From NCBI RefSeq assembly GCF_011386835.1, contig NC_088801.1:49228001-49292000 (forward strand): a DNA stretch of 64,000 nt, read 5' to 3'. The position numbers and the translations under genes were made by a program. Below, one piece after another: positions 1 through 64,000 of this stretch. The notes under the pieces were generated by a model. It did not search any database. It saw nothing but the letters and a program-made list of their open reading frames with translations, and was not told the DNA's origin. Origin of the DNA: Chrysemys picta bellii. Lineage: Eukaryota. Positions within the stretch are counted from its first letter, which is position 1. Each line of letters starts with the position of its first letter.

Positions 1-1536
1 TACCATGTTATGAGCTCTGAAGACTAAAGTCTCTAAATTGTGCATTATGGTCTAAGCATGGTTTTCTCTGTTTTAGAGGGAAGTTAAATCCAGTAGATCT
101 CAGCTCGAGAGGTGCAAAAGTGGAGAAAACCACCACTTCCCAGTGATCCTGCAGAAGGCCCTCTTATTACAGACTGGAGTTCCCAAAAAGAATTGGGGGC
201 ATTTGCTGGCTGGCAGTCTATGGGAGGATGGCTATGGGGGCATGGGAGGGGATTTATGGATTTGGTGGGGGGAAAACCCTCTATAATTTCTGAGGCAACA
301 TAATCTGCCCCCCCCAAAATAATTAGGAAGAAACTCAGTATATCTACCCACCTATTCGTGTTATTCCTCTGTAGGGGAACAAGGGTTTTTTAATTGTCCC
401 TAAGTAATGTGTGTCACTCTTGTTAACAATAGTGGGAATTAAATTAGAAGCATTTTGCATGTATATTCTGCATAACATACTGGCATTGGATCATAAATTG
501 GTAAATTCAAGACAAGAGTATAAGCTTTTTAAAATATATCTAGTATCCATTACCTGCAGTTATTTCTGGTGATTTATGACTTTGGACCCTAGCTCTTTGT
601 ATGGGCATTTTGCAAGCTCATTCCTCCTTGAAAGAGGGGATTAGCTATGAAGAATTGCAGAATTACCCTTTTAGAGAACCTGCTTAACAGGAGGTTTGGG
701 GGCTCTACCCACCAGTGGAGGGTCTCCACCAAACAGTCCAGTTGATCCAGGAAAAGCAAAGGACAGAGTACTAGAATGTATGGCTCTGATGTTCTCATTG
801 CTGTGATCTGCCAAGAATGGTCTCTAATGCACTGGCTCCTGTTGGCAATCTCTGCCATTCTCTGTGTTTTAGTGACACTGCACTTAAAGCTTCATTCTAA
901 ATGATTGTTTTAAATATGTAGTAAACTAGAAACTGAATATGTCTGAATAATTCCACCTCCCACTCTCTAGGATGCCATATCAGGTGAATGCCCAGTGAGG
1001 AGGTGGTGCTAACTGCTAAATGGATGATTAAAATAATCCCCTGAAGAGTGAATTCCTTCAAAATATCTCATTACTAAGTTCACAAGTATTTCTGTAGAAA
1101 AAAATGAAAATACCCCTTTCCCTACAGTGAGAGGCTAACTGTCCTTCTAACATGACAATTTAAGTTAATGTCCCAAGCATAACTGATTTTTCCTTCTAGT
1201 TATGCTTCAAGCTTCCTTGTTAATTAGCATATACTTGAAAGAGCAACAGCTAATTATCTGAATATCTTTATGTGTTATGGCTTAAGGAAGATTTTTTTCT
1301 CCAGTTCTTTTTTAGTTCCTCTGTCATGATTACATATACTTACTAAGTTGTTTGGGAGATGTGAGCAGAGATGCATGGCATTAGCTGATTTCTATTTATA
1401 AGTAAGAAACAAACAAAAAAATTTAAAGGACTGGGAACCTTCAAGTGCACTCATTGGTCCCATTGCAACACATGTACAACTTTTAGGCCCATGAGCAGTC
1501 CCAGCCAAGTTAATGGGACTATTCCAATGTTTAAAG

Positions 1537-2280
1537 TGAAGTGCAAAGTACTACATTTGGGAAGGAAAAATCAAATGCAAAATGGGGTATAACTGACAAG
1601 GCAACAGTGCTGCTGAGTGTACATAGCATTACAGTGGATCACAAATTGAATATGAGTCAACAATGTGATACAGTTGTGAAAAAGGTAAATACTATTCTGG
1701 GATGTATTAATGGAAGTGCCATATGTAAGACATGGGAGGTAATTGTTCCACTATACTCAGCACTAGTGAGGTCTTAGCTGGAGCACTGTGACTAGTTTTA
1801 GGCACTGCACATTAGAAAAGATGTGGACAAATTGGAGAGAGTCCAGAGGAGAGCAACAAAAATGATAAAAGGTTTAGAAAAAAATCACTTATGAGGAACG
1901 GTTAAGAAAACTGGGTATATTTAATCCTGAGGAAAGAGGATGGAAGGTGGACCTCATGATAGTCTTCAAATACGTTCAGAGCTGTTACAAAGAGGATGGC
2001 GATCAATTGTTCTCTATGTCCACTGAAGATAGGACAAGAAGGAATCTGCTTAATCTGCAGCAAGGGAGATTTAGGTGAGATATTAGGAAAATCTTTCTAA
2101 CTAAGGGAATTAAGCATTAGAATAGGCCCCAAAGGGACATTGTGGAATCTCCATCACTGGAGGTTTTTAAGAACAGGTTAGATCAACACCTGTCAGGGAT
2201 GTTCTAGGTATGCTTGATTCTGCCTCAGCAGGGGGGTTTGTGTGTCCCTTTCAGCCCTACATTGCTATGGTTCTATGATT
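1537..2280 (+). mobile_element. CR1 LINE 3' fragment (degenerate RT C-terminus and 3' UTR)
   Basis: Translates to CR1 RT motifs (VDHKLNMSQQCD, ILGCI, VPLYSALVR) with in-frame stops. Ends in TTCTATGATT, the CR1 terminal repeat. Confidence 0.85.
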
Positions 2281-2644
2281 TTTAGCCTATGTAATGGTCT
2301 AATAACGTTTGCTTTCTCTTTATAGATTCATAAATTTTAAGACCATAAAAGACCATTGTGATCATATTAGATAGTCTGACTCCTGCAACAGTGTAAGGCA
2401 TTGAATTTCACCTACTAATTGTTGCATCAGTTCAGTATCTTGTGGTTGAGTTTGAACATATTTTTTAAAAAGCATTCAATTTTAAGCTAAAGACTCCAAG
2501 TGATAGAGGATGTTAATTACGTTTCTGTTAAACATTTGCACCTTATTTCTACTCTGAATTTGTCTAGCTTTAGTTTCCAGACATTCTAGCTTGTTACAGC
2601 TTTGTTTGGTAGATTAAAGAGCCTTACATTTTACTCCCTGTCTA

Positions 2645-3373
2645 AAGCAACAGAGGGTCCTGTGGCACCTTTAAGACTAACAGAAGTATTGGGAGTATAA
2701 GCTTTCGTGGGTAAGAACCTCACTTCTTCAGATGCAAGTAATGGAAATTTCCAGAGGCAGGTATAAATCAGTATGGAGATAACGAGGTCAGTTCAATCAG
2801 GGAGGGTGAGGTGCTCTGCTAGCAGTTGAGGTGTGAACACCAAGGGAGGAGAAACTGCTTCTGTAGTTGGATAGCCATTCACAGTCTTTGTTTAATCCTG
2901 ATCTGATAGTGTCAAATTTGCAAATGAACTGGAGCTCAGTAGTTTCTCTTTGGAGTCTGGTCCTGAAGTTTTTTTGCTGTAAGATGGCTACCTTTACATC
3001 TGCTATTGTGTGGCCAGGGAGGTTGAAGTGTTCTACAGGTTTTTGTATATTGCCATTCCTGATATCGGACTTGTGTCCATTTATCCTTTTGAGTAGTGAC
3101 TGTCCAGTTTGGCCAATGTACATAGCAGAGGGGCATTGCTGGCACATGATGGCATATATAACATTGGTGGACGTGCAGGTGAATGAGCCGGTGATGTTGT
3201 AGCTGATCTGGTTAGGTCCTGTGATGGTGTTGCTGGTGTAGATATGTGGGCAGAGTTGGCATCGAGGTTTGTTGCATGGGTTGGTTCCTGAGTTAGAGTT
3301 GTTATGGTGCGATGCGTGGTTACTGGTGAGAATATGCTTAAGGTTGGCGGGTTGTCTGTGGGCGAGGACTGGG
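2645..3373 (-). mobile_element. Penelope-like element, 5'-truncated, encoding a GIY-YIG endonuclease C-terminal region plus pseudo-LTR
   Basis: Minus ORF contains CNKPRCQLCPHI and VIYAIMCQQCPSAMYIGQTGQSLLKRINGH...HFNLPGH...GLNKD (GIY-YIG with Cys/His motif). Flanked by 7-bp direct repeat ctgtcta (2638-2644 / 3374-3380). Confidence 0.9.
2695..2735 (-). ncRNA. Minimal type-I hammerhead ribozyme motif in Penelope-like pseudo-LTR
   Basis: Minus strand reads GCAT-CTGAAGA-A-GTGAG..CCCAC-GAAA-GCTT-ATAC: intact CUGAnGA/GAAA core, palindromic AGCT stem III, one mismatch each in stems I and II. Confidence 0.6.
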
Positions 3374-3921
3374 CTGTCTAGGTACTTATACATTGTGATC
3401 AGGTTTCCTTTTAAAGTCTCTTTTTGATAAACTAAAAAGATTGAGTTCCCTACGTTTTTCAATGTAAGGCATGTTAGCCAGTCCAATTCATTCCTGTGAC
3501 ACATCTTTGTACTCTTCCTAAATTTTCAACATCCTGTCTTCAATGTGAATACCAGAACTAGATACAGTATTCCAGAAGTGGACTCACCAGTACAGTATAG
3601 ATAAAGTATAATAACCTCCTTGTTCCTATTTGATATTTCCTTGCCCTATCGCCACAACATCACACTGGGAGCTTCTGTTCAGTTGGTTATCCAAAATGAA
3701 TCCTAAGCACTTGTCTGAGTCACTGCTTTCCGGGATATAGTCCCCTATCTTGTAAGTTTGGTCTTGCATTTGGCCATATTGAAACACATAATGTTAGATT
3801 GTGCCCAGCTAACCAAGCAATGCAGATCACTTCCTACCAGGGGCCTCTCTTTGTGAGTATTTTTCACCTGCTCAACCTTTTCTCATCTGCAAACTTTATC
3901 AGCAATGATTTACTTCCTATT

Positions 3922-4470
3922 AAAACAACAAGGAGTCTGGTGGCACCTTAAAGACTAACAGATTTATTTGGGCATAAGCTTTTGTGAGTTAAAACCTCAC
4001 TTCTTCGGATGCCACTCCCAGTCCCTATTCAAGCCCAGATTAATGGTGTTGAATTTGCAAATGAATTTTAGTTCTGCTGTTTCTCTTTGAAGTCTGTTTC
4101 TGAAGTTTTTTTGTTCAATGATAGTGACTTTTAAATCTGTAATAAAATGACCAGGGAGTGGCTGGCTCACTACAGAAGCAGCTTTTCCTCTCCTGGAATT
4201 GACACCTCCTCATCTATTATTGGGAGTGGACTACATCCACCCTGATTGAATTGGCCCTGTCAACACTGGTTCTCCACTTGTGAAGTAACTCCCTGCTCTC
4301 CATGTGTCAGTATATAATGCCTGCATCTGTAACTTTCACTCTATGCATCCGAAGAAGTGAGGTTTTAACTCACGAAAGCTTATGCCCAAATAAATCTGTT
4401 AGTCTTTAAGGTGCCACCAGACTCCTTGTTGTTTTTGTAGATACAGACTAACACGGCTACCCCCTGATAC
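3922..4470. mobile_element. Rearranged Penelope-like element with inverted terminal segments
   Basis: 3922-4012 is the reverse complement of 4345-4435 (90/91 nt). An internal reverse-strand GIY-YIG C-terminal remnant is present. 12-bp TSD ttacttcctatt (3910-3921 / 4471-4482). Confidence 0.85.
4345..4385 (+). ncRNA. Minimal hammerhead ribozyme motif (U4->C variant core)
   Basis: GCAT-CCGAAGA-A-GTGAG/CTCAC (5-bp stem II)-GAAA-GCTT-ATGC; stem I GCAT/ATGC. Confidence 0.55.
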
Positions 4471-4514
4471 TTACTTCCTATTGTTTGTCACGCTCTATTG
4501 CGTTTTGTTTAAAA

Positions 4515-4640
4515 TGAGATTTTAAGCTCTTGAGAGCAGGGATTGCATCTTCCTTTGTGTCTGTACAATGCCTAGTGCAAGGGAGCCCCAGGCCTAAGTG
4601 GATCTTTGAGTGCTGTTGCAATACAAATAAATAAATAACT
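4515..4640 (+). mobile_element. L2/MIR-type 3' tail remnant
   Basis: gattttaagctcttgagagcaggga...tgtacaatgcctagtgcaa...atacaaataaataaataa resembles the recalled L2-derived 3' end. Confidence 0.5.
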
Positions 4641-6531
4641 ATGAATAGTTCAAAAACTCACTATTTTGCGTAGTTCTATCATCCATCTTTGGTCCGCTAA
4701 AATATTAATCCTGCAAAAATGGAAAAGTCAATCCTCACAAATATTGATGCCCAGCTTGTTGATATGGCTGACCTCACAGCTAAGTACCAGCTGGCATCCT
4801 GCAGAAAAGGAATGCCTGAAAAATTCAAAGCAATTGGAGCTGACCTTTTAGTGGTCTGTGATTAACATGGACCCTGAGGATAGATATGCCGCTTGCCCTA
4901 CCCTCCCTTTATACTAACCCTCTTTATTTACTTTGTGGATTATGGTGAATCTGGTATTTTGGTATATGTCTTGTATTTGGAAAAATTAATAAAAATTATA
5001 AGGAAAAAACCCTTTACTCTTTCATACATAAACTTAAACTTTAGCAGCCAAGAAGTTATCACTTCCCACCCAGCAGTTAGGTAAACACTCCTCCAGTAAC
5101 TCTAATAAATACCTAGCAGGTAACTTCTGCTGCATTGTTTGGATTAAATAACAATACAAGTACATCTCTTTTATTCACTCTTCATGCACCCCTCCTCCAA
5201 TATTGCCTAAGTACATATTTAATAATCATGTCTCTCCATCCTATAGCAGTCTGCGTTTGAGATTTACCCATTCTGAAATGAGTATCTTCAGCAACTAATT
5301 TTCTGTGACAATTACATTAGATGGATCGGATCAGCCTGCAAGCTCCATGTGGCTGCTAGCTATTTTTCAGCTTTTTTTCTGTTGACTAGCAGCCATTTTT
5401 ATTAGTTTGATGTAATTCCCCGAAACAAAACACTTATCTTAAAATGGTAAAACATGAGTAAAGGCTTACACATGAAAATGAAAATATTCAGCCAACCAGA
5501 ATGCTGCTGTGAGGTCGTCATCCTCATCTGCTGCTCCAGTCATTGCACTGTCTTCCTTGAGTCCCTTTAGTAGCTACTCTTGCTTTGTCCACACCTCTGC
5601 TCATGCTTACATCTTTGTTACCATTTTATCTCACTCCCCCGCTCTATCAGCCCATGACTCCAACCTAACTGATTTCTTTGAACTCCTTTGAACCCTTTCG
5701 TAAGAGTGGGCATTCAGGGCTTCCCATTACATATGTGACTAATTTAAAATTGTTGTTTGTTTTTAGCAATAGACAACCTTAATTCTGGCATTTCCTTACT
5801 TTTGTGTGCTTGCCTTTGCAACCTTAATAAAGTTGATTTAACATAGGTATTTGGGTGTATTTTTGTCTAACTTGAGGATGGAAGTATAATGTTTACTTTC
5901 TATTTATTACATTATCTTAACCAAACTTAAGCCACTAAATAATTACCTAAATCTTTGAGCTTTCAGCCTTTTATGAACAAATTGTTTAGGGTTGAAAAAT
6001 AAACCAAGTCCCCAATCCTAAAATGTACATTAGGTGAGCTATTTTTGAAGTGAGTGTGGCTCTGATGTGTTGGAAATTGCAGGATCGGGGCCAAAGTTTG
6101 TTAATGTTTAGCACCACTAATTGTATTGAGGAAAAAGGTTGTGTTAGAACTAGGCTTAACAGGATAGAAACAAGGTACAAGCTCAGTGCAACACAATGCC
6201 TAAAAGGCTCTCAAAAATTGTTTTATCTTGGTTGTATCAGTAGAGAGAGGCCAAGGACAGTGGTGATAACTAAGAGTTCTGTGTACAGGACGCCAATAAT
6301 ATCAAATTTCAAATTTAGTTTTCACTATGTCTGCTACTTTTAACTTTCTGCAACTATTTCCTTAGAGTTCAAAGGCTCCTAATTATGCTCCAGATAATAT
6401 ACTCTAGAGTACATATTATTGTGTAACATGAAAATAAAGTTCATCTTTGACATTTCCTTGAAAAGTTTTTTTATGTGATGTGCTATCCTGGAGGGGTCTT
6501 CATGAAATTTTAAACTCTTTTGCCCTTACAG

Positions 6532-6630
6532 ATAATCAGAAAAAGTCTCCTGAGATCTACACAGCTCATGTAGAGGGACGTGGAGCTACAGCTATGAAAA
6601 TTAAATGGCCAAAGAAATCAAAACAACCAG
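6532..6630 (+). CDS. Candidate upstream coding exon of the HYR-module gene: (D)NQKKSPEIYTAHVEGRGATAMKIKWPKKSKQP
   Basis: Strong acceptor ctcttttgcccttacag|, donor CAG|gtaata, 99 nt, open in phase 1-1 like all downstream exons. Splicing to 15259 restores the canonical HYR Asp (G+AT). No homology evidence. Confidence 0.55.
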
Positions 6631-8473
6631 GTAATATTTCCTTTTGACTGAACAACTTTACTTAAAAAGTGATAGACATTGGACAAAAGCAGACTATTTT
6701 TTTTTAATCCACAAACTTTATGGTCCAGATCATCATCTGGTGTAAATTGGTTGACTTCAAAGGAGCTACACAGATCTAAACCAGCTGTGAAGCTGGTGAT
6801 GATTCAGATAAATTAGATCCTGGATCCTAAACACTTCTGATTGTAGTTTTGCAAAATCAAATTCCAATCAATGAGGTTTGGCACTCTGATGTAAAACCCA
6901 GCCTCATCCCCCCTCATCCAGTAAATGAATCAACTTAAAAGCATTTTTGTTTCAAACTTTTTTTTTTTCTTCCTGGGAGTTTGGAGTACATATTTTGGGT
7001 TAGTTGTGGTTGAACATCAGGACTAACATGGAGATTGTAAAATCCAGGCTTAAGCCTATACTTGTGCTTGGACAGTTTGATTCATTTAAAAAAAATGCTT
7101 TTCAGTTTGCATCCTAAATACCTTGAGTTGGAATGCATGATGTGAAAATGAAGTTCTGTTGATTTACATAAAATATTATGAAATAATTTTAAATAATAAA
7201 ATAATTGTCATTGTCATGCAAATAAATATAAGATAATAAGAGAGGGGTTTTTAAAAGGGCCTAAATGATTTAGGAACACAAGTTCCACTGACTTTCAACT
7301 TCCTCAATGTCATTGAGATATGTGCTTTTAAATACCTTAGGCACTTTTGAAAATCTTCCCCAGGTGGCAACAACAACAATCCAACTGCAATTGAAGTCAA
7401 GACATATAGTGAAGCTCAAATTTAGGGTAAATGTGATAAGCTTTGTGAAAGTTTTTTAAATTTATTTACACAGGGTAAGAGGATGCCTCAGTTTTCTGTA
7501 CAGTGGGATTGTTTATTTTGGTATCTAGAATAATTGATATTAGTTCTTGTAGATTTAAATATTAAAATCTAGTCACCTCTGAAATTGATCTGTCCATGTT
7601 TATTGCTGTGTTATACAATGGGAAGGTTACTGTATTATTTCAGCTGGGAGATAACTCTCCTGACCCTTCTCATGTTCCTCTTCTGAACTGCAACACATAC
7701 ATGCATATATACTTGGGATCAATCTTGTATTGTTCTGGGGCTTGTGGGTGAAAAGTGAATAGCACACAGAGACCCTTCATCATGCGCAGGATCCTTCCAC
7801 GTGCACGATATGTGCTAGCTAGATGTACTCGACTAACATCATTCTATACACAACATACCCAAAAGCAGAATGGTGTGCAGGTGAGTAACATGTCCAGTCT
7901 CCCAAGTCTATAAATCTTAATCATGAGGATGTTGCATAGGATGTCTGTAGAAAAGAAATGTTTGAGTCTTAATTGTGTGTTTTAACCAGTGCCACACTGG
8001 TGATCGCTGGTAACTGGTGGATCACCATGTTGTTTCTGCTCATATGAGAGGCAAAGTGTTCCCCGTAGCTCACAACGTGTTGGCTCTTTGTCTGCAGTCT
8101 AGAAAAATGACAAAAATCTTACTTAACACTGCTGATAACTTGGAGCTGTGATATTAATCAAAATCACTTCAAAGGCAACCATGTCTTTATTTAATAGACA
8201 TAGTGACATAGCTATGAAGCATGTTTTTTTTAAGTGATAAAATACGCGAATAGCCTTTGTATTCATATGGGATATTTACAATACGGTCACTGCAAATGTA
8301 AAATACATAATATCCAAGTTTATTTCATATGATTTTATCATTCAAATTAACCCAGGACCTCATTAACAACTAGGGTCATGTGAATTGGTTCAGTTGCCTC
8401 AGAAGTCACAATCACGTCTCAGCAGGAGCTGAACATAAGGCACTGTTGCCTACCCTGGCCATTTTATTATAAG

Positions 8474-8551
8474 TCCTGCAATATTTTGGTGGTGTTCTTG
8501 AAGCCCCAGCTGCTGCAATCAAGAAGCCGTATGAAAATCTTTTAAAAAATA
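8474..8551 (+). CDS. Possible additional phase 1-1 exon: (V)LQYFGGVLEAPAAAIKKPYENLLKN
   Basis: Donor ATA|gtaagt is a good match; acceptor ccattttattataag| is weaker. 78 nt, open in phase 1-1. Confidence 0.35.
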
Positions 8552-11383
8552 GTAAGTTTCTCTCCATCATGCTTGAGGAGAAGAGCTTTAAAAACGAAGC
8601 CAATTGTAGCCTAGAGGTTCAGGAAGGCAAATAAAAAGAACCCCCCCAAATTGTTTATTTTTAATAAACCTCATGATATTTGAATGCTGGGGTTGACGAT
8701 ACTTGATAAAGCGTAATCCAAAATAGTAATCCTCTAAATATGGTGCTGGATGAGCTTTGCTATTTTGGAATTCAATATTTCACAGTGATGCTTGTGTTTA
8801 ATTCAGATGTTCTGAACCTGTACATTTTGGACCCAACTGTGTAATCCTTACTGTGCTGAGGAACAATTATTCAAGAAAATAGCTGCATTGTCACTGGAGC
8901 CAATGGGATTAATAATTTTAGGAAGTACTCACCAATGAGTTCCAAAATTGTGCCCTCTGGCTTTTTCCAGCGAGTGGCTGCATGGCTCTCTCATCTTTTG
9001 GCTACAGAATATTGTTGTTTTTTTGTTGATTTGCCAGTTAGCGGAAAAGTACTAACCCAAAGCAATTTATGTAAGAAGTAAACAGGGAAATGTTAAGAAA
9101 ACAAAAATGTTTGTGAAAGTGCCAAACTAAGCTTAGCTTTGAAAATGATCTTGTAGTATGAAGAAATAAAGATGAGTGTAATTGGCCTATGCACTACCAG
9201 GCAAGAAATGATACCAAATGATTAGCTGTAATTTTTCTTTCCTAAATGAACTCCCAAGTTCTTTGATGAACATAGCAGAGGAAATTACCACAAGTATCAT
9301 TCAAAACCAACAGATGTCCAAGATCAGAGGTGATTCATTCTCATGTTGTTGAGGATATCATTTGTCACCAGTCATTCAGCTAGATATTCATCACCAAACT
9401 TCTTCCCTGAAGTAAAGTTAGATAAATTGGATCAAGAAAACAGTGGAAATGTTGTGCAATTGTGTGCCTGTTAGGGATTTTCTTTGTTGGCACGTATTGA
9501 GTGTGTGTGTGCGTGTGTGTCTGAATCTGGATGGAGGAAAATAAAGAGTAATTCTTATATAACATTTCCTTCCATAGTTCTCAAAGATTTTTACAGTGTG
9601 GGTAAGTATCATTGTCCTCATATTATAGAAGAGGAAACTAAAGGCAAATTAAATAGAAAATCTTGGATCGTGGAACAAAGGCACCTGTTCTGTCCATACC
9701 AGTGAAACTGCTATAATCATGTAAGGATCATTTCCCTGGCTAGATTTAAAGGCCAGCCTTACCATATTTAAACTTGCACTGCCCTTAGTATTGTTGATCG
9801 CTCTCCCCTTCTCTTCATCTTACTAGAGCTACTTGAATATTTTCCAACAAAACTTGAGGAGCTGGAGCTGGCTCTCTGGGGTAGGGAGCCTGCCAGCCAC
9901 ACAGTACTCCAGCTAGAGCCTGGCCTCTGTTGGTAGGTAGGATCCCCAGAAGACAGACTGACAGCCCCCAAAACCCCAGCTGGAGCTAGATCTCTTGGCA
10001 CTGGTAGGTTCCCTGCTCCACCAGCCCTGGAATCTGGATGCCTTGAAGTCCCCAGCCAGGGGCATTCTTCATGGAGAGGCTGCCCCAGAGCCATGGATGC
10101 TGAGAGCTGGTCCTAGGATTTCCAGATTCCCAACTCTGTGGCAAGGACCTTGGAAATCCTGAGAGCCCCATCTCAAGCTAGGAGCCTAACAGCCCCGAGA
10201 GCCATTTTCAGAAGTGACTTTGGCACTTAGGAGTCTCCACTTTCGAGACAGAGGCTCCAAAGTGCCTCCTAAAGTACTTTTGAAAATGGGACTTTGGCTC
10301 CTGAGTCACTTAGGTGTCTTTTGAAAATTTTACTCAATGACAGGTGGATGAATCCAAAATATGGCAATGTCAATTATTATTTTTATGTGACGTCTATTCT
10401 CTTGTTTGAAAAGGCCCTGAAAGGCACTGATCAGAGTTAATGAAAAAGGGTTCTCCTTCCTTAGAGTAACAGTGTGAGGAGAGGAGAGTGTTGAACCTCA
10501 ATGCACATTTTATGTTGCTCAGCCTCAAAGAACTCTTCTGGACCCTATTAACAAAATGCTGAGGTGGCCTGAGTCTCTTTTGAAATGAATAGGTGTAGTT
10601 TGGATGGGATTATTTTTTGCCGAAATGACAGCAGAAATCAAGTGTATGTAACAAAGAAAGATAATGAGTCTCAGAGATAAACTATGAGATTTGAGAAGTG
10701 TCTATTTTTCACATAACAGGTCTGTTATGAAAATCATAATTCACAAGGTACCCTTGAAACTGTGTTTTTACAGCTTAGTTTGGTCTTCTAATCTCTCTGT
10801 CAACTGGCTCCCACTAGATTTATATCTGATATCAAATACAGTCCTAAATTAAGATGAAAAATTCAGAGGTAAAATATTCAGTTATCTGATGATGAGACAA
10901 ATCCAGGTCAAAATGAAGGAATGGGAAAAACAACTTAGATCCAGTGCCTTCTGACAAATACAAGTACTGGTCTGCTAACACAGCAGCATGAAATCAGTGC
11001 TTTGTGCTTTACAACTATTCATGTTTGCCTTTAAAAACGGTCTTTAAGTTTGTTAAAAATTTTAAGCTAAAATTAAGGATGTTTTGCTTCTTTATGGGTC
11101 CATGAAGATTTGATTTCTCTGCCCCAATTGCTGGTGGTGAAAACTTTCATTCACTAAATTCTACCAGAACTGTCCTTCAAAGCCATAATATTTAAATGTG
11201 ATTTCAGAAAACAACCTTTGCAAATAGACTACATTCACAATATTATTACAATATGTATGGTTGCTCTTTAGGATGTAGCCAATTCATGTTGAAATTCAGA
11301 GAAAAAATTCTGAATTGCAATATAGCAACTTTTCCTGGTCAGTGGAGTATCAAGTTAAAATTTATATTAACTTCTCTTTACCT

Positions 11384-11652
11384 CAGTGTTTCTCAAATTG
11401 GGGAATTTGTGTAGGGAAAGCCCCTGGGGGGCCGGGCCGGTTTGTTTACCTGTCCCGTCTGCAGGTCCAGCTGATCGCGGGCGGCTCCAACTGGCCACAC
11501 ACGGTTCGCAGCCCCCATTGACCCGGAGCACTGAACCGCGGCCAGTGGGAGCCGCGATCGACCGGACTTGCGGATGGGGCATGTAAACAAAGTGGCCCGC
11601 CCCGCCCGGGGCTTTCCCTACACAAGTGGCAACCCCAGTTTGAGAAACACTG
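11384..11652. mobile_element. hAT (Charlie-like) MITE
   Basis: 14-bp TIR cagtgtttctcaaa / tttgagaaacactg, internally palindromic and GC-rich. 8-bp flanks ctttacct / cttaaact (6/8 match). Confidence 0.8.
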
Positions 11653-12589
11653 CTTAAACTAAACCTGTATGTTAAGAAAAGTACACCTAAAATACTTGAA
11701 AATATGTACGAAATCTAAAAACCTGTGGCTGAAATTTCTACAGGCCAGAATCTACCACCATGACATTAAGTGGTACCTTAGTGCACTAGTCCCACTGAAA
11801 GCAATGGGATTACTTGCAGAGTAAGTCCCCAGTCCTGCATTATGAGCCTGCATGGAAAAGCACCAGTGAAATCAATGGGATTCTGCCCTCAGAATCACAA
11901 GGCTTGGAGCTTAAGACACTACATGGTATTGGGAAGGCTCTGTCAGTAGCCCTAGACAATGTACAGCTTTTGCGGGATCTTTTTTCTAAATGAATACATC
12001 CTCTTTTCACATGTACTATGATGGATTTGACACAGGTATATTTAGGATTAGATGGGCGTTTTGGGTGGTAGGATGAAGGGCACAAATATAAAACAAATCT
12101 AAACACAGGGATGAATTCTGTGCTGATTCAAACCCCATGTCAATCAATGGGGCAACAGAGGATGTAAATCAGTGCAACATTTGGCCCAAGGCCTTTCAGA
12201 ACATTTTTCCTGAACATTTCAACAACAAACTATTTTTGCACAGACGCTATACACTGGAGAAAGCTATTTTTGAGGTGATTCATATCCTGATGTTCATAAA
12301 TAATGTGATCATTTCTGCATTCAAATGTGAAACATTTCCACTGGGTCTAGAAGAAAAAATCCACAGCATAGTGTACCTGTCCTAAAATATAGTCATGGTT
12401 ACATGATTGAGCAATCAAACATGATTACACTCTGATAGAGAACACTCAATGGTTAGTTTTACACAGTCGTTTAAGGCCTTATTGTTGAAGTTGTTCACTG
12501 CCTAATGTAGTAGAGCTACTTACCACTACGGTGCTGGCATTGTATTATATTATAGCTGCTGGTTTCACAGAATGAATTGCTAGAATCTG

Positions 12590-13250
12590 GCCCTCATGAT
12601 TTCACATTTTGATTACTGTAATGTCTCCCTTTCTGGCCTCCCTAACAATCACACTCCTGTTCATACAAAACATAGCAGCTAAGATCTTTTACCTTGCCCA
12701 TCACTCTGACCACATCTTTCCTGCCCCACCTTATGAATCTTCCATCTGACTCCCTGTTTTCCATCACAAGTTTAAATATCTTGTCTTCAAAGCCATTTAC
12801 AACGTGTCCCTACTTTACTTTTATATCCTTGGCTCTAACCATGTTTTCCCCCTCTGTTCAGTGAAGATCCTAGCCCTGCATGGCCATTAGTTTGCTATTC
12901 TCACAAATGTCTCCATTTTGCCTTCTACACACGGAACATCTCCCTCAGGGAATCATCTTGCTTCCTCTCATCTTGCAAATCCTTGCTTCTGACCCTCTTC
13001 TGTCTTGGGAGCTACAAGATATCAACCAACTACAGATGAACTAGGATGAACAACAATCAAGGATAGCTGATTGTACTTATTTGTTTATCATCTATTATAC
13101 TCTATGTTGCAGCTTGTTTCTGATTAGATTGTAAGCTCCCTGGAGCAGAGACAATGTATTCTTCTGTGTTTATACAGCATCTACCACCATGTTGTCCTAA
13201 ACCTACATGGGGCTGTTAAGTGTTACCAAAATAAAAACAAATAGTGATAT
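12590..13250 (+). mobile_element. L2 LINE 3' remnant
   Basis: Translates ALMISHFDYCNVSLSGLP (L2 RT C-terminal ..SRLDYCNSLL.GLP motif). Followed by the typical tail gattagattgtaagctccctggagcag...aaaataaaaacaaata. Confidence 0.7.
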
Positions 13251-15258
13251 TGACATAATAATCTTCTCAAATAAGTCCTGTGATCACTATGTTGGGGATG
13301 ATGATTTTCTGTTAGGATTAGATCAAGGTTACAAAAAGTCAATTATTCATAAAGGCACATCATCTCTTTTCTCAGAACAAGAGAATTTTTGCAGCCAAAA
13401 CTTTGTAAACTGGCAGGGAAGTTGCTCAGAGTCTAAGAACTGACAGGCAGCTTGCAAACAGATGGGAGAGCCCTGCTCTTTGTGAACTTTTGCCCTAGAA
13501 AGTTAGAAAGAGAGAGGGGAAAAAGAGAGAGAAGAAATCCTCATTAGTGAGGTGAACATTTGTTCTAAATTAAATTTTTCTTATTCAGTCACACATTTAC
13601 AATGAGTTTTTAAAAATAAATTGAAATATTGCCAAATAGCCTTAAAATTATTCAGCTACAGGCAAACAGGTGTCTTGGGAGGGTGATTTGAACACTTTTG
13701 CTTTTTGTGTGCTAGAAGATTGTGTGAACAAATTTTAAAATATATTTTTGTAGTTACAAGCATCTAAATGGTATGATGGTGGCCTAGAATCTGGATTATG
13801 TCACAGATTGCATTAAAAAATGTGAACAAAACTTTCCTCCCTGCAGGTTTAGCCTCTAGTTTCAATTACAATTGGAAATTTATTTAAAAGAAATGCAGAT
13901 TACCCGTTGGGTAGGCAAAGCACGCGCTGCCGATTATTTTTACTCCAGTATAACTTTGTGATTTAACTTTGTTAATCTGGGAACTGTGATATTCTTAGAG
14001 TGTCTGGTCTTAGTGTGTTCCAAGTATAGCTGTAAGAGTTAAGAGCCATTGGGCCAAGCACTGTCCTCAATGATGCAGCCTAGGGTTTGTGGAGTTGTAA
14101 GGGTGTAATGAGGCATTAAAATGTTGCTTTAACTTTCTGAAGAGTTGCACAGGATTTAGCTATATACAATAACCCCCTCTAACGCCAGTGGGAGTCTTTT
14201 GACTCTTGAGTTCCAGGCTCCAACCAAAGACCATCATGAGGGCCACCTCTGGTGATCCAGGTGACTATAGAATTCTAACCCTAATAACATTGATAATAGA
14301 GGCATAGGTAAGAATGTATGTACATTACATTATTTTAAATATTTTTCTGGGTATGAAAAATATTTCTTCCTTCCTTCATTGAGTATATAGGACTGTTTCC
14401 TCATTGTATCACTATTTACTGTGTTAGCCCAAAGTTTAAATTCTTAGAACTTGGCTACACACACAGTTATGTTTTATGCACTGGATAGTTTGTTTTCTAA
14501 TTCAAATTAGTTACATTGATATGAACCCCTCAGTGGGTCCTCTAAAATTTGCACCAAACTTATATCTTTTTATTTTAGTTTGGTAATTTACCAAATTATT
14601 GTTATTGTTGTTGTTTGTGGGTTTCTAAAACTTTCATACACAAATCCCACCCCTTCTTCTCTTTGCCCCATTGCCCCAGCCCTCAGCTCCATGTCATGGC
14701 ATGTCCATTTGGCTGATGAACTAAGAAAAGGTGACTGTTCCTCTCTTTGGAGGTTAGGAAAATCCCCCCAACATTGGACAAAGGGTTGCTGCACTTCCAT
14801 GAAGGTTTGAGCATGCTTGCAACAGTTTTTTGATTTTTAAGTGGTTCAAAAAATCTACAGTAAACCTAGAAGACTCTTAGTGCAGGTCCTATACATGTTT
14901 GTTTTCTGCATCCTGTTATTTAGTGCACAATACAGAATAAACATTGGACTATTTCGTATAAAGGAAACTGTCCCATTTATATGAGAAGAATCACAGTTTG
15001 CACTATTGTCACCCCACTCATATAAAAAACAGCTTATAAATCTAATTAGATCTGAAATGTCTCCAAAAATTAGTTGTGCAACAAATGTTGTCTCAGTAAT
15101 ATCATTTATTATCTTGTGCTTTCTCTCTTCTTAAATAGCCTTTATTGCTTAGCAGGTTGCAACTTACTACTAGCAAGAATGCATTATTCAAGCCTTTCGC
15201 TGTGCCACAGCAAGTGACAGCGTGTCATGTTTTTAATTGTCTCCCTTGAACTCCACAG

Positions 15259-15495
15259 ATACGATTCCTCCAACCATAACAAATTGCCCATGGGACATTA
15301 CCATAACCACCAAGACTGATCCAGTACAGGTCAGCTGGGAACAACCTGAAATTAGCGACAACAGTGGGGTGTTTACCTCAGTAGCTTCAATATCCAGTGG
15401 CTCCTGTTTCCGGTATGGAACTCATCAAGTGCAATACACCGCCCATGATGAAGCAGGAAATGAAGCCTCCTGCCAGTTTAAAGTTACCATCCAAA
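15259..15495 (+). CDS. HYR-module gene, exon HYR1: (D)TIPPTITNCPWDITITTKTDPVQVSWEQPEISDNSGVFTSVASISSGSCFRYGTHQVQYTAHDEAGNEASCQFKVTIQ
   Basis: Classic HYR signature D..PP.I..CP...V.W..P...DNSG...F..G...V.YTA.D.AGN.A.C.F.V. Acceptor ctccacag|, donor A|gtaagt, 237 nt, phase 1-1. Confidence 0.92.
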
Positions 15496-16039
15496 GTAAG
15501 TGCTATTATTGACTGAAGTTTAAGAAAGAAAAACAATCAGGATCCTGAAAACTGTTATGAACCAGATTTACGAATTTGAAGTAGAGCTGTTTGCTTTAAT
15601 GCTACCTCTTTGGCAGTAATATTTCCTGTAAACAGTTGGATGTTCACCAAACCATGAATATTTTGCTGTTCATATCAAGTCCTATATACCAAGTGCTATG
15701 ATTATATTAGGTGTAATAAAAATTGTATCTTTCAAGTACGTTTTGTGGCCAGTGGGCCAGATCCTCCACTGGCCTCAATTGGTAGGACTTCATTAACACC
15801 AGGAAACAGTCGTGGCAACTGTGGAGTAACTGTTGGAAAATCTTTTTAATGACAACCACTATTTGCCTGAGATGTGAGCTAGAGTTAAGAAGTAGTCAGC
15901 CAAGCACTGAAATATTCAGAAAGCCCTTGTTGTCTGACACTGATTCCCTGCAGTACTGATTTCCGAAAACGGTGCTTTCCAAAATGAAGTTAAAATTGGT
16001 AACACTCTTCCTGCTATTTCTCTATACTCATTAATAATC

Positions 16040-16290
16040 CCTTGTCTACACACACCAACTGTACTAATTTTAGCTGAACTGTTTTAGAAACTGATGTACT
16101 TAAGTCAGTGCAGTCACCATTGTGTGCACAATCTTAAATTAGTTTGAGTGCTTTACATTGATTTAAGCTAAATTAATATAAGGCTTTCTCAACTGATTTA
16201 AGATTGTCCCCACAAGGGGGTTGCACCCCCTTTACTATATCAGTTTCTAATGATTTAGTTAAATTAGCACAATTTTTATGTGTAGAAAAG
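16040..16290. mobile_element. Palindromic MITE with gtctacac/gtgtaga termini (possibly PIF/Harbinger-derived)
   Basis: ccttgtctacac...gtgtagaaaag termini with internal dyad symmetry. The family assignment is a guess. Confidence 0.45.
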
Positions 16291-19200
16291 TCCTGGCATT
16301 TGAAAGATCCGGATGAAGATCAATGGCAAATGGATATACCAATTCTTTAGTCAGTAGGGTTTGGATTTAAAAAAAAAAATAATTAGGACTTCTCTGAAAT
16401 TAGCCAGGTTGTTTCTTTAGGTCTCATTTTAATTAAACTGCTCTATTTTAAGCAGAAAGATTTTTTGCTAGCATTGATTAACATTTTTAAATGAAAAGGA
16501 AAATGCAAGTGATACTTGAGTTAAGCCACAGTGCTGACAACTTGATTACTAGAGGTGGAAGAAAGAAGAAATAGAAAATTACTTTTCTTATTTGGGATCT
16601 CCTAGAAGCCATAATATAACAGCAAGCTTCATCAACGTGGTGGGAGAAAGCATTAAAGACATTTACTGAATATCTGTGTTTTGTAATTATGTGAACAGTT
16701 TTACTGTACAAAACCCCACAATCATGTGTGTCATTTCTGCTGTGTCTACATTAAGGAATTCTTGTAAAAACTTCCTCACTAGAGACCAAATGCAGAACAG
16801 GTTTTGACAGGCTTAATTAAGGGCATCAAATACTAGCAATTGCTGGAACCTCATGGCTGGTGCTGGCACCAATGAGGGTTCTATTGTTAAATCTCCTAGT
16901 GTGGACACATATTACTGGTGTGTATTGTATAGTGCTATTATTCCTTTGCCATATTTTTAATATAAAAATAACATTCATATAAGAGCACTCCCTTTTCCTA
17001 AATAATCCATACCTGATCTTTTCTTTCCCTTTTTTCCTTTTCACTATGGGATCTTCCCCATCTTCCATATAGCTACAGCTTGTACAGTATGTGTAGAATT
17101 TGATGAGACAGTTAAATACCCATGTCATTACAGAATGCTATACTTACCCCACAAATCGCAGTAGGTGATGGATGCAAAAAATACACTAACTTTTGTAGGA
17201 TTTAGTTTTCACAAGAAAACTGAAGCAGTTTAAATTATGGTCTAATACTATACTCAATAGTGATTTACTTAAAACTGGTGCAAAAGACTGTGTGGACATT
17301 CTTATTTCACGTTACACTATGTTTATTTTGGATTATCTTAAATTGATTAGGAATTTGGTTTAAGCTAAATTGAAATAAGCCACTTTTAAACTGAAATAAG
17401 AGTCTCTACACAGGGGTTTGCACTGTTTTAACTAAATGGATTTATAAACCAATCTAAGTTGAACTAGAGCAACTTTGTTGTGTAGACAAGGCCTAAATTA
17501 GGGAAGGTGGAACAAATTCCATTAAATAAGAATGACCATTTTTAAGTTTTAAAAAGTTTTCATGTCCCTGCTCATTTGGCTTCAGGCAAATGCAGAAGTG
17601 CTGAAAATTCATGGGAGAGGCTAGTTTCATGCTATTTATACATGTCCTCTTTACAATCAGGTTTTAAATACCGCAGGCCTAGTCCTCCTCCCCACCCTTG
17701 GTATTTTAAGTACTTAATGCTTTCAGCTAAAGTGCAAAGCAATGTTAAAAAGAAGAAAACTGAATTTTCTTCAAACCTCAGAGAGACAAGGTGGATGAGG
17801 TAATATTTTTTATTGGGCCAACTTCTGTTGGTGAAAAACTCAGAAAAAGGCTCAAGTTTGGTTTGGGTAAATTTCAGATGAAGGTTGTGTTTTGTTTAAA
17901 TTTTATTTGAACCAGTTCACAATTTCTACCAGCATTATTCCCCTGCAAAATCTGGCATCGTTCTGTGCACATACATGACAGCTGTCTAGTGGAAAGTGTG
18001 GCATTAGTGCATTTATAAAGGTGTTTGTTTAGCTACCTGTTGCAAATAGCAACTGCAAGAACTAAAGCTGTAACTGTGCTGAAGTTGGGCAGGATCCCAG
18101 TTCTTTTTGGGGGGGAGGGGGAGGAATAAAATGAAAAGCAAAGGTTCAAGATATTGTTGATGAGATAACTAACAATTGTGTTTACGTGTTTTTATTTTCC
18201 CACAAATTGTTATTTCAAAACAGAAGAATACATTTATGACTTTTTAGTTGGACTCTGTTCTGCTATTTAGAAGAGAGCTAATTACACATATTGTTGTACC
18301 ATGATAACACCACACCAGCTCTATCCAGCCAACCAGCCTAGATTATTCAAGATGTCATATTTATTTATTTAAAAAAAACCTTTGGCTGTTTATCAGGAAG
18401 TGACTTCAATGAGGAAGCACAGTAATTCAATTATCAAACACTCCTCTCGATCAACTAAATACACATGAGCTGAATGTAAGAAAAAATATTTATTTACAAT
18501 TACTCATCTTGTATAGGTCATTATGGTGACATGGGGCCTGATCATCCTCTCTTGTAAACAGGGAGGCGGCTTTGTAGGGATTGTAGAGGGAAATGGAAAA
18601 TTCCATGAACATCTATAAAGTGATCAGTCCATTGTGTGGGACAAGCCGTGGTTCTGCTCCCAGGGCTATCAGCTGGGAAGAGCTGTGCCTCCATATAGTC
18701 TTGGGCCCTTTGCCCCTTCTGCTCCTGGGAAGCATGGGTCAGATGGAGACAAACTATCAGGGAGTCCTCAGGTTACTTTGGAGGGGATCAGCTATATGGA
18801 AAGAAAATGGAAGAGAAGGAAGGTGAGGGAGACAGGTCAGGGGAGAAGAGGGTAAGGATGGGCAGGTGTGGAGTGAAATTGAAGTGAAAAGACTTGGGAG
18901 AGGGAAGAGGCGAGGGAGGGATTGGAGCACAGGGCCAAGAAAGACAGAACTTTGTACACATTTGATTGAAATGGCCAATTGTGGAAAAGATCCCTGCTTT
19001 GGCTGCTTCTGGTCCAACTGGCTGGAATCTCTGGCTGGCTCCTGGTGCCCCCAGAGTGTATGGGATCCCTTCTGCATACTTTTGGCTGGGTGGAATGGTG
19101 CCCTGGCTGGCATATACTCCCACCCCACCAGTGCAGCAATCCCTGCTTTGGCTGCTACTGACTGGAGTCTCTGGCTGGCTTCTCTCTGTGGTTTTCCCCA

Positions 19201-19384
19201 AGGCCACAGGTCTGGGCAGAGGGAGACACCACGTGGATCCTAGTGACCCCAGAGAAGGAGATAGGGAGGAGGCTTCCTCTACACTGTTCTGGGTCCTGTG
19301 GTCAAGTTGTAATAGATACTCTAGAATTTTTTGAATAATAAGAACATGTCACATTTGTAGAATAATTTATATTCAAAGATATCA

Positions 19385-19505
19385 AAGTGCTTTACAAAGA
19401 TGGGTAGGTGTCATTATGCCCATTTTACAGAAGTTTAAAGTAAGGAAACCTATGACAGAGTCAGGAACAGCTGCGTGCCTGCCTGGTCTTTAACCACCAG
19501 ACTAT
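19385..19505 (-). mobile_element. MIR/CORE-SINE remnant
   Basis: aaagtgctttacaaa...attatgcccattttacaga...tttaaccaccagact resembles the reverse MIR core. Confidence 0.5.
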
Positions 19506-20146
19506 ATTTTTAGGTCTAACTTTGCAATCAAGGTCAGTACTCTCTGTCTCAGTGTAACGGTTTGTTGTTTAGTGATGTTTCAGATATGTATGTGTGCATA
19601 GTGCAGAGCTATTTATAAAGTACTGTGGGATGTGAAAGATGCTGAAAACATGTTTTATTTTATTTAGAAGAAGAATGCAACTGGTAGGTTAGTGTTAGTG
19701 CAGATCGAAATTTGTCCGATTTTATATATCACAGAGTAAATATTACTATTTTTCCTCTCTGCCCTAGCTGGCATATATAACCATGATTCCTTTCTTTCAG
19801 CACATACTCCAACCATGAAACATTCTTAGGGGAATGGTTCCTCAGGAATGTGTAAGCCAGAGCAAACATTGTGCTCTGGAAGGCAGCATCCTCTTCTTGT
19901 GTCACTGTAAACAAGAGGGATTGAAATACCATAGTTGACTAAAAGGTTGTGCACCATATATTAACTAAAATTCATGGAGCAAAAGTGTTCAAGCTATATA
20001 GCATGCATTTATCGCTTTAAGATTATTTTTTTTTATATGGGGGAGGGACTCCCTGGAGAAGGGGTAAACAGACCCAGATCTGCCTATTTCAATATCAAGT
20101 GGTGTTAATTAAATACTTTAGTGGACATACACTTAAGTGGGGACAA

Positions 20147-20360
20147 GTATCAGAGGGGTAGCCGTGTTAGTCTGAATTTGTAAAAAGCAACAGAGGGTCC
20201 TGTGGCACCTTTAAGACTAACAGAAATATTGGGAGCATAAGCTTGGGTGGGTAAGAACCTCACTTCTTGCATCTGAAGAAGTGAGGTTCTTACCCACCAA
20301 AGCTTATGCTCCCAATACTTCTGTTAGTCTTAAAGGTGCCACAGGACCCTCTGTTGCTTG
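20147..20360. mobile_element. Short hairpin Penelope-like derivative
   Basis: Starts gtatcagaggggtagccgtgttagtctg. 84-bp inverted arms (20185-20268 / 20276-20359, 82/84 identical) around a 7-nt loop. 14-bp TSD ttaagtggggacaa (20133-20146 / 20361-20374). Confidence 0.9.
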
Positions 20361-21660
20361 TTAAGTGGGGACAATATACATTGTCTCTCCTGATAGGGAG
20401 TTGACAGTATCCATTGTCTCAAAGACAGTAACTCCTTTGAAATGCAAGAATTTAGAGTGAGAGATTGCTTTGAAGTTTCATTAGCTCCCTTTTGCTTAAG
20501 CCCCAGATGGCAGACCTAACAGTTTTGATTGACACCTGTATTGTGACTGCATGTAGTGATTCTGCATTACAGTCACATGGTCATCGCAAAGGCTATAGTG
20601 TGTCTGAATAGAGTTAAAAACATCTTCCCATAGACATTTGGGAGATGGCTGAAGAGCAGTAATGGAGAAAGTGACTGGTCAGAGAGTGACATTGAACTTA
20701 GAGGAGTTTGCTGGAGATAGAAAGGGCCATGTTACACATGTGAATTAGAGAGCTAGCCCCTCAAATCAGTTTAGCTTCATTATTTATGCCAGTTTACTCC
20801 GGCTGAGGATTTTGCCCATCAGCTGTATTTTGCTTTTGTCATCTAGTATCACTGTTCATGAGTATGCACAACTAAATGAGCCTACATAATATCCTGTCTG
20901 GGTCAAGTCATTGCTCTCCCACACAGGAAAACTAGATTCGCAGCTAATCAAATAATGGGGAACTAATTCTGCAAAAAAAATGCAATTTGTTTCCATTTTG
21001 TAGGATTCAAATCAGAGTTTTCTTTCTTTCTTTCTTTGAATTTTGATTTTAATAATTTTGAATTTGCATATTTTTTCCCTTCTCCGCCGCCCCATTTTTT
21101 GGCTATTGAATGCTATAAAAAATGATGCCCCAGGATTCTTCCACTGTTACATTTTTTTTCTTTTTTCTTTTGCTACATTGAACCCTTTTCCAACTTTGGA
21201 AAAATTACAAAATGACAAAAGAAAAATGAAAAAGTAAAGTAAAAGCAAACATATCCCAGACATAATTCATTCTGCTGCACACAGTGGAACAAACAAGAAA
21301 ACTGAATATCTGACATTTTAAATTTCTTAATTTTAATATTTTCAGTTTCATTTCCAGTATAACTTGAAAAAAAAAAAAGGAGACGACTCCTTGAAGGTGC
21401 TTGGTTTTGAAAAATGGAAAAGTTTGATTAAAAAAAAAAAAGGTTTGAACATACAATTTCAGAGAGTTCTAGAAATAACCAACTCTGAGCATCTCAGGTG
21501 TCCTAATGACTTTGAAATGGTATCATTCAGTAAAGAACTTAACGGTTAAAAAAAAAATTGCAAGCATGTGTGGCATCTTTGTGGGCAGTTTACTTACTGT
21601 GTTTCTACTACAGTGATATGAATGGACTTGATACTTTAATATTTTTTATATTACTCTTAG

Positions 21661-21906
21661 AGCCAGATCTTTCGTGCACTGCCCAACCTCCCACTGATGG
21701 GTCTTTGGCTTGTGGAATGTTATCTTATCCTGGCAGTGGAATGAACAAATGGCAGTTTTGTGTACCATTCTGCATGAAGAGCACTGGTTTCCATCGGAGA
21801 GCATGGTCAGTGTTTTTCTGCCAGTCTTCTCAGTCTGGGACAAGTTGGTTTCATTTGGATGAAGCCTGGCAAATGACAAAGGCTCACATGCCAGAGACTT
21901 GCACAG
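21661..21906 (+). CDS. HYR-module gene, 6-Cys sushi/CCP-like exon 1: (K)PDLSCTAQPPTDGSLACGMLSYPGSGMNKWQFCVPFCMKSTGFHRRAWSVFFCQSSQSGTSWFHLDEAWQMTKAHMPETCT
   Basis: Acceptor atattactcttag|, donor ACAG|gtgagc, 246 nt, phase 1-1. Pattern C..PP.DG.L.C...C...C...F......F.C...W...P..C resembles the module that follows HYR in SVEP1-type proteins. Confidence 0.85.
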
Positions 21907-23911
21907 GTGAGCAGGCTTGAAAATTTCAGTGGATTAGCTTTCTTAAAGACTCTTGCTGACTGAAAGTTTATTGATTTACACGTTCAGCTGCTATTAGAGT
22001 TTAAGTCATGTTTGTATAAGACAACAGGAAGATATGGATTCCAATTATGATATGAATTGAGAAAAGAATGTTTTGTTTCTCCATCTTCAACTAGAGTGTG
22101 TTGGTTCTCAGGGCAACATTCTGATGTTACAGAGGAGTGCAGTGGAGTAACAGTGGTATAAGTCTAGACTAACTAAGAGCAGAAGTTGACCTGAGAATTT
22201 ATCCACTTTGCTTCTCCTGCAAAGTCTGATCATTATTAAGTGTGTGTGTCTGCATATTGGATTTTCTTTCTTTTTTGACAGCCTTCCTAAGAGGCTTGAA
22301 AATAAACTCTCTCACTACACATTTTGCCTGTTTCCTTTTAGCAAATCTTTACTTCTCCTTCCCTCCCCATGTTTCTAATAACACAAGCCATTATGGTTTA
22401 GTATTGCTTATTACCATGATTATTCACTAGCATCATGTATAGTTTCAGGAGTTGAACAGTCAAAAATAGTGTGTGTAGGTCCTACAAAATATAGTTATTT
22501 TTGTTGGTTATGGAGAACAGGTATTCTAGAATTTGAAGGCAATTTCTCAGCATATTAATATTTTTAAGGTAGGACAACTGTCTGGCTAATACTAAATTAT
22601 TGAATAAAGATCCTTTAACTCTTGACTTAGAGGTCTTCCAAAATACTTCCTGAGACTTGCAAGCCTAATGCTATTCTCTCACCTCCCAATCACTACAGAA
22701 GGAAGAAGTACCCCAGTGCTTGTCTATGCTTGGAAATTTACCAAAATAGCCATTCTGGAATAATTATTTAAAATTTTAATTTATAATTCCTAAATGGATT
22801 AAGTTAAATCAGGAAAGGGCAGTTTTATTCCAGAATAAGAGTGTTCACTTGTGGAGTTGTACTGAAATAGCTATTTTGGTAAATTTCCCAGTGTCGACAA
22901 GCCCTTACTGATAAGTACTCTACTATCCATTTTTATTGGATACTTTTCAAATAGAAATTGAAAGAGAAACATAATTTCTTAACCAGATCCAAGAAGGACT
23001 CCAAGGAGGCACGAGAACCACATATTTAAGGAAACAGGGCCAGATGGAATAGCACCATAGAGTGCTGACTGCATTAGCTTCTGCAAAGGATGCAGCTCAG
23101 TCCCATACCGTCTCTGCTCTAACTGGAAAAATTTCAGGAAATAAACTTTCCAAGGGTGGTGTCATAACTACTTAACCTGGGTTCTCCAGCGGACCTGCCT
23201 GAGGCACAATGCATTCTGGAACTCTTGCTTGACTGGTGCAGCTCCCAGGAGAGGCTTTCGTGGCTTTGGGGATCAAACTGAAGTATCTCGTTGGGGATTG
23301 GCGACATCACAGGCAGTTAATCTAATCTGCAGATGGATTAATTTTGAATATCAAAACATAGTTTTATCAATTGAATGGGGCGTATAGATGGAGACAGGAT
23401 CTAACAGAGGTATCCCCAGTCATCTGTCTATGGTAAGCAATTGCAGATGACACAGAAAGCATGGCCAGTTCCTTTCTGAAAGCTCTAACCAAAGTGTGTA
23501 GCAAGATCTTTTTTTGCATAGAGCAAACACTGAAAGTTTGTGATGTGTTACAGAAGTGGCAGTGTGTCACTCAGGTTGTAAATTTGTTACTGTCAGGTTG
23601 TATGTGATAAACTGAAAACATGACAAATAGCTAATTTTTTATTTGAGCTAGAGTCTTACACATGAAACCAAAATGACATTTTTACCCCTCATTCAAGTAT
23701 TGAGCTGTATATTTATGCTTTTGATATATCCCTCATGCTGCTTTGTGTTGTGGCCTTGTGTTCAAGAGAAAAATTGGTAATGTGATACATTTGTGCTTGC
23801 CAGGACTCTAACTCTCTATTATATGAAAACTGTTTAGCACTTTTGTGCATCTTGGCACCATTTTGGGCATATCCTTATTAACTAACCTCATGTTATATGA
23901 ACTATTAACAG

Positions 23912-24130
23912 TCAGGCGTCGAACAGGGTCCAGAAAAGGAGATTCACTACAGTACTATGAGGGTGACTGCAATGAACAGGCCGTGAAAAAACACATCCTA
24001 GCAACTGTGGAACACATTGTAGCCAAAGATCCCTCTGTTGTTTCTCAGTGCACCAGGCACCCAAACACCTGTGGCAATTTCAGAATTTCAGATCTTTCTG
24101 TTCACTGTGGGCCTGGAAACAACCAAAGAG
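23912..24130 (+). CDS. HYR-module gene, 4-Cys module exon 1: (V)RRRTGSRKGDSLQYYEGDCNEQAVKKHILATVEHIVAKDPSVVSQCTRHPNTCGNFRISDLSVHCGPGNNQR
   Basis: Donor GAG|gtaaca; acceptor tattaacag| (an alternative in-phase AG lies 15 nt downstream). 219 nt, phase 1-1. Aligns by eye with exon 30744-30955. Confidence 0.8.
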
Positions 24131-25011
24131 GTAACAAATTGTCTTTTCAGAACATTGTTAATGTCACTGTGATGGGGTGGACAGTATTTTTTCTCCTACA
24201 TGTTTTTTAATATGCTCCATAGTGTCTTCTCTCCCTCTGTGATAATTCATATTATGAAGTCATTTGCAATCAGCCGCAGCATAACATAATCTTAAAGGCA
24301 TACATATTTCATGCTCTAATTTATCAGTAATGTGCACCATTAGCTCCCATCATTCTTGATGGGAGCTGGACATGCTTTTCTAGTTGCTTTGAACTACATC
24401 TCCTTAAGTCATCAAAATCATATATTTTAAAATATAACAGATGTATTGTAATGTACAACACACAGTACAGCTATAACAGATGTATTGTAATGTACTCAAC
24501 ATGGGCTTTCAGAAAGTACTTCAGGTAAGCATGAGTTTACAGAAGTATGTAATGTGTCAAACAAAGTCCAATGCATCTCACAGAAGCTATGTGGAAATTA
24601 TGAAGGATAGACAGCTGTAAGATCAGCTTGTCAACTTTTACTTGAATCCAAAATGTATTAGCTGAAATATATGATTCTACAGAGGTCCTCAGGAGTGGGA
24701 TGAATGAAAATGAGTACAGAATAAAGGTAGTCAAAGGGATCTGCCATACAAGTACTTCTGTAGGTGACGTTCATTTGGGAACATGATGGCAAGGAGCCTT
24801 TTCTCTCGTTTCGTGGGTTGGGTAGAAGCAAGGTGGACAAACATCAAAAAGTTCTTTGTTTCATTGTAATTCAACCTCTTTGCTCTGGACTTTTGCTGTT
24901 AATTTTTGGTGCTGTTCATTTTAGTTGCAGTTCAGAGTGAAACGCTGATAGGATAGACCCTCTCATGACGTTTTATTATTTGCTACTTGCAGCTGAAGCC
25001 AAAAACTAGGC

Positions 25012-26079
25012 TCTGACCAGGGTCCTGGGGGTAGGGGCCACACTGAGATTGTTCAATCAGGACAAACTGCAAAGAATGGGGCAGACGATCCCCCAAACTG
25101 GAGGTTATTTCTAAGAATTAGATTCAGCAAGCCAGCAACAAAACAGCTTCTACAATACCTTACTGGTTACCCAGAAGCCAAAAGCACAGTTCCCTTAAAA
25201 CAACACAGCCTTGGGCTCCTACCCAGACAGCCAAGTCAAATATGAGGAGGATTACTGAAAATCTTGTTCATCATATAAAAAGTTCTACCTATCCCAAAGG
25301 ATCAGACACATTACCCATGAGGTCACTGATTATTTCAGATGTTACCCAAATACACGCTTACAGCCAATTCTTATTAACTAAACTAAAATGTATTAAAAAA
25401 GAAAAGACAGTATTTGTTAAAAGGTCATTATACATACAGATATGAATAAAGTCCTTAGGTCAGTTTCATTGTAGAGATGGTGAGCTTCAGAGTTGCAAAA
25501 GGTTCTTTCAGAATCAGTTCCGTAGATCACAGTCCAATGTCCAATATCAGGGTGACCCAGGCTGGATCTGGGGATCTCAGTCTTGTGACTCAAACTTCCC
25601 CTGATGAAGCTTAAACAGATCTGACATGCAGGATCAAGGCCCAAGAGTTCTTTTTATAAATCCCTGGCAGGCTATTGTCAGCCTCTTGACAGCAGGTGAT
25701 CCTTGGGTGAAGAATAGTGGCTTTGAAGTAACCTCCTATTTCCTAAGCATCACCGGTAATTAGCTATAGGGATTAGCATAAGGCAACTGCCCATCTCCCA
25801 CCATTTACAGGTAGTATACTACATACTTCAAAGAGAAATGAAGACAATGTTATTACTACACTCACAGTTCATCTAAATGTTAGCATCTCCTTTTGATCTC
25901 TGAATTGACAGAATACAGCGACATACAGGAACCGTTTGGTTACATTGTCAACCTCTAACAATATATATGTAAACACACAAAAAACCACAACTATTATCTA
26001 CTAATATGTCTCTGAAGGTTGAATCTGGGTCAATTAGCCTGCTAGTTGTGTAATTGTTTCTGTGTTACCCTGTGTCACA
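25012..26079. mobile_element. Solo LTR (Gypsy/ERV-type) in the intron between the two protein units
   Basis: 1068 bp, begins tctgacc (degenerate TG) and ends tgtgtcaca. Exact 5-bp TSD taggc (25007-25011 / 26080-26084). No internal coding sequence. Confidence 0.75.
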
Positions 26080-27481
26080 TAGGCCTAGCAAATTTATTTA
26101 ACAATATATATATATATATATTGGACCTTTAAAAAAGATCACATTTAGTTCACCTTCAAATCTGGGGAAAAGTTTTGGGGCTACTGTTTTTGGCTCTCTC
26201 TGCTTTTAAATGTTCAATTCTTTCAAGATTACTGAATTTGCTTCTTTATACTGCCATACAGTATCCTGTCTTTTTGCTATGCTTAATGTCTGTGCCAAAA
26301 ATCTGGTTTTTTTTTGTATTTGTATTCTTTTGTTGCTATGTTTCCATTTTTGCTTTAAATGATTTTTTTTTATTTCCCTGTAAGATTCCTGATTCAACTT
26401 TGTACTTCATTAAAGATTTCACATATTTCAAATAGAACCCATTTTAATTAGCTTTTTAATTACAGCTGCAGCAAGCTGTTTACTAGAGATTCTTAGTCTA
26501 GTGAACAAGCCCCTGTGGAGCTATTTAGCCTTGGAGAAAAGTGAAAAAGAGCCATTTTTAAATCAGAATGGAAATATTTTGCACACATCACACAATCGTA
26601 CGGGAATTTTCTGAAATTCCAGTTTAAAGGATCCCCATTATAAAAGAACTGTGCCCCAGAACATGGGGATACAGATTCTGTGGGAAGGCCAAGAGCAGTG
26701 TGGTGACTTGGCTAAATTCCAGTTGAGTAAGTGTATTCTATTCAACCCAAATTCTCCTGTAGTTGCAATTGGCTGAGACAATTTTCACATTCACATTCTG
26801 ATTGGGCAGCAATTTACACCACGTTGCACTCCCTTTGCACAGGTACATGTTACATAAGGTGCCAAAGGCAGTGCAGAACCAGGCCCTTTCCTGAGTCTGT
26901 GCTACACAATGGGGCATAGATGTCACTTTTCAAAGGTGGGTGAGGCATTTGTGTCCTAAAAGTATCCTGATATAAGTCTAACTTCTTTTATTTGTTAAGC
27001 TTTAAGAGCCATACTTTCAAAGATATTAAAGTGCTGATCTGCAGGCCCCTAAATACCTTTGAACATCAAGCCCTAAGTCCTGGTGAAATTCTCCTCTCAG
27101 TTACACCCAGTGTGAAGCCCAATGACTTAAGTAAAGTTTAACTGGTGTAACTGAGAGACGAATTTAGCCCATTGTAAGTAAAATCAACACTGTTTGTTGA
27201 GAACTAATTATGGGCCCAGTCCTGGCACTACTGCTAAGCCTTGGCAAATCTCCCATTGACTTCCCTGGGATCCAGATCTGGTCCAAATGTCTTAAATACT
27301 ATACAATGGCACATATGCATTTGCATAAAGCGTATTGCAGTTCTGTTCACTTAAGAAACATGCAGTTAAATAACCTTAGATCTGAGCAGCAGGGTTGTCT
27401 CATTGCATCTGATTGTGAAACATAGACTATCAATATTACTTTCTTATGCTTCTTAGCATTTGGAATAGCCAAAGTCTGATA

Positions 27482-27529
27482 TCTATTATTATGTATATTG
27501 TTCTTTCTATTATTATGTATATTGTTCTT
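27482..27529 (+). repeat. Perfect 24-bp tandem duplication in the HYR2 splice acceptor
   Basis: tctattattatgtatattgttctt x2, ending 7 nt before the exon start. Confidence 0.95.
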
Positions 27530-27536
27530 TCCTCAG

Positions 27537-27803
27537 ATACTGAACCACCTGTAGTGATCTCCTGTCCTCAGAACATTGAGATAGAAACCAAAAAAGGAAA
27601 CCTCTACTGGAATGACTTGCCTGAATTCTCTTGGAAGGAGCCTGTGTTTGAAGACAACTCCAGGGGTCCACTGACAATCACAAAAGGAGGGTCCAATGTT
27701 AATAATGGAGACAAACTGGCATATGGCCAATATTCAGTGGAATATATAGCAACAGATCTTTCAGGAAACCAAGCCAAATGTTCCTTTGAGATCTCTGTGA
27801 AAT
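27537..27803 (+). CDS. HYR-module gene, exon HYR2: (D)TEPPVVISCPQNIEIETKKGNLYWNDLPEFSWKEPVFEDNSRGPLTITKGGSNVNNGDKLAYGQYSVEYIATDLSGNQAKCSFEISVK
   Basis: HYR signature (DTEPP...CP, W.EP.F.DNS, Y.ATD.SGN.A.C.F). Acceptor ttctttcctcag|, donor T|gtatgt, 267 nt, phase 1-1. Confidence 0.92.
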
Positions 27804-28507
27804 GTATGTGTTTGGCTTATACTCAAGGTCACTGTTGGAATATAATGAAGTATTAATGCTAATTGTCCTGTGGCATTTGTTGTTTGATGATTAATACCAT
27901 GTGGGGGTAGGATATAAACTCTCACATTTTGTCTACATCTACAGGCCATTTATATGCAAGGGTGAAAACATGTATCCCCAAATGTCCCCTCTTCCCCCCC
28001 CAGCTCTTACAGCTTTGCTCTCTGTCCTCATATAGCACAGTATCTTTTCACTGAAGCCTATGTGTCAGCTCTGTGTAAAGAATTGCTTCCTTCAATGGCT
28101 CCAGGTACAGATCCTAACACAAGTTATAGGATTCAAACAAACCTGTTACAATGAAATATGAGCCTGAGATGCAAAGTTTGACTCCAGATTGGAAGTTGGG
28201 GCAGAGACAAGGCTTGAGGGGAAAGATCTGATATTCTGATTCAGGCTCCTCTCTGTTAAAAGAAATCATCTCCTGTAACCAGCATGTTTTCAGAAGTGGT
28301 CACTCACTCACTTTTTGTGCCACAGTTGTGTGGGGTATCCCACTTGAGACACCTGGTGCCTGATTTTCAGGGCTACTAAGAACCCACTTTCCACAGGGCA
28401 CCCCAGGAGTGAGTCACACCAATTCACTGAACGCTTCTGAAAATTGTAGCTGTGTTCCTCCTGATGATTCCCTGTTCTGTTCATTCCCTCTGGGGCACCT
28501 GGCATTG

Positions 28508-28585
28508 GCCACTGTTGGAAGACAGGATACTGGGCTAAATGGACCTTTGGTCTGACCCAGTAGGGCCGTTCTTATGTTCTTATGT
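28508..28585 (+). mobile_element. CR1 extreme 3' end
   Basis: gacaggatactgggctaaatggacctttggtctgacccagtagggccgttcttatgttcttatgt, ending in TTCTTATG repeats. Confidence 0.8.
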
Positions 28586-28914
28586 CCCAAATACTATCTC
28601 CAGCTATAATGCTATAATAAATTGCTGAAGACTATCTGAGTCTTACGCCCATCCAAGGGTTCAATCCCAAACTTTTCCTATGTTACACAAATAGGCACAT
28701 AAGAATCAGTTTCCCTTTACATGCAGTAGGAGGCTATTCACATCATCCTGAAGATTTACTCAACAGTGACATTATTATCATGTATATGAATTTATAGTAA
28801 TATTTTAAGAATTTCTGTCTAAGATTTTGCGTAATTTGCTTTTTACTAAATGTAAGCAGTATCACTCATTATTAACTCAGTTTTTATTGTTGTCTTTTTT
28901 ATGTATACACAAAG

Positions 28915-29151
28915 CAATTGCATGCACAATGGAATTGCCGGAGCATGGAGCTATAGTCTGTGGCTATCCTTCGATGGACGGCATGGACCTCATGACCATT
29001 GACTGTATTGTACTATGTCAAAGCAAATACCAGTTTAGCAGGGATCCATATCCAATATATGCATGCTCAGAGGAGGGACTTTGGTGGACCTTCACAAGCA
29101 CATTCACGCCTATTGGCCCAAATTTGCCAAGTTTAAACCATAAGTGCCAAG
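28915..29151 (+). CDS. HYR-module gene, 6-Cys sushi/CCP-like exon 2: (S)IACTMELPEHGAIVCGYPSMDGMDLMTIDCIVLCQSKYQFSRDPYPIYACSEEGLWWTFTSTFTPIGPNLPSLNHKCQ
   Basis: Acceptor ...tacacaaag|, donor AAG|gtaaga, 237 nt, phase 1-1. Same six-Cys pattern as 21661-21906. Confidence 0.87.
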
Positions 29152-29661
29152 GTAAGAAAGTTTAAATGAATGAAAAACTTTGTACCTAATTAAAAATTCT
29201 TATTTGCATGTTATATTTTCACCACTTTGATGAGCCTGATGGCATGTAAATTATATTTCAAGGATTCATTAAAAGTAATTTTCCTTTTTTCTATAAACAA
29301 CACTTGTCAGATTTCTCAAATCAGCACTGAATTAAACTGAGGTGGGTTGAGTTCAGCTGCTTGATTTACTTTATTACAGATTTAAAATCTGCTGAGGGAG
29401 TATAGATATTTCACATTAATTATGTTGATGAAGATCTGTGTTCTGATTACCAACCCTGAGTCTTTATACAGAAAATGGAGACATATCAATGAGATACCAT
29501 ACCACTCTCTAACCAGTGAGGGATTACAGGAATAAAGCACCATTGCTTTATTAACTGATGACTTTTCACAAGAACAAAACCTAAATTTATGGGCTTTGCA
29601 CAGGGATCTTTCTAGGGCTTGCATATTGGGCACAAGCAAACAATAAGCCTTTTAATGTGGC

Positions 29662-29897
29662 TAAATGTAAATGTATAAATTTATAAACAAAGAATGTAGG
29701 CCATACATACGGGATGGGGGACTGTTCATGGAAACATGACTCTTAAAAAGATTTGGGAGTCGTGGTGGATAATCACCTGAACGTGAGCTCTCAGTGCAAT
29801 GGTGTGGCCAAAAGGGTGAACGCGTAATGCTTGGATGCACGAACACAGGAATCTCGAGTAGGAGTAGAGTAGTAGTAGCGGTCCCTTGTATCCTTGG
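29662..29897 (+). mobile_element. CR1 RT internal fragment
   Basis: gatttgggagtcgtggtggataatcacctgaacgtgagctctcagtgcaatggtgtggccaaaaggg encodes the CR1 DLGV.VD..LN.S.QC...AK motif. Confidence 0.75.
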
Positions 29898-30743
29898 AAT
29901 ATATGAATCGATATACATTTTTAGGGTCTTTTGGGGGCAGAGTTGTGTCTATCTTTGTGTTTGGAGAATGCCTCACTCATTCTGAATGCTATCACAGTAT
30001 AAATAATTATAAGAACCCACTAGCCATCCATGTGGCTCATCTTTAGTTGCTTCTACAGTCCCAGGGTTACTGTAGTAACTATAGTCCATGCACTATCTTC
30101 ATAGTGGCTTCTAGGAGGTGGCTGCGTGAAGACTGTGGATGCATTGGTCATGACCATGCCCACTCCCCAGTTCTCTCCTGACTCATATTAGGCCAAGAGT
30201 GAGTGAACATGAAGCATTGTTCCAGCCAAGTCTGGAACAATTATCCAGCTACAGCTACAATTATCACCACTCTGTGATATACATTTTTTTTTCAGTCTCT
30301 ATCTTCAGCCTGCCATGCTCAAAATGCAGAAAATTGTTGGCATAATTTTGATTGCATTCTTTCCTATTCATTTTATTTATTTTGGCCCTGATCCTGCAAT
30401 AACTTATACATGTGCTTAATGATGAGCATGAGAGTAATCCCAGTGGGTCAATTCATATACTTCAGATTAAAAACACATTTGTAAATCTTTGCAGGGTCCT
30501 TTTCCTAGGGGTTCATTAAAAACCCACTAAAAGCAATGTGAGCCTTAGTTCTTACCTTTAACCTTACCAATTAATTCTTTTATGATATTTGTTGTATTAA
30601 AAGTTCCAGATATGTAAACATTAAAATCAAAACTATCCTCATAGCATTTGATACATGTAAGTTGAAAAGTAGGATGCTCTGCATCACTGAGGTGACTGGC
30701 TAGGTCAAAATTAATCCTGTGTTTTCTTTGCCTGTATCTTTAG

Positions 30744-30955
30744 AACCAGATATCCATAAAAAGCCAAAAGTTGTTGATCAGAATTTTTACTTTGATGGTG
30801 ACTGCCATGACAGAGCAGTGCAAGTCATGCTGATAGGACACTTGGAATATTTTCAGAGGAAAACTTCAGCATATCAGTACTGTGAATTAAACAGAGAGTT
30901 CTGCAGAAAGTGGAATGGTTACCGCAATGTAACGGTGTTCTGTGGAAGCACGTGA
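30744..30955 (+). CDS. HYR-module gene, 4-Cys module exon 2, probable terminal coding exon: (E)PDIHKKPKVVDQNFYFDGDCHDRAVQVMLIGHLEYFQRKTSAYQYCELNREFCRKWNGYRNVTVFCGST*
   Basis: Acceptor ttttctttgcctgtatctttag|, phase 1, TGA at 30953-30955. Motifs FY.DGDC, CX6C and V.V.CG are shared with 23912-24130. Confidence 0.85.
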
Positions 30956-31091
30956 GATGGAATGACTGTATTGTTTGTTATGGGTTTTTTTTAGAATGTA
31001 TTTGCATGCGTGTGTGAGAACTACATATTATCCAAGTATTCAAACTGTTCCTTGAAAGCAGTTTGTGCTGTAACCTTATTTCCTCTTATAA

Positions 31092-31097
31092 AATAAA
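31092..31097 (+). terminator. Candidate poly(A) signal of the HYR-module gene
   Basis: First AATAAA after the stop (about 137 nt downstream). AATAAA is common in AT-rich DNA. Confidence 0.4.
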
Positions 31098-32019
31098 ATT
31101 AGGGTAAAAATATAATCACTATCGTTTTCTTTCTTCTTGAGCTTCCCTATTGTTGCTACTACTTGGGAAATTTGGCATTGTAAGTTACATACATGGACTG
31201 ATAGGCGACAGGATACTAGTGTGTTACATTTGGGGTTTTTGGGTGGTTTCCACTTTTTTGTTTTTTAATTATAATGTAAAACTGGTGAAGGCAATTTTGA
31301 AACCATATGTAGGAGTGTCATTATGGGGATATTTGTTAACACAAAGTCACACTAAGTTGTTTCAGAGTAGAGTGGCTGCTATTAAAAAGTCAGGATTTGT
31401 CAATAATTATGCTCCTCAGAGCTATGTAAGATTATCACAGTCTTTTTCCTCCTAGGTTTAGAATAGGAAGTATCTACTAGAACTTTGTAATAAGGGCACA
31501 CAAATATTGATTAGCAATAGAACTGGTTGAAAAGTAGAAACAATTTTCCATGAAAAATATAGAGGGATTTTTTTCTCCCCTATTCATCATTCAAATTTAT
31601 GACCAGCTCTGCTTGTTAATGGCCTCTATTGTATATTGTGAATTGGACTGTAAAATTATTTTACAGATAACAAGATCCCATCCAGAATTAAAATCTATCA
31701 ATATTTATTTGTTGTCTTGGATTCAGCATTGGTAATATCACTACCTAGCAACTGATATCTGTAGTTGCCTGAATTAGATAAACACATTGGGCCCGAGCCT
31801 TCACTGGCATAGCTTGCTCTCCCTATTAACTGAAATGGAGTTGTGTCATTTGTACCAGCTGATGATTTGGGCCAGGGAGTATAGCTATTTTTGCAGAAAA
31901 AGCTAGAAGACAAATGTAGTTTATTCATTAAGGCTCTGGAATGGAAGTCAGGAGAAAGTTCCTTGTTTGGCCATTAGCTTGCTGTGAAATGTTGGGTAAG
32001 TCACTTAAGTTGTCTATAC

Positions 32020-33131
32020 CAGAAGTTCTCAACTGAGGGTCTGCTGCTCCCTGGGGGACTGTGAGCCCTTTGTGTGTGTGTCGGGGGGGAGGGGGGGGCA
32101 GAGCCCCGCAGCTGAAACCCAGTGCCCTGAGCCCCAGCAACCCCCCTGTAGGTCTGAATCTGGGAGTGGCGTAGGGCTGAAGCTGAGAGCCCCAGTGTTC
32201 CTCCCGTCCGTAACAAAGCTGTGCAGGACTAAAGCCTTGATCCCCGGCGTTCCCTGCAGGCAGAAGCCCTGAGTCCATGGGAAGAGTTGGGGGGGCATAA
32301 GGGCGTTGCCCCCCAAACTGCAGTGCCTTACCCAGAGTGGAGCAGTCTGGGAACAGCTCCAGCACCCCCACACTGCCTCCTTTCCCCCATCCCACCTCAG
32401 GCCCAGCCCTCTGGTCAGGTTGTAGGTGGGAAGCCAGAGCCAGGCAGTGTGGGGCAGCTGTTCCTCTGGCAGGTGGGGCCATGAAGTGGGCAGCTGTGGC
32501 ATTCCTCCCTCTGCTGCTGGTGCTCAGATATGGGAGCTCCTCAGCTCCCAGCCCTCTTTGTCTGCTCACACCTGGGTAGAGGGATCTGCCTCTGGGGTCA
32601 GCAGCGCCCTCAGGGAGCACCACCGCAGCGGGAGCTCTCCTGGCACACAGTGCCTAACTATTGTTTTCCCTGAGCTACGCCCTGCCCCCACACAGCCCCT
32701 AGCTACCCCCTCCCTGCACCATGAGCTACCCTCTGCCCACACACAGCCCCTAGTTACCCCCTCCCTGCACCATGAGCTACCCCCCTGCCCACACACAGCC
32801 CCTAGTACCCCTCTCCCTGCACCACCCCTTTGGCTGCACACAGCCCCTAGCTACCCCCTGCCTGCACCCAGAGCGGTTTTCAAACTTTTTGAGCTGAGTC
32901 CCCGATTTTAGTTATATTTTTTGGTTGCACACCCCCCCTCCCCCAACCCAGCCGAGTGGCCTGCTGAGGTGAGTCAGGGGGTGGAGGTGCAGAGCTGGCC
33001 CAAGCCCTGCTGTCCCTTGCCCCCTCCCCCCCAAAATAGAAGTCAAACTGCCTAAGCCTCCCCCTACCCCTGCTGGGCCCTGGAGTTTTTCTAGCATGTT
33101 GAGAGGGGCCTCAGCAAGAAAAAACCCCCCA
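32020..33131. mobile_element. Composite non-autonomous hAT (Charlie-like) element
   Basis: Left end cagaagttctcaac, degenerate right end, exact 8-bp TSD gtctatac (32012-32019 / 33132-33139). A second TIR-like start (cagagcggttttcaaac) lies near 32868. Confidence 0.7.
32671..32868 (+). repeat. 51-bp minisatellite, about 3.8 copies, inside the hAT element
   Basis: tgagctac...cacagcccctagctaccccctccctgcacca units start at 32671, 32722 and 32773. Confidence 0.85.
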
Positions 33132-34302
33132 GTCTATACCTCAGTATCCCCTAGTTTACACTGGCATACTAATGCTTACCATTGTTGCTAAAGAATTTGG
33201 AGAGCTACATCTGAAAAATGCAGCATAACTGCTCAGGATTGATATTATATTGTTACATTAAGGCAGAGGAAAAAATATAAAGATAGTTAAACTAGTTCTT
33301 AATGGAATAAACAGCAGGAATACTGGGACCAAGACATCGTTATGATTCTTGATTCATTAAAACAAAGCCTACCTAAATTCAGCGTTCTTTATTCGTAATG
33401 TTTAGATGTCAATGAAAATAAGGGTCCCAATGCTTTAGTTTTGTGAGTTAAACAGTTTATTATGGGAAACATAAACTGAACACTCTTTTTGGTCATACCA
33501 GTTTAGGTTTCTGTTGGTAAATTGCGCTCATCTTCGAAATTAACATGAGAGAGTGTCCCAGTCTTTCTAATGATAAATGCCGCACATCCTGATGAATTGA
33601 GTAGGGGCTCAAAAACTTGAGCACAAGTAACTATGCTTCCACTTTCTTATGGTATCTGATACAAAGCTTTTGTAGTAGAGAACTGGAACAAAAGAAAAGT
33701 TGACACAAGCCAACAAAAGCAAGGCACTTCATGATTATGGCAGGAATTTTAACCTCAGCTCCACCTGCTGTGCAGCAAATAGTGAATGCCAAATCACCTA
33801 CTATTTGGACTTAGCCCTAAGAGGTAGCAGGTCCGATTACAGTGAGCATGTCAGCTTCAACGGTGAACTGCCTGGCTTGTTGATTTTTTTGGTCTCTGTT
33901 GTCAGTTCAGTATTTCATGAGGTTTTTGGTCTTAACTTTCTAGGAACTGAATGGTGTGAGTATCACCTGTCATGAGAGTGAAAATACTTGCAGTATAAAT
34001 AGCAGTATCACATAGGACCCTTTGTAAACTAACTTCTGGGATAAAGAAATACACATTTAGAGCTAAGTACTGCATTGCAAGATTACACACCCTTCAATGG
34101 ATGTCTCAAGACAGTTAGAAAGACCAACATTATTTAATTTTTGCAGAAGATAAATTCCTCCAGATGGGTATGAACTCCCATGAGCTATTTAATCAGATGC
34201 TGCTTACAGGACAAATCCTCCAAGGTGCTGATACCTCTTGAGGTATTGTGCACCTTCAGTTCATCTGGAAACGAAATATTTGGATTCTAGGTGTGGTTTA
34301 TG

Positions 34303-34608
34303 CAGGAGCGGCGCCAAGGTTTTTGGCACCCTAGGCGGGGGTCCTTCCGCGCTCCCGGTTGCCGTCGTCAATTCTGCGGCGGGGGGGTCCTTCCATGCTC
34401 CCGGTCTTCGGGGCACTTCGGTGGTGGGTCCCGGAGTGAGTGAAGGACCCGCCGCAGAATTGCCGCCAAAGACCCGGAGTGCCGAAGGACCCCCTCCCCC
34501 CCCCCCGCTGCCAAATTGCCGCCGAGGGTGGCAAAATGCCGCCCCCCCCCCCAAATCCTGGTGCCCTAGGCGACCGCCTAGGTCGCCTAAATGGAAGCGC
34601 TGGCCCTG
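34303..34608. mobile_element. GC-rich hAT-type MITE
   Basis: Imperfect TIR caggagcggcgc / gcgctggccctg, exact 8-bp TSD ggtttatg (34295-34302 / 34609-34616), CpG-rich. Confidence 0.85.
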
Positions 34609-35567
34609 GGTTTATGGCTATGTTCAGAAAGAGATGAGTTGAAACACAATGTTACAGGGCACTATAGACTCTACCTTATAGATTGATCACTCCCATTTGT
34701 GAGAGACTGGCACACGGGGGCTGTCATGCCATATCAGAACTGTGGTCCATTTAGTTCAAGATACTGCTTACATTCCTTTTTTTATGAGCACCCCAACATA
34801 TTGAACAGATTTTTTTTTCATTGTGGTGTCCTCAATGTTGCCCACGTCTTTCCTCTTTAATGTTTACAGTCAATTTAAAACTCAGAAATCTGTATGCATA
34901 GTTCAAATTATTCCTTTCCCACATGCATTGCCTGGCATTTGCAAACACCAAGGGTCATCTGCCATCATGCTGCCATTCTGTTCTGAAGACTATTATGCAG
35001 AAAGCTTCTTTGCAACAACCTTATCCCGTTTAACTGATCTCTCAGGAGGGCTGATGAACACAATGATTCTTTGGCATGTGCTCCGTTTACAACCTATGTA
35101 AACAATGGCTTGGCATGTATTTTATTATCTTTGGCTAATTGCTCTTTCAATTCCACATTAGCCAACCTAATTTCCATCTTAGATTTTGTAAGCCATAATT
35201 CCTGTTCCTTTCATTGACTTGTGTGCTCGTATTAATACCTGTTCCGGGAAACAATTGTTGAAGATGTCAAGAAATTGCTTCTCTGATATTATAGTTGACT
35301 GCTTTATATGCAGTTAGTTGATGTTAACTACTATCATTGCTATAGGCTCCAATTCAGCAAGGTACTTAACCATGTGAATGGTCACACGGGGATAGAGCGT
35401 CAGTTGGTATAATTTGTCATAGCAGCATTGTTGACTTCAAGGGAACCAGCTGTGGAACTGCTTAATTTACTTCAAAGGACTACGCCCATGCTTAAAGTTA
35501 ACCACGTGCTTTAGTATCTTGATGAACTGGAGTCTTTTAAGTTGCTTCTTTGATCACTCTTATCACT

Positions 35568-36020
35568 TATCTACACAAAAGAATAAATGGACACAAATCA
35601 GATGTCAAGAATTATAACATTCAAAAACCAGTCAGAGAACACTTCAACCTCCCTGGTCACTCAATTACAGATCTAAAAGTTACAATTCTCCAACAAAAAA
35701 ACTTCAAAAACAGACCAGCGAGAAACTGCAGAATTGGAATTAATTTGCAAACTGGACACCATTAAATTAGGCTTGAATAAAGACTGGGAGTGGATGGGTC
35801 ATTACACAAAGTAAAAACTATTTCCCCATGCTATTTTTTCCCCTACTGTAATTCACACCTTCTTGTCAACTGTTGGAAATGGGCCATCCTGATTATTGCT
35901 GCAAAAGGTTTTTTTCTCCTGCTGATAATAGCCCACCTTAATTGATTAGTCTCCTTATAGTTGGTATGGCAACACCCATTTTTTCATGTTCTGTGTGTTT
36001 GTTTGTGTGTGTGTGTGTGT

Positions 36021-36055
<35 letters not shown>

Positions 36056-36219
36056 TATATATATATACCTTCCTACTGTATTTTCCACTCATGCATCCGA
36101 TGAAGTGGGTTCTAGACCACGAAAGCTAATGCCCAAAGAAATTTGTTAGTCTCTACGGTGCCACAAGGCCTCCTCGTTCTTTTTGCTGATACAGACTAAC
36201 ACGGCTACCACTCTGAAAC
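35568..36219 (+). mobile_element. Penelope-like element 3' part (GIY-YIG C-terminus, microsatellite, pseudo-LTR)
   Basis: Encodes KRINGHKSD...QKPVREHFNLPGHSITDLKV with a frameshift. (GT)n(TA)n near 35995-36067. Ends gactaacacggctaccactctgaaac. 11-bp TSD ctcttatcact (35557-35567 / 36220-36230). Confidence 0.9.
36093..36132 (+). ncRNA. Minimal hammerhead ribozyme motif
   Basis: GCAT-CCGATGA-A-GTGG..CCAC-GAAA-GCTA-ATGC. Confidence 0.55.
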
Positions 36220-37117
36220 CTCTTATCACTGTGCAATTGATACCCCTTTCCTAAAATTTTGGCTTAAATATTTTAACATACCTGATATTTCTTATGTGCT
36301 ATGGCACATGCCTCATCTTTGTCTAAAACAACTGTGTCACAGACTGCCTTAGTCTATTTTATTTATCAAAAAATGCTAAGGCCTTTGCTCTTCAACTGAC
36401 AAAAATTAAATAAGTTGTCAAAGGGAAACTATTTCACATTAGTTCAGCAATGTTGTACTGTCAGGCATCTCTTCAAACAGAAGCCAGATGTTCTTTAGAG
36501 TTCAAAGCCCATAATTTATCATAATTAAAACATATCTGGGTTATTATGTGATCATCAATCATAGCTGCAAAACACATTTCCCAGCTGCTTTTCTACTCAT
36601 TTGCTTACAGAATTTTCTGCAAAAATAAACAAGTATTTTACAGCACTGTGAGATTTGCTATTGCAGTGTTAGTGCAACAGTAAAGTTATTAGGCAGATTC
36701 ACAGATGGCCCTGGACTCTGCAGATGCAATATGTTTGTGGAGAACTCTATGGCTTGATGTGAAATAGGCTAAGTTTACTCAGCCCTTTTGCTCTCATAGG
36801 TATCCATGGAAAAGGCGCTCCACCCAAATAATATTAGCAATTGACTATTTATATAAGGGATTTAACCAACGGCAGATTCAGAAGTAAGGGTGACAAGAAG
36901 ACAGCCATTAATAGTGCAGCTATAGGAAACTTGTGAATTGAAATCACCGAGTCTGTCACTCCAGTAGGGTTCCGGTGCAGGAGAGTCTGCCTGTATGGCA
37001 TCAGAAGCTACAGGAGATTGTAATCTGCAGAACATTAAAAATACTCCAGCCTTATGCAGTGCTACTAACAATTTTATACCTATTTCTCTAGATTCATATT
37101 ACTTTTCATACATACAG

Positions 37118-37338
37118 GTTTCAGAGTAGCAGCCGTGTTAGTCTGTATCCGCAAAAAGAAGAACAGGAGTACTTGTGGCACCTTAGAGACTAACAAATTT
37201 ATTAGAGCATAAGCTTTCCTGGACTACAGCCCACTTCTTCGGATGCATCCGAAGAAGTGGGCTGTAGTCCAGGAAAGCTTATGCTCTAATAAATTTGTTA
37301 GTCTCTAAGGTGCCACAAGTACTCCTGTTCTTCTTTTT
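37118..37338. mobile_element. Penelope-like derivative forming a perfect 186-bp palindrome
   Basis: 37153-37245 is the exact reverse complement of 37246-37338, with no loop and centre ATG|CAT. Flanked by ttttcatacata (37103-37114 / 37336-37347). Confidence 0.92.
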
Positions 37339-37461
37339 TCATACATAGTTAGGAGAGAGTAAAAAGCCTGAGCATTTGCTCACCTTTACCACAATTGTAA
37401 TAAATAGAAACCATGACTTTTATAGGTAAAACCTCTAAGAAATGAATAAGCATAATAATGT

Positions 37462-37467
37462 TTTATT
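37462..37467 (-). terminator. Candidate distal CALCRL poly(A) signal
   Basis: Minus-strand AATAAA at the end of about 3.4 kb of repeat-poor AT-rich sequence after the CALCRL stop. Other AATAAA hexamers exist nearer the stop. Confidence 0.3.
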
Positions 37468-40400
37468 GATCAGAAAATTAATACTTTGTTTGACAACAAT
37501 TAAAATGAATGTTTCTTAGGAACAGAGTGAAAATAAGACCAAAAATAATTTCACATTTTTTCATTTTGTTCTTACTTTATAAGCAATAAATACACTGCTA
37601 TAGTCCATTAATCTTATTTACATTGTACAATAGTTTTGAATGTTGCTTGATTTCTAGCATGACTCTTTTATGACATGAAATGGTAACATAGGAGGATATA
37701 CGTTAGCATGTGTTCGGCCAAATACTCTAATAGATCATAACCTTGAAAATAATGAATGACAAAACAATTAGTAAATTAACATTTTAAAAAATGGAATCAA
37801 GTGAGCACCCAGCAGTGAGCATGACCTAACTTCTTTGTGGCATTTTATTAACTGACAGCAGTAGCATAAAAATAGACACTCTCTCTCATTTGAAGTAATA
37901 TCCATAAACATATAAAACTAATATCTTAGTATTACAGATGCCAAATACAAAATGAGATCCTAAACAAGACAGGTAGTCCCCCAACCCTCTTTGAGACTGC
38001 AAATCCTCACTGAATAACATACTAACAGTAAACTACAGTTACTATGAAATGCTTGCCTGGTAAAAAGAACTCTTAAAAAAAACCCCATAACTGTCTGTAT
38101 TCCTTCAGAGCACAGATAGTAACTATACCAGTATTTGTCCCAAACACAGTACAAAGTATGTATAAAAAAGACCATGTGAGAAATCAGCGTAAGGATTTAA
38201 TTCAAATTTATTCTGATAAAGGAGCATTTAGACCATGTTCTTGGCTCCCTGGGTATGTGAGAGGGGTATTGTAAGAAGAGGGTGTAGAGAACTTATTCTC
38301 TAATACAACAGCCATACGCAAGAAGGTCTACCTCATGCTTAGGGACAAAATGTAGCTACCACACCATTTGGCACACCATGGCCACAAAGGATTGTTTCTC
38401 ACCTGCTGCATGCTGTTTCTTTTCTAAGAGCGTACATGGCACTACATTGGGCCTGTCACCCTGAGCTGTTAGGACGGCTCTTGTACCAGAAGCTGTGAAC
38501 CTCATTCTTCCCCCCACCTTCCCAATCCACAGCTTCCTAATGGAGCTATGAGCAGCCAATACTCCCCTCTGCTAAGAAGTAAAAACCCCAGTAAAATCAG
38601 TAGAGCTGCATCATCTAACGGGAACATTAGGCCCTTAAAATTTAACCCTTCACGATTACATTGACTGCCCTTTATGGGTTAATCATGTTAGTCTGGCCAG
38701 GTACTTTTGAATTACACAGCTGCTCAAACTGTATAAAATGTTTTAAATCTGTAATGTCTGCTTGGAAGACACATGGACAAAATGGGCCAGTTCCTCCACT
38801 GGTGTAAGCCAGTGTAACTTCCTTGACTTCAAGAGAGCCATATGATTTACAGCAGCTCTGGCTCTGGTCCCATGCATGAAAGTCTGCTGGGGGTTTCAGC
38901 CAGAGTAAATTTTTTTAAATTGTTGTTCAAGCAACTTGGTCAGTAAGGACATTTGTAAGCAGCTGGTATTCACACAATGACACTGTGACGTCTGATTTCT
39001 GGCACTGGTACAAGCACAGCTTCTGAGTGACCCTCATACATTTTTTTGTCAGACTATCCACTATCAGCACAGACCTCTTGATCTGGGCAACTGAGATTCT
39101 AGCTTATTATGATTAATATTAATCCACCGACTAAAGGCTTTTCTTCTACATTAAATCACCAGCCAATAGAAGGTTTAAACGTATACATAAAGTTGCAAAT
39201 GACTGTGATGAAGACAAAAACTATTCACATTCTTATGAAATCTCAAACTGAAAAGCCTTATGATGGTTGGCTAATTAGCTGTCTATTGAAGTCTGTTAGA
39301 AGACTAATGACATATCACCCTTAAAGGCTAAAACTGAATTTTTCATATTCACTAATAAGCCTTTAAAACTGAGATGTTCTGAAAAAGTATTTTTTAAGCC
39401 TCTGGTGTTGGTTTTAATGAATCAGAAATACTTTTGCATGCAATATTCTACCATCCACAGTACTAGATTGTTCATCCATTTCTGTTTATTTCACTTTATT
39501 CAGCCTTAAAAAATACTTTTAAATAAGACTTTTTGAGAACTAAAGTAACCTCTTATCATGTGCCCCCCTTTTGATTTTTCTTCCCTTGTATTGAAAATAC
39601 ACTATTTGTTTAAAACATAAAACATTTAAAAACACACATAAAATGCTGTCTTTAAAGACATATTTTTCTTAAGACCTTAACAGATTCAAGCCTTATACAA
39701 TCAATCACCACAAAATAATACTGAATTTCCCAAACAAGGCACTTCAGAAAGGCTCCAAAGGATTTTCATAATAGACTTGATAAGTTTTCCAAAAACCACT
39801 GGAAAATGCCCCAAGCCACCTTTTCTTATTACTCTAGGCTAGGCTAAAGAAGCTGGCTCTACGATAATATTTATTTGCATGTCATCCAGTCTTGCATGCC
39901 TTTCTCAGCCAAAACTCCCACTGTATCAATGGGATTTGTTTTGCCTGATTGATAAACTAAGGAGCCAGGTATCAGGCATGTGGCAAGGAAAATATTTTTT
40001 TTACATGTATGCAATCTTGCTCTAAATCAGCAATCCTGCTTGACTTTTAAAAACAGCTTAAGCACTAGTTTAAGTTCCATCAAAGTCAAAGATAAAGATG
40101 GGCTTATCAGCTTTTCCAGATCAGGATCTCACTGGTCCTGCTCCCATTAAAGTCAATAAGAAACTTCCATTTACGTCATTAGTGGCAGGATCAGGCTGTC
40201 TGTATACTAACTAAAATAATTAAAAACATCTTGTAAAATTTTACATTGCAGAATAGAAGCAGCTGGGGTTTCATCCCTCAGATTTCGGGCATTGGCATCT
40301 GGATGCCTTTACAATATGCCTGGTTTAAAATAGTGGCAAAAAATGAGCCAGATACATATCAACATCTCAGACTCAATTATCTTCAACAATCTGTCTTTCC

Positions 40401-40844
40401 TGACAGAGTTCAATCTTAACCACTGATTTAGGTTGTGTGTACTGGCTGAATTTAGCAAATATATTATGATTAAGACAGTATTTACAAGATGAGTTCTTGC
40501 AGGTAAATGAAATGGCTTTCAATACAACACAGTCTTTACACAAACTTTCAAGAAAATAAGAAATCCTTCATTGATTCCCTGCGTACAAATAATTGCCAAC
40601 TTGGTCTACACAGTAGAAACAGAAGAGGCAAAGTCTGGTTCGTTATATATGTACTTATATCTATGTATGAACATATATGTGCATATGTATATACACATGA
40701 GAAATGCATTGTCTTAAGTTTGCATCATTCAGGAAAAACATGTCCCAAGTGAGGTAAAAATCTTCTGGCCACGAAGTCATTAACTCAAACTTCAAGTTCA
40801 TGAACTATGAGGACTAGAATGCGGGCAATACAGCATTTCTGCAG

Positions 40845-41066
40845 TCAACCATACAGCTTTTCAGCTTTTAAAACAATATTCTCCATGTCATGGTAGCTTT
40901 TTCCATTTAAATGTTCATTCGTGAAATCGTGATTGAAGCTGTAGCCCTGAACATCACTGATGGATGATACCGTGTAGGAAGCTGTGCGCATAGTATCTGA
41001 GTGAGTGAAGCTGTGGTCAAATTGCATTCTGTACTGATTCCAGTGCCTTCTCAAAACAGCTTGGAC
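40845..41066 (-). CDS. CALCRL: CALCRL terminal coding exon (helix 8 and C-tail): [73 protein letters not shown]
   Basis: Matches the recalled CALCRL (not CALCR) C-terminus (ASYTVS.ISD, EHLNGK). Acceptor gaatag|, phase 0, TGA at 40845-40847. Confidence 0.95.
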
Positions 41067-43134
41067 CTATTCCATGAAAGGAAGAGGGAAAAAATGTGTA
41101 TAAATTACCTGGAAAGATGCCTTATGTGCTGGCCTTAAAAATTAGTATACAGCATCAAAATCATGGGCTATTATGAAAGAAATACAAATTGAATTAGGCT
41201 ATATTTTTGATAAACCCGGACTAATATCATTATATATGCATTTTTAATACATTCAGTGCTCATGAAAGATTTTGGATTTATAGCTCCAGAGAGTAGACTA
41301 TTCTATACCATGGGCCACAGAAGTTTTCACACACTGCCTCAACCCTAATGTGGTTAGCCAATGGTTATCTGTATTCATGATTAATATGGTGAGATCCTCA
41401 GCAACATCAGTTGATATAACTCCACTGAAGTCCAATTTACAGCAGCTGAGGGTCTGGGCCAATAAGTTTTCTCTTATTTGTGATCAAGCCTTCATAAAAC
41501 TAATGGCAAGGTAGTTTCAGCACATGTTCTTAGCCTGGTTAAAAATAAATTTAATAGAATAGCCAAAGAACACAGCAGCATCAGTTTGTTTACATGCTTC
41601 ATTGTGAGAATGTTATGTATTTCATTGGTTTCCTCTAATACAATATGGCAAAACACCTGTGCAACAGGAAGACTGGATTTACTGAAGTGCTGTGTTATTG
41701 AAATTCACATGGAATTAGTTTTTGAGGGAACGAGGCCAAGTCAGGAGTGATCAGAATGCTGGAACAGCTGCTGCTAGGAAAATCAAATTTATGGAAAGTC
41801 TTAATTTATGTTTTTGCTCAGACTTAAGCATCAGGGATTATGTATTAGTCCTACCACTTAACTATATTATGGACCAAAGTGAACATTCACTTTGTAGTTA
41901 CAGGAGAGATCAAGTTTTAGCCCTGTGGACCTGAATTCCTTCTCATCTACATCCTAGCTTCCTTTTTTACACAAGCAAAATACCGGGTGCCTAAGTGCTA
42001 AGTTGTGTCAGAGTTATTTGCAGCTGTTAACAATGGGCACTAAAAAGGATACCACGTGTTAAAGATCTGGTCCTATCTGATTAGCATTTAATGTAATGGC
42101 AGTAGCTTAATTATTCATTTCCTTTTGGCCAAAATTTTCAAACTAATACTTATGGGTTCCTAACTTGTGATGAGCCTGCTTTTCATAAAATACTGAGATG
42201 TAGTTGTCTTGACACAGGACCCATGTGTCTCAAGTTAGCACTCAAATCGCCAGCCACATGGGAAAATCTTGCCCTTCATTTTTATGTTGTCAGATTTACT
42301 GATGTATATCCATTTGGAATATAAACCAACATTTGCAGATGGATCAGTGTCTGTTAACAAATTATTATTATGGGGCAACATCTTCCATTCAGCTTTCCTT
42401 ATGTCTTGAGATTTTCGTTTGTTTAGTTTACATTTTCTAACACAATGGCTTATTTTGTCTAATTTCTCTCTGGCTTTAATTATGATAAATAAATACAAAT
42501 AGAACAGTGCAGACACAACAGTTAGACTTCCTGTAGTCTGCTATCAAAACCTCAGTTAAAAAGAGTTTCATATTCTCCAGTATGCTGGCAAATAAAATAT
42601 ACTTTGGGGAGTGGAGAATTGTTGAAAAAGTTAAGAAGAAAGCTGTATTTTTCTTCTTCCATCTGGGACACCATCTACTGTATGAGAATCCATTATAATC
42701 CATTTTATTCACCTTGCTCTTGCTACACAAAAGAGCATATATTCTTCTCAGTCTGTGTATGCAGTTCCAGTTCATGTCAAAGGGAATTCCACACATGGAT
42801 TAAGGTTGGTGTGCAGCCTTCATTTTTTGCAGTGGTGAAACCACTTCAATCAGGTGGAGCTATGAGGCAGAAGAATGTTCTAAAATATCTTCCCTTCTGA
42901 GAGGGAAGCTTTAGAATGCATTTTATAATCCATACAAAACTTAGCTGCTCAGAGCCATCACTCTGACCATGCCACCCCACACTTTGAATATTTCTACTGG
43001 CTTCCTGTTTTCCACCAGGTATTATATATACTTATAAATAAGAGAGAAAACCACAACACTGGGTTGATTTGAAGCAAAAAGTTGCACACCTCCCTTAACT
43101 ATGCAGATACAGACTAAGACGATGGGAAAGAGAA

Positions 43135-43278
43135 ATTGTTATTATTTCCATTTACTGATAGGCACAGAGAAACTGAGTGACTTGCTCAAATTCACCCAGG
43201 AATTCTATGGCAGAGCTAGGAATTGATCCAGAATGGATAATCTTAGTTCTGGACTAGTGTCTTAATTACAAGACCATC
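43135..43278 (-). mobile_element. MIR/CORE-SINE remnant
   Basis: attatttccatttactga...gaaactgagtgacttgctcaaattcacccagg...ggcagagctaggaattgatcc. Confidence 0.6.
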
Positions 43279-44993
43279 AGTACCCTCATCCTCTTTTCCA
43301 CCTTCCTTCCTGTTTGTCACACTTGTTGAATCTTCTCTTCAATTAGATTGTAAACTTTTTGGGGCAGGAACCAAGTTTGTAACATCTTTAACACTATTGC
43401 AATACAAATCAATATTAATTTTCTTCTCCCTCCCCACACCTCCAGGCTCCAACATATTCTCATGGTATTTCTTTCTACACTAAGCCAAGTCTTTTTAATC
43501 TCTCATGCAATAGCCCCTCCGTTACTGTTAAATGAACATCCCACTACCAGTCTATTCTTGTAATTCTCTTGTTTACCTATCCATTATTTCTGGCTTTCCT
43601 GCAGTCTCATCTAACATGTCTAATCCAACACCTAGGAACTGCACAGCAGACGGCTAATCAATGCAGCAGCAAAGTTTTACCCCAGATTATGCTCCTTTAG
43701 CCAAAGATACATACAGAGTGGTCAAAGGACTTTATCATCCTTTTCTCAGCTTTGAAGAATTCTAAATAGTTTTAGCAGACAGTGGGCTCGCTCTCTTACA
43801 TGCAAATAACACAGTCAAAAAACACCCTAAAATAAGCTCATATTGCAAAGTATATATAGTCATGGCCATAGTTCCTGGTCACTAATACATGTGCCCTGTC
43901 TGGCTGTATGGCTCTTGCTTTTCTCCCTAGTTTAAAGATGTCCCTCTGTGCTGGCTGTTGGGGCAATGCTCCTGCCAGTCTCCTGTTCAACTGAATATGA
44001 CCTAACCAAACCAGTGGTTTAATCCAAAATTCACTGAAATCAATAGGAATTTTTCCACTGACTTCAATGAGGTCTGTATCAGGCCCACTGAAGCTTAGTC
44101 TGCTCCAAACACCCACTGTGATTGCAGACCATGATACGCTCTATGTTAGAGCATGTATCTGAGTGTCTGGCATAGCGGTTTTCTGCTGGTAAAGTGATGC
44201 TATTGTCCATGGCAATTGGGAAACCCCGGCATATGGATAAAGAAAAGATATTGCTTCCCAACAATTCTTATACCTCAATCTTTACTGTAAAGACTTTTCC
44301 ATTGCCCAAAGGAATGGAAAATCCACGTGCCATTAATAATAAAGAAATTCACAGCAGATGCAGATTCCTTATTCACTGTTATTCCGTATAGCTACACAAA
44401 CTGCACGTGCATGTTGCCACTTCTCTAGGATGCCTAGCATTCTGCAAATTATAATGAGGTGTTGCTATGCCAAGTGATGTTAAAGGGACATATCGTAGAT
44501 AAGACATATCAAGTTAAAGACTGTTATAACAGAGGCCCTTAAGGACAGAAGATTATGAATTATGTCTGCAGAATGTCATGTCTGCAGCAGAATCTAGTAA
44601 GAGACCAAGAGAACATTCGTTGAGTGCAGATTTTTGTATGATTTGTCAATCCCCCCTTGATCCGTTATACCTTACTATACTATCCTTTTTATAGCAAGAT
44701 TTAATGAAATTATAGCCAGCTGAAAAAAAGTAGAATAGTGCCACTGGAAGACCTAAAGACGATAGGAAACAATGTTTAAAACATAAGATTCTGCACAATG
44801 CGATGTAAATGGACAAAGATCAGCTAAGATTAAAATTGTGGGCCAGATGTCAAGATGATTTATGGCCCTTTTATGTGATTCAGGTGATGCTAAGTGGCTG
44901 TAATCTGTCCACAAATGCCCAGCAGAAAATTCCCTTGTTTGAGGGGAACTCCCTGCTAGTACATCTGCTTGTAGAGGCATGGCAGGGCTAAGC

Positions 44994-45955
44994 TAGGGTT
45001 ACCATATTTTGTGCCTCCAAATGGAGGACACTCCCCGGGGCCCTGGCCCCGCCCCCAGCCCCGCCCACGCCCCCGCCCCAACTCCGCCCGCTCCCAAAGT
45101 CTCCGCCCCTCCCCTGCTTCCCGCGAACATTTAATTCGCGGGAAGCCTGAAGCAGGTAAGGGGGGCGGGGGGGAGGAAGCGCGGCCCAGGCTGGCCCCCC
45201 GGCGGCTCCAGCCTGGGTTGGCTCGGGCCCTGGGGTGCCGGCCCCGACCGACCACCCCCCCGCGGGCCCGGCGGACCCCCCGGCTCCCAGCCCCGGCCCC
45301 GGCGCACCGACCCCGACCCCGGCTCCCGACCCCGGCTGCCGGCCCCCCGACCCCGGCCCCGGCTGCCGGCCCCCCGACCCCGGCCCTGGCGCACCGACCC
45401 CGGCCCCGGCGCGCCGGCCCCGACCCCGGGCCCGGCGCACCGACCCCGGCCCCGGGCCCGGCGCACCGACCCCGGCCCCGGGCCCGGCGCACCGACCCCG
45501 GCCCCGGCTGCCGGCCCCGGCTGCCGGCCCCGCGGGCCCGGCGCACCGGCCCCGGCCCCGGCTGCCGGCCCTGCGGGCCCGGCGCACCGGCCCCGGCCGC
45601 CGGCCCCGCGAGCCCGGCGCACCGGCCCCGGCCCCGGCTGCCGGCCCCGCGGGCCCGGCGCACCGACCCCGGCCCGGCTGTCGGCCCCGCGGGCCCGGCG
45701 CACCCCCGGCCCGGCTCCCCGACCCGGCCCCACGGGCCCGGACCGGCTCCCCGGACCGGCTCCCGGCCCCACGGGCCCGGCCCGGCACCGCGCTCCCGGC
45801 CCGGCACCATGCCCCCGACCCCGGACAAAGAGGCCCCGGCCGAGCCTCCCGATTTTTCCGGACATGCCCAGCTTTGGGGGATTTCCCCCCGGACGGGGAT
45901 TTGAGCCCCCAAAAGCCGGACATGTCCGGGAAAATCCGGACGTATGGTAACCCTA
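44994..45955. mobile_element. Young non-autonomous hAT-type element with a GC-rich internal array, in the last CALCRL intron
   Basis: 13-bp TIR tagggttaccata / tatggtaacccta. Direct repeat gctaagc(t) on both sides (44987-44993 / 45956-45962). Confidence 0.85.
45240..45830. repeat. Extremely GC-rich CCCCGG/CCCGG array with a 26-bp higher-order unit
   Basis: gaccccggccccgggcccggcgcacc starts at 45442 and 45468 (partial third copy at 45494). Few A/T; CpGs not decayed. Confidence 0.9.
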
Positions 45956-46845
45956 GCTAAGCTTTGTTACACTGATCCTCCAGCAACGTAAGGCCCATTA
46001 AGGATGCTAAATTAGTGGTATAACTGACAGCTGCCCAACTCCCTGACACTGAACAGAGCTCTGGGTCAGGAGAGAATACGGCCGAAGAATAGATTGTAAA
46101 TTCATAATATTGGAACCCTAATAGAATAAATAATTGATTACTAATGCTAATAGAGCAAGTTTTAAATTTAAAATCACAAATAGATTTGATTTTGTTCTGC
46201 AGTGGAATGGAAACATCGTTAAGAGGTGCACATAAATTAAAAATAATTATAGCTGATCAAAGGACAGCAATTCCATTTTGTTCTTGTTTCACAGTAGAAC
46301 AAAACTAAAACCATTCAAATGTTTGCACAAAAATGTAATTCTGTCAAATTATCCATTTTCAGATCAAAACCTGAACTTTTCAATTGAGGAGGGCAGGAGA
46401 GGGGCAGTGATTATGGCACAATGATGTGGGAGGTGATCCAATCAGATTCAGAATCATCTGTGATGAAAAACTCTGCTCTGAAACAGGCAGAAGAGCAGGG
46501 ACTTAAACTATGGTCTACCACATCCCAGGGCAGTGCGTTAATGACAAGACTACCAACTATGAGCGTGTCTCTCACTCCCCAACAGGGATTTCCTCAAAGC
46601 TGATATGTGTCTGCAAAATGTTCCAGATTCAGCAAAACAGCATATTTTGGCACAACATAATTTGGTCAAAAATGTTCTGACCAGCTCCAAAAATAACGGA
46701 GAGAGAAACTTATCCAAACCATAAGAAACTTGCAGTTCAGTTTTGCTTAGTTCAGATTTTGGGTGTGCATTTGAGTCAATTCTTCTCTATTAGGCAAATG
46801 ATTTATCTGTCTCTCACACATTCTTAAAATGCCTAATAAAAATAC

Positions 46846-48500
46846 GAGGGCAGTTGATTAATCACAGTTAACTCACGTGATTAACTCAAAAAAATTAATC
46901 ATGATTTAAAAAATTAATCGCAATTAATCGCAGTTTCAATCACACTGTTAAACAATGCCATTTAAAATGTATTCAATATTTTGGATGTTTTTCTACATTT
47001 TCATATATATTGTATTCTGTGTTGCAATTGAAATCAAAATGTATATTATTTTTGATTACAAATATTTGCACTGTAAAAATTATAAACAAAAGAAATAGTA
47101 TTTTTCAATTCACTTCATACAAGTCCTGTAGTGCAATCTCTTTGTCGTGAAAGTGCAACTTACAAATGTTGATTTTTTTTTAAATAACTACACTCAAAAA
47201 CAAAACAATGTAAAACTTCAGAGCCTGCAAGTCCACTCAGTCCTACTTCTTGTTCAGCCAAGCGCTAAGACAAACAAGTTTGTTTACATTTACAGGAGAT
47301 AGTGCTGCCCTCTTCTTATTTACAATATCACCAGAAAGTGAGAACAGGCATTTGCATGGCAATTTTGTAACTGGCATTGCAAGGTATTTATGAGCCAGAT
47401 ATACTAAACATTCGTAAGCCCCTTCATGCTTTGGCCACCATTCCAGAGGACATGGTTCCATGCTGATAATGCTCATTAAAAAAATAATGTGTTAATTTAA
47501 TTTGTGACTGAACCCCTTAGGGGAGAATTGTATGTCCCCTGCTCTGTTTTACCCACATTCTGCCATATATTTCATGTTGTAGAAGTCTTGGATGATGACC
47601 CAGCACATTTTGTTCATTTTAAGAACACTTTCACTACAGGTTTGACAAAATGCAAAGAAGGTACCAATGTGAGATTTTTAAAGATAGCTACAGCACTCAA
47701 CCCAAGATTTAAGAATCTGAAATGCCTTCAAAATCTAAGAGGGACGAGGTGTGGAGCATGCTTTCAGAAGTCTTAAAAGAGCAACACTCCAATGCGGAAA
47801 CTACAGAACCACAACAACCAAAAAAGAAAATCAACCTTCTGCTGCTGGCATCTGACTCAAGATAATGAAAAGGAACATACGTCAAACTGCACTGCTGTGG
47901 ATTGTTATCAAGCAAACCTGTCATCAGCATGGATGCATGTCACCTGGAATGGTGGTTGAAGCATGAAGGGACATATGAATCTTTAGCGCATCTGGCATGT
48001 AAATTTCTTGTGACACTGGCTACAACAGTGCCACAAGAATGCCTGTTTTCAATTTCAGGTGACACTGTAAACAAGAAGCGAGCAGCATTATCTCCTGCAA
48101 ATGTAAACAAACTTGTTTATCTGAGCGATTGGCTGAACAAGAAGTAGGACTGAGTGGACTTGTAGGCTCTAAAATTTTACATTGTTTTATTTTTGAATGC
48201 AGTTTTTTGTACATATTTCTACATTTGTAAGTTCAACTTTCATGATAAAGAGATTACACTACAGTACTTTATTAGGTGAATTGAAAAATACTATTTCGTT
48301 TAGTTTTTTACAGTGCAAATACTTGTAATCAAAAATAAATATAAAGTGAGCACTATATACTTTGTATTCTGTGTTGTAATTGAAATCAATATATTTGAAA
48401 ATGTAGAAGACATCCAAAAATATTTAAATAAATGGTATTCCATTATTGTTTAACAGTGCAATTAATTGTGATTAATTTTTTTAATTGCTTGACAACCCTA
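46846..48500. mobile_element. Fold-back non-autonomous hAT (ZBED1/Tramp-like) element
   Basis: TIRs (g)agggcagttga / ttgacaacccta, exact 8-bp TSD aaaaatac (46838-46845 / 48501-48508). Two opposed copies of the hAT dimerisation region (LEWW.KHEG...CLFS.SGD.VNKKRAALSP.NVNKLV) plus FLKIATALNPRFK. Confidence 0.92.
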
Positions 48501-48796
48501 AAAAATACCTAAAGGCCCAATCCTACAAACTCTTACTCCCACACATCTGCTTACTCACATATACTGTAATTGAACTATGTGTGGGAATAAGCAGTTGTGT
48601 AGAAATAGGTACCAGCTGGATCAGTAACTGTCTCCCTGATACAACTATGGGAAAAATACCAAATTGCTTTATATTGCTAGTGAAAACAAAACTGATGGCA
48701 AAGCACCATTAACTTCTATGATTCAGGGTCAGGGCCTTAGCCACTGAAGATTTAGGGCACAGTCCTTCAACTTCAGAAGGAGCAAGTATGTGCCCT

Positions 48797-49165
48797 CAGT
48801 AGTACAGTTGCCAACTTTCACGTGGTAAATAAGCACCCCAACTTTCACAATAAGCCAAAAATCAAGCTAATCCCATTTCAAAACAAGGCCAAAACAAGCC
48901 AATCCCCAAGAACCCCAATACTCTATGTGACTAGATCCCCCCGAGTGTGCAGTCTGGGATGGTGGCGGGCCCACTGTGCACCCCTGACTCTCTCCTCCCC
49001 TTTCCCCTGCTTGCCCTGAACCGATCAAAAAAAGAAGCAACAAGCTAGAAGCCAAACAAGCTACAAACCAAAATCTAGCTAACAAGCAACTCACAAGCCA
49101 ATTAACCCAAAAACCAGCCAATTAAGCCAAAAACAAAAAAATTTTTTTTGCAGGTTTGGCATGCC
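48797..49165. mobile_element. Probable hAT-type MITE
   Basis: Left ...cagttgccaac, right gtttggcatgcctg, internal aagcc(a/t) repeats. No clear TSD. Confidence 0.4.
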
Positions 49166-50073
49166 TGCTCTGTAGTCACCTGAAGGGCAGGATTGGACTC
49201 CCGGAAGACTGGAGGTCCAACTGAAGCAAGGAAAACTTTTTGATGGCCCAAATATACAAAGTTTACAAAGCCTTGGCCTTGAATATTTTTTCCACTTGAG
49301 CTGAAAAGGCCGATTGCAAAACGTAAGCCCAGAGTTCTGCCCCCCAAAATGAAAAATCTGAAACACCACCAAAAGAGATGACCTTTTACCTCCATTTCAT
49401 ACAGTGAAGTTAGTATTCATGAAAGGTATCACATTAACAGTCCCAGGGATGGAGACCTTAACCTAATTACAGAGCAGTTATTTCCTAGAAAGCAACAGTA
49501 CAATTTTTCCAGTTCTGTCCCACAAGTGTACCTCATTCCTGACCTCGAAGGACCAATTCAAGGCCTTGCTGGGGGTAAGGCTGACACAATGATGACAGTT
49601 TGGTGGCTTCTTGGATGAGAATACATGTCCACTAAGAATTTATGATTTTATTCTTCAGTACTGAATTTTTTTTCCCCACATAGCATTGCTGTTATTTTTA
49701 TATGGATACCAACCTGCAAAGTGCTGTGTGCCGTTAATTACTTCTGAAATCAAGGGAATTTTAGGCTGCTCAACACTTAATATGTTTAAACCCTTAAGAA
49801 TGTCATGAAATATTTTAGAGGCAACACTCAAGTCTAAATTCAGGTCTTGCTAGGTAAGTTATTCTCGAATACTTTATCGCTAACATTCTTATTTATTTTA
49901 AAAGATAGAAGTGTAAATTTAAATTTCTATTTACAATTTTACATTTCTTATTGGGATCACAAATAGGGGGAGGCGGATTAAAAAAAAAAAACACCAAAAC
50001 AATTTCCTTTAACCCAAAGCCAAAATTAAGAAAGTGAAAAGAACAGGAAATAAATTGAAATCAGTTACTGTAC

Positions 50074-50115
50074 CTCTCCATTAAAAAAGCAGAAAATTGT
50101 AGCCACCAACAGACC
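50074..50115 (-). CDS. CALCRL: CALCRL exon (TM7): GLLVATIFCFFNGE
   Basis: 42 nt, ttgcag| ... GAG|gtacag, phase 0-0; class-B GPCR TM7 motif. Confidence 0.95.
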
Positions 50116-50518
50116 CTGCAAAATAAAACGTTTTCTCTTGATTTTTTCAATACATATAGATTTATTTAAATACAAGAATATATCTATATCTATCTATGTA
50201 GATATAGATATATATACACACACATACACCTAATAAAACTCAGATCTAGAGAGCAAAGGGAAAAAATGCATTTCAAATCTAAACTCAGTGGATTATTACC
50301 AATAATACAGATGGTCTGTTGGGCCAGCACTTTAGCATGACATTTTATTCCTTTTAAAGGATTAATCTAAACAAAATGAGAAATATAAGGCTATTAATAA
50401 GCAGAAGTTTTTTTTATAAAGATCTAAAAAAGGTTTAGAAATTAATTAATTTGCCTTTGTCATTCATTTATTTGCAATCATATTGCAAGTACTGTCTAGC
50501 TCAAGGGAACAAGTGCTA

Positions 50519-50845
<327 letters not shown>

Positions 50846-51533
50846 TTACTAAAGAAAACTCAGACTATATGTTATGTCATTAGACATGTATTCATTATAA
50901 CAAAATGTAGCATCTGAAACATCCTCTGTCTGGTTCGGATCTATACTTTGCACTTGGCGATTAGTTCTTCTCATGACAACTTGTTCCTTGTGATTCTATA
51001 TACATAATCATATATGCAATATATGCATAATTTTTTAAAGCTTGTACTTGTATAACAAGACAGGAACTCACCCCCAAAGAGACATACAGTCTAGCAGCCT
51101 GATCCTGCATTCCTTGCATATTCAAAATTCCCATTAACATCGGTGGGAATTTTTGGTGCCCAAGAAATGCAGGATCAGGATGTTAATCTGAATGGGTGAA
51201 ATTGTGGACCTGCTGAAGTGAATGGAAATTTTACTATTGACTTCAAAGGGGCCAGTATTTCACCCAAATTTATTGGACCAATCTTAGATGCTGGATTATG
51301 AAGAGAGTAGACTATATCATGGTATGTAAAATAATAGCTACAGCAGCTTCCATCCAAGGTTTTCAAACCACTTCCTAGACATTAATAAATAAATTCTCAC
51401 AACATACTCATGCAACAGAAAAGTATTGTAATCCCTATTTTACAAACTGGGAACTGACACACAGAGGGCTTGATTTAATGGAAGGTCTTGATCCACAGTC
51501 AGCTGAAGGTGATTAATTTCATCAGTTTCTAAA

Positions 51534-53869
51534 GGCTTGTCTACATAGTGCAGTGGTATACACCAGTGGGATGTAAATTCTAGTGCATACTGGCATGTCA
51601 TACACTCACTGGCCCACAGGGTCCCCATTGGCATGCAGTAAAAGTTTCCTAGTGTACAACATGCTTGTGCACACTAGAATTTATACCTCAGGCAGTGCAC
51701 ACTAATTTATTTAGCATTTGCATATTCTCTGAGCAAAGCAATAGCATTCTTAGCAGCCAAGTGGGGTTCTCAGAGCCCACCACTAAATTTGGTTAGTGGG
51801 CATACCTTGATAATGTGTGTCATTGTTTGATCTGCGCCAAAGATCCCAACGGTGCTGGGTGGCTGCGCAGAGGCCTTACCCAGTCCGGATTTGGTTAAGA
51901 AGGGCCCACAGATGACATGGCAGGTCGAAACTGGGTGGGTGAGCAGAAGGATCTGTGAAGAAGAACTTATTGGTGGTTGATATTAAGCACCAGTGTTCCC
52001 ACCACACGGACTCCGCTGTCACATTCTGGCATGGCAGCCTCAACCACAGTGGATGTTGTGATGGAAGACATGTAACTGGTGGGCAAAAAGGCAAGGGCAA
52101 GTGTGGGTTGGCATGTACCTTCTCAAGCAGCTTGCCTGCTGCAATCTCCATCCTGATGTAAGTGAGCAATGTGGCTCAGAACTGGAAGCCACAGAAGATG
52201 AGTCGGTTGGAGAGTTCATGTGATGATGCACATTGTTGAATTGAGTTGCACATCAACAAGTTTGATGTATGCTGACTGACTCCATACTGGCACTCCATTC
52301 TGCTCTTGAGTGCGAGATGGCAAGGGCTGAGTCCTTAGGGTTGGAGCATCCACTCCCCATGAAGAACCTGCCAGTTTGCTGAGAAGGTTGTTGCCTGTCT
52401 TGACCTTTGCTGCTATCTTGCTCAGCTGGCTTTTATATGTCAGTGTTTGGTCATGGGTCATGCCTAAGTAAACTGATTACACTTCATGCTTCAGCCTCTG
52501 GCCATTCATTGTGATGTTTAATTCCCTCTTAGTGTTGGCATGGTGGAGGTGAAATGTTCTAGAGACTGTCTTGCTGGTGCTAGGCTGAAGACGCCATGTC
52601 TTGAAGTAGTCGGCCAGCTTTGCAGCTTCGCCACTCAGGGTATTCTCCAGCTCATAGAAAGTGTAAGCCTGTAGCCCGCAGCAGATATTGTCTGCATAGA
52701 TGACTGGGTTGGTGGCAGGTCACTGATGTATAGATTGAACAAGGTGGCGGCTAGAATAGACCCTTGGGGTAACTCGCTCATCTGTTTTTATCAAAGCACT
52801 TGTTTTCTCACCATCATGCACCCTGAACCGTCTGTCTTAGAATAGCAGTTTGATGGCATCAGTAACCCATGGTTGGAGGACTCTTCATATTTTAACAAGT
52901 AGACCTGTGTGCCACGTATGCTGCAGTGAGGTCAAGGAAAATAGAACCCATTTTCAGATTTCTTTGAAAACTATTTTCGATTAATGTGGTTAGTGCAAGT
53001 ACTTAGTTGCATGTGCTTCGACTTTGTTGAAAGCCTGCTTGCTCAACATTAAAAATATTCTCCATCTCTGGTGTTATTCACTGTAAAATGAGGCACTCTA
53101 GAACCTTAAGAAACACAGAAAGCAGCAATATCGGGTGGTAGCTTGAGGCCTGGTTTGGGTCTTTACCAGATTTTGGGAGGCCGATGACTTTTGACATGTG
53201 CCAGATTTTTGGCAGTCTTCCTTCATTGGTGACCCATGTGAAGAATTGAGCAAGCCAAGAATGGGGGCATGGGCCAAGATGTTTCAGGAACTCTGGAAGG
53301 ATGTTGTCTTAGCTGGCAGTGGTGCCAGACTTGATGTTATGTAGCACTCTGTCCAGCTCTGGATTTGTGCTGCCTGTGGAAGATCCTCCACTCGCTCTGG
53401 ACTTGACTCTTCATTTCTTTTTCCAGAGGTGTCTTTCCTGTGTGAAGCAGGTGATTGGCTATTTGGTTAGTACTCACAGATGATCGGCTTGGTGTCAGTG
53501 GTTGCTAGGCTATTCCAAAGTAACAAAGTAAACTCCAGCATTTCTGGCTGGAACGTGTACAGTCCAGGTTCTTGGTCTTGATCTTTTCCTCCCCTCTGGC
53601 TCAGTGAGCACAGCTCAAAGTTTCAATTAAGTGGTTGGCCAGGTCTGGGTCACCAGTTGACTCATACTGCTTGAGCAGAGCGGCGTACTCCTACATACTT
53701 CAGCCCACATCCAGCATCATGCTAAATCTTGCAGAATTTTCCACACAGCCTGCACAGACCATTAGTGATCCATATTAATCTTCATCTAACAATTGCCATG
53801 AGTACTGAGAAGCAGCAGCGGAACATGCGCAAAGCCACCTACACAGTAATGCACCATGTAGACAAACCC
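51534..53869. mobile_element. Palindromic MITE (ggcttgtctaca...tgtagacaaacc) split by the Vingi-like LINE
   Basis: Left part 51534-51703 and right remnant about 53840-53869 have complementary termini. Confidence 0.55.
51704..53840 (-). mobile_element. Degenerate Vingi/Ingi-like non-LTR retrotransposon with a 5' inverted segment
   Basis: Minus strand encodes LPQGSILAATLFNLYI, IYADNIC, LTYKSQLSKIAAKVKTGNNLLSKLAGSSWGVDAPTLR, QTMTHII..CP, and ends in TAAATAAAT. About 53735-53840 encodes FPHSLHRPLVIHI...RNMRKAT on the plus strand. Confidence 0.75.
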
Positions 53870-56800
53870 AGAGTGAATTGCCCAAAGTCACACAGGAAGT
53901 CAGAGGCAGAGTTGGATATAGAACCAATAGCAACTAATGCACAGTCCTGTGCCATAGCTACAAAATCATCCTGCCCCTCTAGTTTTGAAGCAGAGTGAAG
54001 CCTGTCTAGGTGGATCTTCTACTTGTGTCTAAGTGCAGTTCTCTAGAAAGGTGCCAATTCATTTCCAGATAAGGCCATATACTCTTTTTGCTTTACCCAA
54101 GTGAGTAGTGCTGCTGACCTCTATGGGACTGCTGACATGGGTAAAGTGAGCACTGTAGACAGGAGCTAAGAGTAAAATGTAGGTAACAAATTTTGCTATG
54201 CCAGCGGCAGAGACAAGTGAAATAAAAAGCTTTTTGGACATTTGTGGAAATAAAAAACTCACTGATGCAGTTGTTAGCCTGCCACTCCGAATGTGTACAC
54301 TTTATGAGGCATTCATTGCTCTCAGAAATCAATCACAAAATACACAGGGATAGAAAAAACAGCTATAAAATTATTACTTGCCTTTTTAGCATACAGATAC
54401 ATACAATTTTAAAATTGACATTTTCATTGTTCACAGAGGTCAGCAACCTTTTATTATAGAAAAGTCAAAGAGGAAGGCTTTTGAGTCAACAGATTTTGTA
54501 TTACAGTTTAACTAAAACTGCATCCCTGTTATCTAGAGCTGATCAAAAATCTTTGATCAAAACTTTTTTCAACATAAAATGTATGGAAATTTTCAAGAAA
54601 AAAATTCAATTTTTCATCAAAAATGTTTGGGTTTTCATGGAGTACCCTCCCCCACCTAAAAATTGATTCCCCTCTCCCCTAGTTTTCATCAATCAAAAAA
54701 GCCAAAAACTGGGGAAAAAATTCTGTTGTCAGTTTTGATTTTTCAATGAAAATCCAAAACACTTGAAAGAAAAATTTGGACAAATGATTTTTTTAAATTT
54801 TAGTCAAAACTTTTTAAAAGAAAAAAAAAGTGTTTCTTGACCATTTTTACAGTAGACCCATAGGATATGCTGTTATAACTTAAAGGCATAACAAAGTGAC
54901 AAATACTCAGATTATTCAGTAGTATTGTAAATTAAATGACATTTCTATTAGCTACAATGGTCTGATGGTACTCTCCATGTTATTTTACCATATAGAACAA
55001 AGTGATAAGAGCATATTTTAGGAATTTGGACCAGATTTTCAAAGGCATTTAGATGCCTAACTCCCACAGATCTCCCGTTGACCTTTGAGGATTTGGGCCT
55101 TTGCTTCATTGTTAAGGAGTGATCCCAAAAAGTAATGAGCAACCATAAATTTTGCTGAAGTCAATGAGAATTTGGGTTCCTCTTTACCTCTCCCAGTAAA
55201 ACCTTTTCTTGCTAATATTTCAATATGTTTCAAAGTGAATGAACAAACCACTTGTGGTCTAGTTTACAAGCATGTGCCCTAAATCTAATTAATTAATAAG
55301 TGTGCAAATAAACCATTAGAAGATGCAAGTGTGACAAATATATAACTGTTTATTATTGTTGTTTATTTATTTGTGGTAGTGTCACAGACATGGAAGATGA
55401 GATGGTTCCTTCCCTGAAGAGCTCACAGTATAAGCACAGCCAGGTAGACAAACAAACGAAGTCAGAGAAGAGGATAAAACTGACAACTTTGCATTGAATT
55501 TTCATGTATCATTGTATAATGGCAGCAGTTGTCTAATCTCAGACATGTTGTAAGGTAATGACTCTCCTTCCTGCCTATGGGATAAGTCCTTTTAAAGACA
55601 GCAATACCTCTGGCTGAGGGCACTTGCCTCCAAATAGTAGCCTCATTGGCCAAACCATTGATTAACTTCCCTTGTATGAAGTTGTTTAGGGACAAAAGGA
55701 GCTTTCCAATCTTAGTTCTCTAAATTGGTATTTTTCCCCCCTGAAGAAGAGACATCAAGTTAATCACCACCCGAGACTCATGGGTGAGGTCTGTATGGCA
55801 ATCCCATCTCTCTGAACAAGAATGAGAGGCTGACTGGTGCAGATAGCCATTACCAGTATAGGATCCCATATTTAAGAACTTGGTCTAGATATAGTCTTTA
55901 ACAGCGTGGGGAGATGCAGAAGATCTCCCGGCAGGTGTACCAATGCAAAGAATAGGGGAAGGTGCCAGTACAAGTAAATGCCCTCCTTTCTACAACAAGC
56001 AGGACTTCCTCCTCTAGGGTATAGATCTTTTTTGTCTCACTATAATAAAGTTGTGACCTGGTTAGCAACCCTGTATACAACAGCATTCCTGTCACGTAAA
56101 TAATGGACTCATGATAAACAGCTGTTTATGGTTCCAGCAACATGGTATTAGGTGGATGTGCTATGTTATTTATATTCCACTTATGAGCTATTTAAATCAA
56201 TTTAATAGGAAATTGCTTTACATAGGAAACTTCTGCATGAGTTTCTGCTGGAAACTAGCAACTACCTTTTAGCTTTGTTTAGGCAATCAAGGTCTTCTGA
56301 TTCTTTCTCAAGGGATTTATTTAGGTTTCAGGCAGCCTACCATCCTCATCTAACTTCCTATTGTACATTCCAACAATATGTCCTTCCTTCATTGCTAATT
56401 TTAAGCTCTCTCACACTTAGATCTATTACTTTAATACAAAATGGTTCTCTGAAACTTGTAGTTTACATATCTGTGAAGCTTTGGGAATTTGACTGAATTA
56501 GCACAAAATATTTTTAATGCAGATCTTCAGCTTGAAGATTAATTAAACAGCAAATTAACAAAAGTTAAAGGTGAGTAGCTCATAACAGAACTATTTCATT
56601 CATAAAATCTTATTCGTGTTTATATTTCATTTTTTAAAATAGAACATGCCACTTTCCCACCATAAACACATTCACACAATTTGCAAGGCTAACTAGTGCA
56701 GATATTAGAACAAATGAATCAAATAAATGAGTTTAGTGATGTGGCAAAGTAGAGTGCAGACCCGAGAAAAGGAGCAGCAGAAATATGCAGTAATCTCTTT

Positions 56801-56970
56801 TGCCAGGAATAGAGACTTTTTCCAAAATGCTAAAACTGAGAGATTGTGATGGCCTGATTTCTTACCAAAATAGCAAAAGCAGGTCCTGATTCAGGAAATT
56901 ACTTTAGCACATGCAAAATTTTAAGCACGGATAGTCCCATTGTCATCAATGTGACTACTCACATGTATAT

Positions 56971-57014
56971 TTCAGAGTAGCAGCCGTGTTAGTCTGTTAG
57001 TCTGTATCTTCTTT
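56971..57014. mobile_element. 44-bp Penelope-like terminal fragment
   Basis: ttcagagtagcagccgtgttagtctgttagtctgtatc... flanked by 12-bp TSD tcacatgtatat (56959-56970 / 57015-57026). Confidence 0.85.
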
Positions 57015-57049
57015 TCACATGTATATATGTATTATGGTAATAACTACAA

Positions 57050-57293
57050 GACCCAACTGAGTTTGGAGTCCCATTGGGCTAGGTACAGTGAAAACTCATA
57101 GGAAGAAATAGTCCCTGCCTCACAGAGTTTACCCAAGTCAAGTCAGACAAAGGTTGGGAGGGGAAATAGATGTACATAGAGGGGAAATGACTTGCCCAAG
57201 GTCACACAGCAAGTCAGTGGCAAAGGTAGAAACTTAAGGTTGGTCTCATGAGTTTCAGTCCAGTGCCCCATCCATCGGACCATACTGCCTCTC
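57050..57293 (-). mobile_element. MIR-like SINE
   Basis: aaatgacttgcccaaggtcacacagcaagtcagtggcaaagg...tcagtccagtgccc...ggaccatactgcctctc. Confidence 0.7.
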
Positions 57294-60200
57294 ATGTTAA
57301 AGTTACATACCTTGCTGAATCTACCTTGTCTTGTTAGCTACCTTGCCGAATTGTGGTCTTCAGTCTTATTTAAAGAACTGTCAAGGAAAAAATACACTAA
57401 ACTATTGTAACATATTCCTACTTATAGAGTGGTAGAAATAATTTTAAAATCTGTCCTTTTCAGTGGCAGAAATAAAAACTTCAGCATAGAAAAAAACATT
57501 TGTTAATATAGCTGAAGTCAAAACTGCTTTTACTTAAATTAAAATACCACTGCTGTTCTTTTTTTTCCATTCTGATCTATGATTCTCCTCAATTGGAGAA
57601 ACTGACATCGGCCTCCATTTCCCCATTCCCCTGCTAGTTCTTTATTCATGACTCTTTAGGCAAACATTTGCAACTCACTGGGCAACTGGAGACAACCCCA
57701 GTCAAGATACAAATAGATAGCTGCTCCTTTCTTGGGCCTAGATTTGATCACAATTACATAATAACATGGCTTCTAAAAGCATTCTTGTTAACTTCATGGA
57801 GGATGGGACTTTCAAAGCAGCCTAAGGGAGTTAGGAACCCATTTCCCATTGACTCCTCCTCTGAAAATCCCAGCTGGGGTCTTTAAGATGTTGCTCCTAC
57901 AAGGAGAAAAAACACTTTCCCCTAGTTATCTTGTTTATAGTTTAATATTGTTGCTTACAGTTGTACTAAAGCAGGTCATGCTTAGTTAAGTGTGGAAATT
58001 GGATTGGCAGTCAAACTTCTTCAGCCATGAGGGTTCTGCTTATACAGCCAAAGCACATGCATTTAGTCTTCCGTTTTATCCCTGACTTGTCTTTTTTTAA
58101 TCAATGTATAACATCTAACTATTATCAGGATGGAAAAGTACAGTAACCCTTTCAAAAAGGATCTCTTTCATTCGCACATGTCATGGGCAAGATTTACAAC
58201 CCTGTTCAGTTTTCATCATCTCTGCATCCATATTTTTTTCCTGCCTCAGTGCCCAGGAAACATATACTGAGAGTAAGAGCCACATTTTCAACTTCCTTTT
58301 CATTAAACATTCATGCAGGAATATTAAAGTTGTACAAATATTTAAATAAATAAAAACAGCTGGACATAGAGATTTACAAGACTCAAACACATTGTGCGCC
58401 TGATATTGCTGTCATTGAAATCAAAGGGCATTTTTATTGTTGACTTTGATGGGAACAATGCTGGGCAGTTTGGGCCTGACCCAGAGTCCACTGAAATCAA
58501 TGGGATTCTTGCCATTGCTTTCAATAGGCTTTGGATCAGGTACTTTGTGCCTGTGTATCTTTGATATTGATTGGTTGGAGGTGTGGGGAGGAAGGAAGAT
58601 ATGAAATTTGGCAAATGAGGCCAGACCCTGCAAGGTGTGCTAGTTTTCATGAAATTCAGAGCTCAAATGTGTAAACTAAGAAAGATACAAATGACATCTC
58701 AGCCTTAGCACTGACAGCATAGTGACGTATGTGACATCTCTGGGACTAGACAATTTTGGATTAAAGAAATAGTAGCATATTAATATAAAATAGAGTAGCA
58801 TGCATTTTCTGGCCCTATTGAAGTAAATGGCAAAACTCCTACTGATGTTAATTGAGCTGGGATCTCACCCTCTGTATATGTTGGGGAGAGGAAAGGTTAG
58901 ATGGATTTAGAACTGGTTTTCAGACTAGAGGAAATACTAGAGCCCAAGTACTTTCAAGTCACAACATCTACAGGTATGGAAGACCTGATTGTCAGGGTAG
59001 AGGGAGGCAGGATACAGGGAATCTCTTCAGGGGTCCCTGCCCCACTGGTCACGGATCACAGTTCCAGAGGAACACATTGTGCTTCATTATGGAGAGGGTT
59101 TGGAGTGGGACAAAGACAAGGGATTCTCAACTACATTAATTCACTAGCTAATCACCCTGTAAAGGGGGCATGAGTATCTATGTACCCCATGGACCTCCTC
59201 AGCAAACATTTCTCAAAAGCTAAGATAATAGGCTGCGCAATGGGTTCAGGATTCTGCCCTAGGAGGATGTGGAGAGGGGAGAAGAAATCCTATTTTCTTA
59301 TTTTAGTTGGCAGAAAACTGAGATTAAATGTAGGCAGAGCAGGTAACAATGTCTAGATATAATTTCCATTGACTCTAGTGGGTATTGAATCAGGGCCACT
59401 GTTGGATCCAGCCCACAGTTAAAGTGGGACCAATGTTTCCATTCTAAGGGATAATTTTCAGTTGTTTATAATATTATAATATTTTCAATCTTTTTTCCTT
59501 TCTGGCTGAAATCTGTCAGATTCATTCTTAGTCTAGGAGAGAAAGTTTTCTGGAATGTTGGAGTCAAAAAGGTTCAGTCATTTTCATGGAGAAAAGTGAC
59601 AAATTGCATTTTCCCCAGTATAATTTTTTTTGTACCAGTCAGTGAGAGCTGGGTCCCTAATGCTGGATATTGAGTTTATGTCCTGCAGTAATTTCATGAA
59701 AGTAATTGTGATGTCATGCATTTGTGACACTGAAGTGGGAATTTAAAGTGGTTATAATATGAGAACAAATGGCTTCAAAGCAGGCATCAAAAGAAGGAGA
59801 GAGACTGTGAATGTCTAGAACCTCCCTCTACTTTGCATAAATATCTTTGATGATTATCAAAAAAAGAATAAACAAATAAACAAATAAACAAATAAATAAA
59901 TAAAACAATGCATTAAAAGTAAATGGATTTAGAGGGTGAGATTTTCAGACATGCTCAGTGTCAGTCTAGTGAAATCAATTGCAAAACTCCCCTAGACTTC
60001 AGTGGGAGCAGACTTACAAAAAAGCACTCAGTGTTGGCCTATTTAAATATGCCAGCTTTTTGTTGGTCTTTTCTGTATGAAAGTCTCTACATTACAAAAT
60101 TTGAACAAAATTTGAACAAAGGCCCAGGCCAAACCAGCTAATAACAAAGCGAATAAACTGGTCATGATAAGCATTAAAGGTTCAGTCACTGACGCACTTC

Positions 60201-60639
60201 ATTAACATTATGAGGCATCACCAACTGGTTGGAGATAGCCAGTGGCCCACACATTCTGTCTTCTGTACAAAGATGACATGCAAATAGAAACAATTTCAAC
60301 CTCAGGGGCAACTTTGAACTATTTACCAAAATATTGTTCAATTTATAAATTTTTAATAAAACTGCCTTGTGTGAATTGGAAAGTGATAGGAAAAATTAAA
60401 GTCGGTGTGTTTTTACATGCTAATTTTGCTGAGTTCAGCCAGTCCAAGTTTTCTGATTATCTTTTACTAAAGGGAATTATTTTAATGTGTACAGTCATTG
60501 ACATGTTAAGGTTAATTTATAAAATGATACCACCAATGGATAACAATTTAGCAGACCTTTTATATGCATTTTTCATAGTTATTAATTGCCAAGATAGCTG
60601 TGCTTGTATATGTATATATAAAATAGAAAATCTTTCTTT

Positions 60640-60744
60640 AATCATAGAATAGAATCATAGACTATCAGGGTTGGAAGGGACCTCAGGAGGTCTTCTAGTC
60701 CAACCCCCTGCTCAAAGCAGGACCAATCCCTAACTAAATCATCC
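60640..60744 (-). mobile_element. CR1 extreme 3' end
   Basis: atcatagaatagaatcatagactatcagggttggaagggacctcaggaggtcttctagtccaaccccctgctcaaagcagg. Confidence 0.85.
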
Positions 60745-61001
60745 AATTTTTTGCCCCAGCTTGAAAACTCTGTAGCTGAGGGCTGTAACATACTCTATCC
60801 TGTTGATTGGATACAGAAGGGGACCCGTAATATACATTCGCTGGTGTTTTGCACTTAAACCATTAGTGAATCTGTCCTCTTGTCTTCACAGTCACACCAT
60901 TTTTGTGGTGAGAGATATTGACCCTACCAATTCTGTAAAAAGACTAGGAACAATCAGGAAATTGACAAGAAAAAACAAATGATCATATGAAAAACACCTA
61001 C

Positions 61002-61068
61002 CACTAAAGCAGCACAAATAGGCCCATGGATAATGTACAGCAGATGAGTTTCAGAACTGATCCAGCAG
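61002..61068 (-). CDS. CALCRL: CALCRL exon (ECL2-TM5): (N)[22 protein letters not shown]
   Basis: 67 nt, ctccacag| ... GTG|gtaggt, phase 2-0. Confidence 0.95.
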
Positions 61069-61176
61069 CTGTGGAGAAAAATGGAAAGAATAACCATTTG
61101 GGCTTTTGATTAATTACCATCTCTCTTTGAAAGAAAATGTTACATTTTTAGAAACAAAAGCTGAGATTTTACTTAC

Positions 61177-61237
61177 TTGTCATTGAAATACATACTTCTT
61201 GCTACAGCGTGTATGCAGGCAGGGATCAATGGGAATC
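61177..61237 (-). CDS. CALCRL: CALCRL exon (TM4-ECL2): (G)FPLIPACIHAVARSMYFND(N)
   Basis: 61 nt, ttctcag| ... AA|gtaagt, phase 1-2. A 108-bp intron separates it from the next exon. Confidence 0.95.
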
Positions 61238-61354
61238 CTGAGAACAGCAAATTTATAAATCAGCCTAATTCAAAGATTAATTCTGTCATTAATTCTGTTA
61301 AAATGACAATCGGGAAGTGTTAAACATAATGAACCTAATTTCATCCTGCATGCC

Positions 61355-61415
61355 TAGGGTGACCAGATAGCAAGTGTAAAAAATCAGGACAGAGGGTGGG
61401 AGGTAATAGGTGCAC
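61355..61415. mobile_element. Isolated terminus of a hAT-type MITE
   Basis: tagggtgaccagatagcaagtgtaaaaaatcaggaca, related to the TIR at 44994. No partner end found. Confidence 0.55.
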
Positions 61416-63138
61416 AGATATACATGATTTCAGGTACTTTTTGATTTGAATGAGATTTTTCCAGAGTAAGGCCTAATGTAGCAAGCATCTGTGTTGAAAA
61501 ATCTAATCCTGAGTAATAGTGCAGCAAGTAAGGCTCCAATCCAGCAAAACATTTAAGCAAGTGAGTCGACCCATTGACTTTGTAAAATTAAGCACATGCT
61601 TAAAGCTCTGCTGGATGAAAGCCCTGAGTAGGAAGACAGATTGAAAATTTAAAATCAGACCAGGTAAGTTAATGTAACAACATTTTTCATCTATTGTTTT
61701 CATTCTCACACTGGAAAATTAATGCTCATTTTTAGGCATGTTTCTTTACATTAGTGTAATTCTGTGCAGATTGCTAGACAAGCCCCCTCTAATTCACTAG
61801 TGTTTTTGTACATACAGCAGTATGAACAGCCATGCAATTGTACTGGTTATGTTTTGCTTGTTTTCTGTGTGTTTTGTTGGTTTCTAGTACATGGAAAATA
61901 ACTAGGAAACAAATATTTGCATCAGCCTTGGGAATCTTATATTTTTTCACTTCAACCATGCTATGTGTTGCAAAACCATATAGCACTATACAGCAAAACA
62001 TCATTTGATTTGCTCCAATGTCTGTCCTGTCATATGGAAATGTAGTCCAGTGTGTTGTATTATTAGGAAATTTGTACTTGTCTATATAAATAAATCTTAT
62101 GTCAAATCGTAAACAAAAAGGCATTTTAAAAAAGTACAACTCCAACCATACTGACATTTTCCAGACTGAAAGCTATATTAATGCTTAATGGAATATGCAT
62201 AAAAGTTCACAGTCTCAACAGGGTTAATTAAAATGCCTCTAGAATAATTTTTATATGTACTTGAGTATATAAAAATAAAACTACCAGAAAAGAGGTTTAA
62301 AATACTTTATTGAATCCCTAATTACCTACATTTTGAACAGTGATTTTTGGTGCCGAATCTGAGACAACATAAAAGGGCCTGATTTTCAGAAACTGCTGAG
62401 CACCTATGCTCTCAAAATCAGGTCTCTTGAATGTGTCTCAAGATGAGCAACCAAAAGCTGAAGCGTACAAAATCACTAGTCACTTCAGAAAATTTCGGCC
62501 TAAAAGCTTTGTGAAAATACAGCCAGAAGCCTGAGACCTGACTTTTGTGAAAGTGCTATCCCACACTGCCTTAATCTGTCATGTTCAGTTTGTGGTCTTT
62601 GGTATTGTTCTTTACGTAAGCTCTTTACCTACAGTAATTCTCTATTTGCTTTGTGAGAAATACAAGTCAAGCGGAACCTCTGGAAAAATAAATGCTTGGC
62701 CTTCCCCAATTCAGTTTTGACCCTCCTCCACCCTAGGCATGGTGAGACGTCTCTGAAAACAAACCTTCATTCCTGTATAAACATCTTCAAAATGAGAAAC
62801 AATGAATAATTACTTCTTATTGTCTCTTCATAATAAGAGGCGTTTTTCTTTATGCAAAGGAGGAGTCACTTCCTGACTTCTCCAGTACATAATCTGTCTT
62901 TTAGCAAAGACAGAGGTATATGCAAAAAGCTGTGCGAAAACAGTAAGGACATATTGAATTTCAGAGAAACAAAATTGATCTGATACACATTGCTGAAATA
63001 CTTGCGTACACAGTATTAGTTTTATAGATTTAAACTAAAAATGATGGTTTCGCCCTCCTCCCCTGCCCGCCCCCCAAAAAACTCTTGAGGCAGCAGCAGT
63101 TTGTTTTTTGTTTTTAAAGAGAACAATTTATGGAATTA

Positions 63139-63357
<219 letters not shown>

Positions 63358-64000
63358 TCAATGGCAAGAGGGAAGCATTACTTATTTCGTCACTCTGCTT
63401 TGCTATGAATTTTGCTTTGCTATGTGATATTCATAAGGCAGTACTCAAATTGTGACATCCAGATGACTCCACAAAGGAGACTGTAGTTTTATTAGCTGAC
63501 TTGATTTTTGGGATGGAGGCTGAAGGCCTCCAGCATCATGGAGAACATGGTGGGCATAGGGAAATTTTTTTTAAAGTTTTCCCCTCAGAGGATCCTCATG
63601 TTGCTAACACTGATGTAAATTCATCAATGCAGATAAATAAAGATTCCTTAAATCTTTGTGAAAAGTATCTGATGGTAAGTAATATCTTTGGGCAGAAGAT
63701 CCTTTGATTAGGCCACATTATCCTCTCAGTTACACCAGCAACTCCAGTGGAAATAGTGCATGCACTCTCCTCGGTGAAAGGAGATTCACCTCCTTAATAG
63801 CTCTTAGGATATTTAGACTTTTGCCCCAGTCCTCTCTACAAAACTTAATCCTATACTCCAGAACTAAACCAAGAGTCTAATAGGGTTTAATTTTCCTCTC
63901 ACAGTTTTGCACTGGTCTACTTCTACTAAGCTACACCAATGTGAATGCTATCAAAATCAGGCCCATGCACATGTTTCCTGCTGTAACCTTACAAAGCCAA

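Follow-up and report, generated by a model that had tools for sequence, protein, structure and literature searches.

LOC101944597 of the painted turtle, a probable compact secreted paralogue of the SVEP1-type HYR/CCP group

The window analysed here is a stretch of 64,000 nucleotides from the painted turtle Chrysemys picta bellii (contig NC_088801.1, positions 49,228,001 to 49,292,000), which holds part of LOC101944597, a real, single-copy, functional protein-coding gene. Seven of its coding exons fall inside the window:

6532 to 6630, forward strand: linker exon of 99 nt (phase 1-1), encoding the basic linker that joins the N-terminal sushi-like domain to the first HYR domain; missed in the original prediction
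15259 to 15495, forward strand: HYR domain 1 exon (AG/GT, phase 1; Pfam HYR E 7e-20)
21661 to 21906, forward strand: 6-Cys sushi-like module 1 (S1) exon (AG/GT; no Pfam assignment)
23912 to 24130, forward strand: 4-Cys module 1 (C1) exon (AG/GT; the 24130-27537 joint occurs in spliced contigs)
27537 to 27803, forward strand: HYR domain 2 exon (Pfam HYR E 1.7e-14; both flanking junctions in transcript contigs)
28915 to 29151, forward strand: 6-Cys sushi-like module 2 (S2) exon (27803/28915 joint in runs X2, X5 and X8)
30744 to 30955, forward strand: last coding exon, with 4-Cys module 2 (C2) and the stop, running on into the 3' UTR

The six exons between 15259 and 30955 had been predicted from the letters alone, and their coordinates and lengths (237, 246, 219, 267, 237 and 212 nt) are all correct. 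AG precedes every one of them and GT follows the first five, whose lengths (15259 to 29151) are divisible by 3 and whose phase is 1-1. Spliced and read from base 3 the six exons yield 471 residues and a stop, and the intact single frame of 472 codons that had been proposed is thus present with its only stop at the end, compared with 22 and 29 stops in the remaining two frames. An AATAAA lies at 31092, 3' of the last coding exon, and an Rfam scan of a highly abundant repeat in an intron (28.3-28.7 kb) gave no family. The 472-aa frame is real but represents only the 3' part of the coding sequence, the 5' exons having been overlooked. The linker exon was found with tblastn using the turtle orthologues P0007, P0008 and P0028 as queries; it is flanked by AG at 6530-6531 and GT at 6631-6632, and when joined to the exon at 15259 it reads KQP followed by DTIPP across the joint.

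The spliced window protein corresponds to residues 39-509 of XP_042716577.2 (P0028), with 100% identity over 471 residues, C2 likewise being 100% identical to the C-terminus of P0028; RefSeq lists this entry as "uncharacterized protein LOC101944597 isoform X1" of Chrysemys picta bellii. The gene had been described as unnamed and, although a RefSeq locus does exist, the sources say only 'uncharacterized protein' or 'hyalin-like'. The signal-peptide exons and the N-terminal sushi-like exon lie ~74 kb upstream of the window in the same genome, at one locus only, and each of the nine coding pieces has an open frame in the Chrysemys assembly. Full-length orthologues have 589-605 residues and consist of a signal peptide, a sushi-like domain, a basic linker and then two successive sets of HYR domain, 6-Cys sushi-like module and 4-Cys module. 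The C1 exon is omitted in frame by RefSeq isoform X3, and P0008 is also without C1.

One structural module per exon had been proposed, in the order HYR, 6-Cys sushi-like and 4-Cys, repeated once, and this arrangement is borne out. Set against Pfam gathering scores of 21.7 bits for HYR (PF02494) and 20.7 bits for Sushi (PF00084), exons 1 and 4 of the predicted six score 71.6 and 54.3 bits with the HYR model, at near-full coverage, and the same model matches the orthologues. Exons 2, 3, 5 and 6 match no Pfam family. The label sushi-like finds no confirmation in the Pfam Sushi model, which is silent for exons 2 and 5 and gave no match to modules of these types in five species even at E 10, while the N-terminal domain reached 15.4-16.4 bits (E 0.013-0.025) in three of four species, under the cut-off. 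A CCP framework has C..P..G close to its first Cys, a conserved Trp ahead of its last Cys and roughly 60-80 residues in a single phase-1 exon. S1 can be aligned with S2 and with the N-terminal domain at common Cys, Pro, Gly and Trp positions; in all species and in each of the three copies of the domain the Pro, Gly and Trp do not vary, and six Cys are conserved, five of them as invariant columns, the last being displaced in the alignment of the N-terminal domains. An exhaustive HMMER search with S1 matched just two true clusters, and the ESM Atlas feature neighbours of S2 were Sushi/Sushi_2 clusters at 0.87-0.88, which is below the level taken as reliable and provides a lead only. The claimed duplication is evident from the exons themselves, as exons 1 and 4 are 34% identical (E 2e-13), exons 2 and 5 are 27% identical (E 2e-4), and the alignment of exons 3 and 6, with orthologues included, keeps all four Cys; it is probably older than the split of cartilaginous and bony vertebrates. 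C1 opens with a KGD motif, which is RGD at that place in Caretta and sturgeon, and C2 carries a conserved NVT glycosylation sequon. No fold is recognisable in the 4-Cys module: it gave no usable match in the ESM Atlas feature search, and the alignments of the sushi-like and of the 4-Cys modules, searched as profiles against the PDB, returned only chance matches (antibody light chains, designed helical proteins). AlphaFold2 modelling of the full-length Caretta orthologue from an 8-sequence alignment gave a mean pLDDT of 49.9, only the HYR domains being confident, and that of the S2+C2 di-module from 12 sequences of both repeats gave 39.0, both models being of too low quality to support a fold search.

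LOC101944597 is an expressed gene. Two of the predicted junctions are present as exact GT..AG joints in spliced transcript contigs, 24130/27537 in runs X5 and X8 and 27803/28915 in runs X2, X5 and X8; the contigs stem from no fewer than three studies and two organisms, the runs being presumed RNA by guess only. The sturgeon orthologue, at its full 605 aa, is encoded by one intron-less 1936-nt transcript contig. The purifying selection that had been suspected is supported by a dN/dS of 0.26 in one turtle pair, Chrysemys-Caretta, with 22 non-synonymous changes at 1115 sites against 22 synonymous changes at 298 sites (Fisher p 1.5e-5). Between these two turtles mismatches amount to 6-8% in introns and ~3% in exons, and nucleotide identity is 96.2%, gap-free, for the exon at 15259 to 15495 and 98.9% for that at 27537 to 27803. 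Protein identity to Latimeria and Acipenser is ~70%, rising to 80-84% in HYR2 and S2, and S2 is among the best-conserved modules, with 65-81% identity to fish orthologues.

Among vertebrates, the protein databases contain the family only in turtles, Acipenseriformes (sturgeons/paddlefish), Latimeria and Callorhinchus. The view that this is an old family is upheld by its members in chimaera, coelacanth, sturgeon and turtles; among reptiles it was seen in turtles alone, no member having been found in squamates, crocodilians or birds. This patchy range points to many independent losses. In both turtle and sterlet the gene stands tail-to-tail with CALCRL, and the sterlet gene likewise has one module per exon. 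The distribution is a plain example of a gene that is old and well conserved yet persists only where vertebrate lineages evolve slowly, and the CALCRL anchor makes every loss directly testable. The practical value of the gene is modest before the tissue and binding partner are known. A Platysternon entry bearing the name 'solute carrier family 35 member F1' is a mis-annotation, since the SLC35F exons are on contigs C1 and C3 and not on C11. The literature search produced no paper citing any of the six LOC identifiers of the gene none pairing 'HYR domain' with CALCRL and none for the two SRA run ids, and 'hyalin-like' combined with taxon names gave only unrelated papers, none of which contained 'hyalin-like'; the original description of the protein as functionally undescribed is in keeping with this and with its database names.

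A likeness to the central region of SVEP1 had been pointed out, and hhalign comparison (A5 vs A7) recovers it over the sushi-like and 4-Cys modules at 89.7%, E 1.9e-6 and 109 columns, the match being driven by the sushi-like part, as the 4-Cys module alone gave E 0.39 and is not significant. Judged from these profiles, the unit is homologous to the SVEP1 segment after the second HYR domain, which makes the gene a probable paralogue, ancient and compact, within the SVEP1-type HYR/CCP group and not SVEP1. The predicted lack of a transmembrane segment holds, the maximum Kyte-Doolittle mean over any 19-residue window being 0.87, and the probable secretion that had been proposed agrees with the orthologues, whose N-terminus is hydrophobic (KD19 1.6-1.9) and which have no later hydrophobic stretch; the Chrysemys protein would probably be secreted too. 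By analogy with SVEP1 and SRPX2, and from its domain types, it may have a matrix-associated or soluble binding/adhesion role. The protein is pictured as a secreted, disulfide-rich string of beads of ~590-600 residues, in which a signal peptide, a 6-Cys sushi-like domain and a basic linker would precede two sets of HYR, 6-Cys sushi-like and 4-Cys helix/strand modules. That LOC101944597 encodes a functional secreted SVEP1-type HYR/CCP paralogue of this size, and not SVEP1 itself, is given a probability of about 0.8.

It is possible, if rather unlikely, that this real secreted protein has a role other than matrix or adhesion and acts in solution, as a regulator or in recognition (CCP binding of the complement or selectin type is one example), or that it belongs to the egg coat or the reproductive tract, in a dispensable role that would have been lost time and again across most vertebrate lineages. 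An extra disulfide in CCP-like domains is characteristic of complement regulators and selectins, the many independent losses would fit a dispensable or lineage-specific physiology, and the protein is small and compact, with collagen, EGF and VWA modules absent; but it has no sequence match to complement, selectin or zona proteins, and its nearest detectable relative is the matrix protein SVEP1.

A more far-reaching form of the paralogue reading is doubtful in its entirety, namely that the gene represents an ancient, undescribed, SVEP1-derived gnathostome family, secreted, carrying a 4-Cys module of no recognisable fold, anchored beside CALCRL and strongly constrained over more than 400 million years. 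It would have been kept in the slowly evolving chimaera, coelacanth, sturgeon/paddlefish and turtles and lost separately in mammals, birds, crocodilians, squamates, amphibians and teleosts, and its product might act as ligand or co-factor for a receptor system persisting in all vertebrates, e.g. an integrin or an SVEP1-type partner.

It is improbable that the Chrysemys picta copy is decaying, as a unitary pseudogene in the making or as a gene whose protein has dropped out of the secretory pathway, while being functional in other turtles. RefSeq isoforms X1 and X3 begin MNCE, without a signal peptide; of the signal-peptide pieces found upstream, the first has a donor that is not GT where the models of other turtles imply one; and contigs from two runs of one study (X1 and X2) carry an insertion of ~25-26 letters early in exon 4 that would shift the frame. 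However, an alternative GT donor 6 nt downstream would preserve phase 1, the N-terminal sushi-like exon is stop-free and 97-100% identical to that of Caretta, and the transcript contigs have ~816-818 nt 5' of exon 3 compared with 582 nt in the window's three upstream exons, and would therefore reach the far-upstream exons. The pseudogene reading was rejected on the open state of all nine coding pieces, the clean junctions of X5 and X8 and the dN/dS of 0.26, which takes in the Chrysemys branch. Two Acipenseriform database entries bear the name SVEP1, and the nearest non-family matches of the HYR domains are SVEP1-like proteins at 32% identity. The reading of the exons as a piece of SVEP1, through misassembly or alternative splicing, is refuted by the location of the genuine SVEP1 exons on contig C6 (~117.97-117.99 Mb, 68-92% identity to an SVEP1 fragment), the C11 locus matching at only 33%. 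Against it, too, are the start, signal peptide and stop that several species have in this gene itself and its lack of VWA, EGF, pentraxin and ephrin-receptor-like domains.

Comparison with known HYR proteins places the paralogue reading in context. Sea-urchin hyalin is very large and has long arrays of HYR repeats; the turtle protein shares the repeats but differs in having two HYR domains separated by other modules, and its RefSeq name 'hyalin-like' is due to the HYR domain match alone. SRPX and SRPX2 have one HYR domain, canonical sushi repeats and a C-terminal DUF4174/thioredoxin-like domain that follows sushi-HYR-sushi. Both are secreted vertebrate proteins of small size in which sushi repeats occur together with a HYR domain (PMC2151080, PMC3091736). 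Neither DUF4174 nor any other C-terminal Pfam family is present in the window exons or the full-length orthologue P0001, and no SRPX protein is among the database matches of the turtle protein. A protein from transcript/metagenome contigs (P0042/P0010) is, as the turtle protein would be, compact and secreted (534 residues), and its end has the turtle order of HYR, 6-Cys sushi-like and C-module (hhalign 96.7%, E 4e-10, 120 columns against the turtle family), but ahead of these it carries three canonical Pfam Sushi repeats and two HYR domains side by side, and it has a single pair of sushi-like and C-modules, a C-module retaining two of the four Cys, and an overall identity of 32% over a third of the protein. 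SVEP1 (polydom) is a coronary-disease and lymphangiogenesis gene product of ~3,500 residues with VWA, ephrin-receptor-like, many CCP, EGF and pentraxin domains, and Pfam finds no VWA, EGF, pentraxin or ephrin-receptor-like domain and no long CCP array in the window exons or the full-length orthologue. Its segment of HYR2, 'sushi 4' and Cys-rich stretch (~residues 645-861, mammalian fragments) has the identical three-module order, the turtle 6-Cys sushi-like domain and the beginning of the 4-Cys module align with it colinearly, the Cys of the last module are similarly spaced (C-x23/24-C-x6/7-C-x9/12-C), and SVEP1-like proteins are the best non-family matches of the turtle HYR domains. Unlike SVEP1, in which each HYR is split between two exons, the turtle gene has each HYR in one exon, the triplet tandemly duplicated and a further sushi-like domain in front. 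The gene shows the triplet to be a portable unit that could help to dissect the poorly understood N-terminal part of SVEP1, and with it the HYR proteins of vertebrates, so far SVEP1, SRPX and SRPX2, gain a fourth kind.

RefSeq LOC101944597 is a conserved gene whose transcripts are spliced and whose cysteine-rich, modular product has no membrane anchor; the probability that it is a real functional gene is put at about 0.95. The six exons of the original prediction were recovered with exactly the coordinates, lengths, splice boundaries (AG before each exon and GT after the first five) and single open frame that had been claimed. The 472-codon frame, which on splicing gives 471 residues and a terminal stop, is open as stated, but it represents only the 3' four-fifths of the coding sequence.

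Features of the gene, 5' to 3' (window coordinates unless a contig or locus is named)
L006 850-898 and 1183-1221 (far-upstream Chrysemys locus; G000:C11 ~49153600-49153970, the window's contig in the painted-turtle assembly): two short hydrophobic-leader pieces, MLLFLTTLASVWLL.. and ..PSLLSPEQMPTS
G000:C11:49154256-49154444, ~74 kb upstream of the window start: N-terminal 6-Cys sushi-like exon, 189 nt, phase 1-1
6532-6630, plus strand: linker exon, 99 nt, phase 1-1, AG and GT in place
15259-15495, plus strand: exon 1, 237 nt, HYR1
21661-21906, plus strand: exon 2, 246 nt, S1 (6-Cys, sushi-like)
23912-24130, plus strand: exon 3, 219 nt, C1 (4-Cys)
27537-27803, plus strand: exon 4, 267 nt, HYR2
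28915-29151, plus strand: exon 5, 237 nt, S2
30744-30955, plus strand: exon 6, 212 nt, C2

The other two frames of the spliced exons contain 22 and 29 stops, and exons 1-5 have lengths divisible by three and both start and end in phase 1. The Pfam HYR domain fills exon 1 (E 7e-20) and exon 4 (E 1.7e-14), while exons 2, 3, 5 and 6 matched no Pfam family. The duplicated layout that had been proposed is borne out by the relatedness of the two halves, exon 1 being 34% identical to exon 4 and exon 2 27% identical to exon 5, and by the conservation of all four cysteines in an alignment of exons 3 and 6 that included the orthologues. Nowhere is the spliced protein hydrophobic over a length sufficient to cross a membrane, in agreement with the earlier reading.

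Full-length orthologues have 589-605 residues and run from a leader through a sushi-like domain and a basic linker (KIKRPKKSKQP type) to two copies of the HYR, 6-Cys sushi-like and 4-Cys series. The 189-nt sushi-like exon is 97-100% identical to that of other turtles and the leader pieces lie a few hundred bases upstream of it. At the donor position implied for the first piece by other turtles' models Chrysemys has GG, with a GT 6 bases downstream that keeps phase 1, and the Chrysemys RefSeq isoforms begin MNCE... and not with the leader pieces. Each exon has one genomic match place, so the gene is single-copy. The sterlet locus (L012) likewise has one module per exon, within a span of only 12.4 kb. 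The 80-kb intron of the turtle gene holds a 235-aa minus-strand ORF (2797-3504) with a GIY-YIG nuclease domain (Pfam E 1.9e-5), probably the remnant of a Penelope-like retroelement.

The gene is already a RefSeq model, without a functional name. All 471 residues of the spliced frame show 100% identity to residues 39-509 of 'uncharacterized protein LOC101944597 isoform X1 [Chrysemys picta bellii]', and in another isoform, 'hyalin-like isoform X3', exon 3 is left out without a change of frame. The six LOC identifiers of the family, from four lineages, are absent from a full-text literature corpus of ~8.4 million papers, which accords with the original description of the gene as not functionally described. 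The full-length orthologue of Platysternon megacephalum (P0026) is deposited as 'solute carrier family 35 member F1', a mistaken name: the protein lacks any SLC35F domain, and in the painted-turtle genome the SLC35F genes are on other contigs.

Expression was assessed from Logan contigs of four public runs, guessed to be RNA, aligned to window 23800-29700. Runs X5 (organism A) and X8 (organism D) each yielded one ~1.3 kb contig passing from exon 3 into exon 4, with 3406 bases skipped and GT..AG ends falling exactly at 24130/27537, and the 27803/28915 joint was seen in X2, X5 and X8, so that two of the junctions proposed for checking were found. Joints at canonical sites with the intron missing are the pattern that cDNA produces. 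The exon 3-4 contigs carry 816-818 extra letters upstream of exon 3, more than the 582 nt of the three upstream window exons, and hence most likely reach the far-upstream exons. Among Acipenseriformes an intron-less 1936-nt contig encodes the entire 605-residue protein. In X1 and X2, which belong to one study, the exon 3-4 contig has ~25-26 extra letters at 27537-27575, partly a duplicate of the beginning of exon 4, which would cause a frameshift; the two other runs have a clean junction, and the insertion may be allelic or an artefact of reverse transcription or of assembly. In all four runs the summed contig depth was very high over two intronic stretches (28331-28724 and 25179-25572), reaching tens of thousands at 28.3-28.7 kb, with many loose ends, so these are an abundant interspersed repeat, for which Rfam has no family.

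Each exon has a gap-free counterpart at the Caretta caretta locus, where all splice sites are kept. By the Nei-Gojobori method, 22 synonymous differences over 298 sites and 22 non-synonymous over 1115 separate Chrysemys from Caretta, giving dS 0.078, dN 0.020 and a dN/dS of 0.26 (Fisher p 1.5e-5), as expected from the purifying selection originally suggested; aligned introns mismatch at ~6-8%, in agreement with dS. In Caretta the interval from the orthologue to the expected CALCRL contains a 605-aa reverse-transcriptase (RVT_1) gene call (L009 44196-46013), some 4 kb downstream of the former.

The turtle protein shares ~70% identity with that of the coelacanth or the sterlet, with HYR2 and S2 at 80-84% and S1 and C1 at 57-63%. 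An exhaustive HMMER search with exon 2 (1.84 billion cluster representatives) found two genuine clusters only, represented by a coelacanth and an elephant-shark protein, and the full-length coelacanth protein retrieved turtle and sturgeon proteins. Single-sequence and profile searches of 5.8 billion proteins placed the family in turtles (Chrysemys, Trachemys, two Mauremys species, Platysternon, Macrochelys and seven sea turtles including Dermochelys), in Acipenseriformes (three Acipenser species, Huso and Polyodon) and in Latimeria and Callorhinchus; all other matches were HYR-only, to SVEP1-like and bacterial proteins. Predicted proteomes, where absence does not prove loss, gave no mammal, bird, crocodilian, squamate, amphibian or teleost protein. 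Both repeats are present in the elephant-shark fragment, which places the internal duplication before the gnathostome crown and makes the family old, as had been claimed. Its retention in "this reptile lineage" holds for turtles, but no crocodilian, bird or squamate match was found, and sturgeons and paddlefish, the coelacanth and a chimaera are carriers too.

In the sterlet the next gene downstream is an opposite-strand class-B GPCR, whose exons have counterparts in the window.

Exons of CALCRL
40848-41066, minus strand
50528-50722, minus strand
63142-63309, minus strand

These match the human CGRP type 1 receptor CALCRL (E 3e-25 to 8e-35), the calcitonin receptor being well behind, and show a tail-to-tail arrangement with the HYR gene that is conserved from sturgeon to turtle, the two stop codons being ~10 kb apart in the latter. 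This adjacency gives a defined place to search for the gene, or for what is left of it, in other vertebrates. A GC-rich stretch at ~44.9-46.0 kb falls within a CALCRL intron.

The overall observation was confirmed and its interpretation supported, with gene extent and taxon range corrected. Secretion of the product is very probable, and a matrix or adhesion-type role is about evenly balanced against other extracellular roles. The protein would enter the secretory pathway, form ~15 disulfides (the mature part has 30 conserved cysteines) and, like SVEP1 and SRPX2, act extracellularly, its HYR and CCP-like modules making contacts with other proteins. Judged by its better conservation, the second repeat would be the likeliest binding core. 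The motif opening the first 4-Cys module is R/KGD in turtles and sturgeons, RGN in the coelacanth and QGD in the elephant shark, so that an integrin site here would be only a weak possibility. The gene is not categorically new, a predicted RefSeq model existing, and nothing so far indicates a specific function.

Cys, Pro, Gly and Trp positions are invariant in an alignment of the N-terminal, S1 and S2 domains, which, from their sequence, appear to resemble a sushi/CCP domain with an extra disulfide. The suggested check against the Pfam Sushi model gave no match for S1 or S2 and 15-16 bits, below the cut-off of 20.7, for the N-terminal domain; in the language-model comparison S2 neighbours Sushi and Sushi_2 clusters at 0.87-0.88, which is no more than a lead. 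For the 4-Cys module the low-confidence prediction is of helices followed by strands, and the module has no relative in Pfam, PDB or Atlas. The resemblance to central SVEP1 noted originally was upheld by profile-profile comparison, in which the S and C pair matched, at 89.7% probability (E 1.9e-6, 109 columns across both modules), a profile built from nine sequences of the SVEP1 region directly after the second HYR domain (residues ~723-861 in mammalian fragments); the Cys module alone was not significant (E 0.39), with the same register and similar Cys spacing. The pair also matched an unnamed Sushi-HYR-HYR protein, found in transcript contigs, at the end of that protein (probability 96.7%, 120 columns); the protein is itself colinear with SVEP1-like proteins over the HYR pair and the next sushi-like domain (BLASTP E 1e-33). 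The gene belongs, so far uncharacterised, to the HYR/CCP group of extracellular proteins, has its own architecture and an unusual phylogenetic distribution, and is distinct from SVEP1, whose true turtle gene lies on a different contig and has a different exon structure.
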